A stretch of 64,000 bases of DNA from Patescibacteria group bacterium (GTDB lineage Bacteria; Patescibacteriota; Minisyncoccia; Phycocordibacterales; UBA918): the NCBI GenBank assembly GCA_039188945.1, contig JBCCYW010000004.1, forward strand, positions 2,313 through 66,312, in the 5' to 3' direction. This document shows, piece by piece, positions 1-64,000 of this stretch. The notes beneath the pieces are model-generated. The model was not told the origin of the DNA. It ran no database searches and saw only the letters and a program-made list of their open reading frames with translations. Positions within the stretch are counted from its first letter, which is position 1, and each line of letters starts with the position of its first letter. The position numbers and the translations under genes were made by a program.

Positions 1-197
1 GGCACTTCGTGCTTGGCGAATATACCATCAGTCGACAGCATTGCCACAAGCATAAATGGGAAACCGCAAACAAACAGTATGATCCCAATTGCATACTGTA
101 ACAAAACCATATTTTCGAAAGGGATAATGAACGGTGTCATCCCCAATACCATAAGCGTAATTCCAATCCAGATGCACCAGAATACAGACAGTTTCAT
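1..197 (-). CDS. Partial (N-terminal 65 aa) membrane protein running off window start; MKLSVFWCIWIGITLMVLGMTPFIIPFENMVLLQYAIGIILFVCGFPFML...
   Basis: Open frame from ATG at 197 to position 3 with no stop, GGGAGA RBS 8 nt upstream, two predicted TM helices; not in ORF track because truncated by window edge. The track ORF 28..210(-) is in another frame and looks less protein-like. Confidence 0.4.
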   Translation of the reverse strand, partial: MKLSVFWCIWIGITLMVLGMTPFIIPFENMVLLQYAIGIILFVCGFPFMLVAMLSTDGIFAKHEV

Positions 198-425
198 TGG
201 TTTCTCCCAAGCTGAAGTTACATTTTATCTAAATAAATTATAACACATTATTAATATAAAGCAAATTTAATCAGTGACACCCACACTCACCTCCTGTAAC
301 ATCAGAATACTCGATTTAACATATTCCCTCTCTCTATACAGTTCTGCACCACAAGAGTATTTCCATTTTCACAGTCGCTGCCACTCCTTGAAAATTAGGT
401 CAAAGTCAGGTTTCTTGCTCGAGCA

Positions 426-1376
426 TTACAACGAACACGCACCGTTTGTAACAGAAATGTCCCAATGAGTAGCTTCACGCACATATTCATTGCCACAACT
501 ATCAACATATCGTGGACCACCATGCGATCCTTCTCGAGTCCCAGATCTTGTCAGAGTAGTCTGGAGATAGTTATCAAGCGCCGGATTGTCGTCAAGATCA
601 ATCTTATATCCATTTGCATGACTAAAGTCTCCTCCAGCATGCCCACCTTCGGTCGCTCCAGTCACCACAATATTGCAGGTTGGGCAGGCGTTTCTAATAT
701 TTAGCGTTTGATTTACCGTATCTTCATTGATGCCACCCAAGGTCGTGCAACGATCGATTCCTGTGCAGTCAGTTCGAACTCCTGATGGGCCTTGGGTACT
801 GGTTACAACAATTCCAGCATTTTGCAGCTGACTCAGAGCTTCATCATGCTGTAGCTGCCCTTCACTCACCTCACCTGGCACAAAATCAGTCGGAGCTTCA
901 GTGGGGTCATCAAGAAAACTTTGCTCATCAACACCAGCTCCCACGAAGAACTGCACAGAGACTGTTTGTGTTTGGCACTGCACCTGTTGCCATGGTCCAT
1001 AGCCCGTAATTGTCCCTTGGTCACCAGGCAACAAGACTCGGAACAAAGTGTCGACCACAAGCCAAGCTGCCAAGACGATAATGAGGCCGATGATGGCGCT
1101 TGCAAAACGATCTTTGGCATATTCGCGCGCACTCACATCTCCAGCAGATATAACTAACTTAATACCAGCCACTGCCATCACAACTGCCACAAGCAGGAAT
1201 AAAATACCGATCAACCACGAAACAAACACATTCCCCATCGAAACCAAATTACAGAAGCTACAATTTGTTCCTTCGCAGGTGAGAAAATTTTGCGCCGTAA
1301 CCGACTCTGGGAGCGCTAGTCCAATGAAGAGAATCGTGATTGTGACAATAAGTGAAAATTTCATACTATAAATCAA
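426..1376 (-). CDS. Secreted VirB2/TrbC-like pilin N-terminal domain (signal peptide, CxxxxCxxC motif, TM-loop-TM) fused to C-terminal domain tentatively peptidase M15/VanY-like (SH-x-G...D, E-x-x-HW motifs) cell-wall hydrolase
   Basis: N-terminal ~110 aa paralogous to small pilins at 15540-17191 and to 1912..2829 (motif AIIGLII.LA.WL.VDT); C-terminal domain assignment is by weak motif recognition only. Confidence 0.6.
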   Translation of the reverse strand: MIYSMKFSLIVTITILFIGLALPESVTAQNFLTCEGTNCSFCNLVSMGNVFVSWLIGILFLLVAVVMAVAGIKLVISAGDVSAREYAKDRFASAIIGLIIVLAAWLVVDTLFRVLLPGDQGTITGYGPWQQVQCQTQTVSVQFFVGAGVDEQSFLDDPTEAPTDFVPGEVSEGQLQHDEALSQLQNAGIVVTSTQGPSGVRTDCTGIDRCTTLGGINEDTVNQTLNIRNACPTCNIVVTGATEGGHAGGDFSHANGYKIDLDDNPALDNYLQTTLTRSGTREGSHGGPRYVDSCGNEYVREATHWDISVTNGACSL

Positions 1377-1902
1377 TACTACCAGGACAAAAACTAAGCC
1401 CTAATTCTTTTGCTCCGAAGGTCTCGCTTACCCTTAAACTTGTAGCGACTCGAATGGTGAGCTGACATGCATCTGTCTCAGAAATACCTAGTTTTTCTAG
1501 CAGCTCTGCTTCAGCAGCTATCCTGGCTTGTTTAAGTGGTGGTGATTCAAGAGAGATAAGAAAACTCTCGTCAGGTGCGTGAAACAAGATTTCGTAGCCA
1601 GCTTCATTTAAGCTATTATCAGCAAATTTATAATTCTCTCCATCAAAAGTTACTGTTTCATGGAGTTTTTGTATGTTGTTAACGGTAACTGATCTACCCT
1701 GAGTACCTGACACTGAGATTCGATTTAATCCAGTTGTTACAGGAGGTGTCAAATTTGCCGACACCCCAAAGTCTTCACCAACCGGATCGTTATTAATAAA
1801 CTCATCGCTCTGCTCAGAGTCTCTGACTGACTCAACAGCCAAGAATATAATTCCGACGGCGAGTGCACTGATTATAATAATTGTTGCAAAGACTGTTTTC
1901 AT
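1366..1902 (-). CDS. Membrane-anchored secreted hypothetical protein (178 aa)
   Basis: ORF with N-terminal hydrophobic anchor; overlaps the start of the downstream gene by 11 nt and lies between the two pilin-fusion genes (operon on minus strand). Confidence 0.5.
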   Translation of the reverse strand: MKTVFATIIIISALAVGIIFLAVESVRDSEQSDEFINNDPVGEDFGVSANLTPPVTTGLNRISVSGTQGRSVTVNNIQKLHETVTFDGENYKFADNSLNEAGYEILFHAPDESFLISLESPPLKQARIAAEAELLEKLGISETDACQLTIRVATSLRVSETFGAKELGLSFCPGSIDL

Positions 1903-1911
1903 AATTGAAAA

Positions 1912-2829
1912 TTATGTTGCTAACCCACACACTCTCGCCGCAGACCAATCTGCCCATGGATTTGAAGGCTGACGGTTCGCTCTTCCATCATAAATTCTGC
2001 GAGCATTTGCTAAGTTACAACTCGGGGTTTTGGCAGCAGCAGCACACTGTTGGTAGAGACTCTGATTAACAATTGTTGCATTGTAGTTTCTGCCAGAAAA
2101 CGCTTCTGGGCAATTAAGAGTCCCTCCACCAGGACCACAGCCTCGAAGTTCATGAACGGAAATATTAATTTGAAATAATCCGAACGAAAAGGCTTCCCCG
2201 GTTGAAATACGGTCGGTTAAACTTTCGCTCTGTACGTTACCAGCACTCTCACCATTGCAAACCTGAGAAGCTTGTGACGCAAGTGTAGCGTCACCGAAAG
2301 TTGATTGTAAGCTATTTGCTGAACAAGGACCGCTCGAAATGACACTACAGCTACCATTTCCAGTTGGAGCACCAGAGCTTGATGGATCAATAGAAACACC
2401 TCCCCCGACAGTATTGAACGCTCTTGATTGCGGTTGGTCGACACACTGAATTTGATTCCAAGGGCCAAAACCACCAGTATTAAACAACAGTCGAACGACA
2501 GTATCTACAATCAGCCAACCAGCTAGCAATATGATTAAGCCGATAATTGCATTAGAGAGCATCTGTCGAGCTTTTTTATACTCAGTCACATTTCCACCAG
2601 ACATCACTAAGCGAAAGCCCGAGACAACAATAACAATTCCTGCTATTACTGAAACTATCGCGACAAAAAAGTTAACAATATTATTAACGAGCTGTACAAG
2701 GCGACAACTTTGACACTCATCGCCTGGCACGCCACTACACGGCACTAAGCCAGCTTGCGCAAATAGCTCGGCATTGGGTATAAGTAAAAAAGTAAAAACA
2801 ATAAGGCCGCCGATCAAAAGGCTTTTCAT
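1912..2829 (-). CDS. VirB2/TrbC-like pilin N-terminal domain fused to lysozyme-like / lytic transglycosylase (SLT)-like C-terminal domain
   Basis: Signal peptide, CSGVPGDECQSC motif, two TM helices with KARQMLSNAIIGLIILLAGWLIVDT (paralogous to other pilins in window); C-terminus has E-x-FSFGLFQIN and NYNAT resembling SLT motifs ES/GLMQ/AYNAG. Confidence 0.6.
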   Translation of the reverse strand: MKSLLIGGLIVFTFLLIPNAELFAQAGLVPCSGVPGDECQSCRLVQLVNNIVNFFVAIVSVIAGIVIVVSGFRLVMSGGNVTEYKKARQMLSNAIIGLIILLAGWLIVDTVVRLLFNTGGFGPWNQIQCVDQPQSRAFNTVGGGVSIDPSSSGAPTGNGSCSVISSGPCSANSLQSTFGDATLASQASQVCNGESAGNVQSESLTDRISTGEAFSFGLFQINISVHELRGCGPGGGTLNCPEAFSGRNYNATIVNQSLYQQCAAAAKTPSCNLANARRIYDGRANRQPSNPWADWSAARVCGLAT

Positions 2830-2934
2830 TACCCTTCATTGTACTATGGTGCCGAGTTGCCAAGCTAGTTTACTGTGATAATCTAGTGGCCACGTTGGGC
2901 CGCGCCTGCGGCGCGGCCCACAGAACTTGAAGAT

Positions 2935-2980
2935 GCGTCGGTGGCAGAGTGGATAAGAAATGAACTGCTTCATTTCTTAT
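2935..2980 (+). repeat. 18-nt exact copy of tRNA-Tyr 5' end (GCGTCGGTGGCAGAGTGG) followed by perfect hairpin ATAAGAAATGAA-CTGC-TTCATTTCTTAT, 160 nt upstream of the intact tRNA-Tyr
   Basis: Direct sequence identity with 3114-3131; hairpin seen in sequence. Confidence 0.7.
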
Positions 2981-3113
2981 CTGGTCTTCGAACGACAGTG
3001 AGAAGATTGACCGTTGTGAGCAAAGCGAGCCGGTCAAAGGAGGACAATGTAATTAATCACGGAGCTACCGTGCAAGATTTAGTTGTCTTCCGAATGAGTA
3101 CAATTAAATTTTT

Positions 3114-3196
3114 GCGTCGGTGGCAGAGTGGTCAATTGCAACGGACTGTAAATCCGTCGGATTTATCCTACGCTGGTTCGAATCCAGCCCGGCGCA
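3114..3196 (+). tRNA. tRNA-Tyr (anticodon GTA), long variable arm
   Basis: GCGTCGG acceptor pairing with CCGGCGC, anticodon loop CTGTAAA, T-arm GCTGG-TTCGAAT-CCAGC, 3' end CCGGCGCA (no encoded CCA). Confidence 0.85.
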
Positions 3197-3418
3197 CTAT
3201 GAAAATAAATATCAGCATCTTGCTGGTATTTATTTTTATCTTAGTGAGCCCTGGATTCGAGGTTTATGCCCGGGAGCGGTAGCGTACGGGTAAATCCAGC
3301 CTTATTTTACTTAGTAATACTTGACATAACATAAACTTCATGATAACATATGGTTGGCATTGCATTTCACTTACCAGATTGGCTGGTAACGTGGTAATGC
3401 ACCAGAAGGAGATTTGCC

Positions 3419-3865
3419 ATGACCACAATATCCCTGACCGGCGATCGTGACCTGCAAATCAGTGAGCTCAAGACGTTTCCAGAAAACAGGTGGCGGGAAG
3501 CAATCCTTCACTACCTGTTCGGGATATGGGCTGATAAAGAGAGCGTGACGTATCGTCCGAAGATCCACTTCGGCACGATGTGTCTGCGTCTCAATCAGGC
3601 CAGTCGTGAATACTTCGCCTACGGCTCCTCGCCGAATTGGGAAGTTCATCAGTCCTTTAGGGGAGAAGAGATTCTCATCACCGAGGGTTGCGGTCAAGAT
3701 GAAGTCGAGGGGGCGCTGATTAGGTTCGTGAAGAACGACCGCATCAGAATCCTTGCGATCACGCTTGGCAACGACCAGTTCCTGCGGCTCTGGAAGACAG
3801 ACAAGCGTAGTGAATATGGTTGTCACGGTGATGTCCCTTCCACGATGGAAGAGATGTCCTCGTAA
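3419..3865 (+). CDS. Hypothetical protein (148 aa), possible island cargo next to tRNA-Tyr
   Basis: AGGAGA RBS 7 nt upstream, protein-like composition; the fully overlapping antisense ORF 3371..3874 is Arg-rich and judged spurious; TTGACA-N17-TAACAT promoter-like at about 3320-3350. Confidence 0.5.
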   Translation: MTTISLTGDRDLQISELKTFPENRWREAILHYLFGIWADKESVTYRPKIHFGTMCLRLNQASREYFAYGSSPNWEVHQSFRGEEILITEGCGQDEVEGALIRFVKNDRIRILAITLGNDQFLRLWKTDKRSEYGCHGDVPSTMEEMSS

Positions 3866-4123
3866 GAGCCGCAACGGGCGACAGGTTTCAGAACAGCTAC
3901 CTTTGAATGCTGTTCATTCGGCCGCCACACCAGGAGGATGTGGTGGCTTTCACTTTTATGCAAACACCTCTTCTCTTCTAACAAAACTAGGTAAGAAACA
4001 GTACTCACTTTCTATAATTACAGTTCTAACCTTGAGCATCTCAGTGCACCACACAACAAACTTGCATTTGATTGAGGGTGTGGCAAGGTGAGGAGAGATA
4101 GAGAGGAGGAGGCTACATTGTCA

Positions 4124-4471
4124 CTTGTTATTGGGCTGGCCAACTTCTTGGCATTGAGAGTTGGTATCGTACTTGTAATTTTTGGCTTATTCCCGGCACT
4201 AAAAAACCGCCTGCTCTCTTTTGTTCCAAACCTAGTGCGCTTAAGTAGGGTCGTTATTGGAACAGGATTTATTGCAGTAGCGATCAGTATTATATGGCTC
4301 GGTAAAGAAGGCTGGGAGGAAACGGTCGAACACCACATTATCTGCTTTGCCTTAACACAAGATCCGGAAATAGTACGAGATATCTTGTCAGTACTTCCAA
4401 CCGAGACCAGGGACCCAACAGAGCAAGTCGATAGTAGGCCGAGTACGGTGAAAAAGAGACTATGTGAATAG
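4124..4471 (+). CDS. Small membrane protein (about 115 aa; track gives 4088 GTG start)
   Basis: Two or three TM helices; GAGGAGG SD 8 nt before TTG at 4124. Confidence 0.4.
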   Translation, partial: LVIGLANFLALRVGIVLVIFGLFPALKNRLLSFVPNLVRLSRVVIGTGFIAVAISIIWLGKEGWEETVEHHIICFALTQDPEIVRDILSVLPTETRDPTEQVDSRPSTVKKRLCE

Positions 4472-4508
4472 CAACCGGCCGCCCCTTGATGTGGGCGGCC
4501 GTTGATCG

Positions 4509-7217
4509 TTATACCTCTACCGAATCTTTGGTTTTCTTAGCGCTCGGTTTTTTAGTGGAGACGGTTTTTCGAGCTCTCTTCTTGATGTCGAACACCAGCT
4601 CATCATTCCCCTTTTTCATACTAACCTTCACGGTACCACCTTCAAGCATTCCCTCTCCTACCATCATGTTTGCTACTGGAGTGAGAATTTTACTCTGAAT
4701 GACGCGCTTGAGTGGTCGTGCACCCATCTTCGGGTCATAGCCTTCGCGAGCCAAGTAGTCCATTACATCTTTCGTCACCGTGAGCATAATTTCCTTATTC
4801 GCCAGGCGACGCTGTACTTCCCCTACCTGCATTTCAACAATACTGCGAATCGTTGAGGTACCGAGAATATCGAAGATAATTGTCTCATCGAGTCGGTTCA
4901 AGAATTCTGGTCGGAAAAAGCCTTTAAGCGTTTCCATTACCTTATCCTTCGCTTGGCCGTATTGCGCTTCTTCGCCATGGTCATGAGTAAAGCCAAAGTT
5001 CGACATTCGGTCGATATGCTCTGCTCCGATGTTTGAAGTCATAATAATGACGGTGTTTTTGAAGTTGACCTTCCGCCCCTTAGCGTCGGTAAGGTGACCA
5101 GAATCAAGGACCTGCAAGAGAATGTTAAACACTTCAGGATGCGCCTTCTCGATCTCATCAAGCAAGATCACTGAATACGGGCGATGGCGTACCTTCTCAG
5201 TAAAGCCACCACCCTCTTCATGACCAACGTACCCAGGCGGCGAACCAATCAATTTAGAAACTGAGTGCTTCTCCATAAACTCAGACATATCAATACGCAC
5301 CAACGCTTCAGTATCGTCAAACATGAATTCAGCCAGCGCTCGAGACAACTCAGTCTTTCCTACTCCGGTCGGACCAAGGAATAAGAACGAGCCGATCGGT
5401 CGATTCGGGTCAGCAATACCAGCGCGTGAGCGCTTGATAGCATCTGACACCAGCTTTACCGCATTATCTTGACCAACCACCTTCTCTTTTAGCTCTTCTT
5501 CCATACGCGCCAACTTGTTGGCCTCCGCCTCAAGCATGCGAGCTACCGGTACTCCAGTCCAGCGAGATACCACTGAGGCAATATCTTCTTCAGTAATTTC
5601 TTCTTTCAAGAGACGGCGGCTGCGCTGCAGTTTCTTGAGACGCTTCATCTTATCTGCAAGCTCTTTCTCCACGGCCGGGATCGTATCGTAGCGAATTTCA
5701 GCCGCACGAGTGAGGTCGGCAATTGCTTCAGCATTTTCAGCCTCAACCCGCAGCTCTTCGAGTTCTTTCTTAAGCGTACTCATTTCAGTGAGAGCCTCTT
5801 TTTCATTATTCCATTTCGTCTCCAAGGCTGAGGTCTTCTCACGCAATTCACCGACTTCCTTATCAATTTCCTTCAAGCGCGCTTTGAGCTTTCGTTTATT
5901 TTCGGATGTCTCCTCCTCTTTCTTCAAAGCTTCCTTTTCAATTTCCAAACGGCGAACCTGTCGATCAGCTACCACCAATTCCTCTGGCTTATTCTCGAGT
6001 GAGATTCGCAGCGCCGAAGCAGCTTCATCAATCAGGTCGACCGCCTTATCAGGCAAAAATCGATCGGTGATGTAGCGACTAGAGAGATTTACCGCTGAGA
6101 CTATGGCGTCGTCGGTAATGCGCACTCCGTGAAAGAGTTCATACTTCTCCGCAATACCACGCAAGATCGCGATCGCGTCTTCAGTGGATGGTTCATTAAC
6201 AAAGACTGGCTGGAAACGACGCGTCAGAGCTGGGTCGCGCTCGATGTGCTTCTGGTATTCCTTGAGTGTTGTAGCGCCAATCACGCGCATCTCACCCCGA
6301 GCGAGCGCCGGCTTGAGCATATTGCTGGCATCCATCGAGCCTTCGGCTTGGCCGGCGCCAACAATGGTATGTAATTCATCGATAAAGAGAATGACGCTAC
6401 CAGCTGAAGTTTCAACTTCTTTCATCACCGCCTTGAGGCGCTCTTCAAATTCGCCACGGAACTTGGTTCCAGCCACGAGGAGTCCGAGGTCGAGGGAGAG
6501 GATTTCTTTTTCTTTGACTGATTCTGGTACCTGAGAAAGAGCAATCTGTTGTGCGAGTCCTTCAGCAATCGCTGTCTTACCTACCCCAGCTTCGCCAATG
6601 AGAACTGGGTTGTTCTTCGTGCGACGCGAGAGAATTTGGATGACACGCTGCACTTCAACATCACGCCCAATTACTGGGTCGAGTTTATTCTCTTGCGCCA
6701 GTTTAGTGAGATTACGAGTGTACTTAGCGAGCGCCCGAAATTTCTTTGGTGCTTCTGCATCAGTGACATTATTCTCACGCAGCTCTTTGATGGTCTCAAT
6801 CACTCGACCCTTTTCAATTGAGACACGTTGCAAGACCTCAATCGCCGGACCGGGGAATTCAAGTGCTGCGATAAAAAGGTGTTCGACTCCTACATATGAG
6901 TCACCAAACTGCTCTGCCACCTGTCCTGAATGTTCTAGGGCTTTCGCGAGCTCAGGTGTGAGGTACAGCTGGTATGACTGTGAGATTGAGGAGCCCATGT
7001 CAGGACTTTCCAGCGCTTCAAGGAGTAGGTCGGTCAAGGCAATAACGTCGATATCGAGTCGGTCGAGCACCGAAATAACCGCACTCTCATCCTGCATGGT
7101 AAGAGCGGTCAAGAGATGAACCGGGCTGACGTGATTCTGGCCACGCTCAATCGCTAGTTCATGGGCTTTTCTAATGGCTTCTTTAGCTTTCGAGGTAAAG
7201 TTGTGAAAATTTGGCAT
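4509..7217 (-). CDS. clpB: ATP-dependent chaperone ClpB (two AAA+ modules with long middle coiled-coil)
   Basis: 902 aa; N-domain, Walker A GEAGVGKT and GPTGVGKT, coiled-coil M-domain, C-terminal GARPLKR motif. Confidence 0.95.
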
Positions 7218-7329
7218 AACGTTCTTAACTTCAGCTTACAAATTCAGTGAGGCGGTCGTTACAGTCGATGACGGTCGTACTAGTAGTACGGTTACAGTAA
7301 CCTTATATTACAACGTATTTTTAGGAGAG

Positions 7330-8538
7330 TCAAATACTGGTTGCCTTAGTTACGTGCTCCTTCAGCGTCTTCACCACGTAATCAATATCGGACTTCGAAA
7401 GTTCGGAACCGAGAGTGAAGCGGATGGTGGAGGTGGCGCGGGCGGCATCACCCGTAATGGTTTTTACTACTACGCTCTCACCGCCGCCCGCGCCACTACA
7501 CGCCGACTTTGTGCTCGCCGCAACCCCCTTACTATCAAGCACCACCACCGCGTACTCAGTGTCTAAACCAGGAATCGAAATATTTACATTATTTGCGACT
7601 CTATCCAGCCCAACCGGACCATTAAGCACCACTTCAGGAATTGCTTGCTGTAGCTCTGAAATAAAATAATCGCGCAGCTCTTTTGTTTCGCTCGCTCGCA
7701 TCTCATAATTTCCTTGTGCCAGTGAAAACGCTTCGACCCCTCCTACAATCAACGCAGTATTCTCGGTACCAGCTCGTACTCCGGTTTCTTGGCCGCCACC
7801 AAGAATCACCCCTTTGACCGACACACCGCGACGCAGCGCCAGCACGCCCATACCTTTTGGCCCAAAACACTTACCCGCATCGAGCGTCATCATATCTACC
7901 CCGAGCTGATCCATATCACACGAGAGCCATAGTGGAGCTTGTGCAGCATCGGCATGCAACAAGATATTCATATCTTGTTCCTGATTATATTTCTTAATCG
8001 CGCGAGCAATTCGTCGCACCGGCTGAACCACACCAACCTCACTATTTACGTACGCTAGCGATACCAGTACCACCTTCTCGTCAAGCAATTCCGATAGATG
8101 CTTTTCATCCACCTTTCCGGCTTCATCAACATTCACCCACGCCACCGTCACTCCCTGGTCCTCCAAATGCTTCAAAACTTCAATCACCGATGGATGCTCG
8201 AGCTTGGTTGAGATAATGGTGAGATCGCTAAACGACTTACCCTCTTCTTCTAGTAAATGTCGCACGTAGCCATAAATAGCTGTGTTATTAGCTTCAGTAC
8301 CACTACCGGTGAAGTAGACTCCTTCTGGACGAATATGCAGCAATCGGGCGAGTTTTTCTCGTGCTTCAGAAATTGCCACTTTAGCTTGCCTACCCTCAGC
8401 GTGAATCGCGCTCGGATTGCCAAACTGCTCTGCAAAGTACGGTTGCATAGCCTCGAGCACGCCTTTTCGCACCGGCGTAGCCGCCGCCATATCGAGGTAG
8501 AGTCGTTTTTTCTTCGGAACAAGAAACTTTCTAAACAT
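7330..8538 (-). CDS. Cysteine desulfurase (class V aminotransferase, NifS/IscS family)
   Basis: LYLDMAAATPV...SGTEANN...; start placed at MFRKFLVPKKKRLYLD (track ORF extends to 8604). Confidence 0.85.
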   Translation of the reverse strand: MFRKFLVPKKKRLYLDMAAATPVRKGVLEAMQPYFAEQFGNPSAIHAEGRQAKVAISEAREKLARLLHIRPEGVYFTGSGTEANNTAIYGYVRHLLEEEGKSFSDLTIISTKLEHPSVIEVLKHLEDQGVTVAWVNVDEAGKVDEKHLSELLDEKVVLVSLAYVNSEVGVVQPVRRIARAIKKYNQEQDMNILLHADAAQAPLWLSCDMDQLGVDMMTLDAGKCFGPKGMGVLALRRGVSVKGVILGGGQETGVRAGTENTALIVGGVEAFSLAQGNYEMRASETKELRDYFISELQQAIPEVVLNGPVGLDRVANNVNISIPGLDTEYAVVVLDSKGVAASTKSACSGAGGGESVVVKTITGDAARATSTIRFTLGSELSKSDIDYVVKTLKEHVTKATSI

Positions 8539-8646
8539 AGTAAAACTATCGTCGCATACCGTGCCAAATAAGCAAATATCTGCTATACTCGGCCCCGATT
8601 GCATCTACCGCCCGTATTGGTGCGGTTTATTGCTCTACAACCCTCT

Positions 8647-10152
8647 ATGGCGAAAAAAGGTAAGGCAACAACAGAAAACATCATCAAGCGACCACCGGTC
8701 GTGGTAGTTATGGGTCATATTGACCACGGTAAATCGACCCTCTTGGATTTCATTCGTAAAAGTAACGTGGTTGATGGTGAGGCTGGTGGCATTACTCAGC
8801 ACCTCTCAGCCTACGTGGTTCCTCATAAGACCAAAGAAGGCGCTGAGGAAACCATCACCTTCCTCGATACTCCCGGTCACGAAGCGTTCCAGAAAATGCG
8901 GCTTCGTGGCGCCGATGTAGCAGACGTAGCAATTTTAGTGGTGTCAGCTGAAGACGGTGTAAAGCCGCAGACCTTGGAGGCGCTTAAATCGATCCAAAAA
9001 GCAGAAATTCCGTTTATCGTTGCTATCAACAAAATTGATAAGCCAGGAGCAGATATCAACAAAACCCAGGCCAGCTTGATCGAGAACGAAATTTACATCG
9101 AAGGTATGGGTGGTGATATCCCATGGGCGCCAATTTCAGCCAAGACCGGTGAGGGGATCCCCGAACTCCTCGACTTAGTTATTCTAGCAGCCGACCTCGC
9201 TGAGCTTTCCGGGGACACCAACGCTCCAGCTGAAGGACAAGTGATTGAAGGTCACCTCGATAGTAAGCGCGGCAATACCGCTACTCTCATTGTGAAAAAC
9301 GGAACACTCAAAGGTGGTTTCTTTGTGGTTGCTGGTGCCAGTTTTGCGCCAGTTCGTATTATGGAAGACTTCAATGGCAAGCCGCTCAAGGAAGCCGGTC
9401 TTTCTACCCCAGCTGGTATTGTCGGTTTCAACGAAGTGCCAGAGGCTGGCCAGAGCTTTACAGTGGTGAAAAATAAGAAAGAAGCTGAAGCAGCGGTAGC
9501 CGCTTTCAATGAAGAAAGTGATACGGTGCGTAACTTTGCTGAGAGCAATCTGCCAATCGTACCAATTTTAATCAAAACTGATGTTTTGGGAACACTCGAT
9601 GCGATTCAGCACGAACTCGATAAATTTGAATCAGACCGAATTGCTATCCGCGTCATTGATAAAAGAGTCGGTGATGTTACTGCTACCGATGTTCAAAACG
9701 TCAGTGCCACTGAAAACGCCATTATCGTTGGGTTTAATGTAAAAGTAGAGCGAGCCGCTACCGACCTCGCTGAACGCTTGGGAGTAGAAATTGACACGTT
9801 CGACATCATTTACGAACTCGCCGAGTGGCTCAACACTGCCCTCAAGAATCGCACCCCAAAGATGGAAGAAGAGAAAGTAACCGGTAAAGCAAAGATCCTC
9901 AAACACTTTAGTACGCAAAAGTATACGCACGTTATGGGTGGTCGCGTTGAGGAAGGTGAACTAAAACTGGGACAGAACGTCCGCGTGATGCGTCGAGATA
10001 TTTTGGTTGGAAAAGGTGTGGTGAAAAACCTCCAGCAGATGAAGTCTGATGTTGACGTCGTAAAAGATGATGAGTTCGGTATGCAAATTGAATCACGCGA
10101 CGATATTGCACCCGGAGATATTATCGAAGCCTACGACATTGTTGTCACCTAA
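8647..10152 (+). CDS. infB: Translation initiation factor IF-2 (short form lacking N-terminal domains)
   Basis: VVVMGHIDHGKSTLLD G-domain, DTPGHEAF, NKIDK; start at MAKKGK chosen, track start 8599. Confidence 0.9.
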   Translation: MAKKGKATTENIIKRPPVVVVMGHIDHGKSTLLDFIRKSNVVDGEAGGITQHLSAYVVPHKTKEGAEETITFLDTPGHEAFQKMRLRGADVADVAILVVSAEDGVKPQTLEALKSIQKAEIPFIVAINKIDKPGADINKTQASLIENEIYIEGMGGDIPWAPISAKTGEGIPELLDLVILAADLAELSGDTNAPAEGQVIEGHLDSKRGNTATLIVKNGTLKGGFFVVAGASFAPVRIMEDFNGKPLKEAGLSTPAGIVGFNEVPEAGQSFTVVKNKKEAEAAVAAFNEESDTVRNFAESNLPIVPILIKTDVLGTLDAIQHELDKFESDRIAIRVIDKRVGDVTATDVQNVSATENAIIVGFNVKVERAATDLAERLGVEIDTFDIIYELAEWLNTALKNRTPKMEEEKVTGKAKILKHFSTQKYTHVMGGRVEEGELKLGQNVRVMRRDILVGKGVVKNLQQMKSDVDVVKDDEFGMQIESRDDIAPGDIIEAYDIVVT

Positions 10153-10153
10153 C

Positions 10154-10501
10154 ATGAACGATCGACACGACCGCGTTGCGAACCTTATCAAAGAGCTCTC
10201 CGCTCAGTTTATTCAACACGAAGCCAACACCGACCCGCTGATTACCGTGACCAAAGCCACTACCTCGCCCGACTATCGTAAGGTGACGATCTTTGTTACC
10301 ACCATCCCTGACGATCGAGAGGAGGACGCAATTATTTTTTTAAAACGCAGCGCCACTGAGCTGAGACGATTCCTCAAACAAAAAAGCAACCTGAAGATTA
10401 TCCCCCACCTCGAATTCTCGATCGACTACGGTGAGCGTCACCGCCAACACACTGACGAAGTATTTCGAGAAATCGATGATGAAAAGAAAACTGACTCCTA
10501 G
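10154..10501 (+). CDS. rbfA: Ribosome-binding factor A
   Basis: MNDRHDRVANLIKELSAQFIQHE... typical RbfA; follows infB as in many bacteria; in-frame internal ATG of track ORF 10067..10501. Confidence 0.8.
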   Translation: MNDRHDRVANLIKELSAQFIQHEANTDPLITVTKATTSPDYRKVTIFVTTIPDDREEDAIIFLKRSATELRRFLKQKSNLKIIPHLEFSIDYGERHRQHTDEVFREIDDEKKTDS

Positions 10502-10519
10502 GAGTCAGTTTTCTTTTCA
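10490..10519 (+). terminator. Intrinsic terminator of rbfA (ACTGACTCC-TA-GGAGTCAGT + TTTCTTTTC; stop codon inside loop)
   Basis: Perfect 9-bp stem plus T-tract. Confidence 0.7.
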
Positions 10520-10531
10520 CCGAATACACTA

Positions 10532-10584
10532 TGCGGGCGAGAGGACTTGAGCCTTTGAAACAGTTTGGGGAACTGTTTCAAAGT
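10532..10584 (+). repeat. 22-nt near-exact copy of the 3' end of tRNA-Leu(TAG) (TGCGGGCGAGAGGACTTGAgCC) plus perfect hairpin TTTGAAACAGTT-TGGGG-AACTGTTTCAAA, about 60 nt from the intact gene
   Basis: Direct repeat with 10615-10636 (1 mismatch); hairpin seen in sequence. Confidence 0.65.
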
Positions 10585-10614
10585 TGCCCTAGTGCCTCTG
10601 GAAACTTTGCATTG

Positions 10615-10697
10615 TGCGGGCGAGAGGACTTGAACCTCCACGAGTTACCTCACTAGTGCCTAAAACTAGCGCGTCTACCAATTCCGCCACACCCGCA
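10615..10697 (-). tRNA. tRNA-Leu (anticodon TAG), long variable arm
   Basis: Reverse complement TGCGGGTGTGGCGGAATTGGTAGACGCGCTAGTTTTAGGCACTAGTGAGGTAACTCGTGGAGGTTCAAGTCCTCTCGCCCGCA. Confidence 0.85.
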
Positions 10698-10729
10698 TTT
10701 GTAACTGCACAAGTATACACTTGTACGTG

Positions 10730-10802
10730 TCCACCCACTAGGGCTCGAACCTAGGACCGTCTGCTTAAGAGGCAGCTGCTCTACCAACTGAGCTATGGGT
10801 GG
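10730..10802 (-). tRNA. tRNA-Lys (anticodon CTT)
   Basis: Reverse complement CCACCCATAGCTCAGTTGGTAGAGCAGCTGCCTCTTAAGCAGACGGTCCTAGGTTCGAGCCCTAGTGGGTGGA; C1-G72 acceptor. Confidence 0.8.
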
Positions 10803-10860
10803 ATATATAAATTGTGCGCCCGAGTTTACCGTAAAGCCTGTTGTAAAACAAGACGCATTG

Positions 10861-10947
10861 TGCCGGGAGCGGGACTTGAACCCGCACGCCGTTTGAAAGG
10901 CAGGGGATTTTAAGTCCCCCGTGTCTACCGATTCCACCATCCCGGCA
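10861..10947 (-). tRNA. tRNA-Leu (anticodon TAA), long variable arm
   Basis: Reverse complement TGCCGGGATGGTGGAATCGGTAGACACGGGGGACTTAAAATCCCC...GGGTTCAAGTCCCGCTCCCGGCA. Confidence 0.85.
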
Positions 10948-10969
10948 AAGGATGACTGGTGTATTTTGT

Positions 10970-11044
10970 CTCGACACAGGAGACTTACAGTCCCCGCAGT
11001 TTGTGTCCCACACAATCCTGCCTACCGATTCCACCATCCCGGCA
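10970..11044 (-). repeat. tRNA-like fragment: 22-23 nt exact copy of tRNA-Leu(TAA) 5' end (TGCCGGGATGGTGGAATCGGTAG), then hairpin GCAG-GATTGTGTGGGACACAAA-CTGC and an anticodon-arm-like GGGGACTGTAAGTCTCC; no T-arm
   Basis: Direct repeat of 10925-10947 located about 75 nt upstream (on minus strand) of the intact gene. Confidence 0.65.
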
Positions 11045-11114
11045 TGGAAGTGTGCGCAGCATAATAGCATAATTACTTGGTGAAAAAAGGCTCAAATGCT
11101 ACAGTATCGCTTAC

Positions 11115-11161
11115 GGCCAGGTGGCGAAGTAGATAGAGTGTGCTGGGAGCAGACTCTATCT
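11115..11161 (+). repeat. 16-nt exact copy of tRNA-Cys 5' end (GGCCAGGTGGCGAAGT) followed by hairpin AGATAGAGT-GTGCTGGGAGCAG-ACTCTATCT, 83 nt upstream of intact tRNA-Cys
   Basis: Direct repeat with 11198-11213. Confidence 0.7.
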
Positions 11162-11197
11162 GAGGTCTTAGACCGAATCGTTATCTGGCTGAAAGTT

Positions 11198-11269
11198 GGC
11201 CAGGTGGCGAAGTGGTAACGCTTCGGTCTGCAAAACCGACATGCACGGGTTCGATTCCCGTCCTGGCCT
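11198..11269 (+). tRNA. tRNA-Cys (anticodon GCA)
   Basis: GGCCAGGTGGCGAAGTGGTAACGCTTCGGTCTGCAAAACCGACATGCACGGGTTCGATTCCCGTCCTGGCCT. Confidence 0.9.
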
Positions 11270-11273
11270 CAGA

Positions 11274-11691
11274 CTAATTAATCAAATCTGCCTGCTTGAG
11301 GTCCTCAAGCACTTCTCGATACACATAGGCAATATCTTCTTTCATAGCCTGCTCATAGGTAAACCACCCATAGTCCTGGATCTCAGATTCTTGCAGCGCT
11401 ACTTCTCCAGACCATGAACCAAGAAACACTAATGCAAACGCTCGCTTGTTAGCAGACTTGCTTTCATAAAAATAAAACTTCTTTCTCGGAACAAAATCTA
11501 AGCCAGCCTCTTCTTTCACTTCCCTAATGACAGCCGCTTCGACCGACTCATCAGTCTCTTCTATCCCTCCAGCGGGAAATGTCCAGTGGTTGGGATAATT
11601 TTAGAATCTGCTGAGCGCTTAAGCAGCAGTATCTTGCTCTCACCATTAGTAATCACTGCAGAAGCAGCGACTCGTGATAATTTATAGTTCA
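11274..11691 (-). pseudogene. Nudix hydrolase disrupted by a 1-nt frameshift (or sequencing error) near 11570-11575
   Basis: N-terminal frame MNYKLSRVAASAVITNGESKILLLKRSADSKIIPTTGHFPLEG* stops; shifting by -1 restores the Nudix box GIEETDESVEAAVIREVKEEAGL, which continues into track ORF 11274..11519. Confidence 0.7.
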
Positions 11692-11711
11692 TTCAACAAT
11701 TCTACTTGATA

Positions 11712-12764
11712 TTACGACAGCTTCGGGCGGAGTCTCCCCTTCTTAAACTGCGTGGGCCGGAAGTAGCGGTTGTAGTAGCGCGCGTAGGTTTTCTTAACTG
11801 GTTCAGGCAGCTGATCAAAGTAGTAGCAGTAGGTTGAACAATAACCTTTCTTTTTTGCCATACACTCGTCGCAACCAATGAAGAGCGTGTGGCAGACTTC
11901 GTTTTTGCAGTGATAGTGTGTGTCCGCTTTATTCTTATTACAGAGGTGACAAGTCGCAATCACTTCATTGCCAATCCGCTCACCTAAGCGCTCATCAAAT
12001 ACAAAGTTTTTGCCTTTAAATTTGTTTTCTAGTCCTTGTTCTTCTACCTGGTGTTTGTAGTCGATGATACCGCCTTTGAGGTGCCGCACGTCTTTAAAAC
12101 CATTGTGCTTCAGCCACGCACTGGCTTTCTCGCAGCGAATCCCGCCAGTGCAGTAGAGAGCTACTTTTTTATTTTTATGTTCTTCTAGCAGCTGTGGCGC
12201 TACGGCTAATTCTTCTTTAAAAGTATCTACCTCAGGAGTGACGGCTCCTTCAAACCGCCCTACTTCGCTCTCGTAAGCATTACGCATATCAACCACAACA
12301 GCGTCTGGATCGTCGACATAGTCGTTCATCTCCTGAGCGGTTAGATATTCCCCAGTGTTTGTGACATCAAAGGAATCATCATCAAGACCGTCAGCAACAA
12401 TTTTATCTTTCACTTTGATAGTGAGTTTGTAGAATGATGGTGCCCCGCCTTCTTCCACCGCGATTTTGTATGGCACACCTGACAATTCTGGTTGCGCTTG
12501 TACCCACATATCAAACTGCTCCCAGTTATCGGTCGGGACGTTCATTTGGGCGTTAATACCCTCTGCAGCAACGTAGATCCGACCGAGACAACCCAAATCA
12601 CCCCAGGTCTTTAGGAGACGATTTCTAAAAGCGGCTGGGTCACTGAGCTTTACATAGCGATAAAACGACACTGTGGTGCGTTTGATACCATCGGTAGCTA
12701 TTTCGACTCGTTTTTCTTCCCGACTGCGTAAGTCTCGTTTCATACTTTTTGTGAGCAAAATCAT
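11712..12764 (-). CDS. trhO: tRNA uridine(34) hydroxylase TrhO (rhodanese-like, YceA family) with Cys-rich C-terminal tail
   Basis: TTVSFYRY, GRIYVAAEGINAQ, YCTGGIRCEKASAWLKHNGF, FKGKNFVFDERLGERI, CHLC...CKNEVCH closely resemble E. coli YceA. Confidence 0.85.
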   Translation of the reverse strand: MILLTKSMKRDLRSREEKRVEIATDGIKRTTVSFYRYVKLSDPAAFRNRLLKTWGDLGCLGRIYVAAEGINAQMNVPTDNWEQFDMWVQAQPELSGVPYKIAVEEGGAPSFYKLTIKVKDKIVADGLDDDSFDVTNTGEYLTAQEMNDYVDDPDAVVVDMRNAYESEVGRFEGAVTPEVDTFKEELAVAPQLLEEHKNKKVALYCTGGIRCEKASAWLKHNGFKDVRHLKGGIIDYKHQVEEQGLENKFKGKNFVFDERLGERIGNEVIATCHLCNKNKADTHYHCKNEVCHTLFIGCDECMAKKKGYCSTYCYYFDQLPEPVKKTYARYYNRYFRPTQFKKGRLRPKLS

Positions 12765-12861
12765 ACCAGCTGGGCGCTGGCTACGCCAGCGCCCAGACAC
12801 ACTCTCATCCTATTTCAGCCATATTTACAAAGCCAGATTAGAGGGTTAAAACTTGACTTTT

Positions 12862-12890
12862 AATTGATTTTGTGATATTATTAAAAGTGG
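12862..12890 (+). promoter_or_regulatory. Sigma70-like promoter TTGACT-N17-TATTAT, upstream of the SPFH gene (long 5' leader with three small hairpins)
   Basis: Near-consensus hexamers seen in sequence. Confidence 0.45.
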
Positions 12891-13154
12891 GATGGGGGTA
12901 CTATACCCCGACCGTGCGGTCGGGCAATGGTGCCCACCATAAATAGTTCGCGGCTCGGGCTTTCATCCTCGCCGCCTTGAAAATAGAAAGGAAAACGCAT
13001 GCAGCGGTTTCTTGATCTACTCAAAACAATCGGAGAAAATTTCGGACCCTCCATTGTGAGGGCCTGGAGTCTTCTATCTTCGTTCGTTTCAAGTGCTTGG
13101 GCAGGTGTCACCTCCCAGTATAAAAACCTCGAACAGATCAAAATGGAGGTGTTG

Positions 13155-14612
13155 ATGAAATATCTCAAATTTACCCTCTTTGCAGGGCTGCTGGTAGCGC
13201 TCGCGTTCGTCGTTGGCACCTACCATGTACTGATCCTGGAATGGATTCAAGAGAACCCAGAACTCGCAATCGCACTATCTATTGCAATGGCAACAATCCT
13301 TGGTGTCTGGTTCTTGTGGTTCCGAAAAGAAAACGGACCAGATACACCTCAACAAGAAGATTCGGTTACAAAACCTGAGGAGAAAATCATGAAACTTCCC
13401 ATAACGGGTGGCGTCATGATTGTCGCCCTTGAACTACTGATCACCAGTGTTGGGACAATTGCTATTTCTCTCTATGAGACTGGCAAACTTCTCCCTCCAG
13501 CAATGGAGTGGTCTGCAGAGCTTAGCTTGGCAAACGTCTGGCTGATTCTGGGACTAGTCTACACTGGAGCGAGCTTTCGTTTCGACCAACTGATCCAAGC
13601 TGACCAACTCGCGGTTCGTACTATCTTTGGTCGTCCGACTGACGTCATGAGTTCTGGTGTTCCGATTCTGCCGCCAGGCATCGGAGATCAAATCGTACTT
13701 CCCACTGACGTGATCCAGGATGAACATCCTGGAGAACCTGAAAAGATCTTTAGAAATGAAGATCAGCAAGCGGTCCCTGACGGTATGGTGCCCCCGTTTC
13801 GAGTCACCTTCGGAGCTGCTATCAGTGAAGATGCAGCAAGGAATATGTTCAAAGACGAGTTCTCTGTTACTGACAGATACGGTAGAGAGATCGAGTTTAA
13901 AGCGGAGGTTGAAGAGGATCTGTTGTCCAAACGGGTAACTGGTGAAGTCGTGACAGTTTCACGCTACAGAATCGTGGAAGCGATTCCGTTTGTGAAATTT
14001 ATCGGAGGCACCAAACAGGCGAGTGGGCAAATTGAAGACGAAATCTTTGGAGTGGTTCAACGAATCTATCCGAAGATTAGTCTGGCGCAAGCTCTGCAAA
14101 ATATTGATTGGATGAATGCCATTCTTTATGAAGCAGCGAAACGGCGAGTAAGTGCTGTTGATGGTCGTCAAGCATGGGGTATTGATATTGAGGACGCGTT
14201 TGTCAAATCACTACCTCAGAGCCACAGCCTCAACAACTCTATCCAGAGTATTGCTGAAACCGAAGCTGATGCCGTAAACCGAGAAAGACTTGCCGAAACC
14301 GATCGTGTTGAGCGGGAAAAGGCCGGTCAAGGTGACGCAGCTGCAGAACAAGCACTGCTGGAAGCACGTGGTGATGGGTACCATTACATTGCTATAAAAA
14401 CTCGTGTTAAGGGTGCAGAACTTGCTCAACGGACTGATGCGGCACGTCAACTTGCTGAGGCAGGTAATGTTATTGTAACGGACGGAAACGGTGCCACCGG
14501 GTCACTTTTGGGTCTGATCACTGCGGGCGCAGCTGTTGCTAACCGAGAAAAGATCTCGGGCAACAGTCAGTTGCCCGAGGGAGAAACAAACCTAAACGAA
14601 AGTGAGAACTGA
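13155..14612 (+). CDS. SPFH/band-7 domain membrane protein (flotillin/HflK-like) with N-terminal TM helices
   Basis: GGAGGTG SD before MKYLKF start; SPFH-like core (VRTIFGR...VSRYRIVEAIPFVKF) and Ala/Glu/Arg-rich flotillin-like tail; family call by eye. Confidence 0.55.
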   Translation: MKYLKFTLFAGLLVALAFVVGTYHVLILEWIQENPELAIALSIAMATILGVWFLWFRKENGPDTPQQEDSVTKPEEKIMKLPITGGVMIVALELLITSVGTIAISLYETGKLLPPAMEWSAELSLANVWLILGLVYTGASFRFDQLIQADQLAVRTIFGRPTDVMSSGVPILPPGIGDQIVLPTDVIQDEHPGEPEKIFRNEDQQAVPDGMVPPFRVTFGAAISEDAARNMFKDEFSVTDRYGREIEFKAEVEEDLLSKRVTGEVVTVSRYRIVEAIPFVKFIGGTKQASGQIEDEIFGVVQRIYPKISLAQALQNIDWMNAILYEAAKRRVSAVDGRQAWGIDIEDAFVKSLPQSHSLNNSIQSIAETEADAVNRERLAETDRVEREKAGQGDAAAEQALLEARGDGYHYIAIKTRVKGAELAQRTDAARQLAEAGNVIVTDGNGATGSLLGLITAGAAVANREKISGNSQLPEGETNLNESEN

Positions 14613-15448
14613 TGTACACACTTCTTGTTGTAGTAGCTATAGTTGGTGGAATATGGCTACTACGGAGACCTCAAGCTGAACCAGCCGCGGCTCCAAAGCG
14701 CACCACTGAGAGTGCTGGCGAGAAAAGAACTGTCGAAGGTTACTTTCCTAGCAACATCATGAGTTCCATATTACCTGGTCAGGTGATTATTGGAGTAGCG
14801 ATACTTGTCCTTGCTTTAGCGCTTTTCTTCGGTGACCAGAACACTGGCATCTTTGAAAAGATTAGCGATTGGAAGATCTGGGAGGATCCTATTTTTCTCC
14901 TGATCAGCCTCATAGCTACTCTAGGCTTTGTTGGAGCTCATACAACAGCCGGACAAGGAACTGAGCTTGTAAAGGTGGCTCGCTGGGTATATCGGGTTTC
15001 GCTCGGTGTTCTGCTTCTGTATAGCGTCACTTGGTTCTTCGAGTCTAAAAAAGTTGAAGACCCAGTGAAACTAACTCTCGAAGCTGTCACTGCCTGCGCT
15101 CAAGATCGGAACCAATGTCCTAGTATCAATCTATTCGGAACTGATCAGTCAAACAAGACCACCAATCATGTTGTTTCGGCCAATCGAGTACCCACTCTGG
15201 CCGACTACGACCGTAGGGTCACAATCGGTGCCGATCCGGTTGGGTTCCGGATCGCCAACTCAGGTGGATGCGTGTTCGCACAGAAGGTCAGCGGTGGCAA
15301 CATCTTTGCCGAAGCGCTGTACCTCAACGAGACGCAGCGGGCAGCTGGGAAGCCGAATGGCTTTGCCTACAGTAGCCCAGATGGTGCTGTAATCAATGTC
15401 AATCGCCATGTCCACAAAGGACAAACCTGGCGGGGTACGACATGCTGA
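14612..15448 (+). CDS. Integral membrane protein with Cys-containing C-terminal extracytoplasmic domain, translationally coupled (ATGA overlap) to the SPFH gene
   Basis: 4 predicted TM helices; 4-nt start/stop overlap. Confidence 0.55.
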   Translation: MYTLLVVVAIVGGIWLLRRPQAEPAAAPKRTTESAGEKRTVEGYFPSNIMSSILPGQVIIGVAILVLALALFFGDQNTGIFEKISDWKIWEDPIFLLISLIATLGFVGAHTTAGQGTELVKVARWVYRVSLGVLLLYSVTWFFESKKVEDPVKLTLEAVTACAQDRNQCPSINLFGTDQSNKTTNHVVSANRVPTLADYDRRVTIGADPVGFRIANSGGCVFAQKVSGGNIFAEALYLNETQRAAGKPNGFAYSSPDGAVINVNRHVHKGQTWRGTTC

Positions 15449-15539
15449 TCCTTTCGAACTTACGGTGGGCCCCGAAGGGCCCACCCGTGAACTACCGCCC
15501 GCGTGCTACGTGCATGGGGCGGTTTCTTTTTATATAAAT

Positions 15540-15854
15540 CTATCGGTCGAGATTAATACAAGGCGAGCCTGTATTGGTTGTACAATTCTGGAGATTACCT
15601 CCCAACCCAAAGGTGCCCGCAAACACACTCAAGAGTGCATAGGCCGATACCATCACCAAGAGGCCAATAATCCCCCACAACATACGCCGTCTCCCCTCTT
15701 CCCGGGCTGTTTCATTGTTAGCGTTAGCGACAAATAAAAACCCACCCCACAAAAACACAAACAAAGCGACTGTGCTCAAGAGAAAAATAATCGGAAACAG
15801 AATAATTTCATTAAAACGAGCAACAAACTGAAATGCTAAATCCTGACCTGGCAT
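15540..15854 (-). CDS. VirB2/TrbC-like pilin family protein (104 aa, TM-loop-TM)
   Basis: Two hydrophobic helices separated by a charged loop, similar architecture to neighbouring pilins. Confidence 0.55.
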   Translation of the reverse strand: MPGQDLAFQFVARFNEIILFPIIFLLSTVALFVFLWGGFLFVANANNETAREEGRRRMLWGIIGLLVMVSAYALLSVFAGTFGLGGNLQNCTTNTGSPCINLDR

Positions 15855-15877
15855 TACTACTAAGTGTACCGTAGCTC

Positions 15878-15918
15878 ACCCAAAAACAAACAAACCCCGG
15901 TGGATGCCGGGGTTTGTT
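15878..15918 (-). terminator. Intrinsic terminator after pilin gene 15933..16340 (CAAACCCCGG-hairpin followed by TTTGTTTGTTTTT on minus strand)
   Basis: GC stem plus T-tract. Confidence 0.65.
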
Positions 15919-15932
15919 TGCTGGACGTGTGG

Positions 15933-16340
15933 TTAATTACCAACGTCAGGTCCTTGTGGAGCGTCAAGTGGACCAGTACCCACTTCAACACCGAAGGCGC
16001 CAGCGATAATGTTGACGAGGCTCCAGAGAGCAACAATCGCCACAAAACCAATGATGGCGTAGAGCATCAGGTTACGACCTTGTGCGCGCTTCTCATCGTC
16101 ACCACCACCAAGGATGAAGTACTGGATAACACCCCAGATAAACACCAATACCGCAAAAGCAATCGCCAATGGGATAAGGAAGTTATTTACGAGGTTAACG
16201 AGAGCTTCAATAAGCTGACCAAAGGTTCCAGTTTCACCTTGTAGCAAACCACTCTGCGCAAACACCAATACAGGTAGGAAAGCAAACAGACTTACCGCAC
16301 CTTTTACAATATTAATTTTAGACATAAATACGTTATACAT
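15933..16340 (-). CDS. VirB2/TrbC-like pilin (signal peptide, TM-loop-TM; 135 aa)
   Basis: LVNLVNNFLIPLAIAFAVLVFIWG...RAQGRNLMLYAIIGFVAIVALWSL paralogous to the N-termini of 426..1376 and 1912..2829. Confidence 0.7.
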   Translation of the reverse strand: MYNVFMSKINIVKGAVSLFAFLPVLVFAQSGLLQGETGTFGQLIEALVNLVNNFLIPLAIAFAVLVFIWGVIQYFILGGGDDEKRAQGRNLMLYAIIGFVAIVALWSLVNIIAGAFGVEVGTGPLDAPQGPDVGN

Positions 16341-16417
16341 TACTAATCAGTAACTTCCTGTGATTATACAAGAAAAAGCTGATTTTACCAGAGCATCTCT
16401 CCCCTCTGTGCATAACT

Positions 16418-16666
16418 CTAGCCAAATAAGCTGCGGCGCAAAAAGCCGATAATTGCCCACACACTCAGCATAATGACAATCACAATAATGCCTACCAGAG
16501 CGGTGTTTTGTCCCTCCTGGACCTTCGTAGCGTCTCCACCATTAAGGATCCACGCATCGATTAAGCGCCATATGAAATAGATTATGGTGAGGGTGATGAG
16601 TACCGGAATAGCGGTATTGATAAGGTTGATGAAAATTTGGATCAGCTCAGCAAATGTAGTAGGCAT
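16418..16666 (-). CDS. VirB2/TrbC-like pilin (82 aa)
   Basis: TM-loop(GGDATKVQEGQN)-TM, same family pattern. Confidence 0.6.
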   Translation of the reverse strand: MPTTFAELIQIFINLINTAIPVLITLTIIYFIWRLIDAWILNGGDATKVQEGQNTALVGIIVIVIMLSVWAIIGFLRRSLFG

Positions 16667-16678
16667 ACTAAAAATTAA

Positions 16679-17191
16679 CTAGCGTTGAAACTCAGTAACG
16701 ACATTCTCGATAATAGCTATAATCGCCTCAGCGCCGAGAATAATCACTCCACCAATCACGGCGTAGAGGAGGGCTCGCTGGGCTTCTTCAATCTGGCTGG
16801 AATTACCTTGGGCCATAACATATTTGAAGCCAGCATAAATAATGAAGAAGACGATGATCGGCACCATCAGAATCACTACAATATTGAGGATAGCGACCAA
16901 CAGACCTTCGAGCGAGCCGACGGTGAGGGGGTTACAGAGACGACTTGTGGTATCGCAGGGAGCAGTACCTCCGCCTCCACCAACAACGGGATTGTCTCCG
17001 CCTCCGCCTCCCAAGACTGGATTATCGCCCCCACCTCCTCCTAGAACTGGATTGTCGCCAGGACATGCAACCTCGTCTCCAAAAGGATCGAAACAGACTG
17101 CTGCCGCAGGTTCGGGCGTTATTAAGTAGAAACCAATACTTACTACTATGGTTACTGCGAGTACTATGACCTGACGAAACGTAACTGACAT
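16679..17191 (-). CDS. VirB2/TrbC-like pilin with N-terminal extension containing 3 tandem DNPVLGGGGG repeats and Cys motif
   Basis: C-terminal pilin core (LEGLLVAILNIVVILMVPIIV...EEAQRALLYAVIGGVIILGAEA); start moved to MSVTFRQ to avoid 47-nt overlap with upstream gene. Confidence 0.65.
   Translation of the reverse strand: MSVTFRQVIVLAVTIVVSIGFYLITPEPAAAVCFDPFGDEVACPGDNPVLGGGGGDNPVLGGGGGDNPVVGGGGGTAPCDTTSRLCNPLTVGSLEGLLVAILNIVVILMVPIIVFFIIYAGFKYVMAQGNSSQIEEAQRALLYAVIGGVIILGAEAIIAIIENVVTEFQR
16969..17059 (-). repeat. 3 x 30-bp tandem repeat encoding GDNPV(L/V)GGGGG within a pilin gene
   Basis: Seen directly: repeated ggattgtctccgcctccgcctccc / ggattatcgcccccacctcctcc units on plus strand. 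Confidence 0.8.
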
Positions 17192-17192
17192 A

Positions 17193-18518
17193 CTAGTATC
17201 CATTGCTAATACTAAACATAATAGCACGCACCGCCTCACTCACGCTGCTGCGGTTAGAAAGAATATCCTCTACCCCATCCGCAAAAGCTTCTGTCGCCAC
17301 AATTGGCTCTGGTGAAAGCCACCCAAACGCCGCAATCGCTGCACGATAGCGAATCTGCTCAATTGGGTTAAATGAGCCAGCAGTGAGCAGATCGCGGCGC
17401 GCTGGTGCCATAGACAAACTACTTGAGAAAAGTGAGAGCTGCTGTGGGCGACTAGCGATAGTTCTAATCGCTGCCAGCGCGCCGTTTTGATTCTGTGAAG
17501 CACGTAAGATTGCCAATCCATAGTAATCACCATAGGTACGCCGAACACTTGTACCCGCGGCCTGCGGAACTTCAGCAATATCAAAGTTAAGGTTTGGATT
17601 CAAGCGAGCAAGGTTGTCGTACTCACTTCCCAACCCCAAGTAGACAGCGAGATCACCAGCCGCAAAGGCGTTGGTATCTTGTGCCTGAACCCGATTCCAT
17701 GAATAGAGCGGGTTATTTACGGTCGAGAAGCTGGTAAAAAACTCTAGCGCACTGGTGAGCGGCCGCTGGACATTGGCGTTAACTGAACGATCAAGACTTA
17801 CCTGATAGGTACGACCATCTTCAAGCACCATCTGACTACCGCCCTGCAGTAAGAGCGTGCTCACAATCGCAAACGCGTTGGTAATATTACTGAATTCACC
17901 CAGCGCAATCGGACTCAATAAAATATTTCGATTAAAATCACGAACAACGACAGTTGGTACTACATCACCAACAATTTCTTCCCAGGTCCGCGGTGCAGCC
18001 GCGAAGTTATTGGCTGAAAAAATATCTCGATTCCAATACATAACCAAAGGATCAACCGCCAGCGGGGTGGCGTAAATACCATCTGAAAGTGTGAATATTT
18101 CTGCACCGTCAGCGTAGGTATCGAGATGGGTTCGTTGGTCGTACCCTGGAATTTGGCTATCGTACGGAATCGGAGTGATTTTCGTGCGTAGGTTCGCTAA
18201 CTCAGTATGTGGAATCAAAACTACATCTGGCGATCGCCCTTCAGCAATAGCATCGACCAACTCAGCCACAAAGGTTCGTTCGTCTAGCTGGCGATAGCTC
18301 ACCACCTGAAAATCTTCGACTTCAGCCCGAATATCTTGAATCATCTTATTGACAACCTGACGATCAAGCGTGCCCCAAATCTGTACCTGGTTGCCAAACA
18401 CTGGCGCATCAGTTTGCGATGATGGCTGGTAGGTTACAAACAGCACACCGCCAACAAACATCAGCACCACAAAAATGGCTATGAGGGCTATTTGAAATGG
18501 TCGAGGGCCGCTTTGCAT
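17193..18518 (-). CDS. Membrane-anchored extracytoplasmic protein, tentatively solute-binding-protein-like (441 aa)
   Basis: N-terminal TM anchor then large soluble domain; family assignment weak. Confidence 0.5.
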   Translation of the reverse strand: MQSGPRPFQIALIAIFVVLMFVGGVLFVTYQPSSQTDAPVFGNQVQIWGTLDRQVVNKMIQDIRAEVEDFQVVSYRQLDERTFVAELVDAIAEGRSPDVVLIPHTELANLRTKITPIPYDSQIPGYDQRTHLDTYADGAEIFTLSDGIYATPLAVDPLVMYWNRDIFSANNFAAAPRTWEEIVGDVVPTVVVRDFNRNILLSPIALGEFSNITNAFAIVSTLLLQGGSQMVLEDGRTYQVSLDRSVNANVQRPLTSALEFFTSFSTVNNPLYSWNRVQAQDTNAFAAGDLAVYLGLGSEYDNLARLNPNLNFDIAEVPQAAGTSVRRTYGDYYGLAILRASQNQNGALAAIRTIASRPQQLSLFSSSLSMAPARRDLLTAGSFNPIEQIRYRAAIAAFGWLSPEPIVATEAFADGVEDILSNRSSVSEAVRAIMFSISNGY

Positions 18519-18521
18519 AGA

Positions 18522-19073
18522 TTATAGTTTTCGATAGGCGTGCGCGAAGTGATGATCGCCAGCATCATAACCGCGTTCAAACAAAAAGCCGTGTGACTCA
18601 AAATGTGCCTTTGTAGTCTCAGGATCAACCACCTGCTCTGGATGCGGGCCAAGACCACCAAACGATTCCGTCCAGTCAACGACATGAAGGATGCCACCTG
18701 GCCGCAGCGTACGATGAATTTCCTTAATAGCTACTTCTTTATTTTCAAACTGAAAAAATGTATTGATCAGTAACCCAACGTCTAGAGTATTGTCTGAAAT
18801 CCTAATGCCGCCCGCTGCTTCCAAGTCGCACCAAAGAGGGTCAATGTTCATTAAACCCTGACTCCGGGCCACATCACCGAGTTTCTCAACCAGCTGTTTT
18901 TGGATCTCACAGGCGTACACCCGGCCACTTGCACCAACACCAGCCGAGAGCACTCTCAAAAAGTAGCCACTGCCGGCGCCGAAATCAGCCGCCACGTCAC
19001 CTTCTTTAAGATGAAAATGTGTAACAATTTTTTCTGGAATCACAAAGCGTCCCGTCGGCATTGGGATATTCAT
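18522..19073 (-). CDS. Class I SAM-dependent methyltransferase
   Basis: DFGAGSGYF motif I. Confidence 0.75.
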   Translation of the reverse strand: MNIPMPTGRFVIPEKIVTHFHLKEGDVAADFGAGSGYFLRVLSAGVGASGRVYACEIQKQLVEKLGDVARSQGLMNIDPLWCDLEAAGGIRISDNTLDVGLLINTFFQFENKEVAIKEIHRTLRPGGILHVVDWTESFGGLGPHPEQVVDPETTKAHFESHGFLFERGYDAGDHHFAHAYRKL

Positions 19074-19179
19074 ATATATAAAGTATACCTCTCAGTCTAG
19101 TTTGGAGTTATTGACGAGGTGGATAGAAAGCGGCCCGGATCATAAAATGATCCGGGCCGCTTTCTCCTAGTGTGTCTTT

Positions 19180-21651
19180 CTATACAAACACAATACTCGC
19201 AATCGCGTCACCCGAGCGCATTTTCATCACCCGCACCCCTTGCGTATCGCGACCAAGTGATGGCACGTCTTTAATCGGCAACTTAATCACCTGTCCCTTC
19301 TTACTCATGATCACCAACTCACCTTCCTTGCGATCTTCGCCTGAGATCACGATGCCGCCCACAATCTTGCCGGTCTTATCGGTCACTTTAGCGGTCTTGA
19401 TACCAGACCCACCTCGTTTCTGTACTTTATATTCTTTAGCCGGCGTGGTCTTCCCGTAGCCATGTTCAGTCACCACCAGAATCTCTCGATCCTTCTCGCC
19501 CTTCTTAAAGACTTCGGCTGAAACCACTCCGTCGCCCTTCACGAGCTTCATGGCTGCGACTCCAGCAGCCGTGCGGCCCATTTGACGCACATCACCTTCT
19601 GCAAATCGGATAGCCTGACCACCTCGTGAGACCAAGCTCACCTCGTCACCCTTACCAACAAACTGCGCGGCAATCAGTGAGTCGCCACCCTTAAGGGTAA
19701 TTGCGATTAAGCCTGAACGACGAACGTCCTTAAACGCACTGGCGTCTGACTTTTTCGCCACGCCATTTTTGGTCACCATCATCAAGCCCCAATCACCTTC
19801 CCAATCATCCTTACGGACCGCCAACACTGAGGTCACTCGCTCTTCGCTCGTGAGCGCCAAGAAGTTAGCAATTGATTTACCCTTAGTTGCGCGACGGCCT
19901 TCCGGAATTTCGTACATCTTCGTGCTGTACACCTTGCCTTGATCAGTGAAGAACAGAAGATCGCTATGGGTAGAGGTCGTCAGAAGTGTCGTGACCACAT
20001 CTTCCTCTTTGGTATTCAAATCAACCACTCCAACGCCACCGCGCTTTTGCGTGCGGTATTCACTTGGGTTAGTGCGTTTCACATACCCACCTTGGGTTAG
20101 CACAAGCACCGATTCCTCATCTGGCACCAAGTCTTCCGGATTAATCTGCTTCACGCCACCTTTCACAATTTTGGTGCGACGATCATCACCGTATTTTTCT
20201 GCCACTTCAGCCAGTTCTTTCTTGATGAGCGTCAGCATTTTCTTCTTGCTCTTGAGGATTGATTCGAGTTCTTTAATGAGCGCCTGCACTTCTTTCAATT
20301 CATCCTCAATCTTCTTGCGCTCCAAGCCAGCGAGCTTCTGCAAGCGCATATCAAGAATTGCCTGCGCCTGGACGTCAGAGAACTTAAATTCCTTCATCAA
20401 CTTGGCGTGCGCTGTTGGCACATCTTTGGCAGCCCGAATCAGCTTGATGATTTTATCGATATGATCGAGCGCTTTCTTCAAACCAAGCAAGATATGCTCG
20501 CGATCTTTGGCCTTACCAAGATCGTACTCAGTGCGACGACGAACCACTTCTTGACGATGTTTGATGTATTCCTCAAGAATCGCCTTCAGCGATAACGTCT
20601 GAGGTACGCCGTCTACCAGCGCCACCATGTTGTAGTGGAAGGTTTCTTCCAACTGGGTGTGTTTGTAGAGTTTATTTAAAACCGTCTGCGGGTTCGCAGC
20701 CGACTTGAGGTCAATCACCACGCGAATATCAGCAGTTGATTCGTCTCGCATCTCCTTGATACCTTCAATTTTCTTATCGCGCACCAACATAGCGATCTTC
20801 TCCTGCATATCAGCTTTATTCACGCGGAACGGAATTGAGGTAATCACAATTGAGAACGCTCCTTTCTTGTCTTCCACAATCTCAGCTTCTCCGCGCACCT
20901 TCACACCACCCTTGCCGTTGGCGTAGGCATGCGCGATATCTTTTTGATTAAACGCAATCGCACCCATTGGAAAATCAGGGCCTTTCACAAATTTCAAAAG
21001 ATCATCGGTTGAGGCATCTGGATTATCAATGAGGTGATCAACTGCTTCGGCTACTTCTCGTAAGTTGTGCGGTGGGATGTTGGTCGCCATACCAACGGCG
21101 ATTCCAAGCTCTCCTTTCAAGAGTAAGTTGGGTACCGCTGCCGGCAACACGGTCGGCTCTTTCTTAGTGCCGTCAAAGTTTGGCCGCCAATCGACGGTAT
21201 CCTTCTCAAGGTCTCGCAACATCTCCTCAGCAATGCGAGACATCTTTGCTTCAGTATATCGATATGCCGCCGCTCCATCACCATCGATAGAACCAAAATT
21301 ACCTTGCCCAATCACCAGTGGGTAGCGAGTCGTAAATGGCTGAGCCAACTTCACCATCGATTCGTACACTGCGACATCACCATGCGGATGAAAGCTACCA
21401 AGTACGTCACCGACGACCGTCGCCGACTTTTTGAATTTCGCTGAAGCAGTGAGACCGTTTAAACGCATTGAGTATAAAATTCGGCGATGCACTGGCTTGA
21501 GGCCATCGCGCACGTCAGGCAACGCTCGTGAGGTGATCACGCTCATGGCGTAATCAAGGTATGCCGTCTCCATTTCTGAGGTGATATTTTGAGTCACAAT
21601 GCCTCGTTCTGGCTCAATTGAGGCGTCTTCTTTGACGGTCTTTTTAGGCAT
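19180..21651 (-). CDS. gyrA: DNA gyrase subunit A
   Basis: [27 protein letters not shown], active-site region [13 protein letters not shown]-terminal beta-pinwheel repeats. Confidence 0.95.
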
Positions 21652-21696
21652 GGCTGATGAGGATAATAGTCTTAAAGTAGGCGCTAGTATAGCACA

Positions 21697-22113
21697 TTAT
21701 TGCCCAGTTGTGGTGGCTTGGGACGTCGTACCGATCAGCACTGTTCGCACGGTTACAGAACTGGTGGATCGCTCAGTAACCTGTTCGATCGTTTCTGGTG
21801 CTAGCTCCAAATCACTCGCGTCGGGCAATGGCTCTCGGATGGGCTCAGGCAACTCTTGGATGGTGGTCGTTGGCTCAGATCCTACCCACAGATCACCAAA
21901 TTCTTCTTTGGCCTGCTTCCACATATTTGAAAAAGCAGGCGCTGCCTCTATCACCTCGGCCGTCTGGGTTGCAGTATTGTTACTAAAGCTGGCAGCGGTT
22001 GCTACAAACCATACAAGTGCTACTAACGCAGTAACACTACCCGCCCCAATCAGCGCAATGCGACTTTTTTGTTCTTTAGGTTTTTGACGCAACCGGTCAA
22101 GCGTCTTCCACAT
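21697..22113 (-). CDS. Membrane-anchored hypothetical protein (138 aa)
   Basis: ORF with TM anchor. Confidence 0.45.
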   Translation of the reverse strand: MWKTLDRLRQKPKEQKSRIALIGAGSVTALVALVWFVATAASFSNNTATQTAEVIEAAPAFSNMWKQAKEEFGDLWVGSEPTTTIQELPEPIREPLPDASDLELAPETIEQVTERSTSSVTVRTVLIGTTSQATTTGQ

Positions 22114-22116
22114 ACG

Positions 22117-22737
22117 CTAGCTCTTAAGTACTACTAACTCACCAGTCATCACACTGACATCCTTTTTCTTGATGGTGAGTTTCTCTTGCGGTTTGGTACT
22201 CTCGGCACCCTCTTCTTTAAGAAACGCCTTGAGTGCTTTATCGTCGTAGTGCATTGGGATGACTAGTTTTGCTTCGAGTTTAACAGCCAACTTGGATGCC
22301 TGTGGCACCTCAAGCACATCGCCACCACCGATTGGTACAAAGAGGACGTCGATATCTCCGAGCTCACCAAGAATCTTAGCGTCAATATCTGGTTCACTGA
22401 GCGCACCCAGGAAGACCAGATTCATCCCTTCGAGGTTGATTTGGTAGATCGTATTGAACCGTTCCTCTTTGTCGTAGGTGGTTTTTACCCCAAAACCTCG
22501 TCCGGTTACTTCACCAATTTCGTATTCGCCAGGACCATCAATCACAAATGGCTGCTTGTTGCCATGCGCTACTTGTTCAGCGCCGGCAAAATTTGGGTGT
22601 CGGAGCGAGATAAACGCCACATCAGCCCCAAATTTTGCCGGTGTGAGCTTACTTTTCTTAGAAATCGGGTCAAACGCCACTGTAGTATCGCCATATACCA
22701 CCTTAAAACACTGACCGCCGTGATACGTAATTATCAT
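22117..22737 (-). CDS. Metallo-beta-lactamase-fold metal-dependent hydrolase (UPF0173-like)
   Basis: MIITYHGGQCFKV...VAFDP... pattern typical of UPF0173/MBL fold. Confidence 0.6.
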   Translation of the reverse strand: MIITYHGGQCFKVVYGDTTVAFDPISKKSKLTPAKFGADVAFISLRHPNFAGAEQVAHGNKQPFVIDGPGEYEIGEVTGRGFGVKTTYDKEERFNTIYQINLEGMNLVFLGALSEPDIDAKILGELGDIDVLFVPIGGGDVLEVPQASKLAVKLEAKLVIPMHYDDKALKAFLKEEGAESTKPQEKLTIKKKDVSVMTGELVVLKS

Positions 22738-23085
22738 AGTGGCGTCATGATAACAGAAAGACCAGTCTGTGCGAAGCGGCTCTAATCATGTAAGAACCTC
22801 GACAAAGTTAGAAGTACGTGTAATGATCCTACTAGTAAAGCGAATACATAGTAGCTGTGAGTCAGTCGATGGTTGAGCTCCAACATACGATGCGATCGTG
22901 TATGTGATAGCGTCGTGGACGCTCTCACGCTAACAAGTATCAGCTACTACCATCTGGCAGCTTGCCGCGGGAGCTGCAAAGTCAAACATGCCAGATGAAG
23001 AGAGAGGTATCGTTTCAGGGTCTCCGGAATAGGTACAAGGCCTGAATAAAATAGGGCGTCGGGACATGAAACCTTCCTCTCTGCA

Positions 23086-23126
23086 CTGGACTCGGTGGTA
23101 TTGCCACCGAGTCCAGATCTATTTTA
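23086..23126 (+). terminator. Strong intrinsic terminator (CTGGACTCGGTGG-TATT-GCCACCGAGTCCAG + TCTATTTTAG) ending an ORF-less plus-strand transcript
   Basis: 13-bp perfect stem plus T-rich tail. Confidence 0.6.
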
Positions 23127-23205
23127 GATTGAGAAATAAGTTTTTAATACCAATTAAATTGTCATACCAAAATACTTGACAAAATTTTTATATATGATAA
23201 TATGT

Positions 23206-23233
23206 TGATAGTTACAAGTCCTTCGTCGTCGGC
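23206..23233 (+). promoter_or_regulatory. Near-consensus sigma70 promoter TTGACA-N16-TAATAT driving the rpsA leader
   Basis: Seen in sequence. Confidence 0.6.
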
Positions 23234-23335
23234 AACTGGGCAGTATTTCTCCGCCCAACCGCCGTCGACTTAGAATTCTGCGTCTTAGCGTTCATCGCCT
23301 GAGACGCAACCCCTCGCTGCGGCGAGGAACACCCG

Positions 23336-23386
23336 GGCTCCGAAGTGAAATGCTGTCCCTCCCTCTGACAGCGTCACTTCGGGGCC
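23336..23386 (+). promoter_or_regulatory. Long hairpin in rpsA 5' leader (GGCTCCGAAGTG...CACTTCGGGGCC enclosing GCTGTC-CCTCCCTCT-GACAGC), loop is anti-SD-like
   Basis: Nested perfect stems seen in sequence. Confidence 0.5.
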
Positions 23387-23551
23387 ATTATGTATTTACA
23401 CTATCGACAAATCAACCTTTTTATACTAGTATTGCGCCACCTTTACGGAGGTTTATCAATTTCTAGCGGCACACGATTAGCCCCGCGCTCACGGACATGG
23501 CCATGAGCAACAGTTGCGCGGACCCGTGTCGTCGGAATTAACAGTAATCAT

Positions 23552-24712
23552 ATGAGCAATGAATCTAGCGCGGTACTTGACCGTGCAGAGCTAGCGACCG
23601 ACGTCGCTCCAACTACGCCCGAAGTGGCCGTAGCACCAACTCCTACCATGGGAGACATGCAGCACATTCTCACTGAAGCGCCTATGGCACCACAGCCAGG
23701 TCAGCTGATTGAGGGTACCGTATCTGCAATCGGGCGCGCCCGCGTCTACATCGACCTACCACCTTTTGGTACTGGTCTGATTTTTGGTCGTGAATACATG
23801 AACGCGCGTGATATTTTGCGCAAAGTATCAGTTGGCGACACCATTGCCGCCAAGGTAGTGGAAACCGAAAACAAAGACGGTTACGTAGAACTATCCCTCA
23901 AGGAAGCTCGTCAGGCACTGATCTGGGCTGACGCTGAAGCAGCGGTGAAGAGTCAGGCAGTGATGAGTCTTGAAGTGAAGGAAGCCAACAAAGGTGGTCT
24001 TATCCTCGATTGGCAGGGTATTTCTGGCTTCTTGCCGGCCTCACAGCTCTCAGCTGAGAATTACCCTCGCGTGGCTGATGGTGATAAGGACAAGATTCTC
24101 ACGGAGCTCAATAACCTCATTGGTCAGCAGCTCAATGTGATCATCATCACGGCCGATCAGAAAGAACACAAGCTCATCTTCTCTGAAAAGGGACCACAGG
24201 AAAAAGAAGAGAAGGAGCAGAAAGTTGGTAAGTACGAAGTTGGTGATGTCCTCTCAGGAGAAGTTACCGGTGCTGTCGACTTTGGTGTCTTTGTAAAGAT
24301 TGAATCAGGCTTAGAAGGTTTGGTGCACATCTCTGAGCTCGACTGGGGCTTGGTGGAAGACACCCGTAGCCTCTACAAAGTTGGCGATAGCGTCCAGGTT
24401 AAGGTGATTGAAGTGAAAGACGACAAGATTTCTCTCTCTATCAAGCAACTCAAGGAGAACCCGTGGGAGCTAGCGGCCAAGAAGTACAAGAAAGATCAGA
24501 CTGTCAATGGTGTCGTGATTAAGTTCAACAAGCACGGTGCCTTGGCCTCAATCGAGGAGGGGGTCGCTGGTTTGGTCCATATCTCTGAATTTGAAAGTGA
24601 GGAAGCAATGAAGAATGAACTCTCACTTGGTAGCGTGAAGTCATTTAAGATTACGCTCTTCGAGCCAAATGAGCAGCGCATGACGCTCTCATATAAAGAA
24701 GCGCAGTCGTAA
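23552..24712 (+). CDS. rpsA: 30S ribosomal protein S1 (four S1 domains)
   Basis: Repeated S1-domain pattern (G..V.G.V...GVFV...EGLVHISE). Confidence 0.85.
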   Translation: MSNESSAVLDRAELATDVAPTTPEVAVAPTPTMGDMQHILTEAPMAPQPGQLIEGTVSAIGRARVYIDLPPFGTGLIFGREYMNARDILRKVSVGDTIAAKVVETENKDGYVELSLKEARQALIWADAEAAVKSQAVMSLEVKEANKGGLILDWQGISGFLPASQLSAENYPRVADGDKDKILTELNNLIGQQLNVIIITADQKEHKLIFSEKGPQEKEEKEQKVGKYEVGDVLSGEVTGAVDFGVFVKIESGLEGLVHISELDWGLVEDTRSLYKVGDSVQVKVIEVKDDKISLSIKQLKENPWELAAKKYKKDQTVNGVVIKFNKHGALASIEEGVAGLVHISEFESEEAMKNELSLGSVKSFKITLFEPNEQRMTLSYKEAQS

Positions 24713-24730
24713 TCGCTCTAGCAATTACGA

Positions 24731-24770
24731 AGCACGAAAAAATCCGGCACCAGCCGGATTTTTTCGTGCT
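24731..24770 (+). terminator. Bidirectional intrinsic terminator after rpsA (AGCACGAAAAAATCCGGC-ACCA-GCCGGATTTTTTCGTGCT)
   Basis: Perfect long palindrome with T-tracts. Confidence 0.75.
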
Positions 24771-24869
24771 TATACGTACATATAAAACTAGAGACATTGA
24801 CAAAATAATTATTTGTTTTATTTTAATAAAGGCAATTTTGCCGAGAGCACCACCCAAAAGGAGATAGAG

Positions 24870-25253
24870 ATGCTCAAGTACCTAAACAAAAACCGCATTA
24901 GCCCGCAACGCCGCTGCCTGGTGTTCGGCCAAACGCATGTAGTCGTGTACATCCCTAAGCCTGAGGATCAGGATGGCGGTCTGGAGACACATCTCATGTT
25001 CACCATTACACGTGACCGCAAGGACACGAGTAAGTTCTTCATCTGCACCCACGAGTCCATGCCAAGATCTTCTGGTGGCGGGAACAGCTATGTGGTTCAC
25101 GCTGGCGATTGGACGATGATCGACTTCTCGGATCCAGGCTATGAGGAGCACTCTGTGGTCGTCATGATCGATTCTGACGGGACCGATTATTTCCTGACCT
25201 ACCAGGACGCCGCTGCTTGGGACCAGAAGAACGGCCAAAGCTTCGCGGTCTGA
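24870..25253 (+). CDS. Hypothetical protein (about 127 aa)
   Basis: AAGGAG RBS then ATG (MLKYLNK...); TTGACA-containing promoter-like sequence about 70 nt upstream. Confidence 0.5.
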   Translation: MLKYLNKNRISPQRRCLVFGQTHVVVYIPKPEDQDGGLETHLMFTITRDRKDTSKFFICTHESMPRSSGGGNSYVVHAGDWTMIDFSDPGYEEHSVVVMIDSDGTDYFLTYQDAAAWDQKNGQSFAV

Positions 25254-25345
25254 GCAGCACGAAACGTTGGCGGGTATACTACAGAGAAATGTCTCGTCGC
25301 TGAAACCTTTTGCCGCCCCTCGTATTGCACGAGCGGGCGGCGTAA

Positions 25346-25933
25346 CTAATTATATTTGTTCATCGCGGCCTCAGGGCCGTTTTTTAGTACTTCCTCGATC
25401 GCTAGACGAGCAGTTTCATAGACTTCTGGCAATTTCCCTCGCTCCAACATGCCAAATGGTTTTAAGACAAACCGCTCCAACGCTCCCCCGCCCGCTGGCC
25501 GTTGCTGCTCACCAGTCCAAAAACTCTTTGGCGCAATCCCAATCCGAATCCGCACAAAGTCTTTACTACCCAGCTTCTCAATAATTGATTTGATGCCGTT
25601 GTTCCCCCCGGCTCCGCGACCCTTTCCCACCTTCACCTGCCCAAGCGGCAAATCGATATCATCATGCACGACAATTAGCTTAGAAACTTCGCCTTTTGGC
25701 ACCATCTTTATGACCGCTGAGCCAGAATTATTCATATAGGTATCTGGGTACAGTACTTGTACGTACTCCTCCCCCACTTTTCCTTCAGTTGTGCGACCAC
25801 TAGACGATTTTTCTTCAATCAAACTCGGCAGATTCCACGCCTGCAGCGCCAAATCAAGCGCCTGCCATCCAACATTGTGCCGCGTGTTGGCGTACTTATC
25901 TCCTGGATTACCGAGTCCTACTATATAAAACAT
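25346..25933 (-). CDS. pth: Peptidyl-tRNA hydrolase
   Basis: MFYIVGLGNPGDKYANTRHNVGW... classic Pth N-terminus. Confidence 0.9.
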   Translation of the reverse strand: MFYIVGLGNPGDKYANTRHNVGWQALDLALQAWNLPSLIEEKSSSGRTTEGKVGEEYVQVLYPDTYMNNSGSAVIKMVPKGEVSKLIVVHDDIDLPLGQVKVGKGRGAGGNNGIKSIIEKLGSKDFVRIRIGIAPKSFWTGEQQRPAGGGALERFVLKPFGMLERGKLPEVYETARLAIEEVLKNGPEAAMNKYN

Positions 25934-26063
25934 ATTACAGAGTATAGTACATTCGTTTCTTACGAGATTTCAATATTCGTTGCACAAAGTGACATGGTAC
26001 ATACTCAGCCCCTCCTATTGGCTCATAAACATCGCCAATTATCGACTATCGTCGATACCAGAG

Positions 26064-26121
26064 AAAAAGTAAAGCAGTTTACTTTTTCTCCTGGATTACC
26101 AAGTCCGACTATGTAATGCAT
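26064..26121 (-). repeat. Diverged copy of the first 13 codons of pth (MHYIVGLGNPGEK) followed by hairpin AAAAAGTAAA-CTGC-TTTACTTTTT, about 150 nt upstream of the real pth start
   Basis: 31/39 nt identity to pth 5' end; hairpin seen in sequence. Confidence 0.65.
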
Positions 26122-26345
26122 ATCTAGTACGACTATCTTACCTTACGTGAGTAACGTCGAGCAATTTTGTAACCTTGCGCAGACGTAAATGTATACACTG
26201 TTTTATGGACTGCATGAATGATTTTCGGAGGGCGGTGTTGGGGCGGTGGGCGTAGAAAATTATTTATGCAGTCCATTTATAAAACTTTAAACGAAAATTT
26301 GTGCGTGCCTTTCATTTCGATTATACTAGTGGAAATTGTACGACT

Positions 26346-27005
26346 ATGAGCACTCCTCACGACAACCACTCGACTGAATTCAACACTCCCCTTCAGTCAC
26401 CAGAGTCTGTCGCAGTAACTACTCCACAACCCGAAGAAAAAGAAGAGCATCCACTTGTCGAAATCATTCGTTTCTCAATTATCGCACTCATTATTGTGAT
26501 TCCGATTCGCATGTTTGTCGCGCAACCCTTCATTGTCTCGGGAGCTTCGATGGACGACACCTTTCATAGTGGCGAATATCTCATTGTCGACCAAGTTACC
26601 TATCAATTTGAGGAGCCGCAACGTGGAGATGTGGTAATTTTCCGCTTCCCGAAGGATCCTTCAAAGTTCTTTATTAAGCGGGTGATCGCCATTCCTGGTG
26701 ATACGATTGAAATCAGTGGTACAGAAGTAAAACTCATCAATGAAACGTACCCGGGTGGGCTGGTTTTGGACGAACCATACATAAAGAGTATGCGTCCAGG
26801 ACCAGCCACCTCGGAAACCCTTGGTGAGCGAGAGTATTTTGTGATGGGAGATAACCGTGACGAGAGTTCAGATTCTCGAGCTTGGGGACTGGTGCAAGAA
26901 GACCAAATTATTGGTCGCGCCTTTTTGCGCCTCTTCCCACCAACCGAGCTTGATTATCTACCTGGCGAAGCGATGATTACTGGTGAAGAAGTTATTCGTA
27001 ATTAG
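26346..27005 (+). CDS. lepB: Signal peptidase I
   Basis: GASMDDTF (Ser nucleophile), RGDVVIF, GDNRDESSDSRAWG. Confidence 0.85.
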   Translation: MSTPHDNHSTEFNTPLQSPESVAVTTPQPEEKEEHPLVEIIRFSIIALIIVIPIRMFVAQPFIVSGASMDDTFHSGEYLIVDQVTYQFEEPQRGDVVIFRFPKDPSKFFIKRVIAIPGDTIEISGTEVKLINETYPGGLVLDEPYIKSMRPGPATSETLGEREYFVMGDNRDESSDSRAWGLVQEDQIIGRAFLRLFPPTELDYLPGEAMITGEEVIRN

Positions 27006-27014
27006 TTCTACGTT

Positions 27015-28187
27015 ATGAGCACCACCCCAACAGAGTTCCTTAAGTTAGCCGCTGAAACCGCAGAGCATTTTGGTTTTCGGAGTGTCGATGAGTTAAAGAA
27101 GAATCCAGCCTGTAAGGGGTGTCAAACCTCCCTCACCCACAACGCCGGAGCAATCGATCGTCGTATCGACTCTCTGCATGGCCTCCTGACTGCCGGCATC
27201 AATAACTATTGCGATTCAAAACTTAATGGCTTTGAGGGTCCAGTTCTCTTTTATAACGTTGAACAAGTTCCTCGCTCAGGTGAAGCCGCTATTGGGCTCC
27301 AGATTTTTAATGTTGAGAAAAGTATCGCTGAAGCACTACTCATTCAGGCTACTCGCGCCCTTATGAATGACCTAGGACACACGAATCACTACGTACGAGT
27401 AAATACGGTTGGTGACAGCGATTCTGCTACTCGCTACAATCGAGAACTCACCAACTTCCTAAAAAAGCGCCTCGATCTTATGCCACCAACCGCTCGGGAG
27501 CTGATGAAAGAGCATCCGTATGAAGTACTTTCGCATTTAGTAGAAAAGGAACACGAGCTAGCTCTCAAGAGTCCGAACTCACTTGAATACCTCAGCGACC
27601 CGAGTCGTAAGCACTTCCGCGAGATCATTGAATATCTCGACATGAGCGAGACACCTTATGAAATTGATCCGAAGATGCTTGGGCACTACGATTGTTACTC
27701 TGAAGCCCTGTTCTCAATCGAGCTTATGGACGAGGAAGAGAATCGGCTCACCAACGCTCCTGTAGTAGCACGTGGTGGTCGCTATGACACCTTTGTGCAT
27801 CGTAATACCCGCCGCAAAATCCCGGCGGCTGGTGCAGTGGTGATCTTGCGTGAGAAAAAAGCCCCGTCGCGAGCTCCGAAAGTAAAGCTCGGCACCCCTT
27901 CTGTGTATGTAGTACAACTCGGCTTTGGCCCCAAAATCCGTTCCCTGATGATTATTGATGAATTGCGTCGCGCTGGTATTCCGGTGCTGCAAGATCTCGC
28001 CAGCGACTCACTCTCAGCCCAGCTACGAGATGCTGAAGCACGAGGTGTGAGACATACCATAATTGTTGGCCAAAAAGAATTTGTGGAGAACAATGTTATC
28101 TTGCGAGACATGAACGAACGCAACCAGGAACAGATTCCCGTTGACGCACTGGTACGAAGATTGAAGCGACAAGCAGTGGTCGCGTAG
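27015..28187 (+). CDS. Histidyl-tRNA synthetase-like protein with degenerate catalytic motif 2 and intact anticodon-binding domain
   Basis: GGRYD motif and HGTP-type anticodon-binding domain (VYVVQLG...); motif 2 arginines replaced (LFYNVEQVPRSGEAAIGLQ versus FRHERPQKGRYRQFHQ). Confidence 0.55.
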   Translation: MSTTPTEFLKLAAETAEHFGFRSVDELKKNPACKGCQTSLTHNAGAIDRRIDSLHGLLTAGINNYCDSKLNGFEGPVLFYNVEQVPRSGEAAIGLQIFNVEKSIAEALLIQATRALMNDLGHTNHYVRVNTVGDSDSATRYNRELTNFLKKRLDLMPPTARELMKEHPYEVLSHLVEKEHELALKSPNSLEYLSDPSRKHFREIIEYLDMSETPYEIDPKMLGHYDCYSEALFSIELMDEEENRLTNAPVVARGGRYDTFVHRNTRRKIPAAGAVVILREKKAPSRAPKVKLGTPSVYVVQLGFGPKIRSLMIIDELRRAGIPVLQDLASDSLSAQLRDAEARGVRHTIIVGQKEFVENNVILRDMNERNQEQIPVDALVRRLKRQAVVA

Positions 28188-28231
28188 TAGCTTGCGGTTT
28201 TGCGCCTAGAATGCTATATTTTTGCCCACTT

Positions 28232-28471
28232 ATGGCAAGAAATGTAGAAGTAACGAAGAACCAAAACGAAAGCACAGCTAATGTGATTCGCCGGTTCACA
28301 AAGCGAATGCAAGGTTCGGGCATTGTTCCGCGTATGCGGGGCGCTCGCTACTTCTCGCGCACCAAGAGTCGCAATGTCCAAAAGGACGCCCGGCTAAAAA
28401 AGCTAGAGAAGAAAGAGCGATACGAAACTCTCCTCAAGCTCGGTAAAGTCCAGGATCATCGACGACGATAA
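28232..28471 (+). CDS. rpsU: 30S ribosomal protein S21
   Basis: MARNVEVTKNQNESTANVIRRFTKR... matches bS21 pattern. Confidence 0.75.
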   Translation: MARNVEVTKNQNESTANVIRRFTKRMQGSGIVPRMRGARYFSRTKSRNVQKDARLKKLEKKERYETLLKLGKVQDHRRR

Positions 28472-28526
28472 ACATCCATCCATCTGCGGATGGTGTTTTT
28501 CGTTTACCCCATGCTAAGCTCTACTT

Positions 28527-28904
28527 ATGTCTGTATCTATCGCTAGCAGCGTCAAGTCGTACCCTCGCCACAACTACGCAATAATGGCTGAAGATATTCT
28601 CGGTAAGCGCTATGACGTCTCGCTCGTGTTTGTTGGCACCAAGCGAGCCCAATCACTTAATATTCAGTACCGAAACAAGTCGTATACACCAAACGTCCTA
28701 TCCTTTCCGCTGAGTAACGAACAGGGAGAGATCTATATCTGTCCATCGGCCGCTAAAGCGCAAGCTAAGGACTTCACGATGAGCGAACGCGAATATATAG
28801 CGTTTCTATTTATCCACGGGTGCCTCCATTTGAAAGGACATACTCACGGGGCTACAATGGAGAAAGCGGAGCAACGGTATTTCAAGAAATATTTCCGCCG
28901 CTAA
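28527..28904 (+). CDS. ybeY: rRNA maturation RNase YbeY
   Basis: HGCLHLKGHTH zinc-binding motif. Confidence 0.8.
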   Translation: MSVSIASSVKSYPRHNYAIMAEDILGKRYDVSLVFVGTKRAQSLNIQYRNKSYTPNVLSFPLSNEQGEIYICPSAAKAQAKDFTMSEREYIAFLFIHGCLHLKGHTHGATMEKAEQRYFKKYFRR

Positions 28905-28930
28905 AGCGCAAGACCCGCGTTACGTTTTTT

Positions 28931-30100
28931 ATGGCTGAACAAATCATCACTGGTATCGACGTAGGCACCTACCAAGTTAAGGTGGCGATTGTTCGTGTGC
29001 CAAAAAATAAAAAGGATCGGTCCTTGCCGCAGATTATCGGCACTGGTTATGCTGAGAGCCGTGGCTTGCGCAATGGCTATATCATCAACGAATCTGATGT
29101 GCTTCGCAGTGTGCGAAGTGCAGTTTCGCAAGCTGAAAAAGCCGCTGGCGTAACCGTGAAGAAAGCATATATCTCTATTGGCAGTATTGGCGTAGATGAA
29201 ATCCGCTCACGGGGCGAGGTAATCACCTCACGAGCTGATTCTGAAATTACGGCCGTTGATACTGATAAAGCGATGCAAGATAGTGAGGAGCGGATTATGG
29301 ACCAACTACCAAATCGAAAGATTCTGCATGGCATCCCCCTCACCTACTATGTTGATGGTGAGGAGGTACTAGGAAAGCCACATGGCATGAGAGGTACCAA
29401 GCTTGAGGTTGAGTCATTGTTTATTACCACTTTTGAGCAGCACCTCAATGACTTGATTACAGCAATTGAAAGCACTGGTGTCTATGTTGAAGACGTCATG
29501 GCGTCACAGCTAGCTGCCAGCTTTGTCATGCTCACCAAGGCACAAAAGCGTGCCGGTTGTATTCTAGCGAATATTGGCGCTGAAACCGTCTCGATAGTTG
29601 TGTTTGAAGATGGTATTCCAGTTTCTCTCAAGGTGTTCCCCATTGGCTCAAATGACATCACTAACGACATTGCCCTCGGCCTGAAGATTCCGCTCGAAGA
29701 GGCCGAGAAGATTAAGCGTGGCACGATTTCAAGTGCCTCATATTCTAAGAAGAAGCTGGAAGAAATTGTGGCTGCTCGATTGACTGACATCTTCGAACTC
29801 ATAGATGTTCATTTAAAAAATATTAAAAAAGACGGCCTCCTGCCAGCCGGGATTATTTTAACTGGCGGTGGTTCAGGCCTCGCTACTATTCAAGATCTTG
29901 CCAAGGGTGTGCTACATCTACCCTCACGGATTGCAACGCTTGAGATTGGTAAAAATGCCAAAGTAAAAGATTCTTCATGGGCGGTTGCGTACGGACTCTG
30001 TATGTGGGGAGCCAGTGATGAAGAAGAGACCGGCGGTATTGGGATTGTTAAACAAACCAAATCTACACTGCTCGATTGGGTAAGCCAATTCCTCCCTTGA
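28931..30100 (+). CDS. ftsA: Cell division protein FtsA
   Basis: MAEQIITGIDVGT... actin-like ATPase, GGGSGLA motif, adjacent ftsZ. Confidence 0.85.
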   Translation: MAEQIITGIDVGTYQVKVAIVRVPKNKKDRSLPQIIGTGYAESRGLRNGYIINESDVLRSVRSAVSQAEKAAGVTVKKAYISIGSIGVDEIRSRGEVITSRADSEITAVDTDKAMQDSEERIMDQLPNRKILHGIPLTYYVDGEEVLGKPHGMRGTKLEVESLFITTFEQHLNDLITAIESTGVYVEDVMASQLAASFVMLTKAQKRAGCILANIGAETVSIVVFEDGIPVSLKVFPIGSNDITNDIALGLKIPLEEAEKIKRGTISSASYSKKKLEEIVAARLTDIFELIDVHLKNIKKDGLLPAGIILTGGGSGLATIQDLAKGVLHLPSRIATLEIGKNAKVKDSSWAVAYGLCMWGASDEEETGGIGIVKQTKSTLLDWVSQFLP

Positions 30101-30260
30101 CCCTTCCTTGAACACCATCTTTTGAATACTACGTCAATCACACAAAAGTCAGTTTCGTCAATATAGTGACAGACCAAAACCAGGCATGTATGATACCCCT
30201 ACTTACAAGGAATGTACTCAGGGGTGGGTGCAGTAATGCTTGGAGCAAATATTCAAACGT

Positions 30261-31505
30261 ATGGAACAGATCAAAACAGACGTTGAGTCATTTGCGCGAA
30301 TCCGTGTGATTGGTGTTGGTGGCTCTGGCAGTAATGCCGTAAACCACATGGTGTCCTCAAAGGTGAAGGGAGTGGAGTTCATTGCCGTCAATAGCGACGC
30401 GCAGGACTTACACCACTCACTTGCTAAGAAAAAGATTCATATCGGTAAAAACCTCACTCGAGGTCTTGGTGCTGGTGGTAACCCTGACATGGGGCGTCGG
30501 GCTGCCGAAGAGACACGTGAAGAAATCGCGAACGCCATTAAAGGTTCTGACATGATCTTTATCACTGGTGGTATGGGCGGTGGAACCGGAACTGGTGCTG
30601 CACCAGTGGTCGCCAAGATCGCTCGCGAGAGTGGCGCCCTCACCGTTGGGGTAGTGACAAAGCCGTTCCTCTTTGAAGGTCAGGAGCGAATGCGAATGGC
30701 GATGTCTGGTATTGAGGAGCTAAAGAAAGAAGTTGATGCTCTTATTACGATCCCTAACGATCGTCTCCTTGCGATTGTCGACAAAGAAACGACTGTTAAG
30801 AGTGCTTTCGAACAAGCTGACAATGTCCTCAAGCAAGCTGTTGAGGGGATCTCCGACCTTATTACTATGCCAGGTATTATTAACGTCGACTTCGCGGATA
30901 TCCGTAGTGTTATGGAGAATGCCGGTTCAGCTCTCATGGGCGTCGGTATTTCTACCGGTGAGAAGCGTTCAGAAGAAGCGGCTAATGGTGCGATCAACTC
31001 ACCCCTCCTTGAAGTCTCAATCACTGGAGCGAAAGGTGTCCTCTTTGCCATCGCGGGAGGCGACGACCTTGGTATGCTTGAAATTCAAGACGCAGCCCGT
31101 GTGATCACTGAATCAATTGACCCGCAGGCCAAGGTAATCTTCGGTGCGATTCGAGATGAAAAACTTAAGAAGAATGAAGTAAAGGTCACCGTAATCGCGA
31201 CTGGTTTCCCAGAGGAAGCTGGCCTAAACAATACGGTTACCCGACAAGCTCCGGTATCGGAACGGACTGAAGAATCGGAAGCTCCAGAAGAAAAAGCTGA
31301 TACACGTGGTCGTATTTTTAACTCCCTCAGCCCACGCAAAGAAGAGCCAGAGGAAGCGCCAGTAGCGGTAGCAGCCAAAGACGAGCCAGTAGAAAAAGCC
31401 ACGCTACCGAAGCGCGACCCAAAGCCTGTTGATCCGATTGATGAAGAAGACGAGGATGACTGGGGCGCCGTACCGGCATTTTTGCGAAGAAGTAAATTAA
31501 AATAA
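30261..31505 (+). CDS. ftsZ: Cell division protein FtsZ
   Basis: [30 protein letters not shown] tubulin signature; start at second Met, track start is TTG at 30240. Confidence 0.9.
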
Positions 31506-31558
31506 TTTACTTGCAAAAATACCAACGGCGACCCAATCATCGTAGATGAGTGTGGGCT

Positions 31559-31582
31559 AAAAAGTGCTGGAGCACTTTTTAG
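31559..31582 (+). terminator. Intrinsic terminator after ftsZ (AAAAGTGCT-GGA-GCACTTTTT)
   Basis: Hairpin plus T-tract; a second hairpin AACAAACACTG...CAGTGTTTGTT follows at about 31622-31652. Confidence 0.6.
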
Positions 31583-31690
31583 GATGGTACGTAACCTGAA
31601 ATAATCCTCTCTTTCATGAGTAACAAACACTGTCCGTTGGGCAGTGTTTGTTGATATACTTCCCTTGTCTTCATATCTTACATTTTATTT

Positions 31691-32614
31691 ATGCTTTACG
31701 ACTTAGTAATAATCGGTGGTGGTCCAGCAGGTATTGCTGCTGGCGTGTATGCATCGAGAAAACAACTCAAAACACTTTTTCTTACCAAAGACTGGGGTGG
31801 GCAAAGTACTGTCTCCCCTGGTATCCAGAATTGGATAGGCACCCCTTCTATTAGCGGAACCGATTTAGCGAAAGAGCTTAAAGAACATCTTGACGCATAC
31901 GCTGGGGATGTGGTCCATATACACGAAAACGCCGAGGTCACACAGATAGAACAACAGCCTGATCACTTTTTGGTGTATCGCAGTGAGGGTGAGGCTGTGA
32001 CTGCAAGAGCTATTCTTGTTACAACTGGCTCTGAGCGTCGACGACTCCAAATCCCGGGCGCTGAGCAGTTTGAGCACAAAGGACTTACCTATTGTGCTAG
32101 CTGTGACGGTCCTTTGTTTGCCGGGCAAGACGTGGCTGTAATTGGAGGCGGCAACGCTGGCTTTGAAACCGCCGCTCAGCTACTGGCCTATACAAAAAGC
32201 GTTACGCTCTTACAACGTAGTGACACCTATAAAGCTGATCCAGCCACTGTCGAGACCGTCCTCGCTCATGAAAATATGACTGGTATTCTGAATGCTGAGA
32301 TTACTGAGATACAGGGGGAAAATTTTGTACACAACATTACCTACAAGGATGCTGTTGGTGGTCTGCAATCACTCGCCGTAACCGGAGTGTTTGCCGAAAT
32401 CGGTCTTATTCCAAACACAGGTTTTTTGGGAGAATTGCTTGAGCTTGATGACTATGGACGCATTATTATTGATCCCTGGACCCAACAAACCTCCGTGCCT
32501 GGTATTTGGGCAGCCGGCGACTGTACTAATATCAAATACCACCAAAACAATATTTCTGCCGGTGATGGCGTGCGAGCACTCGAAGATATCTACGTCAATC
32601 TCAAAGCGAAGTAA
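31691..32614 (+). CDS. trxB: Thioredoxin reductase (FAD/NADPH-dependent)
   Basis: VIIGGGPAG, CASCDGP redox motif, GGGNAG. Confidence 0.85.
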   Translation: MLYDLVIIGGGPAGIAAGVYASRKQLKTLFLTKDWGGQSTVSPGIQNWIGTPSISGTDLAKELKEHLDAYAGDVVHIHENAEVTQIEQQPDHFLVYRSEGEAVTARAILVTTGSERRRLQIPGAEQFEHKGLTYCASCDGPLFAGQDVAVIGGGNAGFETAAQLLAYTKSVTLLQRSDTYKADPATVETVLAHENMTGILNAEITEIQGENFVHNITYKDAVGGLQSLAVTGVFAEIGLIPNTGFLGELLELDDYGRIIIDPWTQQTSVPGIWAAGDCTNIKYHQNNISAGDGVRALEDIYVNLKAK

Positions 32615-32640
32615 CAGCCATCTTCTTATCTCTCAATGAC

Positions 32641-32670
32641 AAAAGCGCCCTTGCGGGCGCTTTTGTCTGT
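32641..32670 (+). terminator. Intrinsic terminator after trxB (AAAAGCGCCC-TTGC-GGGCGCTTTT)
   Basis: Seen in sequence. Confidence 0.75.
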
Positions 32671-32952
32671 ACAACGTAGAGCTTCGGTATACGTCCTTAT
32701 ATCTCTTAGCCGAGAGATATAGTATGGAGAAAGCCACCACAACGCATACCTGTAGTAAGGATCTCACGCCCAGATAAAGTGTCAAGATCATACTAAAACC
32801 CTTATTTCTAGTCGTTTCTGTGGAAAACTGGTGGATAAGTAGTGTATAGACCTGTAGAAAACTGCGTGTAAAACCCTGCTGATAAGTCCGTTGACATATA
32901 TTGCTCAAAAAGATGTACTTAATTGATAGAAGTTTGACAGTTCGTCAAACCG

Positions 32953-33414
32953 GTGACGGACGTCATCAGCAATCGGCACCCCCCGCTCGTGCCACCGGAG
33001 CTTATAAGTAACTGCGCCCTTGGCGCTGTGTGTATGGAAAAGTTTTATACCCTTTTCTGTGCAACCGATGAGCTTCATACCAGCCCGGCGATTCAAATGT
33101 ATAGTCGCCTTCACGATATCACCCTCTCACTTGGCGAGGAGCAGGTTATGTCATTCCTACTCCCCTCATACATTCACTCGTATCAACACGATGAGGTGTG
33201 TGTGTTATACGACCCCGATATGGTTGACCTCAACTCGGCAACCGTAACTGAGCAACGTCGTGGCAGCCGTGTGTTTACCAATATATCAATTAGCCTTACT
33301 CCTCGTGACATCGGTAGTAGCACCCTTGGGTTTGTGAGTCCTGAGAGTGCTGAGATTTATAGCCTCTTAGCCAGCTATGAACCAAGATTTATTAGTACTA
33401 AGAACATCCTATAA
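32953..33414 (+). CDS. Hypothetical protein (153 aa)
   Basis: ORF only. Confidence 0.4.
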   Translation: MTDVISNRHPPLVPPELISNCALGAVCMEKFYTLFCATDELHTSPAIQMYSRLHDITLSLGEEQVMSFLLPSYIHSYQHDEVCVLYDPDMVDLNSATVTEQRRGSRVFTNISISLTPRDIGSSTLGFVSPESAEIYSLLASYEPRFISTKNIL

Positions 33415-34125
33415 TGCGAAAAACGTTCCAACAAAATAGGCCAAAAGAGCGGCGGTACCGCCGACGGCAACTACTTCAAAGAGCGATGGTAAAATTTTGG
33501 TCCCAACCGCGCGCCACTTCAATAGGCCGAGTAAAATAAGCGCGGTAGCGGTGCCAAGGGAAGAATACAAGAAAGCAGCTCCAGCGTCTCCTTCATTCTG
33601 AAGCATGAAGGGTAGTAGTGGAATTGCTCCAAACACCATAAATGAGACGAAAGTAGCGAGCCCAGTGAAGATTTCATTTTCCCCTCGAGGGTCTGGCATT
33701 TCACGCTGGTGTTGCATCATAAAATCAACCCAGTAGTCTTCGTTGTGTCGATAGATGTTTGCTAGCGTTCTCGCATCGGCCTCTGAGAAACCTTGGTTTA
33801 TGATAACTGTCACAGTTTCTTCGATCTGCTGTTCAGGATCAGTCTCTGCTTGTAGGCGTTCTTTGTTTCGATATGAAGTATACAAATCTTTCTCAGACCG
33901 AACCGAAAGAAAATTCCCTAGACCCATCGAAGCCGCGTCAGCAAATAAGTTTGCTAATCCAAACAAAAGCACCACCATAAATGAGAGTTGGGTGGTGGCT
34001 TCGTTACTCAACGCCGCTCCAGCAAACCCGGCCACTACCGCAAAGGTAGTAATAATGCCGTCAATCCCACCGTAAATAATTTCTTTAAAATGGTCGGCCA
34101 GGGCTGAGGGTTTTTCTTTTTCCAT
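33409..34125 (-). CDS. VIT1/CCC1-family membrane protein (iron/manganese transporter-like)
   Basis: GGIDGIITTFAVVAGFAGA... and five TM helices; start at MEKEKPS (track start 34251). Confidence 0.65.
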   Translation of the reverse strand: MEKEKPSALADHFKEIIYGGIDGIITTFAVVAGFAGAALSNEATTQLSFMVVLLFGLANLFADAASMGLGNFLSVRSEKDLYTSYRNKERLQAETDPEQQIEETVTVIINQGFSEADARTLANIYRHNEDYWVDFMMQHQREMPDPRGENEIFTGLATFVSFMVFGAIPLLPFMLQNEGDAGAAFLYSSLGTATALILLGLLKWRAVGTKILPSLFEVVAVGGTAALLAYFVGTFFAL

Positions 34126-34169
34126 GGGTTTGAGTGTAGCATGGTAACCAGAGTGTAGGTGAAAAAAAT

Positions 34170-34796
34170 TTGCTAGGATGTCTATTAATGCAAAATACTT
34201 ACTCGCTTTGTTACTCAGATGTAGCACCTGATGTATGGGCTGCGTTAGCAAAGATCGAAAGGACAGGTTGGGTAATGAGGGGAATATCAGATCCTGAGAC
34301 CGTCCAGGAACACACCCTCGCTCTCATAAGACTAGCTGAAGAAATACACACTATTGGAGAGTATAAAGCGAATGGATTGTTTCAGATTTTGGAGGTTCAC
34401 GACTGGCCAGAGGCGATTGTTGGCGATGAAGTAATAATCGAATACGACGAAGAAAAAAGAAGACGACTAAAGGTGTTGAAGAACCGGAAAGAAGTTGAAG
34501 CGATGAAAGAAATTACTAGACCACTTGGAGAAGTTGGTAAAGAAATAAACGCACTGTGGCTAAGGTATGAAAATAGTAGTGATGAAACTGCTCAATTTGC
34601 AAAAGAACTTGATAAATATCAAGCAGTCGAACAGGCTCTTACTTATGAAATAGAACAAAATAAAAATGGCATTTATTACGAATTTTTAGACTATCTCCAG
34701 AACTCAATAACTAGCGAAGTATTGAAAGAAAAACTATATTTACTTGAGCAAAAAGCACATGATCACGGGATTGAGAGAAAATGCGTTGAAAAATAA
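34170..34796 (+). CDS. HD-domain phosphohydrolase (YfbR-like)
   Basis: H...HD...D motif: HTLALI...EVHDWPEAIVGD. Confidence 0.65.
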   Translation: MLGCLLMQNTYSLCYSDVAPDVWAALAKIERTGWVMRGISDPETVQEHTLALIRLAEEIHTIGEYKANGLFQILEVHDWPEAIVGDEVIIEYDEEKRRRLKVLKNRKEVEAMKEITRPLGEVGKEINALWLRYENSSDETAQFAKELDKYQAVEQALTYEIEQNKNGIYYEFLDYLQNSITSEVLKEKLYLLEQKAHDHGIERKCVEK

Positions 34797-35045
34797 GCTT
34801 CAAAATTGGTGGACCCACGGGGATCGGTCAGGAGTCGGTTATTTTCTGTGGTCACGAGTTACTAACCATAATCTTTACTTCGCAAAGATTCAGCTAAGTA
34901 CTCTCGACCCCGGCTCACTCCTTTTCTGCTCAAAGTAGGGAGCAGAAAAGATCGCTCCGCCTATCACTGAAACACGTGAGTGAAATTATTCACTCACTAA
35001 AGTAAAGACCACTGGATAGTATCCAGTGGTCTTTACTTTATCTCA

Positions 35046-35117
35046 GTGATCCCACGGGGAATCGAACCCCGATTTCCAGGATGAAAACCTGGCGTCCTAA
35101 CCATTAGACGATGGGAC
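35046..35117 (-). tRNA. tRNA-Glu (anticodon TTC)
   Basis: Reverse complement GGTCCCATCGTCTAATGGTTAGGACGCCAGGTTTTCATCCTGGAAATCGGGGTTCGATTCCCCGTGGGATCA; followed by 20-bp perfect hairpin at 35000-35042. Confidence 0.85.
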
Positions 35118-35344
35118 CGGACAAAATCTACGATTTAGTTCGGTGCCATCGTCGTAGGCGATGGGTGAGAAAGCCTGGGAGGCTTTCGCAAGACCTTGCC
35201 TAGTATTTCATGACGCTAGGAAATGAAATGCTGACAAGGTATACAGCCCCTGTAAGGGGCGGACTGGCTTAAAATAAAAAGCTCGGTCCCCGAACGTGGC
35301 CAAAATCATACCAAAAAAATATAAAAAAGCTAGAGTTTTAATAG

Positions 35345-35380
35345 CAAAAGGCCGGCGATCTCTGATCGCCGGCCTTTTGC
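35345..35380 (-). terminator. Intrinsic terminator (GGCCGGCGATC-TCT-GATCGCCGGCC + T-tract on minus strand)
   Basis: Seen in sequence, downstream of 35390..36208. Confidence 0.75.
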
Positions 35381-35389
35381 ACAGATTCC

Positions 35390-36208
35390 CTACCGATACT
35401 TTCTCATAAACTGTGGCGTCAAAATGTCATCACGAACATTTGAGGCGAACAGAATAATTACGCCAACCAGGAAGGCTAGTTCTCGCTTGGTGCTATCGAA
35501 GGCTTTAAAGACAGAATCTTTCGCCAGCATGGTGTCACCAATCGCAAACACCAGAAACAGCACCGACAATCCGGCGACATATTTCACTTGCACGTTAGCC
35601 ATCAGCATTACCCCCAGTACAAACACAATCGCCAGTGGCACTGAGCTATTGAGCGGGTTACTCATCACCCCAGTTGAGAAGAGGGCTGAAACCACGAAGG
35701 TGAAGCCAATTCCAAACCGAAGGGCAAAAGAAAGAATTTCTTCTCTTCCCTCTCTGGTGAGGTGTCGAAAGTAGCGATCAATACTGTACTTGCCAGGACC
35801 GTAGTACGCCAAGCCAAAGCTCATCGCCATCAGTGTTAAGTCGCGACTTAAGCGGATCTCCCCCACCACAGGGTTTGCCGCCACAAACGCCCAATACAAG
35901 AGACCCATTGAGACAGCGGTGATGGTAGTGAAGAACCCAAGGATAAGGAGTGTTCCAAGGAGCATTTCAAGCAAGCCCTGCAAGAACAGGTATGTACTTA
36001 CCTCGATCCCAAGCGTCGCATTAATCCACTCCACAAAATATGGAGCGATCCAACCATTATCGGGGTTGGCATAGGAAACCGCGAGTGCAGCTGGGTCGGC
36101 TGGAAAAGCGATCTTATAACCAGAAATAAAGAAGACAAATCCCAGTACGAGCCGCAGGGCTAGTTTTTGATAATCTGGGTTTTGTAGATAAGAAATGAGT
36201 TGTTGCAT
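35390..36208 (-). CDS. DoxX-like polytopic membrane protein
   Basis: Multiple TM helices; family call tentative. Confidence 0.5.
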   Translation of the reverse strand: MQQLISYLQNPDYQKLALRLVLGFVFFISGYKIAFPADPAALAVSYANPDNGWIAPYFVEWINATLGIEVSTYLFLQGLLEMLLGTLLILGFFTTITAVSMGLLYWAFVAANPVVGEIRLSRDLTLMAMSFGLAYYGPGKYSIDRYFRHLTREGREEILSFALRFGIGFTFVVSALFSTGVMSNPLNSSVPLAIVFVLGVMLMANVQVKYVAGLSVLFLVFAIGDTMLAKDSVFKAFDSTKRELAFLVGVIILFASNVRDDILTPQFMRKYR

Positions 36209-36245
36209 ACATCAACAAAGTTACTCTAGTAAACTTCGAGATGTA

Positions 36246-36614
36246 CTACGAGAGATGCGATCGTGCGAGCTTCACTGGCCAATCTAAATCTGGTGGCGGC
36301 GCGTGTATGTCTGGCGGAACAAAAGTTTGCCGATCAATCGAACCGGCTTCCTTGATCACCACCTCAGCCACTCGTGGCAAAACTGCGACTTGCAGAACTC
36401 TTGTCTGAACATCGCCTGCTACCAATCCTAGATTATCGATCTCCGCCTTAAGATGACAATTACAAAATTCATCTTCACCAACCTCCGCTTCTGCCACCGC
36501 TGGGACACTTGGTTCTTCAGCAAGAACATCAACACCACAGCTGCTGGTGACAACTGCCGCTAGAAGCAATAAGGAGAATGTGGCTATTGAAAATTGCTTA
36601 AGCAACGACGTCAT
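36246..36614 (-). CDS. Small secreted protein / putative lipoprotein (signal peptide ...VVTSSC)
   Basis: Internal Met of track ORF 36246..36968; the longer version overlaps the Nudix gene and is low-complexity. Confidence 0.35.
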   Translation of the reverse strand: MTSLLKQFSIATFSLLLLAAVVTSSCGVDVLAEEPSVPAVAEAEVGEDEFCNCHLKAEIDNLGLVAGDVQTRVLQVAVLPRVAEVVIKEAGSIDRQTFVPPDIHAPPPDLDWPVKLARSHLS

Positions 36615-36681
36615 AAATCTAGATAACTGTATCAAAATACTGATGAGCGGCAAGGGTGATAATTTTGCTATACTCAGGCAC

Positions 36682-37107
36682 ATGAAAACACACGCAGCTT
36701 TTGTACTAAAAGACGAAGACGGAAACTTATTATTTGTTAAACGATCAGAGAGTAAATCAACCCTCCCCGGCGCCTGGTCATTCCCTTCTGGAACAAAGGA
36801 GGAAGAAGAAACTATCGAAGAAACTGCCGTGAGAGAAGCTAAAGAGGAGCTAGACCTAACGGTTACCTTTGAACATATTGCTGGTAAAACCGATCTTGAG
36901 AGTTTTGGCGTTGAGCTGCACTTTGTCGTCTGCTCTGTTTCGAATGAAGAAAAAGAGACATTAACCATTATGGATTATGAAGAAATTGCTGATGTGCAGT
37001 GGATGAAACTCGAGGAATTTTTCAGGACATACCAAGACGACACCATTGGCCACGGCCTGGTATGGCTGCGAACTCACCCGGAAATTGCTAGTAAACTCAC
37101 CTCATAA
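36682..37107 (+). CDS. Nudix hydrolase
   Basis: Nudix box GTKEEEETIEETAVREAKEELDL; start could be 36643. Confidence 0.75.
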   Translation: MKTHAAFVLKDEDGNLLFVKRSESKSTLPGAWSFPSGTKEEEETIEETAVREAKEELDLTVTFEHIAGKTDLESFGVELHFVVCSVSNEEKETLTIMDYEEIADVQWMKLEEFFRTYQDDTIGHGLVWLRTHPEIASKLTS

Positions 37108-37562
37108 TGGAATACCTACACACCATGGTCCGGATTACGGACATCGAAGCGTCGCTCGACTTTTACGTTACCAAGTTAGGAATGGTTGAAACGAATCGAA
37201 TTGAAAATGAAGCCGGGAGATTTACCCTCATCTTTTTGGCCGCACCAGAGCAGGCCGCCTCGGCCAAGGAGACCAAAACTCCCCTCCTCGAGCTTACCTA
37301 CAACTGGCCAGACGAAAATGGTGAAACCGAATCGTATACTTCAGGACGCAACTTTGGTCACCTAGCTTTTCGAGTAAACAATATCTACGAAACCTGTCAG
37401 AAACTACAAGATGCTGGTGTAATCATCAACCGACCACCTCGTGATGGTTACATGGCTTTCATTAAATCACCCGACAACATTTCAATTGAACTCTTACAGG
37501 CTGGCGAGAAGCTGCCGCCCCAAGAACCATGGGCAAGCATGGAAAATATTGGTAGCTGGTAA
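37107..37562 (+). CDS. Glyoxalase I / VOC-family lyase
   Basis: MVRITDIEASLDFYVTKLGM...GHLAFRV pattern. Confidence 0.7.
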   Translation: MEYLHTMVRITDIEASLDFYVTKLGMVETNRIENEAGRFTLIFLAAPEQAASAKETKTPLLELTYNWPDENGETESYTSGRNFGHLAFRVNNIYETCQKLQDAGVIINRPPRDGYMAFIKSPDNISIELLQAGEKLPPQEPWASMENIGSW

Positions 37563-37597
37563 AAGCGAGAGGCGCGGATGTGCCCCGCGCCTTTGTC

Positions 37598-37867
37598 TTA
37601 ATCCATAATTTCCCACCATGGTCCTACTCTATCAATCCCAGCTCGACCGCGTAATTTCTTTCGATCGCTATCTGAGTCACAGTGAGCATCCTCAATAAAC
37701 GTTAGAGCAGTTATCACTAAAAGTTTTGCTCGTTGAGGATTTTTGGATTTTGATACTCTATGGAGTCGAGCCACCCAATCCATATACTGTCCAAAGAGTA
37801 CTTCTTTGGTTTGCCGACGATATCGATAGAGTATTGGGTGTACAGACTTTATGTCATAACCATACAT
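37598..37867 (-). CDS. Hypothetical protein (89 aa)
   Basis: AAGGAGG RBS 7 nt upstream of ATG. Confidence 0.5.
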   Translation of the reverse strand: MYGYDIKSVHPILYRYRRQTKEVLFGQYMDWVARLHRVSKSKNPQRAKLLVITALTFIEDAHCDSDSDRKKLRGRAGIDRVGPWWEIMD

Positions 37868-37897
37868 CTACTTCCTCCTTATTAAACTCAATCGACT

Positions 37898-39712
37898 TTA
37901 CTCTACCGTCACTGATTTCGCAAGATTGCGTGGTCGGTCAACATTAAAGCCTTTGGCTACCCCGACATAATAGGAAAAAAGATGCAGCGGCATAGTCGAG
38001 ACGATAGGCTGCAGGATAGGATGTACTTTTGGAACATAAAACACTTCATCAGCGATGCCAGCAATCTTTGTATCGCCTTCTGTCGCGATAGCAATAACTG
38101 GTGCACTCCTTGCTTTTACTTCTTCAATATTTGAAATCATTTTTTCGTAGACATTATCTTGTGGCGCAATTGCAATGACCGGGAACTCCTCATCGAGCAT
38201 TGCAATTGAACCATGCTTTAATTCCCCACCAGCATACGCCTCAGCGTGAATATAGGTAATTTCTTTCAGCTTCATGGAGCCCTCGAATGCAATCGGCGCG
38301 TGAAACTTACGGCCAATAAACATAGCATCTCGGTACTTGGTAAAATCTTTAGCTACTCGCTCGATGTTACTAGTATCTTTAAGCATTGTACGGACCACAT
38401 CAGGCAGCTTTGTAAGACCTTCTGCGATCTCCCTCCCTTCTGCTTGCGATAAATGTTTCTCTCGACCAATCAGAAGTGTGAGGAGTACAAAGGCCACCAG
38501 TTGCGAGATGACCACCTTGGTTGAAGCCACTGCAATTTCTGGACCAGCATGGTTGTACATTCCAGCATCGGTCTCGCGGGCAATGGTTGAACCCACCACA
38601 TTGACCATGCCAAGTGTTGAAAGACCAAGCTCTTTAGCAAGCCGAACAGCGGCTAGTGTATCGGCCGTTTCCCCCGATTGGGTAACTGCCAAGAGTGCAC
38701 TTTGTTTATCAGGGATATTTGTTTTGTAGCGATACTCGCTCGCCAACTCAATATCAACCGGCAAGCCAGCGTACTCTTCTAAAATGTACTTCCCTACATG
38801 CCCCGCTAAGTATGCCGAGCCACAACCGGCAATAGAGAGTCGGTTCAGGTTCACAAGTTGTGACAACACGGCCTCAAGTCCACCAAGCTTGGCCCGACCT
38901 TTCTCGACCAACAGTCGGCCCCGAATCGTATTTTCAATCACCTCAGGCGCTTCCATGATCTCTTTTAGCATGAAGTGTTCGTAGCCTTGCTTCTGCACCT
39001 GCTCAACATCCCATTCAACCTTTTCTGGCGCTCGATCTTGTTTCTCACCTTTGATGGTTGTGAGTTCGTAGTCATCCTTCGTAACCACCGCCATCTCACC
39101 ATCATTGAGATACACTACGTCTTTGGTGTGCACCAAAAGCGCCGATGGATCTGACGAGACAAAGTTTCCATCGGCGCCAATTCCTAGCACTATCGGACTA
39201 CCCATTCGAGCGACCACAATCTTGCTCGGATCTTTCTCACTCACTACCGCCAGACCATAGGTGCCGCGCACCATGCCGAGCGCTCCACGTACTGCTTGTT
39301 CGAGATTACCCGCATAGTGTGAGCCAATCAGCTTGGCTAAGACTTCGGTATCGGTATCACTTGTGAATGCAATCCCTTGCATGGCCAGTCCCTCTTTGAG
39401 CTCTTGATAGTTTTCAATAATCCCGTTATGGACGATCCATACAGTCTCGGCCATATCAGCGTGCGGATGGGCATTAGCTTCGGTCGGTGCACCATGAGTG
39501 GCCCAACGCGTGTGAGCAATACCACATGTACCAGGAACAGTATCGGTAATTTTTAGAGCCAGGTTATCAATGGGACCGACAGCCTTAATTGCTCCATACC
39601 CAGGCACAAATATTCCAGCTGAGTCATACCCTCGATACTCTAAAGTCCGAAGTCCTTCCGTTAAAATTGGTTCGGCAGTATGCGAACCGATATAGCCAAA
39701 AATACCGCACAT
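37898..39712 (-). CDS. glmS: Glutamine--fructose-6-phosphate aminotransferase
   Basis: MCGIFGY N-terminal nucleophile, two SIS domains, 604 aa. Confidence 0.95.
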   Translation of the reverse strand: MCGIFGYIGSHTAEPILTEGLRTLEYRGYDSAGIFVPGYGAIKAVGPIDNLALKITDTVPGTCGIAHTRWATHGAPTEANAHPHADMAETVWIVHNGIIENYQELKEGLAMQGIAFTSDTDTEVLAKLIGSHYAGNLEQAVRGALGMVRGTYGLAVVSEKDPSKIVVARMGSPIVLGIGADGNFVSSDPSALLVHTKDVVYLNDGEMAVVTKDDYELTTIKGEKQDRAPEKVEWDVEQVQKQGYEHFMLKEIMEAPEVIENTIRGRLLVEKGRAKLGGLEAVLSQLVNLNRLSIAGCGSAYLAGHVGKYILEEYAGLPVDIELASEYRYKTNIPDKQSALLAVTQSGETADTLAAVRLAKELGLSTLGMVNVVGSTIARETDAGMYNHAGPEIAVASTKVVISQLVAFVLLTLLIGREKHLSQAEGREIAEGLTKLPDVVRTMLKDTSNIERVAKDFTKYRDAMFIGRKFHAPIAFEGSMKLKEITYIHAEAYAGGELKHGSIAMLDEEFPVIAIAPQDNVYEKMISNIEEVKARSAPVIAIATEGDTKIAGIADEVFYVPKVHPILQPIVSTMPLHLFSYYVGVAKGFNVDRPRNLAKSVTVE

Positions 39713-39745
39713 ATACCTAATGATACGGCATTTCCTGGGAAATAG

Positions 39746-41530
39746 TTACTCCTGTAGAAATCCTCCTGCCTGATGTTCCCAGAGGCGCTGGTAGGTGCCC
39801 CCAGCTTGGGTGAGGGTTTGATGGTTTCCATCTTCAACAACTTGGCCTGATTCTAAAACGATAATGCGATCCATTTCGCGGAGCGTTGAGAGACGGTGTG
39901 CGATTGCTACCACCGTTTTTCCAGCCATCAGTTCATGCAAGGCTTTTTGAATCGAGACCTCACTCTCACTATCGAGCGCCGAGGTAGCTTCGTCGAGAAT
40001 CAGTATCGGAGCGTCTTTGAGCATCGCCCGCGCAATCGCCACCCGCTGCTTTTGTCCACCTGAAAGTTTTACGCCGCGCTCTCCCACCAATGTATCGTAG
40101 CTATCTGGAAGCTCAGAAATAAAATCGTGGGCCTGGGCTTTTTTAGCAACCTCGATAATCTCCGCTTCGGTAGCATCTGGCTTTCCGTACGCAATATTTT
40201 CCCGAATCGTGCGATGGAACAACAGAGGCTCTTGCGGCACCACCGCAATATTTTGCCGCAGTGAATCCTGTGTCACTTCAGCAATATTCTGACCATCGAT
40301 CATGATCGCACCACCTGCCAGGTCATGTTGTCGGAGCAAGAGCGACACAAACGTCGTCTTCCCCGCCCCAGATGGACCAACCAACCCGACTCGCTGTCCA
40401 GGGGTGATAGTGAGGTTGAAGTCCTTAAAGACTTTGTTCTCTCCAAACTCAAATTGAACATCCTGCCACTCCATTTTTCCGTTTTGCACATTAAGAATCA
40501 TTGCGTCTGAGGAATCAGAAATCTCAAATGGTCTAATAATCTCTTTCAAACCTTCATCCATATTGCCAAAGAACCGAGCCCAATTAGTGAATGCTCTACC
40601 TATCCAAGTCAGCGTAAATGAAATTTGCAGAATTAGAGAAACAACCAAAACCATATCGCCTGTACCCACCAATCCAGCACGCCAATCAGTATAGAGCAGA
40701 TACATAACAGCGATGAGAAACAATCCTAAAATAACGATATTAACAATTTGAGTTCGATCACTAAACATCCAATTTCTCCGCTGAGCATTACGGTATGTGG
40801 TACTGAGCCTATCTACAGTTTCATTTTCGTTATTACTAGCAGTGTACTGACGTACAGAAACATTGTTTGTGAAAATATCAGTGACATGACCCTGTAGTTT
40901 TGAGGATGCCTCAGCTCCCTTTCTAGACAACTCTCGTTTTTTTGGCACAAACCTAAGATTGATCAGAATCAAAAATAATACGAGTGCAGCAAACAAACCG
41001 GCGATTTTTACATCGACAATGTACATAATTGCAAATGTAGTTATAAAACTCGCAACAACACTTACATATGTCCAAACAATCTCTGTAATTAACTGTTCTA
41101 GAGAATTGGCAACGTTAGATACTTTTCCAGTGAGGGTGCCAGCAAATCTGTCAGTAAAGTAGCTGTGGCTATGCTTAAGCGCATAATTAGTCAACTGATC
41201 ACAGGTATCCTTTTTACCGCTGGTCACCCAGAACATTGTGAGCCAACTACTCGCACGATGAGACAGCTGCACGAGCATGACAACTATCGGTAATCCAATA
41301 ACACTTAGCAGTACAATCTGCTGATCTCCTGCTTCAACACCATCGATGATGAACTTGTAGAAAAATGGAACTGACTGGTTTAGAACAGCGGAAACAACTT
41401 CAACCGAAATACCGCCAATCACAAAAACGAAGTGTGGCTGTGAAATATAAGCTAGAAATCCTAATGGTGTATCAGGTATCGACGGAATATGAGCCGCTCC
41501 GGGAGCGGTTGTAGAAACGTCTTTATGCAT
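39746..41530 (-). CDS. ABC transporter permease/ATPase fusion (MsbA-like exporter)
   Basis: 6 TM + Walker A GPSGAGKTT, LSGGQKQRVAIARA, ILDEATSALD. Confidence 0.9.
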   Translation of the reverse strand: MHKDVSTTAPGAAHIPSIPDTPLGFLAYISQPHFVFVIGGISVEVVSAVLNQSVPFFYKFIIDGVEAGDQQIVLLSVIGLPIVVMLVQLSHRASSWLTMFWVTSGKKDTCDQLTNYALKHSHSYFTDRFAGTLTGKVSNVANSLEQLITEIVWTYVSVVASFITTFAIMYIVDVKIAGLFAALVLFLILINLRFVPKKRELSRKGAEASSKLQGHVTDIFTNNVSVRQYTASNNENETVDRLSTTYRNAQRRNWMFSDRTQIVNIVILGLFLIAVMYLLYTDWRAGLVGTGDMVLVVSLILQISFTLTWIGRAFTNWARFFGNMDEGLKEIIRPFEISDSSDAMILNVQNGKMEWQDVQFEFGENKVFKDFNLTITPGQRVGLVGPSGAGKTTFVSLLLRQHDLAGGAIMIDGQNIAEVTQDSLRQNIAVVPQEPLLFHRTIRENIAYGKPDATEAEIIEVAKKAQAHDFISELPDSYDTLVGERGVKLSGGQKQRVAIARAMLKDAPILILDEATSALDSESEVSIQKALHELMAGKTVVAIAHRLSTLREMDRIIVLESGQVVEDGNHQTLTQAGGTYQRLWEHQAGGFLQE

Positions 41531-41615
41531 ATGTAAAGGTGGCTTAGAGAGTAAGCAGGTAGTTATGTAGACGGATGAAACCGTGCTTTCTTACCAGAAG
41601 GGCTTGATTAAGCCA

Positions 41616-42179
41616 CTAGTGCGACAAACCTAGTATAGCATGAGCAGAGATTGCTCCTTCGCGGATGATTTCGATATCATCATCCACTACTTTTATTACC
41701 GTCGACGGTTGGCCAGAACGAGGACCGTCGTCGACCACTTTGTCGATAAGCGAAGCCTTATCACCAAACTGCTTCAGGATTGCTTCGGGAGTTTGTTCGG
41801 TTGCCAAGCCAGAAACATTGGCGCTGGTGCAAGTAAGCGGGGCATTGTGTTGTTCCATGAACTCTGCAATCACCTGTTGCGCGATTGGGTCGGGAGAGAT
41901 TCGAAAACTCACTGTGTTGTCTGGACCCCTAAGATCTGGCGGAATATTTTCTTTAGCTGGCAACACTAAGGTGAGCGGGCCGGGTAGAAATTGCGAAGCA
42001 ATTTCTGCCGCTTTTGATGAAAGCTCACCATACTGCGCGATATCTTCGATATCGCGCACCAGCCACGACAAAAACTTCTCTTCTCCCCTCCCCTTTAGGA
42101 AATTTAATGATTCTATAGCAGCATCATCAAGCGCATTCGCTCCCAGCGCATAGATTGTTTCGGTTGGGTAGAGGATCAT
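41616..42179 (-). CDS. tsaC: L-threonylcarbamoyladenylate synthase (YrdC/Sua5 family)
   Basis: ILYPTETIYALGANALD... YrdC fold signature. Confidence 0.8.
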   Translation of the reverse strand: MILYPTETIYALGANALDDAAIESLNFLKGRGEEKFLSWLVRDIEDIAQYGELSSKAAEIASQFLPGPLTLVLPAKENIPPDLRGPDNTVSFRISPDPIAQQVIAEFMEQHNAPLTCTSANVSGLATEQTPEAILKQFGDKASLIDKVVDDGPRSGQPSTVIKVVDDDIEIIREGAISAHAILGLSH

Positions 42180-42185
42180 TTTAGA

Positions 42186-43064
42186 TTACTTATTTTCGAG
42201 GTAATCTATTAGTTTCTGCTTAATTAAATTTACACCTCCAATATCTGTAGATTTATAGTAATCACCCTCTGGTGTTATCTGATAAAAATCTGGGTCATCA
42301 GTGGCAAAGGATTTAATCGCCGAACCAAAGTCAATAAGGTACGGTGTCCCGTCTTCTCCAACATATACATTTCCAGTATTACCACTTATATCTCTATGGT
42401 GATATCCGTGTTCGTTCAAGAAAATTATTCCGGCTTTTAATTTTTCAAAGAAAACATCTATGTCTACACCCTCTGGCCAAGTTGCGTTGTTTCGCTCATA
42501 AATGATGTCTGAAATACTGCACCCATACAACCGTTGCATCTTGATTGCCAAAACTTCATGAGTATTAACGAAACCCTCAACAGAGGGACACAGTAAGCCT
42601 GTATTCGAATCTTCTAGCAACTTCCCACACTGGTGTTGCAACAACGCTTCTCTGGATATGTTGGCACCAATCTTTTTTGCTCTCTCCAAAAATAAGGACT
42701 TGTAGCAAATGTCTTTTTGTCTGGTACTCGCAATAACCTCACCGTTTTCTCCTTTTCCTAAAAAAAAGTCCGCGCCTTGCTCATGAGCCCGATCAAGACT
42801 CTCTTGTATCGCTTCAGGATTGTTGGTAATAACCTCCATAGTGTCTGGTATCTCAGTCCATTCACTCGGCAGCAAGGCCCGCTTTCTTAAGATCAACTTT
42901 TCAGTAAGATAATCAACAGCATCTTTGTCACTAAAATCCTCAACCTCACCCCACAACATTTCTTGCAACTCATTCGGAAACTCTGAAATCAAGACATCTA
43001 CAGCATCTGAGCCATCCTCTTGTTCAAGTTTACGTTCTATTGTTGACTTGATTCTGTCTAGCAT
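42186..43064 (-). CDS. Protein-kinase-fold protein (Gly-rich loop LGKGENGEV, ICYK lysine, HRD catalytic loop, DFG), 7 nt upstream of tsaC
   Basis: Motifs seen in translation: HGYHHRDISGNTGNVYV...LIDFGSA. Confidence 0.55.
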   Translation of the reverse strand: MLDRIKSTIERKLEQEDGSDAVDVLISEFPNELQEMLWGEVEDFSDKDAVDYLTEKLILRKRALLPSEWTEIPDTMEVITNNPEAIQESLDRAHEQGADFFLGKGENGEVIASTRQKDICYKSLFLERAKKIGANISREALLQHQCGKLLEDSNTGLLCPSVEGFVNTHEVLAIKMQRLYGCSISDIIYERNNATWPEGVDIDVFFEKLKAGIIFLNEHGYHHRDISGNTGNVYVGEDGTPYLIDFGSAIKSFATDDPDFYQITPEGDYYKSTDIGGVNLIKQKLIDYLENK

Positions 43065-43156
43065 TACAAAATAGTACCACTTACACCTCTGCTTTCAACT
43101 CATAGAAAATAAGGTTTTTTGTGTATATTTTTTGTGTATACTACTCCAACACTTTT

Positions 43157-43207
43157 GCGCATGTAGCTCAGCTGGTTAGTGGTTTGAATAAATCCCATTT
43201 ATTCAAA
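43157..43207 (+). repeat. Orphan tRNA 5' fragment (GCGCATGTAGCTCAGCTGGTTAGTGG; no anticodon/T arm) followed by perfect hairpin TTTGAATAAAT-CCC-ATTTATTCAAA, upstream of tRNA-Val
   Basis: Seen in sequence; resembles tRNA-Ile/Ala 5' halves. Confidence 0.55.
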
Positions 43208-43250
43208 CCATTTCCATTTTGAGGTCGGGCTAGAAGTTACAAATCAATAT

Positions 43251-43323
43251 GTCCGGTTAGCTCAGCTGGTAGAGCGCTACATTGACATTGTAGAGGTCAC
43301 AAGTTCAAGTCTTGTACCGGACA
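43251..43323 (+). tRNA. tRNA-Val (anticodon GAC)
   Basis: GTCCGGTTAGCTCAGCTGGTAGAGCGCTACATTGACATTGTAGAGGTCACAAGTTCAAGTCTTGTACCGGACA. Confidence 0.85.
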
Positions 43324-43406
43324 CAACACCTGGGAGGTGTTGTGTCGATGTATCACCACTGAACGCGGCCGACAAACACCTGCGACAGCTGTGTTTGTTG
43401 AGTAAT

Positions 43407-44585
43407 ATGAACATCCTCTCAATTGAAACCTCAGCCGATGAAACTGGCGTAACCATCGTGGAAGCGTTGGGTGATTTCCCGACAGCAACATACAACGTGC
43501 TTGGTAACGCTGTACGAACGCAGATTGAAATGCACCGTGAATACGGCGGCATTTTCCCGGCCATGGCCAAGCGTGAACACGCCCTCGCCTTAGTTCCCCT
43601 TTTAGAAGCGGCGGTCGCTGAACATGGTTACAAGAAGGAATCTATTTCAGACATCGAGCCTGAGTTGGAAGAAAAAATTCGCACCATTCTCGAACGCGAA
43701 CCAAGCCTGGCAGACAACCTCCTCACCTTCCACAAAGAGCATGGCCCACTTCCAATTGAACTGGTTGCCGTCACCTCTGGCCCTGGGCTTGAACCCGCTC
43801 TATGGGTCGGCGTGAACTTTGCTCGGGCTCTGTCGCTTTTGTGGAACGTTCCAATGGTGCCAGTGAACCATATGGAGGGGCATATCCTAGCCAGTATTTT
43901 TGATGTTGAAGAGGACGATGAACTAACCCGGATCGAGTTCCCAGCGCTTTCCCTTCTGATTTCTGGCGGCCACACCGAACTCGTGCGAATGGATGACTGG
44001 GCACAATATGAAAAAATTGGTCAGACTCGCGATGACGCCGTCGGTGAAGCATTTGATAAAGTCGCGCGGATGATGGGGTTGCCGTATCCGGGAGGGCCCG
44101 AGATTGGCGCGCGAGCGAAGCGAGCGCGCCTAAAGAACTTGCCGCAGTTTACTGAACTCCCGCTGCCAATGCTCCACTCGGGTGATTTAGATATGTCGTT
44201 CTCAGGCCTCAAGACCGCCGTGCGATACGCCATTGAAGGCAAAGAACTGACGGAAGAGCAAAAAGAAGCATTGTCACGAGATTTTGAAGATGTGGTTACT
44301 GAAATATTGTTGAAGAAAACTAGCGCCGCAATCGAAGATTGCGGCGCCCACACCCTCATCGTTGGCGGCGGTGTTTCAGCGAGCCCACACCTGCGGCACG
44401 AGTTCAACAAGTATTTTCTGGAGCACTATCCTGACATCTCTGTCTACTTCCCTGTCCCCGGTCTTTCTACCGACAATAGTCTTATGATTGCGCTGGCTGG
44501 CCACGCCCGCCTCTCAGAAGCTCTCGCCCCTCGCGCCACTGATTTAATACGCGCTGACGGCAACCGCTCCCTTTCAAACGAATAG
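43407..44585 (+). CDS. tsaD: tRNA N6-adenosine threonylcarbamoyltransferase (Kae1/TsaD family)
   Basis: ILSIETSADETGV, VPVNHMEGH metal-binding motif, GGGVSAS. Confidence 0.8.
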   Translation: MNILSIETSADETGVTIVEALGDFPTATYNVLGNAVRTQIEMHREYGGIFPAMAKREHALALVPLLEAAVAEHGYKKESISDIEPELEEKIRTILEREPSLADNLLTFHKEHGPLPIELVAVTSGPGLEPALWVGVNFARALSLLWNVPMVPVNHMEGHILASIFDVEEDDELTRIEFPALSLLISGGHTELVRMDDWAQYEKIGQTRDDAVGEAFDKVARMMGLPYPGGPEIGARAKRARLKNLPQFTELPLPMLHSGDLDMSFSGLKTAVRYAIEGKELTEEQKEALSRDFEDVVTEILLKKTSAAIEDCGAHTLIVGGGVSASPHLRHEFNKYFLEHYPDISVYFPVPGLSTDNSLMIALAGHARLSEALAPRATDLIRADGNRSLSNE

Positions 44586-44624
44586 TGTTGTCTTATAAGG
44601 TTCCTTGCGGTATCGTAGGATTCT

Positions 44625-46787
44625 ATGAAACAAGAGGTGCCAGAAATTTTCTTAAAGCCCTACGACTCAAAAGAGCACGAGGAAAAGCTCTACCAGATGT
44701 GGGAAGCATCAGGTTTTTTTAATCCTGATATTTGCGTAGAGAAAGGTGTAACTAAACCTGATGCTGAAGCATTTAGCATAATCATGCCTCCACCAAATGC
44801 CAATGGGCGGCTACACGCTGGACACGGCACAGATATGACGCTCAAAGACATCATGACTCGTTTTCACCGAATGCAAGGCAAGAAGACGCTGTTTCTTCCA
44901 GGTTCAGATCACGCTGGTTTTGAAACCCAAGGAGTATTTGAGAAAAAACTGCAAAAAGAAGGCCGGTCTCGCTTCGGTATGGACCGAGAGGAGCTCTACC
45001 AAGAAATCTGGGATTTTGTTCAGGAGAACAAAGGAGCTATGGAGAGCGACCTGCGAGCTTTGGGTGTTTCTTGTGACTGGTCGCGCAACACCTTTACCCT
45101 CGATCCCGAGATAGTCACCAAAGTTCAGGAAACATTCGTAAAAATGTATGAAGACGGACTTATCTATCGAGGCCGCCGAAGTATCCACTGGAATCCAAAA
45201 TTCCAAACCTCTCTCTCAGACATTGAGACAATGTTTGAAGACCGCAAGACACCTTTCTACTACTTCAAGTACGGACCGTTTACGATTGGTACCGTGCGCC
45301 CTGAGACGAAATTCTCAGATAAATATGTTGTGGTACACCCCAACGACAAGCGTTATGTAGAGTACGAGCATATGCAGGAGCTTGAAGTAGAGTGGATCAA
45401 TGGACCAATTAAGGCCACTGTCATCAAAGATGAAGCAGCTGACATGGAGAAAGGGTCTGGAGCGATGACAATTACCCCTTGGCATTCAGCGGTCGACTTT
45501 GAGCTAGCACAAAAATACAACCTTCCGATGGAGCAGATCATTGATTGGAACGGCAAGCTGCTCCCAGTTGCTGGAGAGTTTGCCGGCATGAATATTACCG
45601 TCGCCAGAGAAAAAATTGTTGAGAAACTTAAAGAGAAAGGTTTGCTGGTTGAAGTAGACGAAGACTACGTGAATGCTGTGAGGCTCTGTGAGCGAACTGG
45701 TGTCGTCGTTGAACCTCAAGTAAAAGATCAGTGGTTTGTGAAAATGGACAGCTTTGCCCAGTCTGTGCTCGACCAGCTCGCCAGTGGCGAAACAAATATC
45801 CTGACTACCACCCACGAGAAAACTCTGCGCCATTGGATGAACAACTCCCAAGACTGGAATATTTCAAGACAGATTGTCTGGGGCATCCGTATCCCGGCCT
45901 GGTTCCGCACTATAGATGGCAAAGAAGAAATGACGGCCAGTCTTACCGAACCAGCTGGTGAAGGTTGGATGCAAGACGAAGACACCTTCGACACTTGGTT
46001 TTCATCAGGCCAATGGCCAGTGCTGACGCTGCGCTATCCAGATCATCAAGACTTTAAAACCTTCTACCCTACTTCAGTGATGGAAACTGGGGCTGACTTA
46101 GTATTCAAATGGGTGCCGCGAATGATGATGTTCGGCAAATACCTGACTGGTAAGGCGCCATTCAAAACCATCTATTTCCACGGTATGGTGCTTGATAAGC
46201 ATGGTAAAAAAATGAGTAAGAGTAAAGGTAATGTGCTTTCACCGATTAAGCTAGGAGAAGAATTTGGTACTGACGCTACCCGTATGGCGTTTGTGGTGGC
46301 CAACCCTCCTGGGGCAGACATGCCGCTTTCAGAAGATAAAGTACGAGCCTACAAGAAGTTTGCTAATAAGATTTGGAACATCTCTCGCTTCACACTAGAT
46401 AGCGTTTCAGATATGTCTCACGACAGCGAACCTTCATATAGTCAGCGCGACACAGAAATTCTGGCATCGTTGGCTGATAATACTAAAGAGATCACCGAAG
46501 ACATCGAAAAATTCCGGTTACACTTAGCGGCTGAAAAGATTTATCACTATATATGGCACGAACTGGCAGACAAGATTCTTGAGGAATCGAAAGAAGTTAT
46601 TAATGGCGAAGACGTAGCAGCGAAACTAGCTCGCCAGCATGTTCTCAAGGAATGTCTCGTCACTTCTCTGAAGCTCCTCCACCCTTTCATGCCATACGTG
46701 ACCGAGGCTGTCTGGCAAGAACTACCGAAAGAAATACGTGATCGAGACATTTTGATGGTGGCGCAGTGGCCAAAATCTTCTTCTTAA
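44625..46787 (+). CDS. valS: Valyl-tRNA synthetase (compact, 720 aa)
   Basis: PPPNANGRLHAGH (HIGH), KMSKSKGNV, DTFDTWFSSGQWP. Confidence 0.8.
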   Translation: MKQEVPEIFLKPYDSKEHEEKLYQMWEASGFFNPDICVEKGVTKPDAEAFSIIMPPPNANGRLHAGHGTDMTLKDIMTRFHRMQGKKTLFLPGSDHAGFETQGVFEKKLQKEGRSRFGMDREELYQEIWDFVQENKGAMESDLRALGVSCDWSRNTFTLDPEIVTKVQETFVKMYEDGLIYRGRRSIHWNPKFQTSLSDIETMFEDRKTPFYYFKYGPFTIGTVRPETKFSDKYVVVHPNDKRYVEYEHMQELEVEWINGPIKATVIKDEAADMEKGSGAMTITPWHSAVDFELAQKYNLPMEQIIDWNGKLLPVAGEFAGMNITVAREKIVEKLKEKGLLVEVDEDYVNAVRLCERTGVVVEPQVKDQWFVKMDSFAQSVLDQLASGETNILTTTHEKTLRHWMNNSQDWNISRQIVWGIRIPAWFRTIDGKEEMTASLTEPAGEGWMQDEDTFDTWFSSGQWPVLTLRYPDHQDFKTFYPTSVMETGADLVFKWVPRMMMFGKYLTGKAPFKTIYFHGMVLDKHGKKMSKSKGNVLSPIKLGEEFGTDATRMAFVVANPPGADMPLSEDKVRAYKKFANKIWNISRFTLDSVSDMSHDSEPSYSQRDTEILASLADNTKEITEDIEKFRLHLAAEKIYHYIWHELADKILEESKEVINGEDVAAKLARQHVLKECLVTSLKLLHPFMPYVTEAVWQELPKEIRDRDILMVAQWPKSSS

Positions 46788-46829
46788 GGTAGTATCGATT
46801 AAGAAACCAATTGCGACAGAGAGGTTGAA

Positions 46830-47069
46830 ATGGGCTTGATTGTTGCTGCCACACTGACACACCCAGGTAGTCTTGCAGGTGAAGACTGGAGTGCTTGGTT
46901 GAGAGATCTTGTCGAAAAAGAGTCTGGGTATGAGGCGCACATTCATTCGACAGGTGGTCGTGCCCCAGTCTCTGCCGGCCAAAGGATCTCTCTCAGAGTC
47001 ATGCCTCAACCAGAAGACAGACCGAGAGGATTAAGAGACCCAGTATCAGCTGAAATGCAGATACTGTGA
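46830..47069 (+). CDS. Small hypothetical protein (79 aa)
   Basis: GAGAGG RBS before ATG. Confidence 0.45.
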   Translation: MGLIVAATLTHPGSLAGEDWSAWLRDLVEKESGYEAHIHSTGGRAPVSAGQRISLRVMPQPEDRPRGLRDPVSAEMQIL

Positions 47070-47095
47070 GTCAAGACAGTACCTGATCCCCGACG

Positions 47096-47121
47096 GGCCG
47101 CGCGATAGCGCGGCCTTTTTG
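47096..47121 (+). terminator. Intrinsic terminator GGCCGCGC-GATA-GCGCGGCC + TTTTT
   Basis: Seen in sequence. Confidence 0.7.
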
Positions 47122-47159
47122 ATTTACACCTCCAGATTATTCTGCTATCAATAACACAT

Positions 47160-47396
47160 ATGGAATCACCTGAACAAAAGACACATTCTGAAGTCGAGAA
47201 ACAATATATCGCTATCATCAAGCGCCTGCATGAAATACCAACTGACACAGAAGATGAGGCTTTGACTGAAGAAAAAATCAATCTATACGAACAGCTGAAA
47301 GATATCAGGGACAACCACCCTGATATCACAAAAGAGATTGATATGCGTGAGCAATTTGGTTATCCAGAATACGAAAACAAACCTGCCGACAACTAG
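47160..47396 (+). CDS. Small acidic hypothetical protein (78 aa)
   Basis: ORF only. Confidence 0.35.
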   Translation: MESPEQKTHSEVEKQYIAIIKRLHEIPTDTEDEALTEEKINLYEQLKDIRDNHPDITKEIDMREQFGYPEYENKPADN

Positions 47397-47431
47397 TATC
47401 ACGTCGGTAGATTACTGCTACAATACTACTC

Positions 47432-48160
47432 ATGACACCAACGCTCTTTGCGATTGCGTTTTTGGGTGGCCTCATCCCGGCGCTTTTTTGGTTGTGGTTC
47501 TGGCTCCGTGAAGATCGGAAGAATCCAGAACCATTTCTCCTTATTGCCATTACCTTCATCGCTGGCATGGCGGTGGTACCGCTCGCTCTTCCGCTGCAGC
47601 AACTGGCTTGTGAAATCTTTCAAAACGGCGTTTGTCAGCCAGCCAGCGACAACCTGTTGTATACCTGGGTCATTATTGAAGAAGTCCTCAAATACGCAGC
47701 CGCATTGGTGGTAATTTTTTGGAATAAAGCCGTCGATGAGCCGATCGACATGATTATTTACATGATTACCATCGCGCTCGGGTTTGCTGCTCTCGAGAAC
47801 GCGCTCTTCATTGCCAATCCCCTAATGGCAGGCGATTATCTCAATACCGCGCTCACCGGGTCGTTCCGCTTCTTAGGCGCTACGCTCCTGCACGTACTGG
47901 CCTCAGGTACCATCGGCGTCCTGTTAGCTTTCTCGTTCTATAAGAGTAACCGGGTAAAATTATCGTTTGGTATGCTAGGGTTGTTCATTGCTATTGTATT
48001 GCACGCATTATTTAACTTTTTTATAATGGATGCAAGTGGCGAAACAATTCTAGGAGTATTTCTCTTCGTCTGGATGGGCATTATCGTACTCTTTCTACTC
48101 TTTGAGAAAGTAAAATTAGCTGAAGCCCAACATTACGCACGTCAACAAAATAATTTATGA
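47432..48160 (+). CDS. PrsW-family intramembrane metalloprotease
   Basis: EEVLKYAA (EExxK), FAALEN, HxxxSG motifs across 7 TM helices. Confidence 0.65.
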   Translation: MTPTLFAIAFLGGLIPALFWLWFWLREDRKNPEPFLLIAITFIAGMAVVPLALPLQQLACEIFQNGVCQPASDNLLYTWVIIEEVLKYAAALVVIFWNKAVDEPIDMIIYMITIALGFAALENALFIANPLMAGDYLNTALTGSFRFLGATLLHVLASGTIGVLLAFSFYKSNRVKLSFGMLGLFIAIVLHALFNFFIMDASGETILGVFLFVWMGIIVLFLLFEKVKLAEAQHYARQQNNL

Positions 48161-48163
48161 ATC

Positions 48164-48285
48164 ACGTTAGAGATAAAAACGTTACAATGAGTCGAACCAG
48201 TTTCTGTTGCTGTGGTAAAATGTTTACTAATTACTCGCCAATTAACTAACGGAAATGTCTTCCATTTCCTATCTCTAACGCGATG
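48164..48285 (+). promoter_or_regulatory. Inverted-repeat element CACGTTAGAGAT ...(about 96 nt)... ATCTCTAACGCG abutting the hsp20 ATG
   Basis: Arms are reverse complements; same motif pair recurs at 53388-53507. Confidence 0.6.
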
Positions 48286-48795
48286 AAAAAACCATCATTT
48301 CTCGAACGACTAACCGGCTCAGTCAATGCTGACGAGTACGATACTATTCTCGATGAAGAACATGAGTTTGGTGAAGCGGTAGAAGAAGGAGAGATGTATG
48401 AAGAAGAATCTGAGTGGCACGATGATGGCGCTGCAGCTGACGATACTGACCCACAAGAAGGAGAGCTTCCGGTAGACATGTATCAGACTAGTGACGACAT
48501 TGTGATTCGCGCCCTCGTAGCTGGTGTCAGCCCAGCTGATTTAGATATTGCGATTACCAGAGACATGGTAACACTCAAGGGTATGCGCGAAGAATACCAA
48601 GAGTCAGATGACGATAACTATTATCACCGCGAACTTTTCTGGGGCTCATTCTCTCGTACCCTCCTCCTCCCTGAGGAAGTGGTGATCGATGAAGCCGAAG
48701 CCCAAGAAAAGCATGGCATGCTCGAGATCCGCCTACCTAAGCTCGACAAGAACCGCAGTACCCAACTCAAGGTTAAGACCAATGCAGCGAAGTAG
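48283..48795 (+). CDS. Small heat-shock protein Hsp20/alpha-crystallin family
   Basis: Acidic N-terminus then alpha-crystallin domain (VDMYQTSDDIVIRALVAGV...GSFSRTLLLPEEV). Confidence 0.8.
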   Translation: MKKPSFLERLTGSVNADEYDTILDEEHEFGEAVEEGEMYEEESEWHDDGAAADDTDPQEGELPVDMYQTSDDIVIRALVAGVSPADLDIAITRDMVTLKGMREEYQESDDDNYYHRELFWGSFSRTLLLPEEVVIDEAEAQEKHGMLEIRLPKLDKNRSTQLKVKTNAAK

Positions 48796-48851
48796 AAAGA
48801 GACTCCTGTTTGTGATACTAATGTAGCAGATCAAAATATGGAGGACCAGAA

Positions 48852-49991
48852 ATGGCTTTAGGTGAAAGTGCAGTGAGTCCAGAGGTAATTACCAGTTGGA
48901 CTTATGAGAACGTCGTAACAAACCGAGGAGCACCTTTCGTGATAGAGGTGAAGAGTGGTAAGGCAGGCCTCGTTGCAAAGCTTTTTGCTCGTTACATCGT
49001 AGACGTTAATATCACTCCAGCGTATCGAACAAATGTTGAGCATGGTTGCTTTGGCCAATACACCCGCTACGACATCGTCAAGCACGAATATGCAGCTTCG
49101 ATGGTAAGTTACGTAGAGCTTATCGAGATCAGAGACGCTCCTGAGGGCCGAAACCCGATCGTTATCCATTATCATGGCTCTGACGAAGGTGACTTCTTCA
49201 TGGAATGGGAAGATCTCGAAAGTGCACAAACGGCGTTTAAGAGCCGCTTGGGCTTTCAAATTTACAATCTGGGAAGTCATCCAGGACACGTGAGAACAAT
49301 CAGACTGGGTGCACTGCAGCCCTGGTTCTACGCTGTTGGTGACCAAGAACTAGTCGGAGACTACGCTGTTCCCTTGGGTGTGCAAGACGACCCTGAGTTC
49401 AGGCTTGGAGAGCAATACGTTGTGTTTGAAGACGGCCTACCTCGGGCGGCAGTCTGTCTTGGCACCCGCTTTATCGCCAAGCACTATCAAGAACACCGAA
49501 GTTCTTGGAGCTTTCGTCGTGACGAGACGGTGGAAACCTTTCGTCTTGTGCACTTCTCAGATGGCTATATCTGGGATGAGCGTAAGGCTAGCGAAAAGAC
49601 TCCTCGCCCTATGAAGGCTGAAGAAGCCTGGATCGCTGAAGTAGTTGCTCAATTCCGCGCCTGTTTGGCCGGAGAAAGAACAGACGTCAACATCCAGTTT
49701 ACCGACGGCACAGCTTTCACTGGTTGTGTCAAGGGCTCTCGTATAACCAAACACTCCAAAGCTGGTGATTACGAAGTGCGAGCCATGATATCTCGTGACG
49801 GAAAGCCTGCAGAGCTCAAAGAAGGTTGGTTCAATGGCTTCGTTCCAAGCGTAGAACATCCTGACGTCATCTCCTTTGCTAAGGCTGAAGCGTTGAAAAA
49901 AGGTTCTGAAATCAAAACTATAGAGATTATTGGCTTCAAACCACCTGATGGTAAACGTAGGGCGTGGTCAGGGGTATTCTATTCCCACTAA
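48852..49991 (+). CDS. Hypothetical protein (379 aa), no recognisable domain
   Basis: Long ORF followed by two tandem intrinsic terminators (50013-50046, 50102-50133). Confidence 0.5.
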   Translation: MALGESAVSPEVITSWTYENVVTNRGAPFVIEVKSGKAGLVAKLFARYIVDVNITPAYRTNVEHGCFGQYTRYDIVKHEYAASMVSYVELIEIRDAPEGRNPIVIHYHGSDEGDFFMEWEDLESAQTAFKSRLGFQIYNLGSHPGHVRTIRLGALQPWFYAVGDQELVGDYAVPLGVQDDPEFRLGEQYVVFEDGLPRAAVCLGTRFIAKHYQEHRSSWSFRRDETVETFRLVHFSDGYIWDERKASEKTPRPMKAEEAWIAEVVAQFRACLAGERTDVNIQFTDGTAFTGCVKGSRITKHSKAGDYEVRAMISRDGKPAELKEGWFNGFVPSVEHPDVISFAKAEALKKGSEIKTIEIIGFKPPDGKRRAWSGVFYSH

Positions 49992-50012
49992 CGGTTCCTT
50001 TTTAACAACTTC

Positions 50013-50046
50013 GAGCGGCGCACCAGTGTGCCGCTCGTTTTCATTT
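50013..50046 (+). terminator. Intrinsic terminator GAGCGGCGCAC-CAGT-GTGCCGCTC + T-rich
   Basis: Seen in sequence. Confidence 0.65.
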
Positions 50047-50101
50047 TAGTAAGTTAAATTAAAGTAAAAACTCTGCGAAGTCATAAATTTTGAATGAATT
50101 A

Positions 50102-50133
50102 GGCCGGTCCCTAATCGGGACCGGCCTTTTTTT
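50102..50133 (+). terminator. Intrinsic terminator GGCCGGTCCC-TAAT-CGGGACCGGCC + TTTTTTT
   Basis: Seen in sequence. Confidence 0.7.
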
Positions 50134-50326
50134 GGATTGAGATCCACCGTGGATCAACCTCACCACATACTCGCACAGACATATGACCATGAGCTGGTGG
50201 ATTAATTGAGCAGATAGTAATCTGCTCATTCCTACTTGCTTCCATGATCACAGCACCTATTTCCTGTAATGTTGCGTCGGGATGATTAGTAAGATGCGCT
50301 TGCACAGCGTCAGTCAGCATGCACAT
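50111..50326 (-). CDS. Small hypothetical protein (71 aa)
   Basis: GGGAGG RBS 7 nt upstream of ATG; C-terminus overlaps the 50102 hairpin. Confidence 0.4.
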   Translation of the reverse strand: MCMLTDAVQAHLTNHPDATLQEIGAVIMEASRNEQITICSINPPAHGHMSVRVCGEVDPRWISIQKKAGPD

Positions 50327-50571
50327 AGTAGCCTCCCTTCTAAAGAACCATCATCTGAAACGAAAAATCCGCCTCAGATGGCGGGTTTCAAATTAATTGG
50401 AGAAGAGCTCAAAAACCACCACCTATTGCGGATTACTTACCAGCGACGAGCAGAACATGCTCCAGGTAGTAATGGTCTTAGTGAGCTTCATTACTTTGAG
50501 TATACAGCTTGATTAAAGTTCTGCAAACAAAGATACCGACACTCCAAATAGTGGAATGCCGGTATTGTCAC

Positions 50572-50790
50572 CTAAGTGGTCTTAACGAAGGCTGTGATGC
50601 TGCATACTCCATCAATATGTGGAGAGAGAGCAATATCAGCAAGCCTTAAACCTTTTGGTATCCGGTCGGGATTACCCCCGCGGAGACGGACTCTTCCGGT
50701 CACCTCTGGCTTGTCCAGAGTCACCTGACCAACCTCTACTCGAGGATGACCATCACGGTCGAAAATTTGAACAGTTGTAATATCAGCCAT
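50572..50790 (-). CDS. Small hypothetical protein (72 aa)
   Basis: AAAGGAGA RBS 6 nt upstream of ATG. Confidence 0.45.
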   Translation of the reverse strand: MADITTVQIFDRDGHPRVEVGQVTLDKPEVTGRVRLRGGNPDRIPKGLRLADIALSPHIDGVCSITAFVKTT

Positions 50791-50931
50791 CTTGTTCTCC
50801 TTTGGTTGTACTGCAGTGATAATGCTTTAAATATTCCGTAATGTCAATATTTTCTACATATTGATACATTGACTACAGGTCAAGTACCTACCCTTCTTGT
50901 AACCGCTTGAACCATATGATTGCTGTTCAAA

Positions 50932-51300
50932 CTATCTACACTTTACTGAAATTGAGTAATTCGTACCATCATCTTCAAATTTTGTTACATGTGCTTTTTC
51001 ATTAACTTCAGTACACTTAAGGGTATCAAACCTCATATTACGCAGCACATTTGGAGCATTTTTGTATGCCTCTAAAATTCTCATTTTGACGTCTTCTTCC
51101 GCAACAACTTCTTCATTTAAAAATCTTTCAAATTCTTCTACAGGTGGCGCCGCTTCTGCCTCTTCAGAGTCAAATCCTACCTTCATTGCTAAAGCGCCAC
51201 CACCCAACCGTGCACTCTTTCTCAAAAATTCTCTTCTGCTTAATTCTGGCTGTCCTTCCACATTTAGATTATAGCATGCATCAAGGGCAGATTCGGTCAC
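50932..51300 (-). CDS. Small protein with twin-arginine (Tat)-like signal SRREFLRKSARLGGGALA
   Basis: RRxFLK motif followed by hydrophobic stretch. Confidence 0.45.
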   Translation of the reverse strand: MTESALDACYNLNVEGQPELSRREFLRKSARLGGGALAMKVGFDSEEAEAAPPVEEFERFLNEEVVAEEDVKMRILEAYKNAPNVLRNMRFDTLKCTEVNEKAHVTKFEDDGTNYSISVKCR

Positions 51301-51391
51301 AAGTCAAAATCAAAGATTTTGCTCGCGACCCTGGCTCGCTTGTAAACATCGTTCCGCCTTTCTCGTCTGCTAACACAAAAAGCAGTTTTTG

Positions 51392-51465
51392 TGCTCAGGG
51401 GCAGATTCGAACTGCCGACACCTGGTTCTTCAGACCAGTGCTCTAACCAACTGAGCTACCTGAGC
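51392..51465 (-). tRNA. tRNA-Phe (anticodon GAA)
   Basis: Reverse complement GCTCAGGTAGCTCAGTTGGTTAGAGCACTGGTCTGAAGAACCAGGTGTCGGCAGTTCGAATCTGCCCCTGAGCA; followed by terminator hairpin CACAAAAA-CTGC-TTTTTGTG. Confidence 0.85.
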
Positions 51466-51513
51466 AGGTAGATAGTGAGGAGTATTGTACTGATTTTTAA
51501 GCTTTTTTCAACG

Positions 51514-51831
51514 CTATTCCCCACCATTAAACGAAGAGTGGAATAATTCGTTTACTTGCTTCCAACCAGGGATTTCTTGGATACCAGCACTAAACACTTC
51601 ATAATTTGAGCCCAAAGCGGTGAAATACGGCTCGAGTACATAGAAATAAAGTGCAAACGGCAAACCGATCAATAGTCCGTACCAGACAATCCGCAACCAA
51701 AAGCCCAACATCATATTGCGATGCATACGACGGACTAGCTCGTTATTCTCAGTTAATAATCGCTGATTTTCACGCAACAATTCTTCCAACCGCGCATGCT
51801 GTTTCGCGCTCTCGTTATGTTCAGGTGGCAT
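51514..51831 (-). CDS. Hypothetical membrane protein with N-terminal coiled-coil (105 aa)
   Basis: ORF, one or two TM helices. Confidence 0.4.
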   Translation of the reverse strand: MPPEHNESAKQHARLEELLRENQRLLTENNELVRRMHRNMMLGFWLRIVWYGLLIGLPFALYFYVLEPYFTALGSNYEVFSAGIQEIPGWKQVNELFHSSFNGGE

Positions 51832-51874
51832 AGTGAGTTCATTATAGCAAAGTTATGCTACAGTATCGCGACTT

Positions 51875-51946
51875 GCCCCTGTAGTTTAATGGATAGAACA
51901 ACTCCGTCCTAAGGAGAAGATCTGGGTTCGACTCCTAGTGGGGGCA
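51875..51946 (+). tRNA. tRNA-Arg (anticodon CCT)
   Basis: GCCCCTGTAGTTTAATGGATAGAACAACTCCGTCCTAAGGAGAAGATCTGGGTTCGACTCCTAGTGGGGGCA. Confidence 0.75.
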
Positions 51947-52015
51947 CTAGTTGACTTTTTATATTTTTATGTTATTCTAATTGCTAGCAAATGGTCTCAA
52001 ATAGGAGGAATCTTG

Positions 52016-52504
52016 ATGATCACTTTCACCGGCACTGTCAAATTCTTCAATGAAGAAAAAGGCTACGGTTTCATCGTTCCCGATGGCGGCGGCAAGGATG
52101 TGTTCCTACACATCTCCAACTTCACCGGTAGCGGCGTGGGCGATATTCCCTCTGCCGGTATCGCAGTCACCTATCAGGTGGGTCGTGGCAAGGGAGAAAA
52201 AGACGAAGCTTGGAATGTTGAACTGGCGGTCGCTCCATTGAATATTGGTGACAAGACCTTCGGCACAATCACGTGGTTCAACTGGGATGAGGGCAAGCTG
52301 TATGGTTTTGTTGCAGTTCCCGGCCTGTCGGAAAAGGTGTTCCTGCACGTGAACGATCTCACAGGCCTCACGGACAAGGAGAAGGTGTGGGTCGACAAGG
52401 GTACCGAGTTGGTCTTCACGTTGCAGCAAGGCAGGAAAGGCTACCGCGCCCATTGTGCCTCGCTTGCCAAGACTTCGAAGGTCGTACCGATCAAGTGTGC
52501 CTAA
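52016..52504 (+). CDS. Tandem cold-shock-domain protein (two CSDs)
   Basis: GTVKFFNEEKGYGFI and GTITWFNWDEGKLYGFV; GGAGG RBS before internal ATG of track ORF 51938..52504. Confidence 0.75.
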   Translation: MITFTGTVKFFNEEKGYGFIVPDGGGKDVFLHISNFTGSGVGDIPSAGIAVTYQVGRGKGEKDEAWNVELAVAPLNIGDKTFGTITWFNWDEGKLYGFVAVPGLSEKVFLHVNDLTGLTDKEKVWVDKGTELVFTLQQGRKGYRAHCASLAKTSKVVPIKCA

Positions 52505-52661
52505 AGAAGATAGACGCCCCGAAGATTGGAAGTCCCGGTCTTCGGGACTTTCTTTTATTTACATTCCCCACCCACTACCAAATTCGTTTCTAGTGACGAT
52601 TGATAAATGGTAGGGAAGAGCGGCGCCGGTAGGCGCCGCTCGTTGTGCAAGTGATTGCTCT

Positions 52662-52892
52662 CTACTTCCCTAGCAATTCTCGTAGTTTTGGTTCATCAAA
52701 ACCAACAATCACGTCTTCGCCAACTCTAATCACTGGTACGCCCATTTGGCCAGTCATTTCGATCATTTCCTGGCGCTTTTCTGCATCTGCTGCAACATCA
52801 TGCTCCATAAACGCCACTTCGTGTTCCTTAAAAAAATCCTTCGCTGCTACACAAAACTGACAAACTGGAGTGCTATATATAGTTACTTCCAT
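52662..52892 (-). CDS. Glutaredoxin / NrdH-like redoxin
   Basis: CQFC active site, 76 aa thioredoxin fold. Confidence 0.75.
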   Translation of the reverse strand: MEVTIYSTPVCQFCVAAKDFFKEHEVAFMEHDVAADAEKRQEMIEMTGQMGVPVIRVGEDVIVGFDEPKLRELLGK

Positions 52893-52979
52893 AAGTATTG
52901 ATTTACGCGAATAGTCGCTACTTTGATACGTCTACGTTGGACCTATCTTTCACAATTTTAGTATACCAACTCTCACCTA

Positions 52980-53357
52980 CTACCAAAAGCGGTACCAAGG
53001 TCGTTCTGGAGTGGTGGTCGTTGCTGCTCCCGCAATTTCAGGCAGCGGTTCAGTATCATCAAGAATAATTACGACCTGTTCGCCTTCTCGAGCAACATCA
53101 AACTGTCGTCTCACTTCGGCCTCAATGCCTCGCTCATTACTCAAATAGTCAACTCGCTCAGAAAGCGCTGCTCGACGAGCTTCTAATTCAGAAAGTTCTG
53201 CCTCTATCGCAGCACGCCTGGCTGCCATGTCGCGCTCAACCGTATATCGTTCATACACACTGCGGACTGAAAAAATAGTCAGCAATACCAATACAGCTAA
53301 AAGGATTTTTGAGCGTGTAAAGTTACGCCATTGTTGTTTTTGTCGCAGTTTGGACAT
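52980..53357 (-). CDS. Septum formation initiator (FtsB/DivIC-like): TM + coiled coil
   Basis: N-terminal TM then heptad-rich AAIEAELSELEARRAALSER. Confidence 0.6.
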   Translation of the reverse strand: MSKLRQKQQWRNFTRSKILLAVLVLLTIFSVRSVYERYTVERDMAARRAAIEAELSELEARRAALSERVDYLSNERGIEAEVRRQFDVAREGEQVVIILDDTEPLPEIAGAATTTTPERPWYRFW

Positions 53358-53387
53358 GTGGTAGTATTATACCAACATATTTATGAG

Positions 53388-53507
53388 TCCCGTTAGAGAT
53401 CACGAAAGTTTGTATTTTTATACTTATTCTTTAAAACCAACCGGTCGAATTGGTTTTGTCAGGCACACACTATTTGGGAAGTGTAACTTCCTATCTCTAA
53501 CGGGATG
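53388..53507 (+). promoter_or_regulatory. Second copy of inverted-repeat element TCCCGTTAGAGAT ...(about 92 nt)... ATCTCTAACGGGA; right arm abuts ATG of a 40-aa membrane ORF, left arm lies 33 nt upstream of divergent ftsB-like start
   Basis: Perfect 13-nt reverse-complement arms; same motif as 48164-48285. Confidence 0.6.
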
Positions 53508-53627
53508 AGTTTTCTCTACGACAAGCGAACCAAAGCCGCCATTAAATGGGTCTGGGTAGTGATTGCGGTGCTCATTATCCTCAGCATGGTCCTGACTTTC
53601 TTTGCTGGTACTGGTCACGTTATTTAG
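53505..53627 (+). CDS. Putative 40-aa single-TM protein (MSFLYDKRTKAAIKWVWVVIAVLIILSMVLTFFAGTGHVI)
   Basis: Short ORF immediately after conserved IR arm; not in ORF track (<60 aa). Confidence 0.3.
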   Translation: MSFLYDKRTKAAIKWVWVVIAVLIILSMVLTFFAGTGHVI

Positions 53628-53864
53628 CTTAAAGGCCTCTTTCTTGTATATGAGGCGAAGATTTAGATTACTGCAGATACGAGGCGCTGGAGGAAAATAA
53701 GTCGAATGCGGCTATAGCCGAGTGAGACTTATTTTACCGAACAGCAACAAAGTAGCTGTGGTGATATTAATCTTCGCCCTTCATCCTTACAGGATCAGTA
53801 CACCTTTTGGCTATTCCTGCTCGCAAACTCACAGACTAGCTCAAAAGCTCATGAAAGATGACAT

Positions 53865-55658
53865 TTAGTCATCTTTCATCATCTTCATGAACACGTCCGG
53901 CGGAATATGCACATTCCCCGTCCCCCGCTCAAGCATTTTCTTCTTTCCTTTCTTTTGATTCTCACGCAACTTCATCTTTCGGGTGATATCACCGCCATAC
54001 AGCTTGGCGGTCACATCTTTCCGGAGGGCAGAGAGTTTTTTCGTAGCGGTGATCTTTCCGAGTACACGAGCTTGGATCTTGGTCGCAAACTGTTGCCGCG
54101 GCAATGTTTTATAGAGCTTCTCGGTAATGGCATTAGCCTCAGTATCTGCTCTGGTGACACCCACTACTCGCGAAAACGCCGGCACCTCTTCTTCAGCTAC
54201 CAACACATCAAGGCGAGTCACTGAGGCGGGGCGTAATTCCGCAATTTCATAGGAAAGTGAGGCATAGCCACTAGAAGCGTTCTTGAGCTTATCGAAGAAG
54301 CCGCGCATTAGTTCGCGAAGTGGCATCTCAATTGCTAGCAGGGTGCGTCCATCTCCAAATACCTCAGTATCAAGCACGCTGGCCTCATGTTCGTAGAGCA
54401 AGGTCATGATATTGCCCATGTAATCACCGGGCAAAATAATCTGCCCGAGAATCCAGGGCTCCCGGATGTCTGCTTTAGCACCATGATCGGGAAAGCGCGT
54501 GGCGGCGTAGATTTCTTCCACCTTGCCATCAGACCAAGTCACTTCGTAAGAAATCGATGGTGAGGTAATGATAATTTCAATATTAAATTCGCGACGTAGT
54601 CGCTCGGTCACAATCTCCATATGGAGCATACCCAAGAAACCACACCGAAAACCACGCCCCAAAATACCTGACGATTCTTCTTCGTAGGAGAGTGAGGAAT
54701 CAGACAAGCGCAAGCGGTCGAGAGCTTGGCGCAAAATAGTGAAATCATCCTGACTTTCCGGAAAGACCGATGACCATACCACTGGTGGAGCCTCCTGATA
54801 GCCCGCCAAAGGCTCAGCAGCGGTCTTCTCCGGACGCACCGTATCACCCACATTAGCGACGCCTGGCTCTTTAATGCCCGTTACGATGTAGCCAATCTCA
54901 CCAGAAGACAGGGTTCCAGTTGGCACCTCCTGCGGAGCAAGAATACCCACCTCAAGTGCCTGGAACCGTTTACCGCTGGCGGCAAATTCTAAGTTGTCTC
55001 CTTTCTTAATCTGACCATCAACTACTCGCTGATACACAATAATCCCACGGTGATTTGAGTATTGAAAGTCAAAGATAAGCCCGCGGTAGGTATCAGCTGG
55101 CTTTTGCTCAGGTGCTGGGATCCTCTCACAAATGGCATTTAAAAGCCCTTGCACTCCTTCTCCGGTCTTTCCTGAAGCCAAAACAATATCTTCCCGTTGG
55201 CACTCGAGAAGATTAATAATCTCATTCCCCACCTCTTCTACTCGGGCGTGTGGCACATCGATTTTTGAGAGCACGGGAATAATGGTAAGTCCCTGATCTT
55301 TAGCCATTTGAAGTGTGGTGAGGGTCTGGGCCTGCACGCCCTGCGTGCTATCAACCAACAAGAGCACCCCTTCCACCGCGTTAAGTGCTCGCGAGACTTC
55401 GTAGGAAAAGTCAATGTGACCAGGCGTGTCAATGAGATTTAATATGTATTCCTCACCCTGATACTGATAGCTCATGCGTGCCGGCTGCATCTTGATCGTA
55501 ATCCCTCTCTCCCGCTCAAGCTCCATAGAGTCCAGTACCTGATCTTTCATCAGGCGAGCTTCGACCGTTTTGGTGACCTCGAGCATACGATCAGCCAGAG
55601 TCGACTTGCCGTGATCGATGTGCGCGATAATACTAAAATTCCTAATATTCTGAGCCAT
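53865..55658 (-). CDS. lepA: Elongation factor 4
   Basis: IRNFSIIAHIDHGKSTLADR, 597 aa, LepA-specific C-terminal domain. Confidence 0.95.
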   Translation of the reverse strand: MAQNIRNFSIIAHIDHGKSTLADRMLEVTKTVEARLMKDQVLDSMELERERGITIKMQPARMSYQYQGEEYILNLIDTPGHIDFSYEVSRALNAVEGVLLLVDSTQGVQAQTLTTLQMAKDQGLTIIPVLSKIDVPHARVEEVGNEIINLLECQREDIVLASGKTGEGVQGLLNAICERIPAPEQKPADTYRGLIFDFQYSNHRGIIVYQRVVDGQIKKGDNLEFAASGKRFQALEVGILAPQEVPTGTLSSGEIGYIVTGIKEPGVANVGDTVRPEKTAAEPLAGYQEAPPVVWSSVFPESQDDFTILRQALDRLRLSDSSLSYEEESSGILGRGFRCGFLGMLHMEIVTERLRREFNIEIIITSPSISYEVTWSDGKVEEIYAATRFPDHGAKADIREPWILGQIILPGDYMGNIMTLLYEHEASVLDTEVFGDGRTLLAIEMPLRELMRGFFDKLKNASSGYASLSYEIAELRPASVTRLDVLVAEEEVPAFSRVVGVTRADTEANAITEKLYKTLPRQQFATKIQARVLGKITATKKLSALRKDVTAKLYGGDITRKMKLRENQKKGKKKMLERGTGNVHIPPDVFMKMMKDD

Positions 55659-55702
55659 AATTTAGTTCCGATACTCTACCCTACTGAAGCAAAAAAGCCA
55701 GC

Positions 55703-57379
55703 TTATAACACTTCTTCTTGGGGAGCGACTACATCAGTCTTAAATATTTTTCCTTCCAGTGACGTTGCTACTTCAAACAGTTCCGGTGACCGAACAACAT
55801 AATACGCCAACACAGTACCCGCTACTCCAGCGATGCCACCAATAAGTCCTTGGATGGAAATACCAACAAACGTGTCAGGATTGATTCCGTCAACCACAAA
55901 GTTGAGCGCAACGTAGGCCATAAAGCCTCCGACCGCAGCAGCAAACCCTGCTCGAGCCACATGCGGTAGCAGCCAGCGCAATGGCAGCGAAAACGCTCGT
56001 CGAGCAAACAGCAGCAACAAGATCGACTGGATAATCATCCCAATTGAATACCCAAGCGGCAGCATCAGCACCTCAGTACCTGGTACACCACTGACTCGCA
56101 TAATTTCCTCGAAGAAAGCCAGAAAGCCATCACTTAGACGAGCATTAACGTACAACCAACCTGCAAAAAAGATTGCGCCGACACTAGAGAAGAGTGTAAT
56201 GAGCAATGGCACTTTTGTTTTACCAGCTGCGTAAAAAGCCCGAATGATAAGCAAATTGACTGCCTGAGCGGCTAAAGAAATTACAAACAACGCTAGTACA
56301 GCAGCTGTTAAGCGCGTAGCGTCCCAATCGAATTCACCACTACCAAGCAAGACTCGTACAATATGTGCTCGCAAAACAATCATCAGTACGATTATTGGTA
56401 ATGACCAAAAGATAATATGTCTCAGTGCGGTAATGATATGCATACTAAATTCACGCATCCGCTGCTTCGCTAGCATTTCCGCCAAAGCCGGGAAAGCCGC
56501 TACCGAATAACTCACCCCGACAATGGCTAGTGGGACTGACTGAAGATTAAATGCAAATTGAAAGACCGATACCGAACCAACTGCCATCACGCTGGCTACA
56601 CTCACCAGAACAAGGAGTACGATTTGATTAAGCGAGAGTGTGAGTGCTCGAGGAATAGCTACCGCACATACTTCACGAAGAAAACTTCGCGAGATAGTAG
56701 TGGTAAAGCCAAACCGTAAATTCGTGCTACGTACGAGCGGCAGCTGCACCAACATGTGAGCAGCCGAACCGAGCACCACACCCCACACCAAGCCCGACAA
56801 CCCCATAAGTGGGTAGAAAACAACTACACCAATAATAATTCCAATGTTGTAGAAAAGTGGACTGATGGCATATACCACAAAACGGTGGTGCAGCTGAGTA
56901 ATGACCCCAAAGAGACTCGAGATACCGAGCAGGAGCGGTTGCAGGAGCAGTATGCGCATAAGTGTAGCCAACTCAGTAGTATGCTCGGAAAGACCAGGAA
57001 ACAAAATACCGACAGCTGCTGGCGCAAGCACAAACAAGACAGCAGCAATCGCGACATACGTTACTAAAAACAAAGAAAAAATCTGACTCAGTAGCTGTGC
57101 CCCCGCTTGCTCTCCAGCTGTTTCTGTAGTTCTACTAACAAACGGAATTAGTACATACACTGATAGCACCGAAGCAAACAAAACGAACAAGAGATCAGGA
57201 ATACGAAACGCACTGTAGTAGAGATCAAGCTCAATTCCGGTGCCAAAAGTACTCGCCAGCGATCGATCACGGATCAGGGCAAGCATTTGCGATCCAAACG
57301 CAAACAGTGCCAGCACATATGCAGCCTGGTGCAAGCCTCGCACCTCAGAGTAGAAAATATCTAGTACCCGGCGAACCAT
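55703..57379 (-). CDS. murJ: Lipid II flippase MurJ/MviN
   Basis: 14 TM, N-terminal SQMLALIRDR...YYSAFRIPDLLF motif. Confidence 0.8.
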   Translation of the reverse strand: MVRRVLDIFYSEVRGLHQAAYVLALFAFGSQMLALIRDRSLASTFGTGIELDLYYSAFRIPDLLFVLFASVLSVYVLIPFVSRTTETAGEQAGAQLLSQIFSLFLVTYVAIAAVLFVLAPAAVGILFPGLSEHTTELATLMRILLLQPLLLGISSLFGVITQLHHRFVVYAISPLFYNIGIIIGVVVFYPLMGLSGLVWGVVLGSAAHMLVQLPLVRSTNLRFGFTTTISRSFLREVCAVAIPRALTLSLNQIVLLVLVSVASVMAVGSVSVFQFAFNLQSVPLAIVGVSYSVAAFPALAEMLAKQRMREFSMHIITALRHIIFWSLPIIVLMIVLRAHIVRVLLGSGEFDWDATRLTAAVLALFVISLAAQAVNLLIIRAFYAAGKTKVPLLITLFSSVGAIFFAGWLYVNARLSDGFLAFFEEIMRVSGVPGTEVLMLPLGYSIGMIIQSILLLLFARRAFSLPLRWLLPHVARAGFAAAVGGFMAYVALNFVVDGINPDTFVGISIQGLIGGIAGVAGTVLAYYVVRSPELFEVATSLEGKIFKTDVVAPQEEVL

Positions 57380-57388
57380 GCCCAGCTA

Positions 57389-59977
57389 TTACCCTGCTTC
57401 TTCTGTTTCAGTTACAGTTTCTTCATCAACTTCACTTGCTTCTGGTGTTTCAATCTCGGCAGTAGCGTCTTCATCAGCTAGGGGTGGCACATTTACTGGC
57501 GTTAGGAGATCAGTATCTGGAACTGTGTCTGGGCTGGTACTGACCGTCGCATCTTCAGTGGTTGGAGCTGGTTCGCTAATGAGTCCTGGCTGACTTGGAG
57601 TCGGTAGTCCCTCGCCACTCTCAAGTTGTGCAATCAAACTATCAACAACCGTGTTATCAGGATTGAGATCGCGAACGATCTGCAGCTGCGCAATGGCATC
57701 AGCATCTCGTCCTTGCTCGGCATAGGCGAGCGCCAGGAGGTAGCGTGCGTTGGCGTAGTTCTGATCGAGCGAAATAGCGGCTTCAAACGCCTGAATAGCA
57801 GCAGCGATATCAGCATTGGCTGAATGCAACACACCAAGCTGATAGTAGCGGGCTGGATTCTGTGGCTCAAGAGAGATAACTGCCTGAGTCGTGCTGATGG
57901 CTCCTGTCGTATTGCCGGCAGCGATATCAAGCTGGGTGAGGAACAACAGCGCATCGGTGTAGTCTTGCTTGAGACGAACCGCCTCGGCGGTCTTGGTACG
58001 AGCGGCTTCGAGATCACCAGTTCGCGAATCGATCTGCGCTTCGATTAAGAGGTATTCTGGATTTTGTGGGTCAAGACGACGCGCCTCAGCAATAGCCTCT
58101 CGCGCCCGTTCAGCCGAACCCTCGATGTTTGCAACCGTCAGAACACTGTACACACTACCGAGCGTCGCCCAGTTGAGTGCATCAGTGCCATCGATATCAA
58201 CCGCTACCTGGGCGGAGCGGATACCGTTGGCAATAGCATCTCGAAATTGCTGCTGCTGGGTTTCGGTTGGCTCTGGAAGGTTGAGTAGCGTATTTATGCG
58301 AGCTAGTTGGTAGCCAGCGATCTGGCGGGCATACGTATCACTTTCGTAGAGCGTGAACGCTTCGGCAATTTGTTGCTCAACAGCTTCGAGTTGCGTGCCC
58401 GCTTGGATACTACCAATTGCATCATTGAAGCTGTATAGCGCAACATAGTGACGGCCCGAGAAGTAAAGCGTCGCCACCGAAGCCACAATAACCACCATCA
58501 CACCAGCAACGAGTGCAAAACCAGCTCGACGATCGGTCGAAATCGAAATGGTGAGAGCTTTCCCTGGCATCAGGGCTGAATTGGCCACAAATGTGACGCC
58601 AGTAAAAATTGCTGCTAAGAGCAAAATACTACTACCCGGCACATAGACAATACTCATGCCCCACAAAAAGACTGCCGCCACAAAGCTTGATGAACCAATA
58701 AAGTACCAGAACTTATCTGATTGTCTGGTGTAAAACAACATCCTAAACCCGGTGTAGAGCAGTAGCCCGAGAAATGCTATCCAAGCGACAATACCGACGA
58801 TACCGGTAGTCACCAGAAAGGTTGGAATGTAACCACTACCAGCGTTGAAGGACGTGTTCCAAAAGATAGTGCTGTTTATGGCTGGGTCTTTGTAGAGTCG
58901 CCAAGCGTCACTGAATTTGTTAGGACCAATACCTAAAAAGGCATTTTCGCCGAATGTGGCAGCGGCAACATCGACAGTAGCCTCGAAAGAGGGACGAACT
59001 TCAACAAATGAGATGCTAGTGACATTACTCACCGCATTCCCAAGGAGCGACCCACCAATCACAAAAATAAGTGAGACCACAAACACTAGCATTGTTGAAA
59101 GGGTCGCAGTCAACGACGTGCTGCCCTTGGCTGTGGTCGGCATCAGTTCTGATTGCGGACGAAACCGATCTTTTGTGAGAGCGTACATCAGTACTACCAA
59201 ACTCACGAGACCAAGTACAAGCCAGATCGTGAAAAAATTGATAACCGCCAACATCGCGAGTGACACAACAACTACAGCCGCGAATAGGCCCTGACCAAGT
59301 TTCGGCAACGGCAGCTGCTCAAGAGCGACGATAGAGAGCAAGATGGAGAGTCCGAAGAAGATTGCTAGGTCGTTCCAGCCCCCTAGTGGTGAACTGACGT
59401 TTGAAGTAAATAGACCGAGCGATAGAAAATCAGCGCCAAAAAAGACCCGAAAGAGATGGAAGAGTCCGAGCAACACGGTGCTGGCCGCTAATAAGGTGTA
59501 CAAGCGCATTAACTGCACCTTGTTATCAATAAACATGCCAGCTGAGGTCGCCACCAGTGCCATCAGGACCAAGAATAAAGCTGACTGCGTTTCAAAAGCT
59601 TCGCCAACAAGCGCATCTCCACTGTCACCAGAAAACAACGCTGAGAGTAGTGCTACACCCGCCACACCCCAAAGCGCAACCAGAGCTCGCGAAGCAGCGA
59701 GATTAATGGTTCCCGAGCGTAGTACCGACAGACTAAAGAAGATAAGTGCCACAAAGATGCCGAATAGGACAAACAGGGTTTTTGAGTAACCGAATGGCGC
59801 TAGAGCCGAAGGAATAAAAAATATTGGTGTCAAACCAAACACGATGGTCAAAACGTACTGCGAGATAGTGCGCAGGGTTACAGCCATCGCATCAGAAGAC
59901 TGAGATTGTGATTGCATAAAATTACTACCTAGAAATAAAACCTCCAAACGCTTGGTGGATTCTTGTAAGAATACCAT
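57389..59977 (-). CDS. O-antigen ligase/polymerase-like polytopic membrane protein fused to C-terminal TPR repeats
   Basis: About 12 TM helices then repeated TPR-like A..Y/A..L motifs. Confidence 0.6.
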   Translation of the reverse strand: MVFLQESTKRLEVLFLGSNFMQSQSQSSDAMAVTLRTISQYVLTIVFGLTPIFFIPSALAPFGYSKTLFVLFGIFVALIFFSLSVLRSGTINLAASRALVALWGVAGVALLSALFSGDSGDALVGEAFETQSALFLVLMALVATSAGMFIDNKVQLMRLYTLLAASTVLLGLFHLFRVFFGADFLSLGLFTSNVSSPLGGWNDLAIFFGLSILLSIVALEQLPLPKLGQGLFAAVVVVSLAMLAVINFFTIWLVLGLVSLVVLMYALTKDRFRPQSELMPTTAKGSTSLTATLSTMLVFVVSLIFVIGGSLLGNAVSNVTSISFVEVRPSFEATVDVAAATFGENAFLGIGPNKFSDAWRLYKDPAINSTIFWNTSFNAGSGYIPTFLVTTGIVGIVAWIAFLGLLLYTGFRMLFYTRQSDKFWYFIGSSSFVAAVFLWGMSIVYVPGSSILLLAAIFTGVTFVANSALMPGKALTISISTDRRAGFALVAGVMVVIVASVATLYFSGRHYVALYSFNDAIGSIQAGTQLEAVEQQIAEAFTLYESDTYARQIAGYQLARINTLLNLPEPTETQQQQFRDAIANGIRSAQVAVDIDGTDALNWATLGSVYSVLTVANIEGSAERAREAIAEARRLDPQNPEYLLIEAQIDSRTGDLEAARTKTAEAVRLKQDYTDALLFLTQLDIAAGNTTGAISTTQAVISLEPQNPARYYQLGVLHSANADIAAAIQAFEAAISLDQNYANARYLLALAYAEQGRDADAIAQLQIVRDLNPDNTVVDSLIAQLESGEGLPTPSQPGLISEPAPTTEDATVSTSPDTVPDTDLLTPVNVPPLADEDATAEIETPEASEVDEETVTETEEAG

Positions 59978-60017
59978 ATAAGAAAAACCACCAGTCGGTG
60001 AACTAGTGGTTTTTCAG

Positions 60018-60368
60018 GTCCAGCACATATAAGCCGAATTCTGTCGAGGCAAGCCTCGGATGATCATATACCTGGGATAGTTGTTGCCAACTACCTCGTG
60101 CGGCTCTTCCGGCCGAAATTTCAGGCAAGTGCCTGAAATTTCGGCCGGACACGGCCTTGCATACAGGTAAGGATTTTGCCGTTTCACCCTCTGTGTTACC
60201 ACAGAAGCTATTCCCAGAAGGAATTCCTTCACTTTCGATCCGGACGTCTCTGCTCGCACCTCTACGTAGTTACCTACGCGACGGGCGTTACCCGCTACCC
60301 TGCTCCACCAAAAAGGTGGGTATGTTCGGACTTTCCTCTGCACCAAAGTACAGCGATCATCATGTGCG
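60018..60368 (-). ncRNA. rnpB: RNase P RNA, bacterial type A
   Basis: On minus strand: GAGGAAAGTCCGAAC (P4 5' strand), GCAGGGTAGCGGGTAACGCCCG, GGGTGAAA, ACAGAATTCGGCTTATA (P4 3' strand), P1 pairing CGCACAT/ATGTGC. Confidence 0.85.
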
Positions 60369-60390
60369 GTAGCAGCTATTATGCAACAAA

Positions 60391-60951
60391 TTAATTTTTC
60401 TGCAACTGTTCTGGGAGTATCACCTGTTCCCCTTTTGTGATGCCATGTTTTTCTGAAAACCCTGCCACTGTTTCCACTACGTAGCGCGCTGGCGAATCTG
60501 GCTTAAATGACGTTGGATAGGTCTCAGGCGAAACACTCTCTTCTATATGTACGATCGTGCCTGTTGCCGATACCCAGATCATATCGATCGAGAACAACAT
60601 GTCTTTCATCCAAAAACTCCAGGTGTCGTCGCGCGGAAATACAAATAGCTTCACTTCATCCTCTTGCATACCCGGTACGCCTGAGAGACCTAGGATTCTC
60701 TCTTCACGGTCATCTGCTACTGATGCCAGAACAGGTACAGAACCAACTGTCATGGGCACAGTGCCAAATGGTGTCTCCTCAGGATCAGCTTTAGGAACTG
60801 GGACTTCAACGACCGTTAGGGATTCTTCTGTAGGACTTGCAGTAGTGTCATCAACTGACTCTGGCCGATCTATCTGCTGAGAAACTGCAACGCCCACAAT
60901 GGTTCCGAGTAAAAGTGCAATCACAACCCCAACGACAAGCGGTCGATTCAT
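60391..60951 (-). CDS. DUF192-family secreted protein
   Basis: Signal anchor then FWMKDMLFSIDMIWV...YVVETVAG pattern typical of DUF192/COG1430. Confidence 0.55.
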   Translation of the reverse strand: MNRPLVVGVVIALLLGTIVGVAVSQQIDRPESVDDTTASPTEESLTVVEVPVPKADPEETPFGTVPMTVGSVPVLASVADDREERILGLSGVPGMQEDEVKLFVFPRDDTWSFWMKDMLFSIDMIWVSATGTIVHIEESVSPETYPTSFKPDSPARYVVETVAGFSEKHGITKGEQVILPEQLQKN

Positions 60952-60956
60952 GGCAA

Positions 60957-61361
60957 CTAGCTAAAGAGACTAAAGAGGTACACTGCCCCGGCTGCCACAC
61001 TCGCTCCCAGCACCGTACCCCAAAGCATGTCGACAATAACCACTTGTAGTGGCCAGTCACGGAGCGTAGCTAAATTAGTAAGATCGTAGGTGGCATAGGT
61101 AAAAAAGCCATAAAGTGCCCCAAGAGTCAGCGCGGTAATAACCGAGCTTTTCTCAGCCGCTGGATACAGCGCAAAAAAAGTAAGGCCAAGGAGAAATACC
61201 AAGTAAAAGATGATAGCCGCTGGCCAATTGATATCTCCCATCAAGTGGTCAAGGCGCGTGCGATAAAAACTCTTTGCAATAACACCCAACCAGAGTAAAT
61301 CAATGATAAAAAAGAGAGGTACGCTAAGGGCGTAGAGAGTTACAAATGTTACTAGATTCAT
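60957..61361 (-). CDS. Small polytopic membrane protein (134 aa)
   Basis: 4 TM helices. Confidence 0.45.
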   Translation of the reverse strand: MNLVTFVTLYALSVPLFFIIDLLWLGVIAKSFYRTRLDHLMGDINWPAAIIFYLVFLLGLTFFALYPAAEKSSVITALTLGALYGFFTYATYDLTNLATLRDWPLQVVIVDMLWGTVLGASVAAGAVYLFSLFS

Positions 61362-61382
61362 AACTGCAGTATAGCAAATACC

Positions 61383-62159
61383 CTACCCAAGAGCGCCTGG
61401 GTGTTGCTGACTCCATTGCGAGAACACCGTACCAGCTGAGACAGAAGCATTAAGGGACTCAACTCGATCAGAAATCGGGATAGTGATCAGCTGATCACAG
61501 GCTTCGCGGGTTTTTTCACGTAACCCATCAGCTTCGTTTCCAAGCACAAAGACAGTTGGCTTCGAAAACGTTTCTTCATACAAAGAACTTTCTCCTTCCC
61601 CGGCCAAGCCATATACCCAGAACCCCTTATCTTTGAGATCCTTGAGGGTAGTATTTACATTCCCAATCGAAACCAACGGAACCGAAAATGCCGCTCCCGC
61701 AGAAACCTTAATGACAGTTCCAGTGACTGGCGCTTGGCGGTGTTCAGGAATCAGTACCGCGCTCAAGCCAAACGCTGCGGCTGAGCGAATGACCGCACCA
61801 ACATTGTGAGGGTCTTGCACTTCACCCAAGACCACCAGAGCGGTTGCTTCGGTTGGCTCGAGCTCAGCAATGAAATCTTTGTAGGGAGTAATCATGGTTG
61901 CCGTAAGTACCCGCGCGATCACACCTTGGTGAGTTGCATCATTCGATACGCCACCCGGCAACTTCTTCCCGGTAATCGGGAGGATTTTAATCCCTAAACT
62001 TCGCGCCCGATCGCGCACCCAAGCATCTTCAAAACTATGTGAAAGATAAAGGGTCGTAAACGCCTCCGGGCGTTTTTCCAACGCTTCTTTGACAGCATGT
62101 TTTCCGTAGATGAAAGTTTCTGAACGTTTCATGCCCACTACTCTAGCACGAATGGCCAT
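61383..62159 (-). CDS. SpoU/TrmH-family RNA 2'-O-methyltransferase (RlmB-like)
   Basis: VLGEVQDPHNVGAVIRSAAAFG, VLGNEADGL, ESLNASVSA motifs. Confidence 0.8.
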   Translation of the reverse strand: MAIRARVVGMKRSETFIYGKHAVKEALEKRPEAFTTLYLSHSFEDAWVRDRARSLGIKILPITGKKLPGGVSNDATHQGVIARVLTATMITPYKDFIAELEPTEATALVVLGEVQDPHNVGAVIRSAAAFGLSAVLIPEHRQAPVTGTVIKVSAGAAFSVPLVSIGNVNTTLKDLKDKGFWVYGLAGEGESSLYEETFSKPTVFVLGNEADGLREKTREACDQLITIPISDRVESLNASVSAGTVFSQWSQQHPGALG

Positions 62160-62284
62160 GTTTTTAAGGTTTGTCTATTGCAGAATATACAGAATGTGTT
62201 TTAATCCTTGCACGACCTAACTCCTAGAGGCCAGTCGACCAAGAGGTGTAAGGGTTATTTACAAAGTTTAATCGCAAACAATCC

Positions 62285-62533
62285 ATGACCGGAACAATTG
62301 CGCGTGTCACTGACAAGGGATTCGGATTCATCAAGCCTGATGAAGGTGATAAGGATGTATTCTTTCACGCCGCTTCTCTCAACGGAATCGCATACGACGA
62401 CCTCCGTGAAGGTGACGCTGTAACCTTCGACCTCGAAGAGGGACCAAAGGGACCAGCTGCAGCCAATGTAACAAGGGCTGAGGGTGGTGCAGCTCCAGAA
62501 GCTGCTGACGAAGCAACCGACGAAGCTGCGTAA
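62285..62533 (+). CDS. Cold-shock protein CspA family with Ala/Glu-rich tail
   Basis: GTIARVTDKGFGFIKPDEGDKDVFFH. Confidence 0.85.
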   Translation: MTGTIARVTDKGFGFIKPDEGDKDVFFHAASLNGIAYDDLREGDAVTFDLEEGPKGPAAANVTRAEGGAAPEAADEATDEAA

Positions 62534-62544
62534 GCAGCAACACA

Positions 62545-62582
62545 AAAAGACGCGCCGGCTCCCGCCGGCGCGTCTTTTTTGT
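62545..62582 (+). terminator. Intrinsic terminator AAAAGACGCGCCGGC-TCCC-GCCGGCGCGTCTTTTTT
   Basis: Seen in sequence; a second hairpin at 62594-62611 serves the minus-strand gene. Confidence 0.75.
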
Positions 62583-62635
62583 ATAAAAAGAAAAGGGCCG
62601 CGGACGGCCCTTTGGTTCTTCGCACAGCTCACGAC

Positions 62636-63127
62636 CTAAGTTGCTTTTGGCCACATCGTCATCACAAGACCAACTGAAATTACGATGACACCCACAAAGT
62701 TTATCCACCCAAAGTCAGACTCTGGAAATCCTTGAGGATGTTTTTTACCCAACCAGTACAACGCCAGATATGATATCGGCGCATTAGCACCGATGATGGC
62801 CCACACCATTCCAGGATTTGGTGCCGCCGCCAAAGATTGCGCCATCCAGGCATTAGCGACTCCACCAAAAACGAGTCCCAAACCAACTACAACGACGAAA
62901 ACCCACCCCGGTTGAAACAGGCCAACGACAGTAGCTTGTGGTGACATCCACGTAAATGCAGTAAACGCCAAGACGATGCCAATATACCAGCTCATTAAGA
63001 ACTTTTCTGCTGTAAAGCTAGGTATCCGATGGGCCGTCCACACCATAGCGACAGTAAAACCAGCCAAAATAATCGTTGAGGCCAGTGACTTAAGCTGCCA
63101 TGGCCAGGCAGCTGTCTGTTCAAGCAT
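62636..63127 (-). CDS. Polytopic membrane protein (163 aa), possibly small transporter
   Basis: 5 TM helices. Confidence 0.45.
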   Translation of the reverse strand: MLEQTAAWPWQLKSLASTIILAGFTVAMVWTAHRIPSFTAEKFLMSWYIGIVLAFTAFTWMSPQATVVGLFQPGWVFVVVVGLGLVFGGVANAWMAQSLAAAPNPGMVWAIIGANAPISYLALYWLGKKHPQGFPESDFGWINFVGVIVISVGLVMTMWPKAT

Positions 63128-63504
63128 GATTTTCTCCTGTTCTGAACTGTCGCAACTATATGAAAAACAGAATAATTTGCAACACTAAAACCCACGACTT
63201 AGGAAAGTGCGGGCTTTAGCGATAACGTATTGTATTCATTTTGTAGTGATTACCAATTAAATATTGGAACACGTACCCTTGCCGAAATTGAGTTGTAGCT
63301 GACTGCCGGTCAGTTGACCAGGACCACCACGGCAGATGTTCGGCATAGTAGTGAGTCTAAAATGATCGTTTAGGCGCCTGCGTAAAGCAATTGCTCTAAG
63401 AACTAGGTGACTCGGGCGACGGACCATCTGCTGCCCTGCTCGCTACTTATTACTACTACCCAGCGGGAAAATTATTTCATTCCAAATATAGCTTTTAAGG
63501 CAAT

Positions 63505-63533
63505 TGACAATAAGTAAAAATATGCTATTATAT
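63505..63533 (+). promoter_or_regulatory. Sigma70-like promoter TTGACA-N16-TATTAT upstream of DEAD-box helicase gene
   Basis: Seen in sequence. Confidence 0.5.
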
Positions 63534-63650
63534 AAAGGCTTTTGATCTATTGTGTGGAATGTCAGAGGCGCGGAAACTTGGTTTACCTCTTGCTTCTGGA
63601 TTTATACTCCGCACCCTGAAACACGCAGTGTTTCCTAACTCAACAACCTA

Positions 63651-64000
63651 ATGCAAACTACTCGTAGCCGAGGTCCTCGACGCCATGGCAGTGCGTCTGC
63701 CCGTCCGAACAAACGTCGACGTTTTTCTTCGCAGCGACCAAACAATCGTCGGTCATTTCATGGTGGTTCTCAGCCATCGCGAGGTCGTCGTCGCGTGATG
63801 CCAAGCTTCGACCCATCACAATTTATTAACAAAAACCCAACTGAATATACCGAGGAGGTGTATCAGGCACAGCACAAGTTTAAAGACTTTGGGATAGATG
63901 GTCGGATGCTCAAAACCCTAGCAGCTATGAACATCGATACCCCTTCCCCGATTCAAGATCAGGTGATTCCGCATATTCTTGAAGGAAAGGATGTGGTTGG
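63651..64000 (+). CDS. DEAD-box RNA helicase, partial (N-terminus with Arg-rich extension; runs off window end)
   Basis: ...FKDFGIDGRMLKTLAAMNIDTPSPIQDQVIPHILEGKDVV (Q-motif and motif I approach). Confidence 0.7.
   Translation, partial: MQTTRSRGPRRHGSASARPNKRRRFSSQRPNNRRSFHGGSQPSRGRRRVMPSFDPSQFINKNPTEYTEEVYQAQHKFKDFGIDGRMLKTLAAMNIDTPSPIQDQVIPHILEGKDVV

Follow-up and report, generated by a model that had tools for sequence, protein, structure and literature searches.

Patescibacteria make up much of the uncultivated bacteria; those that have been cultivated live attached to host cells. In the one genetically tractable species, the type IV secretion system (T4SS) and its unusual VirB2-like pilins are essential for the host-attached lifestyle (PMC10633639), and in Southlakia epibionticum a lysozyme and an M15B-like protein encoded next to virB4 are both essential (PMC10633639 supplement). 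The VirB1-like hydrolases of monoderm T4SS combine a lysozyme or SLT glycan cutter with a CHAP, NlpC/P60 or LytM peptidase (PMC12102498). Such enzymes, including PrgK (pCF10), TraG (pIP501), TcpG and CD419/TrsG, are membrane-anchored and extracytoplasmic, as the proteins described here are predicted to be. The VirB1-like enzymes breach peptidoglycan for a secretion or pilus apparatus and carry both activities in one protein with a single transmembrane helix, whereas the locus described here would distribute them over two proteins on VirB2-like hairpins, with a variable peptidase family, a further gene (MID) beside the lysozyme gene and no virB4 next to it. Most Patescibacteria with VirB2-like pilins are without a recognisable VirB1, and many of their pilin genes are not near virB4 either (PMC12102498).

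Two further groups of proteins invite comparison. The same fusion principle is visible in precomputed Pfam annotations of relatives, in which PF18895 is combined with PF18896 (SLT_3), PF01464 (SLT), PF13539 (Peptidase_M15_4) or PF02557 (VanY); the two fusion proteins of the locus analysed here, in contrast, score with PF18895 only, their C-terminal domains (heads) lying below (protein C) or outside (protein A) every Pfam model. Polymorphic toxins such as CdiA-CT, Rhs, LXG/WXG100 and the Xanthomonas X-Tfe/X-Tfi proteins resemble the locus in having a conserved N-terminal module, recombining C-terminal domains and a small downstream gene. The locus differs from them in its pilin-type hairpin as N-terminal module, in heads that are all predicted to target peptidoglycan, in its core-genome synteny and in having an adjacent small gene for the lysozyme head only.

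A preliminary description of a stretch of 64,000 nucleotides (hereafter the window) from a Patescibacteria group bacterium had taken this architecture not to be a described family. The literature searched contained no description of the fusion architecture, the gene cassette or MID, but the domain combinations themselves were already present in the precomputed Pfam annotations; what goes beyond the preliminary description is the conservation of the cassette, the coupling of MID and the swapping of peptidase heads.

Gene models and layout of the locus

ORF analysis confirmed three tightly packed minus-strand genes encoding two fusion proteins (A and C) with a membrane-anchored partner between them (MID), at the positions reported before (Table 1). 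The sizes first given for the fusion proteins, 316 and 305 aa, hold for protein C, and for protein A if translation starts at TTG 1376; the database copy of the latter (P0001) starts at ATG 1364 and comprises 312 aa. Residue numbers of protein A are in ATG numbering throughout, to which 4 is added to obtain the 316-aa numbering. With the ATG start, intergenic gaps of only 1 nt and 9 nt remain. Scans for promoters and terminators around the operon yielded nothing informative. Homolog searches retrieved 44 sequences for protein A and 84 for protein C.

Table 1. Positions of genes and protein domains in the window
Feature	Position	Strand	Basis or remark
Gene A, ORF	426..1376	-	316 aa from TTG
Gene A, pilin module and LAS-type zinc-peptidase-like domain	426..1364	-	P0001, 'MAG: pilin'; alignment A1
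Gene A, LAS_A domain, aa 166-312	429..869	-	H242, H249, D256, E297, H300, D302
Gene A, flexible linker, aa 131-165	870..974	-	pLDDT 37-56
Gene A, VirB2-like pilin module, aa 25-130	975..1292	-	PF18895; modelled helices; hydrophobic segments, Cys
Gene B (MID), membrane-anchored partner, 178 aa	1366..1902	-	P0129, hypothetical protein
MID, conserved extracytoplasmic domain, aa ~70-178	1369..1695	-	Alignment A4, 39 sequences
Gene C, pilin module and lysozyme-like (SLT_3-type) domain, 305 aa	1912..2829	-	P0045, 'MAG: pilin'; alignment A2
Gene C, lysozyme-like catalytic domain, aa 160-305	1915..2352	-	Invariant E194-S195, FSFGLFQIN block, 8 Cys
Gene C, flexible Gly/Ser/Pro-rich linker, aa 130-159	2353..2442	-	pLDDT <50 at residues 132-156; alignment length variable
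Gene C, VirB2-like pilin module, aa 25-129	2443..2757	-	PF18895 match aa 44-110; modelled helices; conserved Cys, Trp
Gene C, signal peptide, aa 1-24, ending ...LFAQ	2758..2829	-	Hydrophobic segment; variable in family alignment
Four small PF18895 pilins (104, 135, 82 and 186 aa)	15540..17239	-	Downstream of GyrA and SBP_bac_1
SBP_bac_1	17193-18518		Pfam

The pilin module shared by both fusion proteins

Proteins A and C both begin with a signal peptide and a two-helix pilin module, as had been proposed. The Pfam model PF18895 (T4SS_pilin) scored 38.1 bits with protein A and 42.1 bits with protein C, above its curated gathering cutoff of 26.6 bits, and at E <= 0.01 it matched all 29 members of family A and 36 of the 37 members of family C. 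The two proteins share 37% identity over their N-terminal 167 aa (E 4e-26) but have no relationship at the C-terminus, in line with the different C-terminal domains claimed for them. Hydrophobic segments were found at residues 1-24, ~37-79 and ~85-118 in both, and the predicted structures of both contain helices at 41-76 and 81-115; in structural comparisons this hairpin resembles many unrelated ones, and its fold is therefore no evidence beyond that of the HMM. The module of protein C contains a Cys cluster (C31/C39/C42), two hydrophobic helices and then the sequence GPWNQIQC with C129, and that of protein A is built likewise from C30/C35/C38, two hydrophobic helices and GPWQQVQC with C130. 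All motifs quoted in the preliminary description (AIIGLIIVLAAWLVVDT / AIIGLIILLAGWLIVDT, FSFGLFQIN, NYNAT, FSHANGYKIDL and REATHWD) are present, although the Cys motif CxGxxCxxC is exact in protein A only, protein C having CxG-x5-CxxC.

The same module had been attributed to small pilins elsewhere in the window. Three of the four ORFs at this site passed PF18895 and all four matched a local pilin-module HMM, but the block ends at 17239 and not at 17191. Small Patescibacterial VirB2-like pilins (for example, SEML1_0014-0019 of S. epibionticum) have PF18895, a signal peptide and two hydrophobic helices in common with the fusions; they occur as arrays of divergent paralogs, and in some genomes fusions sit within those arrays. 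Unlike the small pilins of the window, the fusions have the Cys cluster at the mature N-terminus, the motif G-P-W-x2-I-x-C after helix 2, and a linker followed by a 145-aa enzyme head.

The lysozyme-like head of protein C and its partner MID

The assignment of the protein C head to the lysozyme fold, as an SLT_3-type domain predicted to cut glycan strands, is strongly supported. E194 (in 'NGESAGN') and S195 are invariant in 37 aligned sequences (alignment A2) and align with Glu35-Ser36 of human lysozyme, which agrees with the Glu-Ser motif of c-type lysozyme and family-1 transglycosylases. An SLT-like motif E..FSFGLFQIN had been recognised here; motif and lysozyme-like character were borne out, but the catalytic-type Glu is E194, the Glu that precedes FSFGLFQIN being non-conserved. 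The window protein itself gave zero matches to PF18896 (SLT_3) even at E <= 10, and single-sequence searches with the C-terminal halves of proteins A and C returned nothing useful in Pfam (E <= 10) or among PDB sequences. However, PF18896 matched 16 of the 37 aligned homologs (best E 3.2e-8), and a profile of the protein C domain matched relatives that carry PF18896 with a probability of 95.7% (E 1e-8). Among bacterial structures, the nearest to the head was DslA (Bd0314), a Bdellovibrio predator enzyme. The position of lysozyme Asp53, the second carboxylate, is occupied by a conserved Ser in the protein C family, as in single-carboxylate enzymes, so that the head may be that of a hydrolase or of a lytic transglycosylase; its predicted target is the MurNAc-GlcNAc bond. 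Eight Cys residues and the fusion to a pilin module distinguish it from c-type lysozyme, DslA and the family-1 lytic transglycosylases (Slt70, MltC, MltE, phiKZ gp144 and EtgA).

MID has a single N-terminal hydrophobic segment (residues 1-28), and its conserved domain is characterised by invariant C146 and C172, a near-invariant R127 and a 'GLSFCPG' tail (39 sequences). No relatives were found in Pfam, NCBIfam, PHROG or PDB profile searches, and MID resembles none of the known lysozyme inhibitors and immunity proteins. A k-mer-limited homolog search yielded 4 relatives and a local HMM 59 in the fetched loci. Of 60 SLT_3-type fusions, 53 have MID directly downstream, as against none of six PF01464-type fusions; in one locus (L002) where the pilin module occurs without a lysozyme head, MID is also absent. 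Its divergence tracks that of the lysozyme domain (r = 0.72) more closely than that of the pilin module (r = 0.43). These data strongly support MID as a membrane-anchored two-cysteine protein that travels and co-diverges with the SLT_3-type lysozyme domain.

The LAS_A head of protein A

The head of protein A, here called LAS_A, is predicted to be a LAS-fold domain, and its H-x6-D / E-x2-H signature, which predicts a zinc peptidase, is intact. H249-x6-D256 and the upstream H242 are invariant, E297 is near-invariant, and H300 ranges from invariant to near-invariant; the full set of zinc-ligand and catalytic-type residues is retained, with no or little variation, across hundreds of divergent sequences. 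The LAS metallopeptidases of MEROPS families M15 (VanX/VanY) and M74 (MepA), and likewise the hedgehog N-terminal domain, share this zinc-site pattern and the upstream His. From such residues an M15/VanY-type peptidase had been suggested; the residues are as described, but no M15 Pfam HMM matches the domain. VanY (PF02557), M15_3 (PF08291) and M15_4 (PF13539) gave no match to the window protein at E <= 10, the M15-family HMMs matched none of 150 LAS_A family representatives (E <= 0.001) and none of 46 diverse LAS_A domains (E <= 10), and no Pfam model covers the head. When LAS_A was compared by hhalign with VanY and M15_4 heads from sister fusions, significance was not reached (E 0.02-0.03); the alignments were shallow, and the VanY and M15_4 heads themselves reached only 27% with each other.

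The best structural match of the protein A model was the hedgehog N-domain, with whose fold the predicted LAS_A fold agrees. In searches of the family A profile against PDB sequences, hedgehog matches were sub-significant (E about 0.5), and they disappeared with profiles of the C-terminal domain only. Sequence and profile similarity of LAS_A to solved LAS proteins and Pfam M15 models is thus not significant, and additional invariant K, W and D residues (G-Y-K-x-D, H-W-D) set it apart. We define LAS_A, by this signature, as a putative separate family comprising at least 2,384 sequence clusters. In other proteins the domain is combined with PG_binding_1, PG_binding_3 and SLT domains; it also follows a WXG100 leader or accompanies an eCIS_core domain. 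The predicted activity of protein A is zinc-dependent cleavage of a peptide bond in peptidoglycan, for which the co-occurring PG_binding and SLT domains speak indirectly. Hydrolase-like similarity of both heads and pilin similarity significant by curated HMM thus uphold the core of the preliminary description.

Conservation of the cassette and exchange of heads

A scan of species-representative genomes with an 11-sequence alignment identified 286 relatives, so the same fusion, proposed earlier as something to be sought in other Patescibacteria genomes, is present there. The trio was confirmed as a conserved cassette in Paceibacteria-type Patescibacteria, occurring in dozens of related species. 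Its gene order and chromosomal neighbourhood are the same in distant genomes, with the core genes ClpB, IF-2, MiaA, ParB and TopA around the locus.

The second slot always encodes a peptidase (NlpC/P60, LAS_A, M15x, M15_4 or VanY), and at least six alternative head types were found in this one syntenic slot. The NlpC/P60 heads score just above the Pfam cutoff; VanY and M15_4 heads score to active-enzyme models. Pilin modules that are 93-100% identical carry VanY, M15_4, NlpC/P60, LAS_A, SLT_3 or SLT heads, which indicates recent domain swapping, and one pair of fusions with 100% identical pilin modules has VanY heads that are only 50% identical. The junction of pilin module and enzyme head thus bears what reads as a clear signature of recombination. 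The two pilin modules of one cassette can be up to 100% identical; as judged by these identities, gene conversion homogenises the modules of both fusions in several lineages, which suggests selection on the module to match a partner.

Proposed function and alternative explanations

We propose that the cassette probably encodes a wall-cutting pair on pilin modules that serves a pilin-based surface apparatus and does a VirB1-like job. Each fusion is laid out as a signal peptide, a VirB2-like two-helix hairpin, a predicted disordered linker of 30-35 residues and a compact enzyme domain that is predicted to be rich in disulfides. Once Sec has exported the protein and the signal peptide is removed, the hairpin would have both ends outside the membrane and the enzyme heads would hence be extracytoplasmic, and the conserved Cys residues at the two outer ends may staple the hairpin. 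The glycosidase and the peptidase would jointly open peptidoglycan, the VirB2-like scaffolds may join the small pilins in one assembly or dock next to them, and MID may bind and restrain, or position, the lysozyme head on the producer surface. The rapid swapping of peptidase heads suggests that the host wall is also a target, and its inclusion is quite possible if short of probable; any pilin-based filament must cross the producer's own wall, which makes that wall a candidate too, and to its being the only target we give somewhat lower credence.

Several considerations count against a role in a pilin apparatus. Pilus formation by PF18895 proteins is itself a prediction, and in a VirB2-type filament 16-kDa heads on all subunits would be crowded. 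Gene content also speaks against it: the larger ORFs scanned in the window included no T4SS ATPase or channel gene, and there were no T4SS families within 10 kb in five homolog contexts (precomputed Pfam) or among 10 flanking ORFs scanned with Pfam, no T4SS ATPase by a crude Walker-motif filter over 79 loci, and no VirB4 near the cassette in the window or the related loci examined. As genes A and C lie outside any T4SS cluster, the comparison with VirB1-type transglycosylases made in the preliminary description is reasonable as a functional analogy, which the enzyme types fit, and not as membership. Widespread and conserved in gene order, the cassette is a candidate for the missing VirB1 function, pairing one constant (glycan) cutter with one exchangeable (peptide) cutter. 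If the heads act on host walls, head type could help to predict the host range of uncultivated lineages.

An unlikely alternative is a polymorphic effector-immunity system directed against the host bacterium only, in which the pilin is a delivery domain, the heads are wall toxins and MID is the immunity protein that shields the producer's own glycan strands from the lysozyme head; the pilin module would polymerise into, or ride, a type IV secretion pilus, and the host wall would be digested for attachment, feeding or killing. The constant N-terminus with variable C-terminus (VanY / M15_4 / NlpC-P60; LAS_A / SLT_3 / SLT) fits this, as do a small gene that lies directly downstream of the lysozyme fusion, tracks its domain and is lost with it, the occurrence of LAS_A behind WXG100 and with eCIS_core, and the structural match to the predator enzyme DslA; a constant glycan cutter with a variable peptide cutter may also reflect the make-up of bacterial walls, in which the glycan is conserved and the stem peptides vary. 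However, the stable housekeeping neighbourhood and seemingly vertical inheritance are atypical of mobile toxin loci, no immunity-like gene follows the peptidase fusions, PF01464-type fusions lack MID, MID is unlike known lysozyme inhibitors and immunity proteins, and its mirror-tree signal is explicable by shared ancestry alone. With similarly low expectation we consider an 'enzymatic pilus', in which the fusions would co-polymerise with small pilins and drill the host wall, with a host-matched swappable peptidase and MID as self-immunity. If true, it would be an unrecognised polymorphic effector class with the pilin itself as delivery domain, and would explain the absence of VirB1 from most Patescibacteria with VirB2-like pilins.

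It is improbable that the proteins are ordinary autolysins for growth and division of the producer, their hairpin being a recycled membrane anchor unconnected to pilus or secretion. Modular shuffling is common among autolysins, the locus lies amid core genes, VirB4 was not seen nearby, and the short linker, as inferred from the models, would keep the heads near the producer's own wall, all of which favour such a role. Yet at four loci (L057, L070, L073 and L079) small-pilin arrays contain or adjoin the lysozyme fusion and/or MID, gene conversion matches the two pilin modules, and a fixed housekeeping function would hardly explain swaps, on near-identical modules, among peptidases that cut different bonds; the first two of these observations also support the proposed link to a pilin-based apparatus.

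Catalytically dead heads, acting as adhesins that bind wall sugars or peptides on what would be adhesive minor pilins, are very improbable. The hedgehog N-domain matched by protein A is itself not a proven peptidase, and an HMM link from this protein to active M15 enzymes is absent, but the retention of zinc-ligand and catalytic-type residues in hundreds of sequences, the invariant Glu-Ser pair of the lysozyme head and the scores of the same-slot NlpC/P60, VanY and M15_4 heads to active-enzyme models argue against loss of activity. A remnant phage lysis cassette (holin-like two-helix protein, endolysins and spanin-like protein), which a two-transmembrane segment ahead of a muralytic domain might superficially recall, was rejected, since PHROG matches were absent for all three proteins and a tblastn search with protein C returned nothing from 50,697 phage records, and synteny with housekeeping genes across many species and signal peptides ahead of the hairpins also speak against it.

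Of the loci with fusions or MID at small-pilin arrays, L057, L070 and L079 share the SBP-pilin position that is occupied in the window by the small-pilin array, and L070 and L079 share GyrA as well. Upstream ORFs there had been taken as T4SS candidates: a 443-aa ORF, for which no Pfam match was obtained in L079, was identified by Pfam in L070 as a solute-binding protein, and the 811-aa ORFs of L070 and L079 proved to be GyrA.

An operon of two pilin-module fusions and a membrane-anchored protein

Gene C (a VirB2-like pilin module with a lysozyme-like, SLT_3-type C-terminal head), gene B (encoding a membrane-anchored protein, hereafter MID) and gene A (a pilin module with a LAS-type head, LAS_A) lie head to tail. 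The intergenic gaps are 9 nt (C-MID) and 1 nt (MID-A) with the ATG start of A, identifying the three minus-strand ORFs as one operon, as the preliminary description had proposed. In the database (P0001), A starts at an ATG at position 1364 and has 312 amino acids; residues of A are numbered from this start, and adding four gives the numbering of the longer version. Both A and C, located on a 68.5-kb contig, carry the source name 'MAG: pilin [Patescibacteria group bacterium]'. Immediately upstream of the three genes is a gene for tRNA-Tyr.

Features of the window
Feature	Position (nt)	Strand	Description
A	426-1376	minus	ORF; 316 aa in the preliminary description
MID (gene B)	1366-1902	minus	ORF, 178 aa
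C	1912-2829	minus	ORF, 305 aa
tRNA-Tyr	3114-3197	opposite to operon
ClpB, aminotransferase, IF-2	4509-10152		one side of the conserved neighbourhood
tRNA genes	10614-11270		Leu, Lys, Leu, Cys
Membrane proteins	12999-15448	plus	537 and 278 aa
Small pilins	15540-17239	minus	four ORFs
Small pilin	16679-17239	minus	186 aa
SBP_bac_1	17193-18518
GyrA	19180-21651

Both A (38.1 bits) and C (42.1 bits) exceeded the curated Pfam cutoff (26.6) of PF18895, T4SS_pilin, and their first 167 residues were 37% identical (E 4e-26) with the remainder unrelated, which agrees with the earlier reading of the proteins as paralogous in their pilin-like N-termini and different in their C-terminal domains. Each has a hydrophobic signal peptide at residues 1-24 and long hydrophobic helices at approximately 41-76 and 81-115 with a short charged loop between them; the mature N-terminus carries a three-cysteine cluster, and a G-P-W-x2-I-x-C motif is conserved after helix 2. 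Both the domains that make up A and C and the elements of their topology (signal peptide, helix pair, linker and head) are strongly supported. Cysteine totals were always even (A 10, MID 2, C 12), which would fit disulfide-bonded extracytoplasmic proteins, and the four module cysteines may staple both outer ends of the hairpin. The N-terminal modules of A and C also gave matches to NCBIfam NF045849 (29.1 and 20.8 bits, respectively, below the cutoff of 40), a pilin-like conjugal-transfer protein family from Mycoplasma ICEs, a hint that the Patescibacterial module may be linked to the conjugation systems of monoderms.

Head domains of C and A

The head of C matched no Pfam model with the window's own sequence. 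In a 37-sequence alignment of its family, E194 and S195 were invariant, an F-S-F-G-L-F-Q-I-N block was conserved, and 16 members matched PF18896 (Pfam 'SLT_3, Lysozyme like domain'); a head-only profile of C compared with PF18896-bearing relatives gave a probability of 95.7% (E 1e-8). Human lysozyme aligned weakly to the C-family profile, with its catalytic Glu35-Ser36 opposite E194-S195 and a conserved Ser at the position of Asp53. The AlphaFold model of C was very confident for residues 160-305 (pLDDT 94-98), and a fold search with this model, distorted by the hairpin as was that for A, returned Bombyx c-type lysozyme (9.2), Bdellovibrio DslA (8.0), Slt, MltC, phiKZ gp144 and MltE (7.3-7.7) and EtgA (6.8). 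The family evidence argues strongly for a lysozyme-like head that would cut glycan either as a hydrolase or as a lytic transglycosylase; the lysozyme- or SLT-like domain proposed earlier is supported by the invariant E194-S195 pair and the PF18896 matches among relatives.

Catalytic-type residues are likewise well conserved in the head of A, residues 166-312, where H242, H249, G252, K254 and D256 together with E297, H300, W301 and D302 were invariant or nearly so in alignments of 24 to 150 sequences. The resulting pattern, H-x6-D plus E-x2-H, is that of the zinc-binding and catalytic residues in VanX/VanY-type enzymes of the LAS family. Pfam models and profile comparisons gave no HMM-level link between LAS_A and M15 families, so that the proposed M15/VanY assignment holds for the conserved residues but not for the family. 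With LAS_A as query, an exhaustive HMMER search recovered 2,384 cluster representatives (E <= 1e-3), of which 241 reached E <= 1e-30. A Pfam scan of the best 150 matches found T4SS_pilin (PF18895) in 62, PG_binding_1 in four, PG_binding_3 in three, SLT in two, and WXG100 and eCIS_core in one each; among proteins P0133-P0278 of the same search the domain also adjoined Peptidase_C39 or occurred in short leader-only proteins. These partners represent a wall-enzyme context, and no named Pfam model covers the domain; on these two grounds the A head was filed as M15-like in its predicted working and not as an M15 member. LAS_A seems to be a wall-targeting domain in wide use that has so far had no family definition.

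Conservation of the cassette and exchange of heads

On long contigs, homologs occurred in the order pilin-lysozyme fusion (slot 1), protein of ~175 amino acids, second pilin fusion (slot 2), within a conserved neighbourhood of IF-2, class-V aminotransferase, ClpB, cassette, MiaA, ParB, RelA/SpoT, TopA, DprA and SerRS, of which the window contains the ClpB, aminotransferase and IF-2 side. A scan of one genome per species yielded 286 relatives; 79 loci were fetched and analysed with local HMMs built from our own alignments. Their taxonomic labels, automatic for many loci, were nearly all Kaiserbacteria, Paceibacteria/Parcubacteria or other Patescibacteria. Typical cassettes in L015, L057, L060, L063 and L068 were labelled Bacilli, Bdellovibrionales, Oscillospiraceae or Archaeoglobaceae and probably belong to Patescibacteria contigs placed in the wrong bin; an automatic origin also seems likely for many labels reading 'uncultured Candidatus Saccharibacteria'.

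Among these 79 loci, MID directly followed the SLT_3-type lysozyme fusion in 53 of 60 cases, with two more cut by contig ends, and none of the six canonical SLT (PF01464) fusions. The 31 large pilin fusions found after MID carried heads that were unassigned (8), NlpC/P60 (7, one confirmed by Pfam with 23.5 bits against a cutoff of 23), LAS_A (6), M15x, a second M15-like type (5), M15_4 (3) or VanY (2). Judged from these head types, slot 1 holds a putative constant glycan cutter and slot 2 a putative exchangeable peptide cutter. Conservation of the cassette and coupling of MID to the lysozyme fusion are both strongly supported.

In MID, an N-terminal anchor and a linker that varies are followed by a conserved domain of ~110 residues (approximately 70-178), closed by a 'GLSFCPG' tail, with C146 and C172 invariant; no relatives were found in Pfam, NCBIfam, PHROGs or PDB. 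Across 34 loci, MID and the lysozyme head were correlated in their divergence (r = 0.72); between MID and the pilin module to which that head is fused the correlation was weaker (r = 0.43), and head and own module were nearly uncorrelated (r = 0.20). MID appears to follow the SLT_3-type head rather than the module, although these correlations are supportive only because shared ancestry contributes to them. In L002 (9525-9944), slot 1 contained a 'headless' C-type module of 139 amino acids ending just past W-N-E-I-Q-C, with no MID gene after it; the place where it ends marks a natural breakpoint between module and head. MID may act specifically on the lysozyme head, regulating, inhibiting or positioning it.

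Head swapping is strongly supported by unrelated heads on modules 93-100% identical over 110 residues. Module identities were 97.3% for P0033 and P0034 (VanY and M15_4 heads), 96.4% for P0033 and P0037 (VanY, NlpC-P60), 97.3% for P0022 and P0040 (LAS_A, SLT_3) and 97.1% for P0040 and P0042 (SLT_3, SLT); P0113 and P0116, with VanY heads 50% identical to each other, had modules 100% identical. The two modules of one cassette shared 31% to 100% identity (median 49%), with 100% in three loci and 43% in the window. In L005, adjacent fusions with different heads contained a perfect 300-nt direct repeat over their modules (9106-9405 and 10073-10372), which we attribute to gene conversion, an assembly artefact being less likely; the window contained no perfect repeat of this kind. 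A constant module with recombining heads in a cassette resembles polymorphic effector systems.

Proposed function and relation to known systems

We propose that Sec exports the fusions, that the hairpin has its two ends on the outside of the membrane and is stapled by disulfides, and that glycan cutter and peptide cutter would act jointly on peptidoglycan. The enzyme-bearing VirB2-like modules may co-assemble with small pilins or dock beside them, and MID may restrain the lysozyme head. VirB1-like enzymes of monoderm T4SSs perform the wall-cutting work proposed here, whereas the cassette enzymes are built on VirB2-like modules. Stable core-genome location and the short tether would favour the cell's own wall as target; a host-directed role would be favoured by the exchange of heads, by the small gene next door and by the occurrence of LAS_A after a WXG100 leader in another protein.

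virB4 is widespread across the phylum, and a pilin gene lies near it in 1,135 of 1,948 assemblies having virB4 and VirB2-like pilins; recognisable VirB1 is missing from most genomes with VirB2 homologs, and other glycosidases were suggested to do its job (PMC12102498). The essential T4SS cluster of S. epibionticum is described as including a multi-domain lysozyme and a structural match to M15B peptidase, in that account stand-alone proteins beside small PF18895 pilins (PMC10633639). T4SS-associated wall hydrolases and VirB2-like pilins are known kinds behind the cassette. The architecture had not been recognised earlier as a described family, and a search of literature accessible without subscription found no description of the fusion, PF18896, the cassette or MID, but the combination is visible in precomputed Pfam architectures, from which the fusion principle is already known, the proteins being annotated merely as 'pilin'. 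With the cassette come LAS_A and MID, both of them families not characterised so far, as well as a polymorphic architecture that merits experiments.

Small-pilin arrays and flanking genes

PF18895 was passed by three of the four small ORFs and our module HMM was matched by all four; the small ORFs belong to the same pilin family as the modules of A and C, in line with the preliminary description. These divergent pilins lie directly downstream of the SBP_bac_1 and GyrA genes. Adjacency of fusions to pilin arrays is well supported in some genomes: the lysozyme fusion and/or MID lay within or adjoining small-pilin arrays in L057, L070, L073 and L079. The pilin block followed GyrA in L070 and L079, the intervening ORF being a solute-binding protein in L070 and without Pfam match in L079, and it followed a solute-binding protein and BipA in L057. 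The small pilins of the window stand in this same GyrA, SBP, pilin order, so that the fusion in other lineages belongs to the array found 13 kb away in the window. The SBP-pilin order, found again in L057 and L070, suggests that pilin arrays may commonly have a solute-binding protein as a conserved neighbour. Neither the window nor those parts of the 10-kb flanks that were screened around related loci yielded VirB4 or another T4SS family.

Four clustered tRNA genes are located at 10.6-11.3 kb. The two membrane proteins encoded beyond them, converging on the small-pilin array, had no Pfam match. In the 186-aa small pilin, the pilin module is preceded by a tandem repeat rich in Gly (GGGGDNPVLGGGGGDNPVLGGGGGDNPVVGGGGG) and by additional cysteines.

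Follow-up and report, generated by a model that had tools for sequence, protein, structure and literature searches.

Copies of gene ends, hairpins and eroded inverted gene copies at tRNA genes and pth of a Patescibacteria genome are consistent with fold-back duplication

In a 64,000-nucleotide stretch of a Patescibacteria group bacterium genome (contig JBCCYW010000004.1; hereafter the window, in which all positions are counted), most tRNA genes, and one protein-coding gene, have as neighbours a short duplicate of their own end, a hairpin and a decayed copy of the gene that runs backwards. The explanation that we favour, and to which we give about an even chance, is that these modules arose as tandem-inversion duplications (TIDs), through template switches at hairpins and subsequent deletion. 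The inserts appear to be eroded inverted copies of the very gene that they adjoin, a reading that the alignments make clear for tRNA-Cys and tRNA-Leu-TAA, moderately good for tRNA-Tyr and weak for pth, and inverted gene copies within the inserts give the layout direct, inverted, direct. In the literature on Saccharibacteria or Patescibacteria we found no account of such modules.

Results

The modules at gene starts share one order: native promoter, stub (16-40 nt of the gene start), hairpin, an insert of 67-160 nt, and the intact gene. The stub starts at position -2 to +1 of the gene in every case, and the repeats measure 16, 19, 26 and 40 nt. A preliminary description of this DNA had reported gene-start copies upstream of four genes and judged them too regular for random decay. 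The observation holds: the coordinates and sequences are confirmed at tRNA-Tyr, tRNA-Cys, tRNA-Leu-TAA and pth, and direct repeats of at least 14 nt at a spacing of 40-450 nt number seven, against a mean of 0.055 and a maximum of two in 200 block shuffles. Perfect hairpins with a stem of at least 9 bp number just 38 in the window, so that a hairpin within a few nucleotides at five of six stubs far exceeds chance. The description of a perfect hairpin immediately after each copy is overstated for Leu-TAA, where the stem has 6 bp and a gap of 3 nt precedes it; the loop CTGC given for two hairpins is indeed found in those of Tyr and pth (gene strand). Module stems are AT-rich (GC 0.21-0.33), and the modules fold far more stably than shuffled sequences (z -5.8 and -5.0). 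The hairpins are mostly non-canonical as terminators: those of Tyr, Cys, pth and Leu do not qualify as intrinsic (Rho-independent) terminators, which have a G+C-rich stem and then a T-run, and only the Val hairpin (43178-43212) passes a terminator scan. The caution in the preliminary description that the repeats might be lost on re-assembly is answered by an independent assembly: a Logan contig from SRR22824305 (L081) is 99.94% identical to the window across 419-5607, and keeps the Tyr module.

At tRNA-Tyr the 5' stub, position -1 to 18 of the gene (2934-2952, + strand; TGCGTCGGTGGCAGAGTGG), matches 3113-3131 at 19/19 nucleotides and adjoins the upstream flank. The junction hairpin HP1 follows (2952-2981, +; a 13-bp perfect stem with the loop CTGC), and between HP1 and the gene lies the insert (2982-3112, +). 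It holds a T-arm-like piece (2982-2999, +), an inverted copy of the entire tRNA-Tyr, eroded and recognised by colinear alignment to the antisense tRNA (about 3020-3091, +), and a TACAAT box (3101-3106, +). The intact tRNA-Tyr (GTA) at 3114-3197 (+) is called by ARAGORN and Rfam. Against antisense tRNA-Tyr the insert gives p=0.04, with a cognate score of 31 versus at most 29 for nine other genes, and the insert of the relative L083 gives p=0.056; the antisense alignments at Tyr and pth, made with lenient gap costs, are of marginal significance. Over its first 82 nt the insert is 90% identical between the window and L083, two species, whereas the tRNA-Tyr gene itself is about 85% identical by a count made by eye. 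The Tyr insert is therefore not simply decaying, and the conservation of these 82 nt hints at some constraint. L083 carries the same stub with its own lineage-specific D-stem bases, stub and gene reading GGCAGAG in the window and GGTGGAG in L083, and its HP1 shows a compensatory A:T to G:C change. HP1 with about 20 nt beside it is homologous to the pth hairpin region (38/49, z 6.9), and the stub-side hairpins of Tyr and Cys are not recognisably gene-derived.

The neighbouring tRNA genes for Cys and Leu-TAA offer an empty site for comparison. The Cys stub, positions 1-16 of the gene (11115-11130, +; GGCCAGGTGGCGAAGT), matches 11198-11213 at 16/16 and adjoins the native promoter region. Behind it come the junction hairpin (11131-11161, +; 9-bp stem, 13-nt loop) and an eroded inverted tRNA-Cys copy of about positions 1-34 with an internal deletion (11163-11191, +), and then the intact tRNA-Cys (GCA; 11198-11270, +; ARAGORN, Rfam). 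A 13-bp arm of the inverted copy pairs with GGCCAGGTGGCGA, a duplex equalled by none of 500 shuffles; the insert aligns to antisense tRNA-Cys with p=0.001 and a cognate score of 27.5 versus at most 18.5 for nine other genes. On the opposite strand, the stub of tRNA-Leu-TAA, position -1 to 25 (11019-11044, -), matches 10922-10947 at 25/26. The insert (10947-11018, -) is an inverted and eroded copy of the entire tRNA-Leu-TAA, with two small hairpins in it (11001-11015, 6 bp, and 10979-10995, both -); its colinear antisense alignment gives p=0.001 and a cognate score of 35 versus at most 22.5. The intact tRNA-Leu (TAA) lies at 10860-10946 (-; ARAGORN, Rfam). Window 11045-11114 is orthologous to the Cys/Leu-TAA intergenic promoter region of the relative L173. 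There the Cys (-) and Leu-TAA (+) genes are uninterrupted, with the divergent promoter region alone between them; in the window the same promoter region is bordered by the Cys and Leu-TAA stubs and the intact genes are displaced outward. Since the genes are uninterrupted in L173, the insert sits inside the gene start. A homologous Leu-TAA stub in L174 agrees with its own gene and differs from that of the window by three substitutions and a D-loop indel. Close by, the window has a truncated 3' module of tRNA-Leu-TAG (10527-10613, -; spacer, hairpin and 3' stub), absent in L173. The 3' copy with hairpin that had been noticed here is real, the stub (10527-10554, -) matching at 25/28 and the hairpin (10553-10583, -) having 13 bp. 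The nearest relative, L171 (ClpB 91%), is without these tRNAs at the locus and affords no comparison.

The one protein gene is pth, encoding peptidyl-tRNA hydrolase (25346-25933, -; homologues with PF01195). Its stub runs from position -2 to codon 13 (26084-26123, -; allele MHYIVGLGNPGEK) and matches 25896-25935 at 34/40. In the junction hairpin (26061-26090, -; 13 bp, loop CTGC on the gene strand) the 5' arm corresponds to native codons 11-13 and the 3' arm to an inverted copy of those codons, and to judge from its sequence the pth hairpin is a fold-back junction. The insert (25936-26060, -) contains an inverted copy of the pth start (about 25973-26000, -; 22/27 matches, p=0.014 against the stub) and, in a promoter scan, a sigma-70-like TTGAAA-18-TACTAT (25944-25973, -). 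Stub (MHY...EK) and gene (MFY...DKY) differ at 6/40 positions and both alleles are found among relatives, while L162, L163 and L165 have pth without a stub. A diversity-generating retroelement was considered at pth, and adenine-specific TR/VR differences were rejected by eye.

Upstream of tRNA-Val, what had been described as an orphan tRNA 5' fragment with a hairpin is confirmed and can be given an owner: it is the stub of an alternative tRNA-Val allele, which L168 carries in intact form, nested within the D-loop of the other allele; L170 lacks the stub. The module (43157-43250, +) consists of this stub (43157-43179, +), a 14-bp hairpin (43180-43210, +), a relic of the tRNA-Val variable region and a promoter piece, and leads to the intact tRNA-Val (GAC; 43251-43324, +; ARAGORN, Rfam).

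A second class of modules, common in the lineage, is the mirror image of the first: intact gene, terminator hairpin, antisense arm, core and 3' stub. After tRNA-Glu, model R1 matches at 34808-34974 (-) with 56 bits and an E of about 1e-17, covering the core and a decayed 3' stub; after tRNA-Phe it matches at 51277-51371 (-) with 45 bits, and the module closes with GAATCTGCCCTTGA, which repeats the tRNA 3' end. The scrambled Tyr-like pieces that had been noted at 3245-3300 (+) belong here too. Aligned with the intact modules of L083 and L174, they are a deletion derivative of a tRNA-Tyr 3' module that retains antisense CTGGATTCGA, next GGAGCG and then sense AATCCAGCC, with pieces of the tRNA's 3' end in both orientations. 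In the window, the 3' modules of Tyr and Leu-TAG are decayed or truncated. These 3' modules of tRNA-Glu and tRNA-Phe, the inverted copies and the identity of the Val fragment as an allele stub were overlooked in the preliminary description.

Model R1 finds 30 matches in about 0.5 Mb, 28 of them directly downstream of a tRNA on the same strand. The core is 91.6% paired, compared with 65% in shuffles, double changes number 158 versus 45, and in 19/30 a G.U is conserved on the tRNA-sense strand. Behind nine tRNA species the cores form one conserved, covarying family, with arms that are locus-specific: the cognate antisense arm sits right behind the terminator hairpin, and when each 3' module was compared with the 3' ends from other modules' tRNAs, the cognate tRNA gave the best antisense-arm duplex in 10/19. 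L010 and L086 carry identical Tyr arms and differing cores. As a candidate new RNA family, the conserved core can now be searched for in transcriptomes.

The comparison with orthologous loci, proposed at the outset as a way to learn whether modules are ancestral or variable, finds them variable. They are present or absent among L083, L173, L174 and L177 (ClpB identity 82-85%), homologous modules occur in other genomes for Tyr and Leu-TAA (L083, L174), and tRNA orientation flips often among relatives. Alternating sense/antisense tandem arrays are found in L001 and, as a period-187 repeat, in L083. Inside each genome the stub is identical to its gene despite differences of the gene between genomes, in two independent cases (Tyr, Leu-TAA); that the stubs track loop positions as well points to copying rather than selection for pairing. 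A GIY-YIG gene lies inside one module of L086; a tblastn search with its protein gave no other copy in the loci searched and the link to an endonuclease was dropped.

Discussion

We infer the template-switch mechanism, the order of events and the mode of gene expression as follows. At a short palindrome or hairpin, DNA synthesis would fold back on itself, to turn forward again later. As replication passes through the gene, the nascent strand would snap back at a hairpin and copy backwards; a second short palindrome near the gene start would then allow a forward switch and a third gene copy, and the resulting long palindrome, being unstable, would be trimmed by deletions. The residue would be 16-40 nt of the first copy at the native promoter, a junction hairpin, a riddled inverted copy and a functional third copy. 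The latter may be expressed by read-through from the native promoter with trimming of the leader by RNase P, or from -10-like boxes within the inserts. Mutual pairing of stub, inverted copy and gene could permit hairpin-templated correction that preserves stub-gene identity. Recombination between inverted copies could flip tRNA genes and recombination between direct repeats could remove a module cleanly, and such clean deletion would lead to the patchy distribution among relatives. The 3' modules may be the mirror-image product, whose core turned into a conserved structured RNA.

TIDs and quasipalindrome template switching in Salmonella and E. coli laboratory systems (Kugelberg, Reams, Roth; Ripley, Lovett) yield three copies of which the middle one is inverted, and such copies are seen at Cys and Leu-TAA (p=0.001), and less strongly at Tyr and pth. 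The modules further resemble these systems in having hairpins or short palindromes at their junctions, in their deletion remodelling and in what looks like hairpin-templated arm correction. Palindromes made from the duplicated sequence itself are seen in the pth hairpin and at the gene-proximal junction of Cys, but not recognisably in the stub-side hairpins of Tyr and Cys. TIDs are documented from laboratory selections (Kugelberg, Reams, Roth), and to our knowledge they were never shown as fixed features of natural genomes. Laboratory TIDs are kilobase-scale, transient and under selection, whereas the units here measure 80-190 nt, are fixed and conserved from species to species, cluster at tRNA genes and, it appears, have in part been co-opted as structured RNA. 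Template switching or gene conversion had been one of the options first listed for this DNA, and it is the one that the layout direct, hairpin, inverted, direct and the identity of stub and gene across lineage-specific substitutions lead us to favour.

Some features ask for more than a fold-back at each gene. The homology of the Tyr and pth hairpins, in unrelated genes, is not predicted by a purely local fold-back and suggests that copying was ectopic or that a small hairpin unit is mobile. One core family at nine tRNA species implies spread between loci with re-made arms, beyond TID alone. The uniform stub start (-2 to +1) is no obvious requirement of the TID model. At pth, where stub and gene each resemble a natural allele, acquisition of a foreign allele would fit at least equally well.

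Could the modules instead be miniature, non-autonomous integrative modules? A small element would recombine site-specifically into the conserved loop region of a gene and carry in a replacement gene end, so that the gene survives and the displaced end is left as the stub; it might do so as a folded single strand whose sense and antisense arms mimic the target, like CTX phage attP or integron attC. We regard this as rather unlikely, though several observations speak for it. The D-, anticodon- and T-loops, where the breakpoints fall, are classical integrase sublocations. Empty sites exist among relatives, one hairpin unit is present at both Tyr and pth, the 3' cores are common to different tRNAs and their arms locus-specific, the same Tyr arms enclose unlike cores in L010 and L086, arrays are stacked, and one L086 module contains the GIY-YIG gene. 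Integrative elements are known at gene ends, namely tRNA 3' ends and the 5' end of dusA (PMC4482086), and an archaeal precedent pairs a 1.8-kb element with a 5' fragment of Caldiarchaeum tRNA-Thr (PMC3293823). Like those at tRNA and dusA sites (PMC4482086), the direct repeats in the window consist of the gene's own end and extend to its boundary, they flank the insert, the gene is restored intact, and in the 5' case the displaced fragment lies upstream. Those elements, in contrast, are kilobase inserts with their own integrase, and here the inserts are non-coding stretches of 67-160 nt without an ORF, built of decayed target copies.

The content of the inserts weighs against integration. The preliminary description had suggested scars of integration and excision; an insert within the gene start is borne out by the empty site in L173, but the inserts are not foreign and align to the antisense strand of the same gene. 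Pfam searches of 29 window ORFs gave no integrase, recombinase, transposase, reverse transcriptase or homing endonuclease (HNH/GIY-YIG), and the inserts in the window hold no homing endonuclease gene. None of the modules at 110 tRNAs exceeded 300 nt. BLAST of every 5' insert against about 1 Mb of sequence returned no further copies beyond the orthologue and no sequence common to the 5' inserts; each is single-copy and belongs to no repeat family. Viral contigs scanned for exact matches to a 22-mer conserved in the Tyr insert, and a phage collection searched for distant similarity, returned tRNA matches only, and repeat length varies from 16 to 40 nt. A MITE or transposon was rejected for want of a family of near-identical copies with terminal inverted repeats, each 5' insert being unique in about 1 Mb, and a target duplication of fixed stagger was rejected on the varying repeat lengths and on every repeat beginning at the gene boundary.

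That the modules are functional RNA devices we consider distinctly unlikely as their explanation. Stub, hairpin and antisense arm would be a selected leader or trailer (a decoy 5' end, a tRNA-end mimic) that controls tRNA folding, processing (RNase P or Z) or transcription, with resemblance to the gene kept by selection. The strong covariation of the 3' core, its position directly behind same-strand tRNAs (28/30), the folding scores, the compensatory change in the Tyr hairpin and the 90% conservation of the Tyr insert all fit such a function. Rfam at its gathering scores yields tRNAs and RNase P only in the window and four relatives. At permissive E-values the modules give no RtT, and the L083 module weakly resembles AaHKsRNA41 (RF02901, Aggregatibacter sRNA 41), a further point for an RNA function. 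The consensus of that family and the Tyr 3' module of L083 have their parts in one order: a short 5' arm comes first, then a hairpin, a second arm, a segment like a tRNA 3' end and a terminator. The score of 27 bits, where the gathering score is 97, makes this an architectural resemblance and no membership. Against a device stand the close relative L173, which does without 5' modules, the decay or truncation of the window's Tyr and Leu-TAG 3' modules, stubs that follow loop positions and indels free of pairing constraint, non-canonical terminators with U-tracts absent except at Val, and the lack of any common sequence among the 5' inserts. A related idea, that hairpins act as terminators and inserts bring promoters, finds support in consensus scans for the Val hairpin and the pth insert only and was rejected. 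A function in RNA is compatible with any origin and in part overlaps with fold-back duplication.

The closest described analogue of the 3' modules is RtT of E. coli tyrT-tyrV (RF00391), annotated as the small RNA RttR, a parallel that also favours an RNA function. The RtT unit of about 178 bp closes with the final 19 nt of tRNA-Tyr, copied exactly, and begins with the complement of that copy (GGGGAAGGAT versus ATCCTTCCCC), and the units stand in tandem directly downstream of the tRNA gene. The 3' modules likewise have a tRNA 3'-end copy at their end and its complement at their start, and share the layout, the arrays and a similar spacing (92-178 nt); the short motif AGGAGCGAAGCGA is common to RtT and the L083 module. 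The RtT covariance model, which gives four matches of 133-137 bits in E. coli as a control, matches neither the window nor L083 nor L174, even where short stretches were searched with E values up to 10. Homology in sequence was rejected, as only short motifs are shared and overall similarity is non-significant for most pairs. RtT is known from one tRNA; the modules here accompany nine tRNA species, and the 5' class and the protein gene are unlike RtT.

Very unlikely, in our view, is replacement of gene ends by incoming DNA or the decay of simple tandem gene duplicates, as is usually assumed for E. coli tyrT-tyrV. In the replacement variant, homeologous transforming DNA would be anchored in the gene and its hairpin-protected heterologous tail joined illegitimately inside the resident gene. 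The presence of both pth alleles (MHY...EK, MFY...DKY) among relatives, the two tRNA-Val alleles that replace each other by nesting (L168 versus the window versus L170), a pth hairpin arm that shares GGAGAAAAA with the resident gene in a way that resembles junction microhomology, a DprA gene in the relative L172 and the similar tyrT-RtT-tyrV layout of E. coli are in its favour. Inverted copies of the same gene within the inserts are not expected from it, nor are stub-gene identity at the tRNAs, cognate antisense arms or cores shared across tRNAs. Chance matches or an assembly artefact have a negligible probability, given the excess of repeats over the shuffles (seven against 0.055), the matching independent assembly and homologous modules in other samples.

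One further reading concerns the 3' core, and possibly the hairpin unit shared by Tyr and pth too. It is conceivable, if doubtful, that these are protein-less mobile or self-propagating RNA-coding modules. The core would spread from locus to locus through an RNA/cDNA or folded single-strand intermediate, with arms copied from each new tRNA, and its transcript, ending in a mimic of the tRNA acceptor/T helix, would thereby borrow tRNA processing. If this were true, candidate-phyla-radiation bacteria would harbour in this core either a tRNA-parasitic element of a new kind or a new level at which tRNA maturation is controlled, and RtT of E. coli would be a distant analogue.

Stubs and relics of this kind can mislead the annotation of tRNAs and small RNAs. 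If fold-back duplication is the right explanation, RtT-type repeats, obscure in history and role since their discovery at E. coli tyrT, would gain a possible origin. The modules would be the natural, fixed counterpart of the TIDs so far known from laboratory selections. The tRNA genes of these reduced genomes would be hot spots of fold-back duplication and inversion that leave stubs, junction hairpins and inverted relics behind, which would account for the rapid change of tRNA orientation and spacing in the lineage.

Results

Gene-end modules, in which a short copy of a gene's own end (stub) and a hairpin are followed by an insert and the intact gene, are a real, reproducible and lineage-wide feature. 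All coordinates of the preliminary description were confirmed on re-check of the window sequence, and the 5' stubs match their genes at 19/19 (tRNA-Tyr), 16/16 (tRNA-Cys), 25/26 (tRNA-Leu-TAA) and 34/40 (pth) positions. The repeats exceed chance, with 7 short-range direct repeats of at least 14 nt versus 0.055 in block shuffles, and the Tyr module survives re-assembly, an independent Logan assembly being 99.94% identical over it. A hairpin directly at every copy had also been claimed; it is present and perfect (stems 9-14 bp) at Tyr, Cys, pth, Leu-TAG (3' side) and the Val fragment, but not at Leu-TAA, whose hairpin has only 6 bp and begins 3 nt past the copy. Perfect hairpins with 9-20 bp stems number 38 per 64 kb of window, most of them missing a T-run. 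The CTGC tetraloop recurs in the junction hairpins of Tyr (2952-2981) and pth (26061-26090), the tRNA-Phe trailer hairpin (51372-51389) and an antisense-arm hairpin of the related locus L083 (~4488-4512). A 16-nt exact direct repeat, GCCGCTAAAGCGCAAG, without adjacent hairpin, lies in frame within a YbeY-like gene (28749-28764) and again 148 nt downstream in another frame, overlapping the stop codon (28897-28912); it may be the trace of an event on the 3' side of a protein gene. A 14-nt exact repeat, CACCATAAATGAGA, occurs in or near a VIT-family gene (33634-33647 and 33973-33986, spacing 339 nt).

The window, part of a metagenome-assembled genome, is assigned here to a Patescibacteria (CPR) bacterium. 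It holds housekeeping and type IV secretion pilin genes; its closest ClpB relatives (82-91% identity) bear assorted names, all of the candidate phyla radiation, and those in the representative-genome collection reach 65-70% only and are labelled Saccharibacteria. The nearest relative found, L171 (ClpB 91% identical), has no tRNA genes across 18.9 kb around clpB, so its tRNA cluster and tRNA-Tyr are elsewhere or lost. We compared the orthologous region in eight relatives with ClpB identities of 82-85% (L082, L083, L172-L175, L177, L178), and the modules prove variable, present in some and missing in others: homologous modules occur at Tyr in L083 and at Leu-TAA in L174. In the relatives L162, L163 and L165, pth is present but lacks a module. 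In L173 the tRNAs are ordered and oriented as in the window, in a compact layout that lacks modules at Tyr, Cys, Leu-TAA and Leu-TAG. The sequence of its divergent Cys/Leu-TAA promoter region can be recognised in window 11045-11114, which is bordered by two stubs where L173 has the genes. The module order is thus native promoter, stub, insert, intact gene; judged by this comparison, the inserts are located inside the genes. In addition, the stub carries its own genome's version of the gene, both in the tRNA-Tyr D-stem (GGCAGAG in the window, GGTGGAG in L083) and in Leu-TAA, where three substitutions and an indel in the D-loop separate the window from L174. Since the stubs track loop positions and an indel, their identity points to copying rather than to selection for base pairing. 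Among relatives (L001-L010, L082-L099, L172-L177) tRNA-Tyr, Cys, Leu-TAA, Leu-TAG and Lys flip repeatedly relative to clpB; the protein genes beside them, at the tRNA cluster and where tRNA-Tyr adjoins clpB, keep their position.

The 5' inserts are unique sequences but not foreign. Every one can be aligned, in colinear order, to the antisense of the gene just downstream, with strengths that differ by locus. The Cys insert scores 27.5 (p=0.001), where nine other window genes reach 18.5 at most, and contains a 13-bp arm equalled by no shuffle. The Leu-TAA alignment (p=0.001; 35 against at most 22.5) spans from the trailer to the tRNA 5' end with large internal deletions. Scores are closer for Tyr (p=0.04; 31 against at most 29) and its L083 counterpart (p=0.056), in which ATTGACCAC is antisense of the D-loop. 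An inverted copy of the pth start lies at 25973-26000 (22/27 matches, p=0.014), and the pth hairpin consists of native codons 11-13 (GGAGAAAAA, which relatives share) joined to the reverse complement of those codons. Together these reveal the anatomy: a direct stub, then a hairpin, an inverted copy that has eroded, and the direct copy that is intact.

Tyr inserts show further peculiarities. At 3036-3052 a strong Shine-Dalgarno-like AAAGGAGG precedes ATG and directly TAA, a start-stop pair; at the matching place in L083 the ATG opens 20-22-codon ORFs starting MTLTTY in both copies of a 187-nt repeat. This L083 module is a period-187 tandem (4692-4713, 4879-4900) that repeats exactly a 22-nt block, AGCGGACAATGACATTGACCAC, including the D-loop antisense, and a 19-nt stub, the ~58 nt between them being unrelated. 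In L086 the only such cargo seen, a 79-aa GIY-YIG nuclease ORF (12783-13019; MWYVYILKS...YYIGCTNNLERRIKEHN), lies between the tRNA-Tyr 5' stub, whose D-loop TGG is replaced by a GC-rich hairpin, and intact tRNA-Tyr.

The fragment upstream of tRNA-Val is indeed a tRNA 5' fragment with a hairpin, but not an orphan, being a stub that belongs to a second tRNA-Val allele. L168 (2360-2700) has that allele intact, nested in the D-loop of the other and enclosed by an 11-bp leader/trailer inverted repeat. Fragments of the other allele persist around it, and the T-loop of this dead copy is interrupted by 57 inserted nt precisely at T55|C56. L170 has only the window's Val allele, without stub.

Mirror-image 3' modules occur in relatives and, in the window, behind tRNA-Leu-TAG, Tyr, Glu and Phe. 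They comprise the intact tRNA, a terminator hairpin, antisense of its last ~20 nt (often interrupted by a small hairpin), a core of ~80-100 nt, a sense copy from T-loop to discriminator and a second terminator. Of 110 tRNAs surveyed, ~17 carry a 3' copy between +92 and +178 nt and 7 carry a 5' copy between -69 and -300; copies at kilobase distance are absent, and non-CPR control loci have no gene-end copies. When each module was paired with 3' ends from tRNAs of other modules, the adjoining tRNA gave the best duplex in 10/19, and by this measure the antisense arm is cognate. Cores are more similar between different tRNAs of one genome than between the same tRNA in different genomes; L010 and L086 have Tyr arms in common and different cores. 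Cores have clearly spread between tRNA loci with arms re-made.

A covariance model of the core, R1, trained on 8 cores, yields 30 matches in CPR loci at E<1e-6 and none in control loci or E. coli. Two lie in the window (34808-34974 and 51277-51371, both minus strand), the others in L001, L003, L004, L008, L010, L086, L094-L096, L099, L171 (79-183, nonetheless), L172 and L174; 28 of the 30 follow a tRNA on the same strand at a distance of 11-359 nt, with nine tRNA species represented. The element contains AAAGNCGGAG, GAGNCNGGGTCG followed by a hairpin, and TGACC, and ends in a copy of its tRNA's 3' end. In an alignment fitted to the model, pairing is 91.6% versus 65% in shuffles and double-sided changes number 158 versus 45. 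One G.U pair is retained in 19/30 sequences, an indication that the tRNA-sense strand folds as RNA. No Rfam family corresponds to the core, a candidate new RNA family. A conserved motif, GCCGGGGTCGCGAGAT, matches the tRNA-Leu 5' end GCCGGGGTGGCGAAAT at 14/16 positions (L095 ~360-380, and family-1 cores generally); the core may descend from a tRNA-Leu 5' stub and hairpin.

Discussion

How do the modules arise? Their anatomy suggests, with about an even chance of being right, fold-back (tandem-inversion) duplication via template switching at hairpins, followed by deletion, and template switching is the best supported of the options first offered. Deletions would trim the unstable palindrome, leaving the stub-junction hairpin and inverted copy. 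Hairpin-templated correction among three copies would keep stub and gene identical, while recombination between direct repeats could remove a module cleanly and recombination between inverted copies could produce the frequent tRNA flips among relatives. No element-encoded enzyme would be required. To our knowledge, such an origin is established for laboratory systems only.

Four observations misfit the fold-back model. The Tyr and pth hairpins with their next ~20 nt are mutually homologous (38/49, z 6.9); over its first 82 nt the Tyr insert is 90% conserved between species (window versus L083), the tRNA-Tyr gene itself ~85% by a by-eye count; pth stub and gene resemble two natural alleles; and 3' cores spread. 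These keep three rivals alive. A small mobile module is the least improbable of them, though unlikely, and no element-encoded enzyme was found among 29 window ORFs scanned. Somewhat less likely still is a selected RNA function, given stubs that track loop positions. Gene-end replacement by transformation, despite the allele-like pth ends, we consider improbable, the 5' inserts being eroded inverted copies of their own genes.

Consensus scans of the modules support a promoter in the pth insert only and a terminator at the Val hairpin only. With a single promoter supported, native-promoter read-through with RNase P trimming is as likely a route to expression of the intact gene as new promoters.

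Among described structures, the RtT repeats arrayed at the E. coli tyrT-tyrV locus (K-12 record) come closest; each unit opens with GGGGAAGGAT, complement of the tRNA's ATCCTTCCCC, and closes by repeating the last 19 nt of tRNA-Tyr exactly. The Rfam RtT model matches four E. coli units and none of the present modules, with only a 13-nt motif in common; what the two share is an architecture rather than a demonstrated family membership. Integrative elements that restore gene ends (dusA, tRNA, the Caldiarchaeum case) follow the same stub logic, yet they span kilobases and carry an integrase gene. Neither the 5' class nor the pth case appears to have been described so far; the 3' class adds a new form to the RtT kind, with a candidate new structured RNA family.

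What the first reader, a model, noticed from the sequence alone, without database searches (positions are those of the whole stretch)
15540..18518. Tandem array of four VirB2/TrbC-like pilin paralogs with anchored binding-protein, co-transcribed after gyrA and a methyltransferase
Four small secreted two-helix proteins (104, 135, 82 and about 170 aa) lie in tandem on the minus strand. They follow a 441-aa membrane-anchored extracytoplasmic protein, and an intrinsic terminator separates the last pilin. The paralogs are diverged rather than recently duplicated, which suggests major and minor pilins of a pilus-like or T4SS-like surface structure. No VirB4/VirD4/PilB ATPase or secretin is present in this window, so the assembly machinery is encoded elsewhere or is unconventional.
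Basis: partly seen in the sequence, partly recalled or inferred. Interest (0 to 1): 0.6.

Follow-up and report, generated by a model that had tools for sequence, protein, structure and literature searches.

The report
Binding protein wired to four pilins
An ultra-small Patescibacteria bacterium carries four different VirB2-like pilus-subunit genes next to a membrane-anchored sugar-binder-type protein; such pilin arrays are already known in this group, but the fixed four-part set and its physical link to the binding protein appear undescribed and suggest how the structure might recognise a host.

Summary
Four small two-helix membrane proteins (170, 82, 130-135 and 104 aa) follow a TM-anchored 441-aa solute-binding protein (SBP) and a methyltransferase, and a textbook terminator sits before the last one. 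Three pass Pfam's threshold for PF18895 (T4SS_pilin). The 82-aa copy does not, but profile-profile comparison shows it is a paralog. No VirB4, VirD4 or PilB gene lies in the 64 kb.

The kind is already published. VirB2-like pilin arrays are reported in 383 Patescibacteria assemblies and are essential in Southlakia; NCBI already names one of these genes 'pilin'.

What this work adds:
- Methyltransferase-SBP-pilin array is conserved in every informative locus of 83 Paceibacteria-type genomes, none with an ABC importer beside it.
- Each pilin has positional orthologs (45-74% identity, against 23-36% between paralogs), so this is an ancient fixed set, not a variation cassette.
- In at least six protein clusters the SBP is fused in frame to the first pilin.
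- Spacing defines two units: [MTase-SBP-pil1-pil2] and [pil3(-pil4)].

Co-transcription with gyrA is doubtful, because an 18-bp hairpin intervenes.

Best reading: one major and several minor pilins of the patescibacterial T4SS, encoded elsewhere, with an SBP-fold binding module attached to pilin 1. No pilus has been demonstrated.

The parts
18522..19073 (-). Class I SAM-dependent methyltransferase (183 aa), first gene of the module
   Evidence: Pfam Methyltransf_11/25/31, E 3e-12. It lies directly upstream of the SBP gene in all 78 related loci that hold upstream sequence. The gap to the SBP start is 3 nt here, and the two genes overlap in L003 and L004. Its substrate is unknown.
17193..18518 (-). 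Membrane-anchored extracytoplasmic solute-binding protein (441 aa), MalE-like fold
   Evidence: PF01547 at 55.1 bits and PF13416 at 50.1 bits. The AF2 model has pLDDT 91.8, with a TM helix at residues 7-29 and a two-lobe SBP. The best PDB folds are maltodextrin and other oligosaccharide binders, E about 1e-20 at 13-18% identity. R6, P7, F8 and F16 at the N-terminus and in the anchor helix are invariant. The family has 1514 clusters at E<=1e-30. It is fused in frame to pilin 1 in P0216, P0217, P0219, P0286, P0290 and P0426.
16679..17191 (-). Pilin 1 (170 aa): signal anchor, Gly-rich linker, Cys pair, pilin hairpin. This is the most TrbC/VirB2-like paralog and the one coupled to the SBP
   Evidence: PF18895 at 30.3 bits (threshold 26.6); PF04956 TrbC at E 0.0016. 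Of 29 orthologs, 29 match PF18895 and 27 match PF04956. Its start codon is 1 nt after the SBP stop. The median SBP-to-pilin-1 gap is 5 nt in 35 arrays. Its best hit is position 1 in 49 of 81 loci, with up to 74% identity.
16971..17059 (-). 30-nt x 2.9 tandem repeat inside pilin 1, encoding (GDNPV[LV]GGGG)x3
   Evidence: Tandem Repeats Finder, score 88; translation. It forms a flexible linker between the signal anchor and the pilin domain.
16418..16666 (-). Pilin 2 (82 aa): bare hairpin without a signal peptide; a divergent paralog that Pfam's threshold misses
   Evidence: PF18895 only 13.7 bits, but hhalign to the other positional families gives 98.8-99.8%. 25 of 29 orthologs match PF18895 at E<=0.01. 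The gap after pilin 1 is 12 nt here and has a median of 1 nt in 35 arrays.
16341..16417 (-). Spacer with a promoter-like element (TGtATAAT) upstream of pilin 3
   Evidence: Sequence. In 35 four-gene arrays this spacer has a median of 101 nt and is never 20 nt or less; 31 of 35 contain a -10-like hexamer, against 3-4 of 35 for the two preceding junctions. The promoter function is inferred and not shown.
15933..16340 (-). Pilin 3 (130 aa from the ATG at 16325; 135 aa as the longest ORF): Sec-type signal peptide plus hairpin; candidate major subunit
   Evidence: PF18895 at 45.3 bits, the best of the four. AF2 gives helices 4-27, 32-72 and 77-110. NCBI names it 'pilin'. It has its own upstream spacer and a strong terminator downstream.
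15882..15921 (-). Intrinsic terminator after pilin 3
   Evidence: A 15-bp stem, 6-nt loop and UUUUU; the spacer folds at -34.3 kcal/mol, z -5.0. A hairpin followed by a T-run occurs after pilin 3 in 11 of 35 related arrays and never after pilins 1 or 2.
15540..15854 (-). Pilin 4 (104 aa): hairpin without a signal peptide, with a C-terminal Cys pair; always the last gene of the array
   Evidence: PF18895 at 31.3 bits. Its best hit is the last array position in 74 of 81 loci, with 54-67% identity to orthologs.
15449..15539 (.). Two GC-rich hairpins between the convergent genes (end of the array)
   Evidence: Folds at -40.6 kcal/mol, z -4.1.
19121..19167 (-). Strong hairpin between gyrA and the methyltransferase; probable boundary of the transcription unit
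   Evidence: An 18-bp perfect stem, -44.7 kcal/mol, z -8.3, with no U tract. TATACT lies 9 nt before the methyltransferase ATG.

Best explanation
The locus is a deeply conserved module of Paceibacteria-type Patescibacteria. It encodes a cytoplasmic methyltransferase, a membrane-anchored MalE-fold binding protein, and four anciently diverged, non-interchangeable pilins of the VirB2/TrbC superfamily (Pfam PF18895).

Shown:
- The family membership of the pilins.
- The helical-hairpin architecture.
- The fixed gene order across about 80 genomes, with position-by-position orthology.
- The absence of ABC importer genes beside the SBP.
- Repeated in-frame fusion of the SBP to pilin 1.
- A conserved two-unit layout: [MTase-SBP-pil1-pil2], tightly packed, then about 100 nt with a -10-like element, then [pil3], often followed by a terminator, then pil4.

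Inferred:
- The pilins are inserted into the cell membrane by Sec/YidC, with pilins 1 and 3 carrying N-terminal signal sequences.
- They are then used by the patescibacterial T4SS (VirB4, VirB6, PrgI and others), which is related to monoderm conjugation machinery and is encoded elsewhere in the genome.
- Pilin 3 is the abundant major subunit.
- Pilins 1, 2 and 4 are low-copy subunits for initiation, tip or base.
- The SBP sits on pilin 1 outside the membrane as a ligand-recognising module, probably for an oligosaccharide. That would give the structure its specificity for a host surface or a host-derived molecule, a role analogous to the VirB5 tip adhesin that these systems lack.
- The role of the methyltransferase (pilin or lipid modification, or none) is open.
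For: Family membership:
- PF18895 is above threshold for three of the four pilins.
- The fourth is tied in by hhalign at 98.8-99.8% and by its orthologs.
- 27 of 29 pilin-1 orthologs match TrbC/VirB2, best E 2.9e-8.
- There are near-threshold hits to the Mycoplasma ICE pilin-like family NF045849 (37.4 and 34.7 bits against a cutoff of 40).
- The AF2 model is a helical hairpin.

Organism: NCBI names the source 'Patescibacteria group bacterium'. Five related genomes are GTDB class Paceibacteria.

Conservation:
- At least 579 species-level genomes carry the SBP.
- In the best 80 of those plus 3 further loci, every locus with downstream sequence has 2-7 pilin genes directly after the SBP, and every locus with upstream sequence has the methyltransferase.
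- This holds down to 34-38% SBP identity and in 6 loci with no gyrA in the upstream sequence held.

Positional orthology: pilin 1 matches position 1 (49 of 81 loci), pilin 2 position 2 (41), pilin 3 position 3 (45) and pilin 4 the last position (74 of 81). Ortholog identity is 45-74%, against 23-36% between paralogs.

Physical link between SBP and pilin 1:
- In-frame fusion proteins of 560, 568, 579, 594 and 597 aa, plus one fragment, come from different sources.
- The fused domain is of the position-1 type.
- The median SBP-to-pilin-1 gap is 5 nt.

Orphan SBP: only 1 of 83 loci has any ABC-ATPase-like ORF within 7-10 kb, and that one is on the other strand.

Expression layout.

Literature: pilin arrays of this family are essential in Southlakia and sit inside its T4SS cluster (PMC10633639). 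441 such arrays are reported (PMC12102498). VirB4 is listed as present in 3 of 5 cross-checked relatives.
Against: - No T4SS core gene lies within 64 kb here, or within 7-10 kb in the three relatives whose gene calls were read. The link to a T4SS therefore rests on family membership and literature and not on local context.
- Two of five cross-checked relatives, both draft Kaiserbacteria MAGs, are listed as lacking VirB4.
- Direct homology to classical VirB2 is weak. The window proteins are below the PF04956 threshold (19.0 bits against 27.9). hhalign against nine alphaproteobacterial VirB2/TrbC proteins gives only 1-18% probability.
- Foldseek and HMM searches of the PDB find no pilin; a helical hairpin is not a discriminating fold.
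- The SBP keeps a conserved N-terminal TM helix with invariant residues. That fits a membrane-resident partner better than a pilus-tip protein, unless the helix is cleaved.
- The major/minor assignment rests only on gene layout.
- No pilus of this kind has been imaged in any Patescibacterium.
Confidence: 0.6

Rival explanations
1. T4SS-independent membrane device. The SBP and the small two-helix proteins form their own complex in the cell membrane, for example an uptake channel or a sensor fed by the SBP, and never polymerise into a pilus. On this reading the 'pilin' family name is only ancestry.
For: - The module is never next to T4SS genes: 64 kb here, and none in the gene calls of L002-L004.
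- The SBP keeps a conserved TM anchor.
- Fusions give a three-TM protein that would be hard to extract from the membrane.
- There is no partner ABC permease or ATPase.
- Two related drafts are listed without VirB4.
- Patescibacteria must import most building blocks (PMC10633639).
Against: - The family is the same as the essential pilins inside the Southlakia T4SS cluster.
- Pilin-1 orthologs match TrbC/VirB2 at E 2.9e-8.
- No transporter built from VirB2-like hairpins is known.
- Three of five relatives do have VirB4.
Confidence: 0.17
2. Neighbours without a shared function. The SBP serves an ordinary ABC sugar importer encoded elsewhere, the pilins serve the T4SS, and their adjacency only reflects the frozen gene order of reduced genomes.
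For: Long-range synteny is strong around the locus: YbeY, HisRS, gyrA and others through rhodanese, RbfA and IF-2 in L002-L004. The SBP has a standard MalE-like fold.
Against: - In-frame SBP::pilin-1 fusions occur in at least three different architectures.
- The junctions are only 1-5 nt.
- The adjacency survives where surrounding synteny, including gyrA and rhodanese, is lost.
- No ABC importer genes are seen in any of the 83 loci.
Confidence: 0.08
3. Variation cassette. The paralogs are interchangeable versions of one pilin, kept to vary the surface or to fit different host strains, as proposed for VirB2 arrays in Bartonella and Anaplasma and suggested for Patescibacteria in PMC12102498.
For: Low identity between paralogs (23-36%) resembles the 25% mean reported for such arrays. 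Array size varies from 2 to 7 among relatives.
Against: - Each position has its own conserved orthologs across genomes with only 35-50% SBP identity.
- The paralogs differ in architecture: presence of a signal peptide, linker and Cys pairs.
- They also differ in their place within the two transcription units.
- This pattern is subfunctionalisation, not diversification.
Confidence: 0.05

Closest known systems
Essential pilin array of Ca. Southlakia epibionticum ML1 (SEML1_0014-0019; Wang et al. 2023, PMC10633639)
   Same: It is a tandem series of sequence-divergent PF18895 (some also PF04956) two-helix pilins in a Patescibacterium. No relaxase or coupling protein is recognisable. Function is presumed to be at the host interface.
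   Different: In Southlakia the array has six genes and lies inside the T4SS cluster with VirB4, PrgI and VirB6, and no SBP or methyltransferase appears among the cluster rows retrieved. Here there are four genes, far from any T4SS gene, always behind a methyltransferase and an SBP, in class Paceibacteria and not Saccharimonadia.
VirB2 arrays of Patescibacteria catalogued by Quinonero-Coronel et al. 2025 (PMC12102498)
   Same: [quoted passage not shown] The 82-aa pilin 2 type, which Pfam misses, could be an example of such a gene.
   Different: That paper reports arrays as most abundant in Microgenomatia and Saccharimonadia, does not mention an SBP or gyrA, and interprets the paralogs as variation. 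Here the set is fixed and orthologous position by position.
Classical VirB2/TrbC conjugative pilins (PF04956; Agrobacterium VirB2, RP4 TrbC)
   Same: They are small propilins with two hydrophobic helices joined by a short polar loop. Pilin-1 orthologs match the Pfam model (27 of 29, best E 2.9e-8).
   Different: The window copies are below threshold, and hhalign to nine alphaproteobacterial VirB2 proteins gives at most 18%. The host is a monoderm. There is no adjacent VirB1 or VirB3 as in the plasmid loci. Two of the four lack a signal peptide.
VirB5-type minor pilin / tip adhesin of Gram-negative T4SS
   Same: This is a functional analogy only: a low-copy binding component expressed with the pilin that is proposed to nucleate the pilus and end up at its tip (PMC12857230).
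   Different: There is no sequence or fold relationship. Here the binding module has an SBP (MalE-like) fold with its own TM helix, tethered or fused to a pilin hairpin.
Mbov_0395 / MMCAP2_0565 pilin-like conjugal transfer protein of Mycoplasma ICEs (NCBIfam NF045849)
   Same: This is the closest curated NCBIfam family for all four proteins (E 1.5e-9 to 0.011). It belongs to monoderm conjugation systems, the same class (MPF-FATA) from which the patescibacterial T4SS is thought to derive.
   Different: All scores are below the family cutoff (37.4 bits at most against 40). That family is a single-copy ICE gene and not a chromosomal array.
MalE-type oligosaccharide-binding proteins of ABC importers (PF01547/PF13416)
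   Same: The two-lobe fold is the same (Foldseek E about 1e-20, TM 0.6-0.7) and the Pfam scores are above threshold.
   Different: Identity is only 13-18%. The protein is anchored by a conserved TM helix and not a lipid. There is no permease or ATPase partner in any of the 83 loci. It is fused to a pilin in several lineages.

Membership tests
Pfam PF18895 T4SS_pilin | Score at or above the gathering threshold (26.6 bits) | tested here: met
   Pilin 3 scores 45.3, pilin 4 scores 31.3 and pilin 1 scores 30.0-30.3 bits. Pilin 2 scores only 13.7 bits, so it is not met for that copy alone. It is rescued by hhalign at 98.8-99.8% to the other three families and by 25 of 29 orthologs matching at E<=0.01.
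Pfam PF18895 T4SS_pilin | Two hydrophobic helices forming a hairpin with a short polar loop | tested here: met
   Hydropathy scan. AF2 model of pilin 3 has helices 32-72 and 77-110 with pLDDT 85-94 in the hairpin.
Pfam PF04956 TrbC/VirB2 pilin | Score at or above the gathering threshold (27.9 bits) | tested here: inconclusive
   The window copies are below threshold: pilin 1 at 19.0 bits (E 0.0016) and pilin 3 at 13.7 bits. However, 27 of 29 pilin-1 orthologs match at E<=0.01, best 2.9e-8. hhalign against nine alphaproteobacterial VirB2/TrbC proteins gives only 1-18% probability (E 0.001-0.04; reversed control E 0.2-0.4).
Pfam PF04956 TrbC/VirB2 pilin | Encoded within a T4SS gene cluster (VirB1/B3/B4/B6 neighbours) | tested here: not met
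   No such gene is among the ORFs of 150 aa or more scanned in the 64-kb window, in 1.9 kb beyond it, or in the gene calls of L002-L004. In the classical loci, virB1 and virB3 flank virB2.
Pfam PF04956 TrbC/VirB2 pilin | Polymerises into an extracellular pilus (with bound phospholipid) | not testable with these tools
   This needs microscopy or biochemistry. It has not been shown for any Patescibacterium according to PMC12857230.
Patescibacterial VirB2-like pilin arrays (PMC12102498; PMC10633639) | Two or more tandem PF18895/PF04956 genes in a Patescibacteria genome, with low identity between copies | tested here: met
   There are four tandem copies at 23-36% identity. The source is named 'Patescibacteria group bacterium', and relatives are GTDB class Paceibacteria.
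Patescibacterial VirB2-like pilin arrays (PMC12102498; PMC10633639) | Located near virB4 (as in Southlakia, and in 1135 of 1948 assemblies) | tested here: not met
   No virB4 is found in the window. This is not an absolute requirement of the class, since about 800 assemblies in that study also have the pilin away from virB4.
ABC-importer solute-binding protein, family 1 (PF01547) | Pfam score above threshold and a two-lobe MalE-like fold | tested here: met
   55.1 bits against a threshold of 26. The AF2 model has pLDDT 91.8, and Foldseek finds MalE-type binders at E about 1e-20.
ABC-importer solute-binding protein, family 1 (PF01547) | Works with a cognate permease pair and ATPase, usually in the same operon | tested here: not met
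   None is found in the window among the scanned ORFs. Only 1 of 83 loci has any Walker-A + LSGGQ ORF within 7-10 kb, and it is on the opposite strand. A partner elsewhere in the genome cannot be excluded.
NCBIfam NF045849 Mbov_0395 pilin-like conjugal transfer protein | Score at or above the curated cutoff (40 bits) | tested here: not met
   The four score 37.4, 34.7, 19.5 and 15.5 bits. They are related but not members.

The most novel reading that the evidence does not exclude
The SBP-fold protein is a structural, ligand-recognising subunit of the pilin assembly itself. It is held on pilin 1, and in some lineages covalently fused to it. Either a T4SS pilus carries a MalE-like receptor at its tip or base to pick out a host glycan, or the SBP and the four hairpin proteins form a new kind of SBP-fed conduit that brings host-derived molecules into a cell that cannot make them. 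Either way, this would be the first SBP built into a VirB2-type pilin structure, conserved across a whole class of Patescibacteria.
Probability: 0.3. Interest if true: 0.75.

Novelty: new variant of a known kind. Interest (0 to 1): 0.5.

Why it matters
How Patescibacteria attach to and feed from their hosts is a central open question. Their T4SS with VirB2-like pilins is the only T4SS known to be essential for its owner, yet what it binds or moves is unknown. Almost all experimental work is in Saccharimonadia.

This locus shows that the largest class, Paceibacteria, keeps a differently organised and very conserved pilin set tied to a binding protein of a fold that is easy to express and assay. 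That yields concrete experiments:
- Identify the SBP ligand.
- Test the SBP-pilin-1 contact.
- Measure the stoichiometry of the four pilins.

The positional orthology argues against the published 'variation' reading for this type of array. The 82-aa pilin-2 type shows that Pfam-based surveys undercount these genes.

Tried and rejected
- **Foldseek of the pilin-3 model against the PDB:** no match below E 0.28. The hits were generic helical hairpins such as SK-channel and Mediator fragments.
- **HMM of 71 pilin-3 orthologs against PDB sequences:** nothing meaningful.
- **hhalign of the four positional families against nine VirB2/TrbC proteins fetched from plasmids:** low probabilities. I therefore do not claim direct VirB2 homology from that test.
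- **C-terminal domains of the 305-aa and 316-aa pilin-domain proteins at 426-2829:** from motifs I suspected a lytic transglycosylase and an M15/LAS peptidase. Pfam and PDB sequence searches give no support, so the idea is dropped.
- **The 178-aa ORF between those two proteins:** it is not a pilin by any of my profiles.
- **The consensus promoter/terminator scanner:** it missed the obvious terminator and found no more sites than in shuffled sequence. Direct reading and folding were used instead.
- **Exact-sequence look-up of the 316-aa form:** failed because the recorded gene starts four codons later.
- **Table S3 of PMC12102498:** it is cut in the stored copy before the genomes I wanted, so gene positions of VirB4 relative to the array in relatives could not be read.
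- **Weak hits to TctB, PrgI, DUF5671 and KdpA:** treated as hydrophobic-helix noise.

Full report
**What is there**

On the minus strand the window reads as follows:
- gyrA (19180-21651)
- a 106-nt spacer
- a 183-aa SAM-dependent methyltransferase (18522-19073)
- a 441-aa solute-binding protein, SBP (17193-18518)
- four small ORFs: pilin 1 (16679-17191, 170 aa from the ATG that follows the SBP stop by 1 nt), pilin 2 (16418-16666, 82 aa), pilin 3 (15933-16340; 130 aa from the ATG at 16325) and pilin 4 (15540-15854, 104 aa)

An independent gene caller on a second assembly of the same DNA gives the same genes. Each small protein has two strongly hydrophobic helices. Pilins 1 and 3 also carry an N-terminal signal sequence; pilins 2 and 4 do not.

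It has a 15-bp stem, a 6-nt loop and UUUUU at 15882-15921, between pilins 3 and 4.

**Family**

[quoted passage not shown] Pilin 2 reaches only 13.7 bits. I built alignments of the four positional families from related genomes. They match each other by hhalign at 98.2-99.8%, and 25 of 29 pilin-2 orthologs match PF18895. So the 82-aa ORF is a genuine, divergent paralog.

The link to classical VirB2/TrbC is remote but present:
- The window's pilin 1 gives E 0.0016 to PF04956, below threshold. Of its 29 orthologs, 27 match, best E 2.9e-8.
- A direct profile-profile test against nine alphaproteobacterial VirB2/TrbC proteins, fetched from plasmids, gave only 1-18% probability.
- Searches of the PDB by fold and by sequence were uninformative.
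- The AF2 model of pilin 3 is a signal helix plus a helical hairpin, pLDDT 78.9. This is compatible with a VirB2-type pilin but is not diagnostic.
- The nearest curated NCBIfam family is the Mycoplasma ICE 'pilin-like conjugal transfer protein' NF045849, just below its cutoff. That fits the published derivation of the patescibacterial T4SS from monoderm conjugation systems.

**Organism and prior knowledge**

NCBI holds the SBP and pilin 3 as proteins of a 'MAG: Patescibacteria group bacterium' on a 68.6-kb contig, and already calls pilin 3 'pilin'. The rest of the window is housekeeping: ClpB, IscS, IF-2, GlmS, LepA, MurJ, FtsA, FtsZ, tRNA synthetases and nine tRNAs.

The literature already describes this kind of feature:
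- Wang et al. 2023 found an essential series of pilin genes inside the T4SS cluster of Southlakia.
- Quinonero-Coronel et al. 2025 counted 441 VirB2 arrays of 2-11 genes in 383 assemblies, with mean identity 25%.
- A 2025 review notes only the 'potential' to make pili.

The finding as written is therefore a further example of a known kind.

**What the surroundings add**

The SBP is the informative part.
- It has more than 1000 close homologs of about 435 aa and 1514 clusters at E<=1e-30 among 1.84 billion representatives.
- A scan of species-representative genomes gave at least 579 loci.
- I analysed the best 80 of these plus three loci from long contigs with a pilin HMM built from the window and BLAST markers.
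- Every locus that extends downstream has 2-7 pilin-domain ORFs directly after the SBP; most have 4 (33 loci) or 5 (24 loci).
- Every locus that extends upstream has the methyltransferase directly before the SBP.
- This holds down to 34-38% SBP identity and 62-68% gyrA identity.
- It also holds in six loci with no gyrA in the roughly 6 kb held upstream.
- Five of these genomes appear in the published table, all as GTDB class Paceibacteria. VirB4 is listed as present in three and absent in two drafts.

**Positional orthology**

Each window pilin finds its best match at the same array position in other genomes: pilin 1 at position 1 (49 of 81 loci, up to 74% identity), pilin 2 at position 2 (41), pilin 3 at position 3 (45) and pilin 4 at the last position (74 of 81). 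Paralogs within the window share only 23-36%. The four types also differ in architecture. This is an old, subfunctionalised set. It is not a cassette of interchangeable variants as suggested for such arrays.

**The SBP is physically tied to pilin 1**

- In two species the SBP and a pilin domain form one ORF of 562 and 570 codons, stop to stop (560-aa and 568-aa proteins).
- Protein searches found further fusion proteins of 594, 597 and 579 aa and one fragment. They come from NCBI, JGI and Logan assemblies and have different linkers.
- The fused domain is of the pilin-1 type.
- The topology is consistent: an N-terminal TM helix, the SBP outside the membrane, then a hairpin whose N-terminus is also outside.
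- In unfused loci the SBP-to-pilin-1 gap has a median of 5 nt, and the pilin-1-to-pilin-2 gap a median of 1 nt.
- The SBP models confidently (pLDDT 91.8) as a MalE-like two-lobe protein. It is closest to maltodextrin and other oligosaccharide binders at 13-18% identity. Residues R6, P7, F8 and F16 at the N-terminus and in the anchor helix are invariant.
- No ABC importer partner is nearby. Only one of 83 loci has any ABC-ATPase-like ORF within 7-10 kb, and it is on the other strand.

**Expression layout**

- The gyrA-methyltransferase spacer contains an 18-bp perfect hairpin (-44.7 kcal/mol, z -8.3) and a TATACT 9 nt before the ATG. Co-transcription with gyrA is therefore doubtful.
- Across 35 four-gene arrays the pil2-pil3 spacer has a median of 101 nt and is never 20 nt or less. 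It carries a -10-like hexamer in 31 of 35 arrays, against 3-4 of 35 at the two preceding junctions.
- A hairpin followed by a T-run occurs after pilin 3 in 11 arrays, after pilin 4 in 14, and after pilins 1 and 2 in none.
- The conserved pattern is [MTase-SBP-pil1-pil2] plus [pil3(-pil4)]. This is what one would expect if pilin 3 is made in bulk and the others in small, matched amounts. That reading is an inference.

**Interpretation**

The best-supported reading is a set of one major and three minor VirB2-superfamily pilins. They would be used by the patescibacterial T4SS encoded elsewhere. An SBP-fold module bound to pilin 1 would provide ligand recognition at the cell surface, a functional stand-in for the VirB5-type adhesin these systems lack.

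The main rival is that the SBP and the hairpin proteins form a membrane device of their own, independent of any T4SS. Three observations leave that open: the lack of any local T4SS gene, the conserved SBP anchor helix, and two VirB4-negative drafts.

Mere adjacency is disfavoured by the fusions. Antigenic-type variation is disfavoured by the positional orthology.

**Limits**

- I could not search the rest of the source genome, so the presence of VirB4 there is unknown.
- Fold comparison with solved pilins could not be run.
- The promoter, the stoichiometry, the ligand and the role of the methyltransferase are all unmeasured.
- The taxonomic labels of many related MAGs are generic.

**Verdict**

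The pilin interpretation is supported and the gyrA co-transcription is not. The kind is already known. The Paceibacteria form, with its fixed four-pilin set coupled to and sometimes fused with an SBP and a methyltransferase, was not mentioned in the papers I could search. It is best filed as a new variant of a known kind, of moderate interest.

Noticed in passing
window 426-2829 (minus strand): A second group of pilin-domain genes lies here. A 305-aa protein (1912-2829) and a 312/316-aa protein (426-1364/1376) each have a signal peptide, a Cys-loop and a PF18895 hairpin (E 9e-11 and 1.6e-9), followed by a Cys-rich extracellular domain of about 190 aa with no Pfam or PDB sequence match. A 178-aa non-pilin membrane-anchored ORF (1366-1902) sits between them. 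These look like pilin-anchored effector or adhesin domains.
   Followed up: partly
window 19121-19167: An 18-bp perfect GC-rich hairpin (-44.7 kcal/mol, z -8.3) without a U tract lies between gyrA and the methyltransferase. It may be a factor-dependent or unconventional terminator typical of this lineage.
   Followed up: partly
window 16971-17059: A 30-nt tandem repeat (2.9 copies) encodes (GDNPV[LV]GGGG)x3 in the linker of pilin 1. No such extension is seen in the orthologs as aligned in A3, but those were cut a few residues before the pilin domain, so linker variability among relatives was not properly assessed.
   Followed up: no
window 12999-15448 (plus strand): Two convergent genes lie tail-to-tail with pilin 4. 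One encodes a 537-aa membrane protein with a weak SPFH/Band_7 match (its counterparts at this position in L002 and L003 carry PF01145). The other encodes a 278-aa multi-TM protein without a family. A c537 homolog was detected by BLAST at this position in 11 of 83 related loci, and convergent genes of similar size occupy the position in L002-L004. A link to the pilin module was not tested.
   Followed up: no
L002 9026-9388 and about ten other loci (between gyrA and the methyltransferase): An extra weak pilin-like ORF of 110-146 aa (23-38 bits with the window-derived HMM, no Pfam hit) precedes the methyltransferase in some relatives. It is absent from the window, where the hairpin spacer takes its place.
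   Followed up: no
L061 6986-8665, L070 3504-5213; proteins P0286, P0290, P0426, P0219: These are natural in-frame fusions of the SBP to a position-1 pilin domain, with linkers of differing length and a conserved Cys...Cys loop just before the first pilin helix. The same Cys-loop precedes the hairpin in the two long pilin-domain proteins at window 426-2829.
   Followed up: yes
window 10614-11270: A tRNA cluster lies here: Leu(tag), Lys(ctt) and Leu(taa) on the minus strand and Cys(gca) on the plus strand. Long spurious ORFs overlap the cluster.
   Followed up: no
SBP residues 1-30 (window 18429-18518): The N-terminus and TM anchor of the SBP carry invariant residues (R6, P7, F8, F16) across 27 orthologs at 43-57% identity. 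That is unusual for a simple anchor and suggests a specific intramembrane contact or a sorting signal.
   Followed up: no
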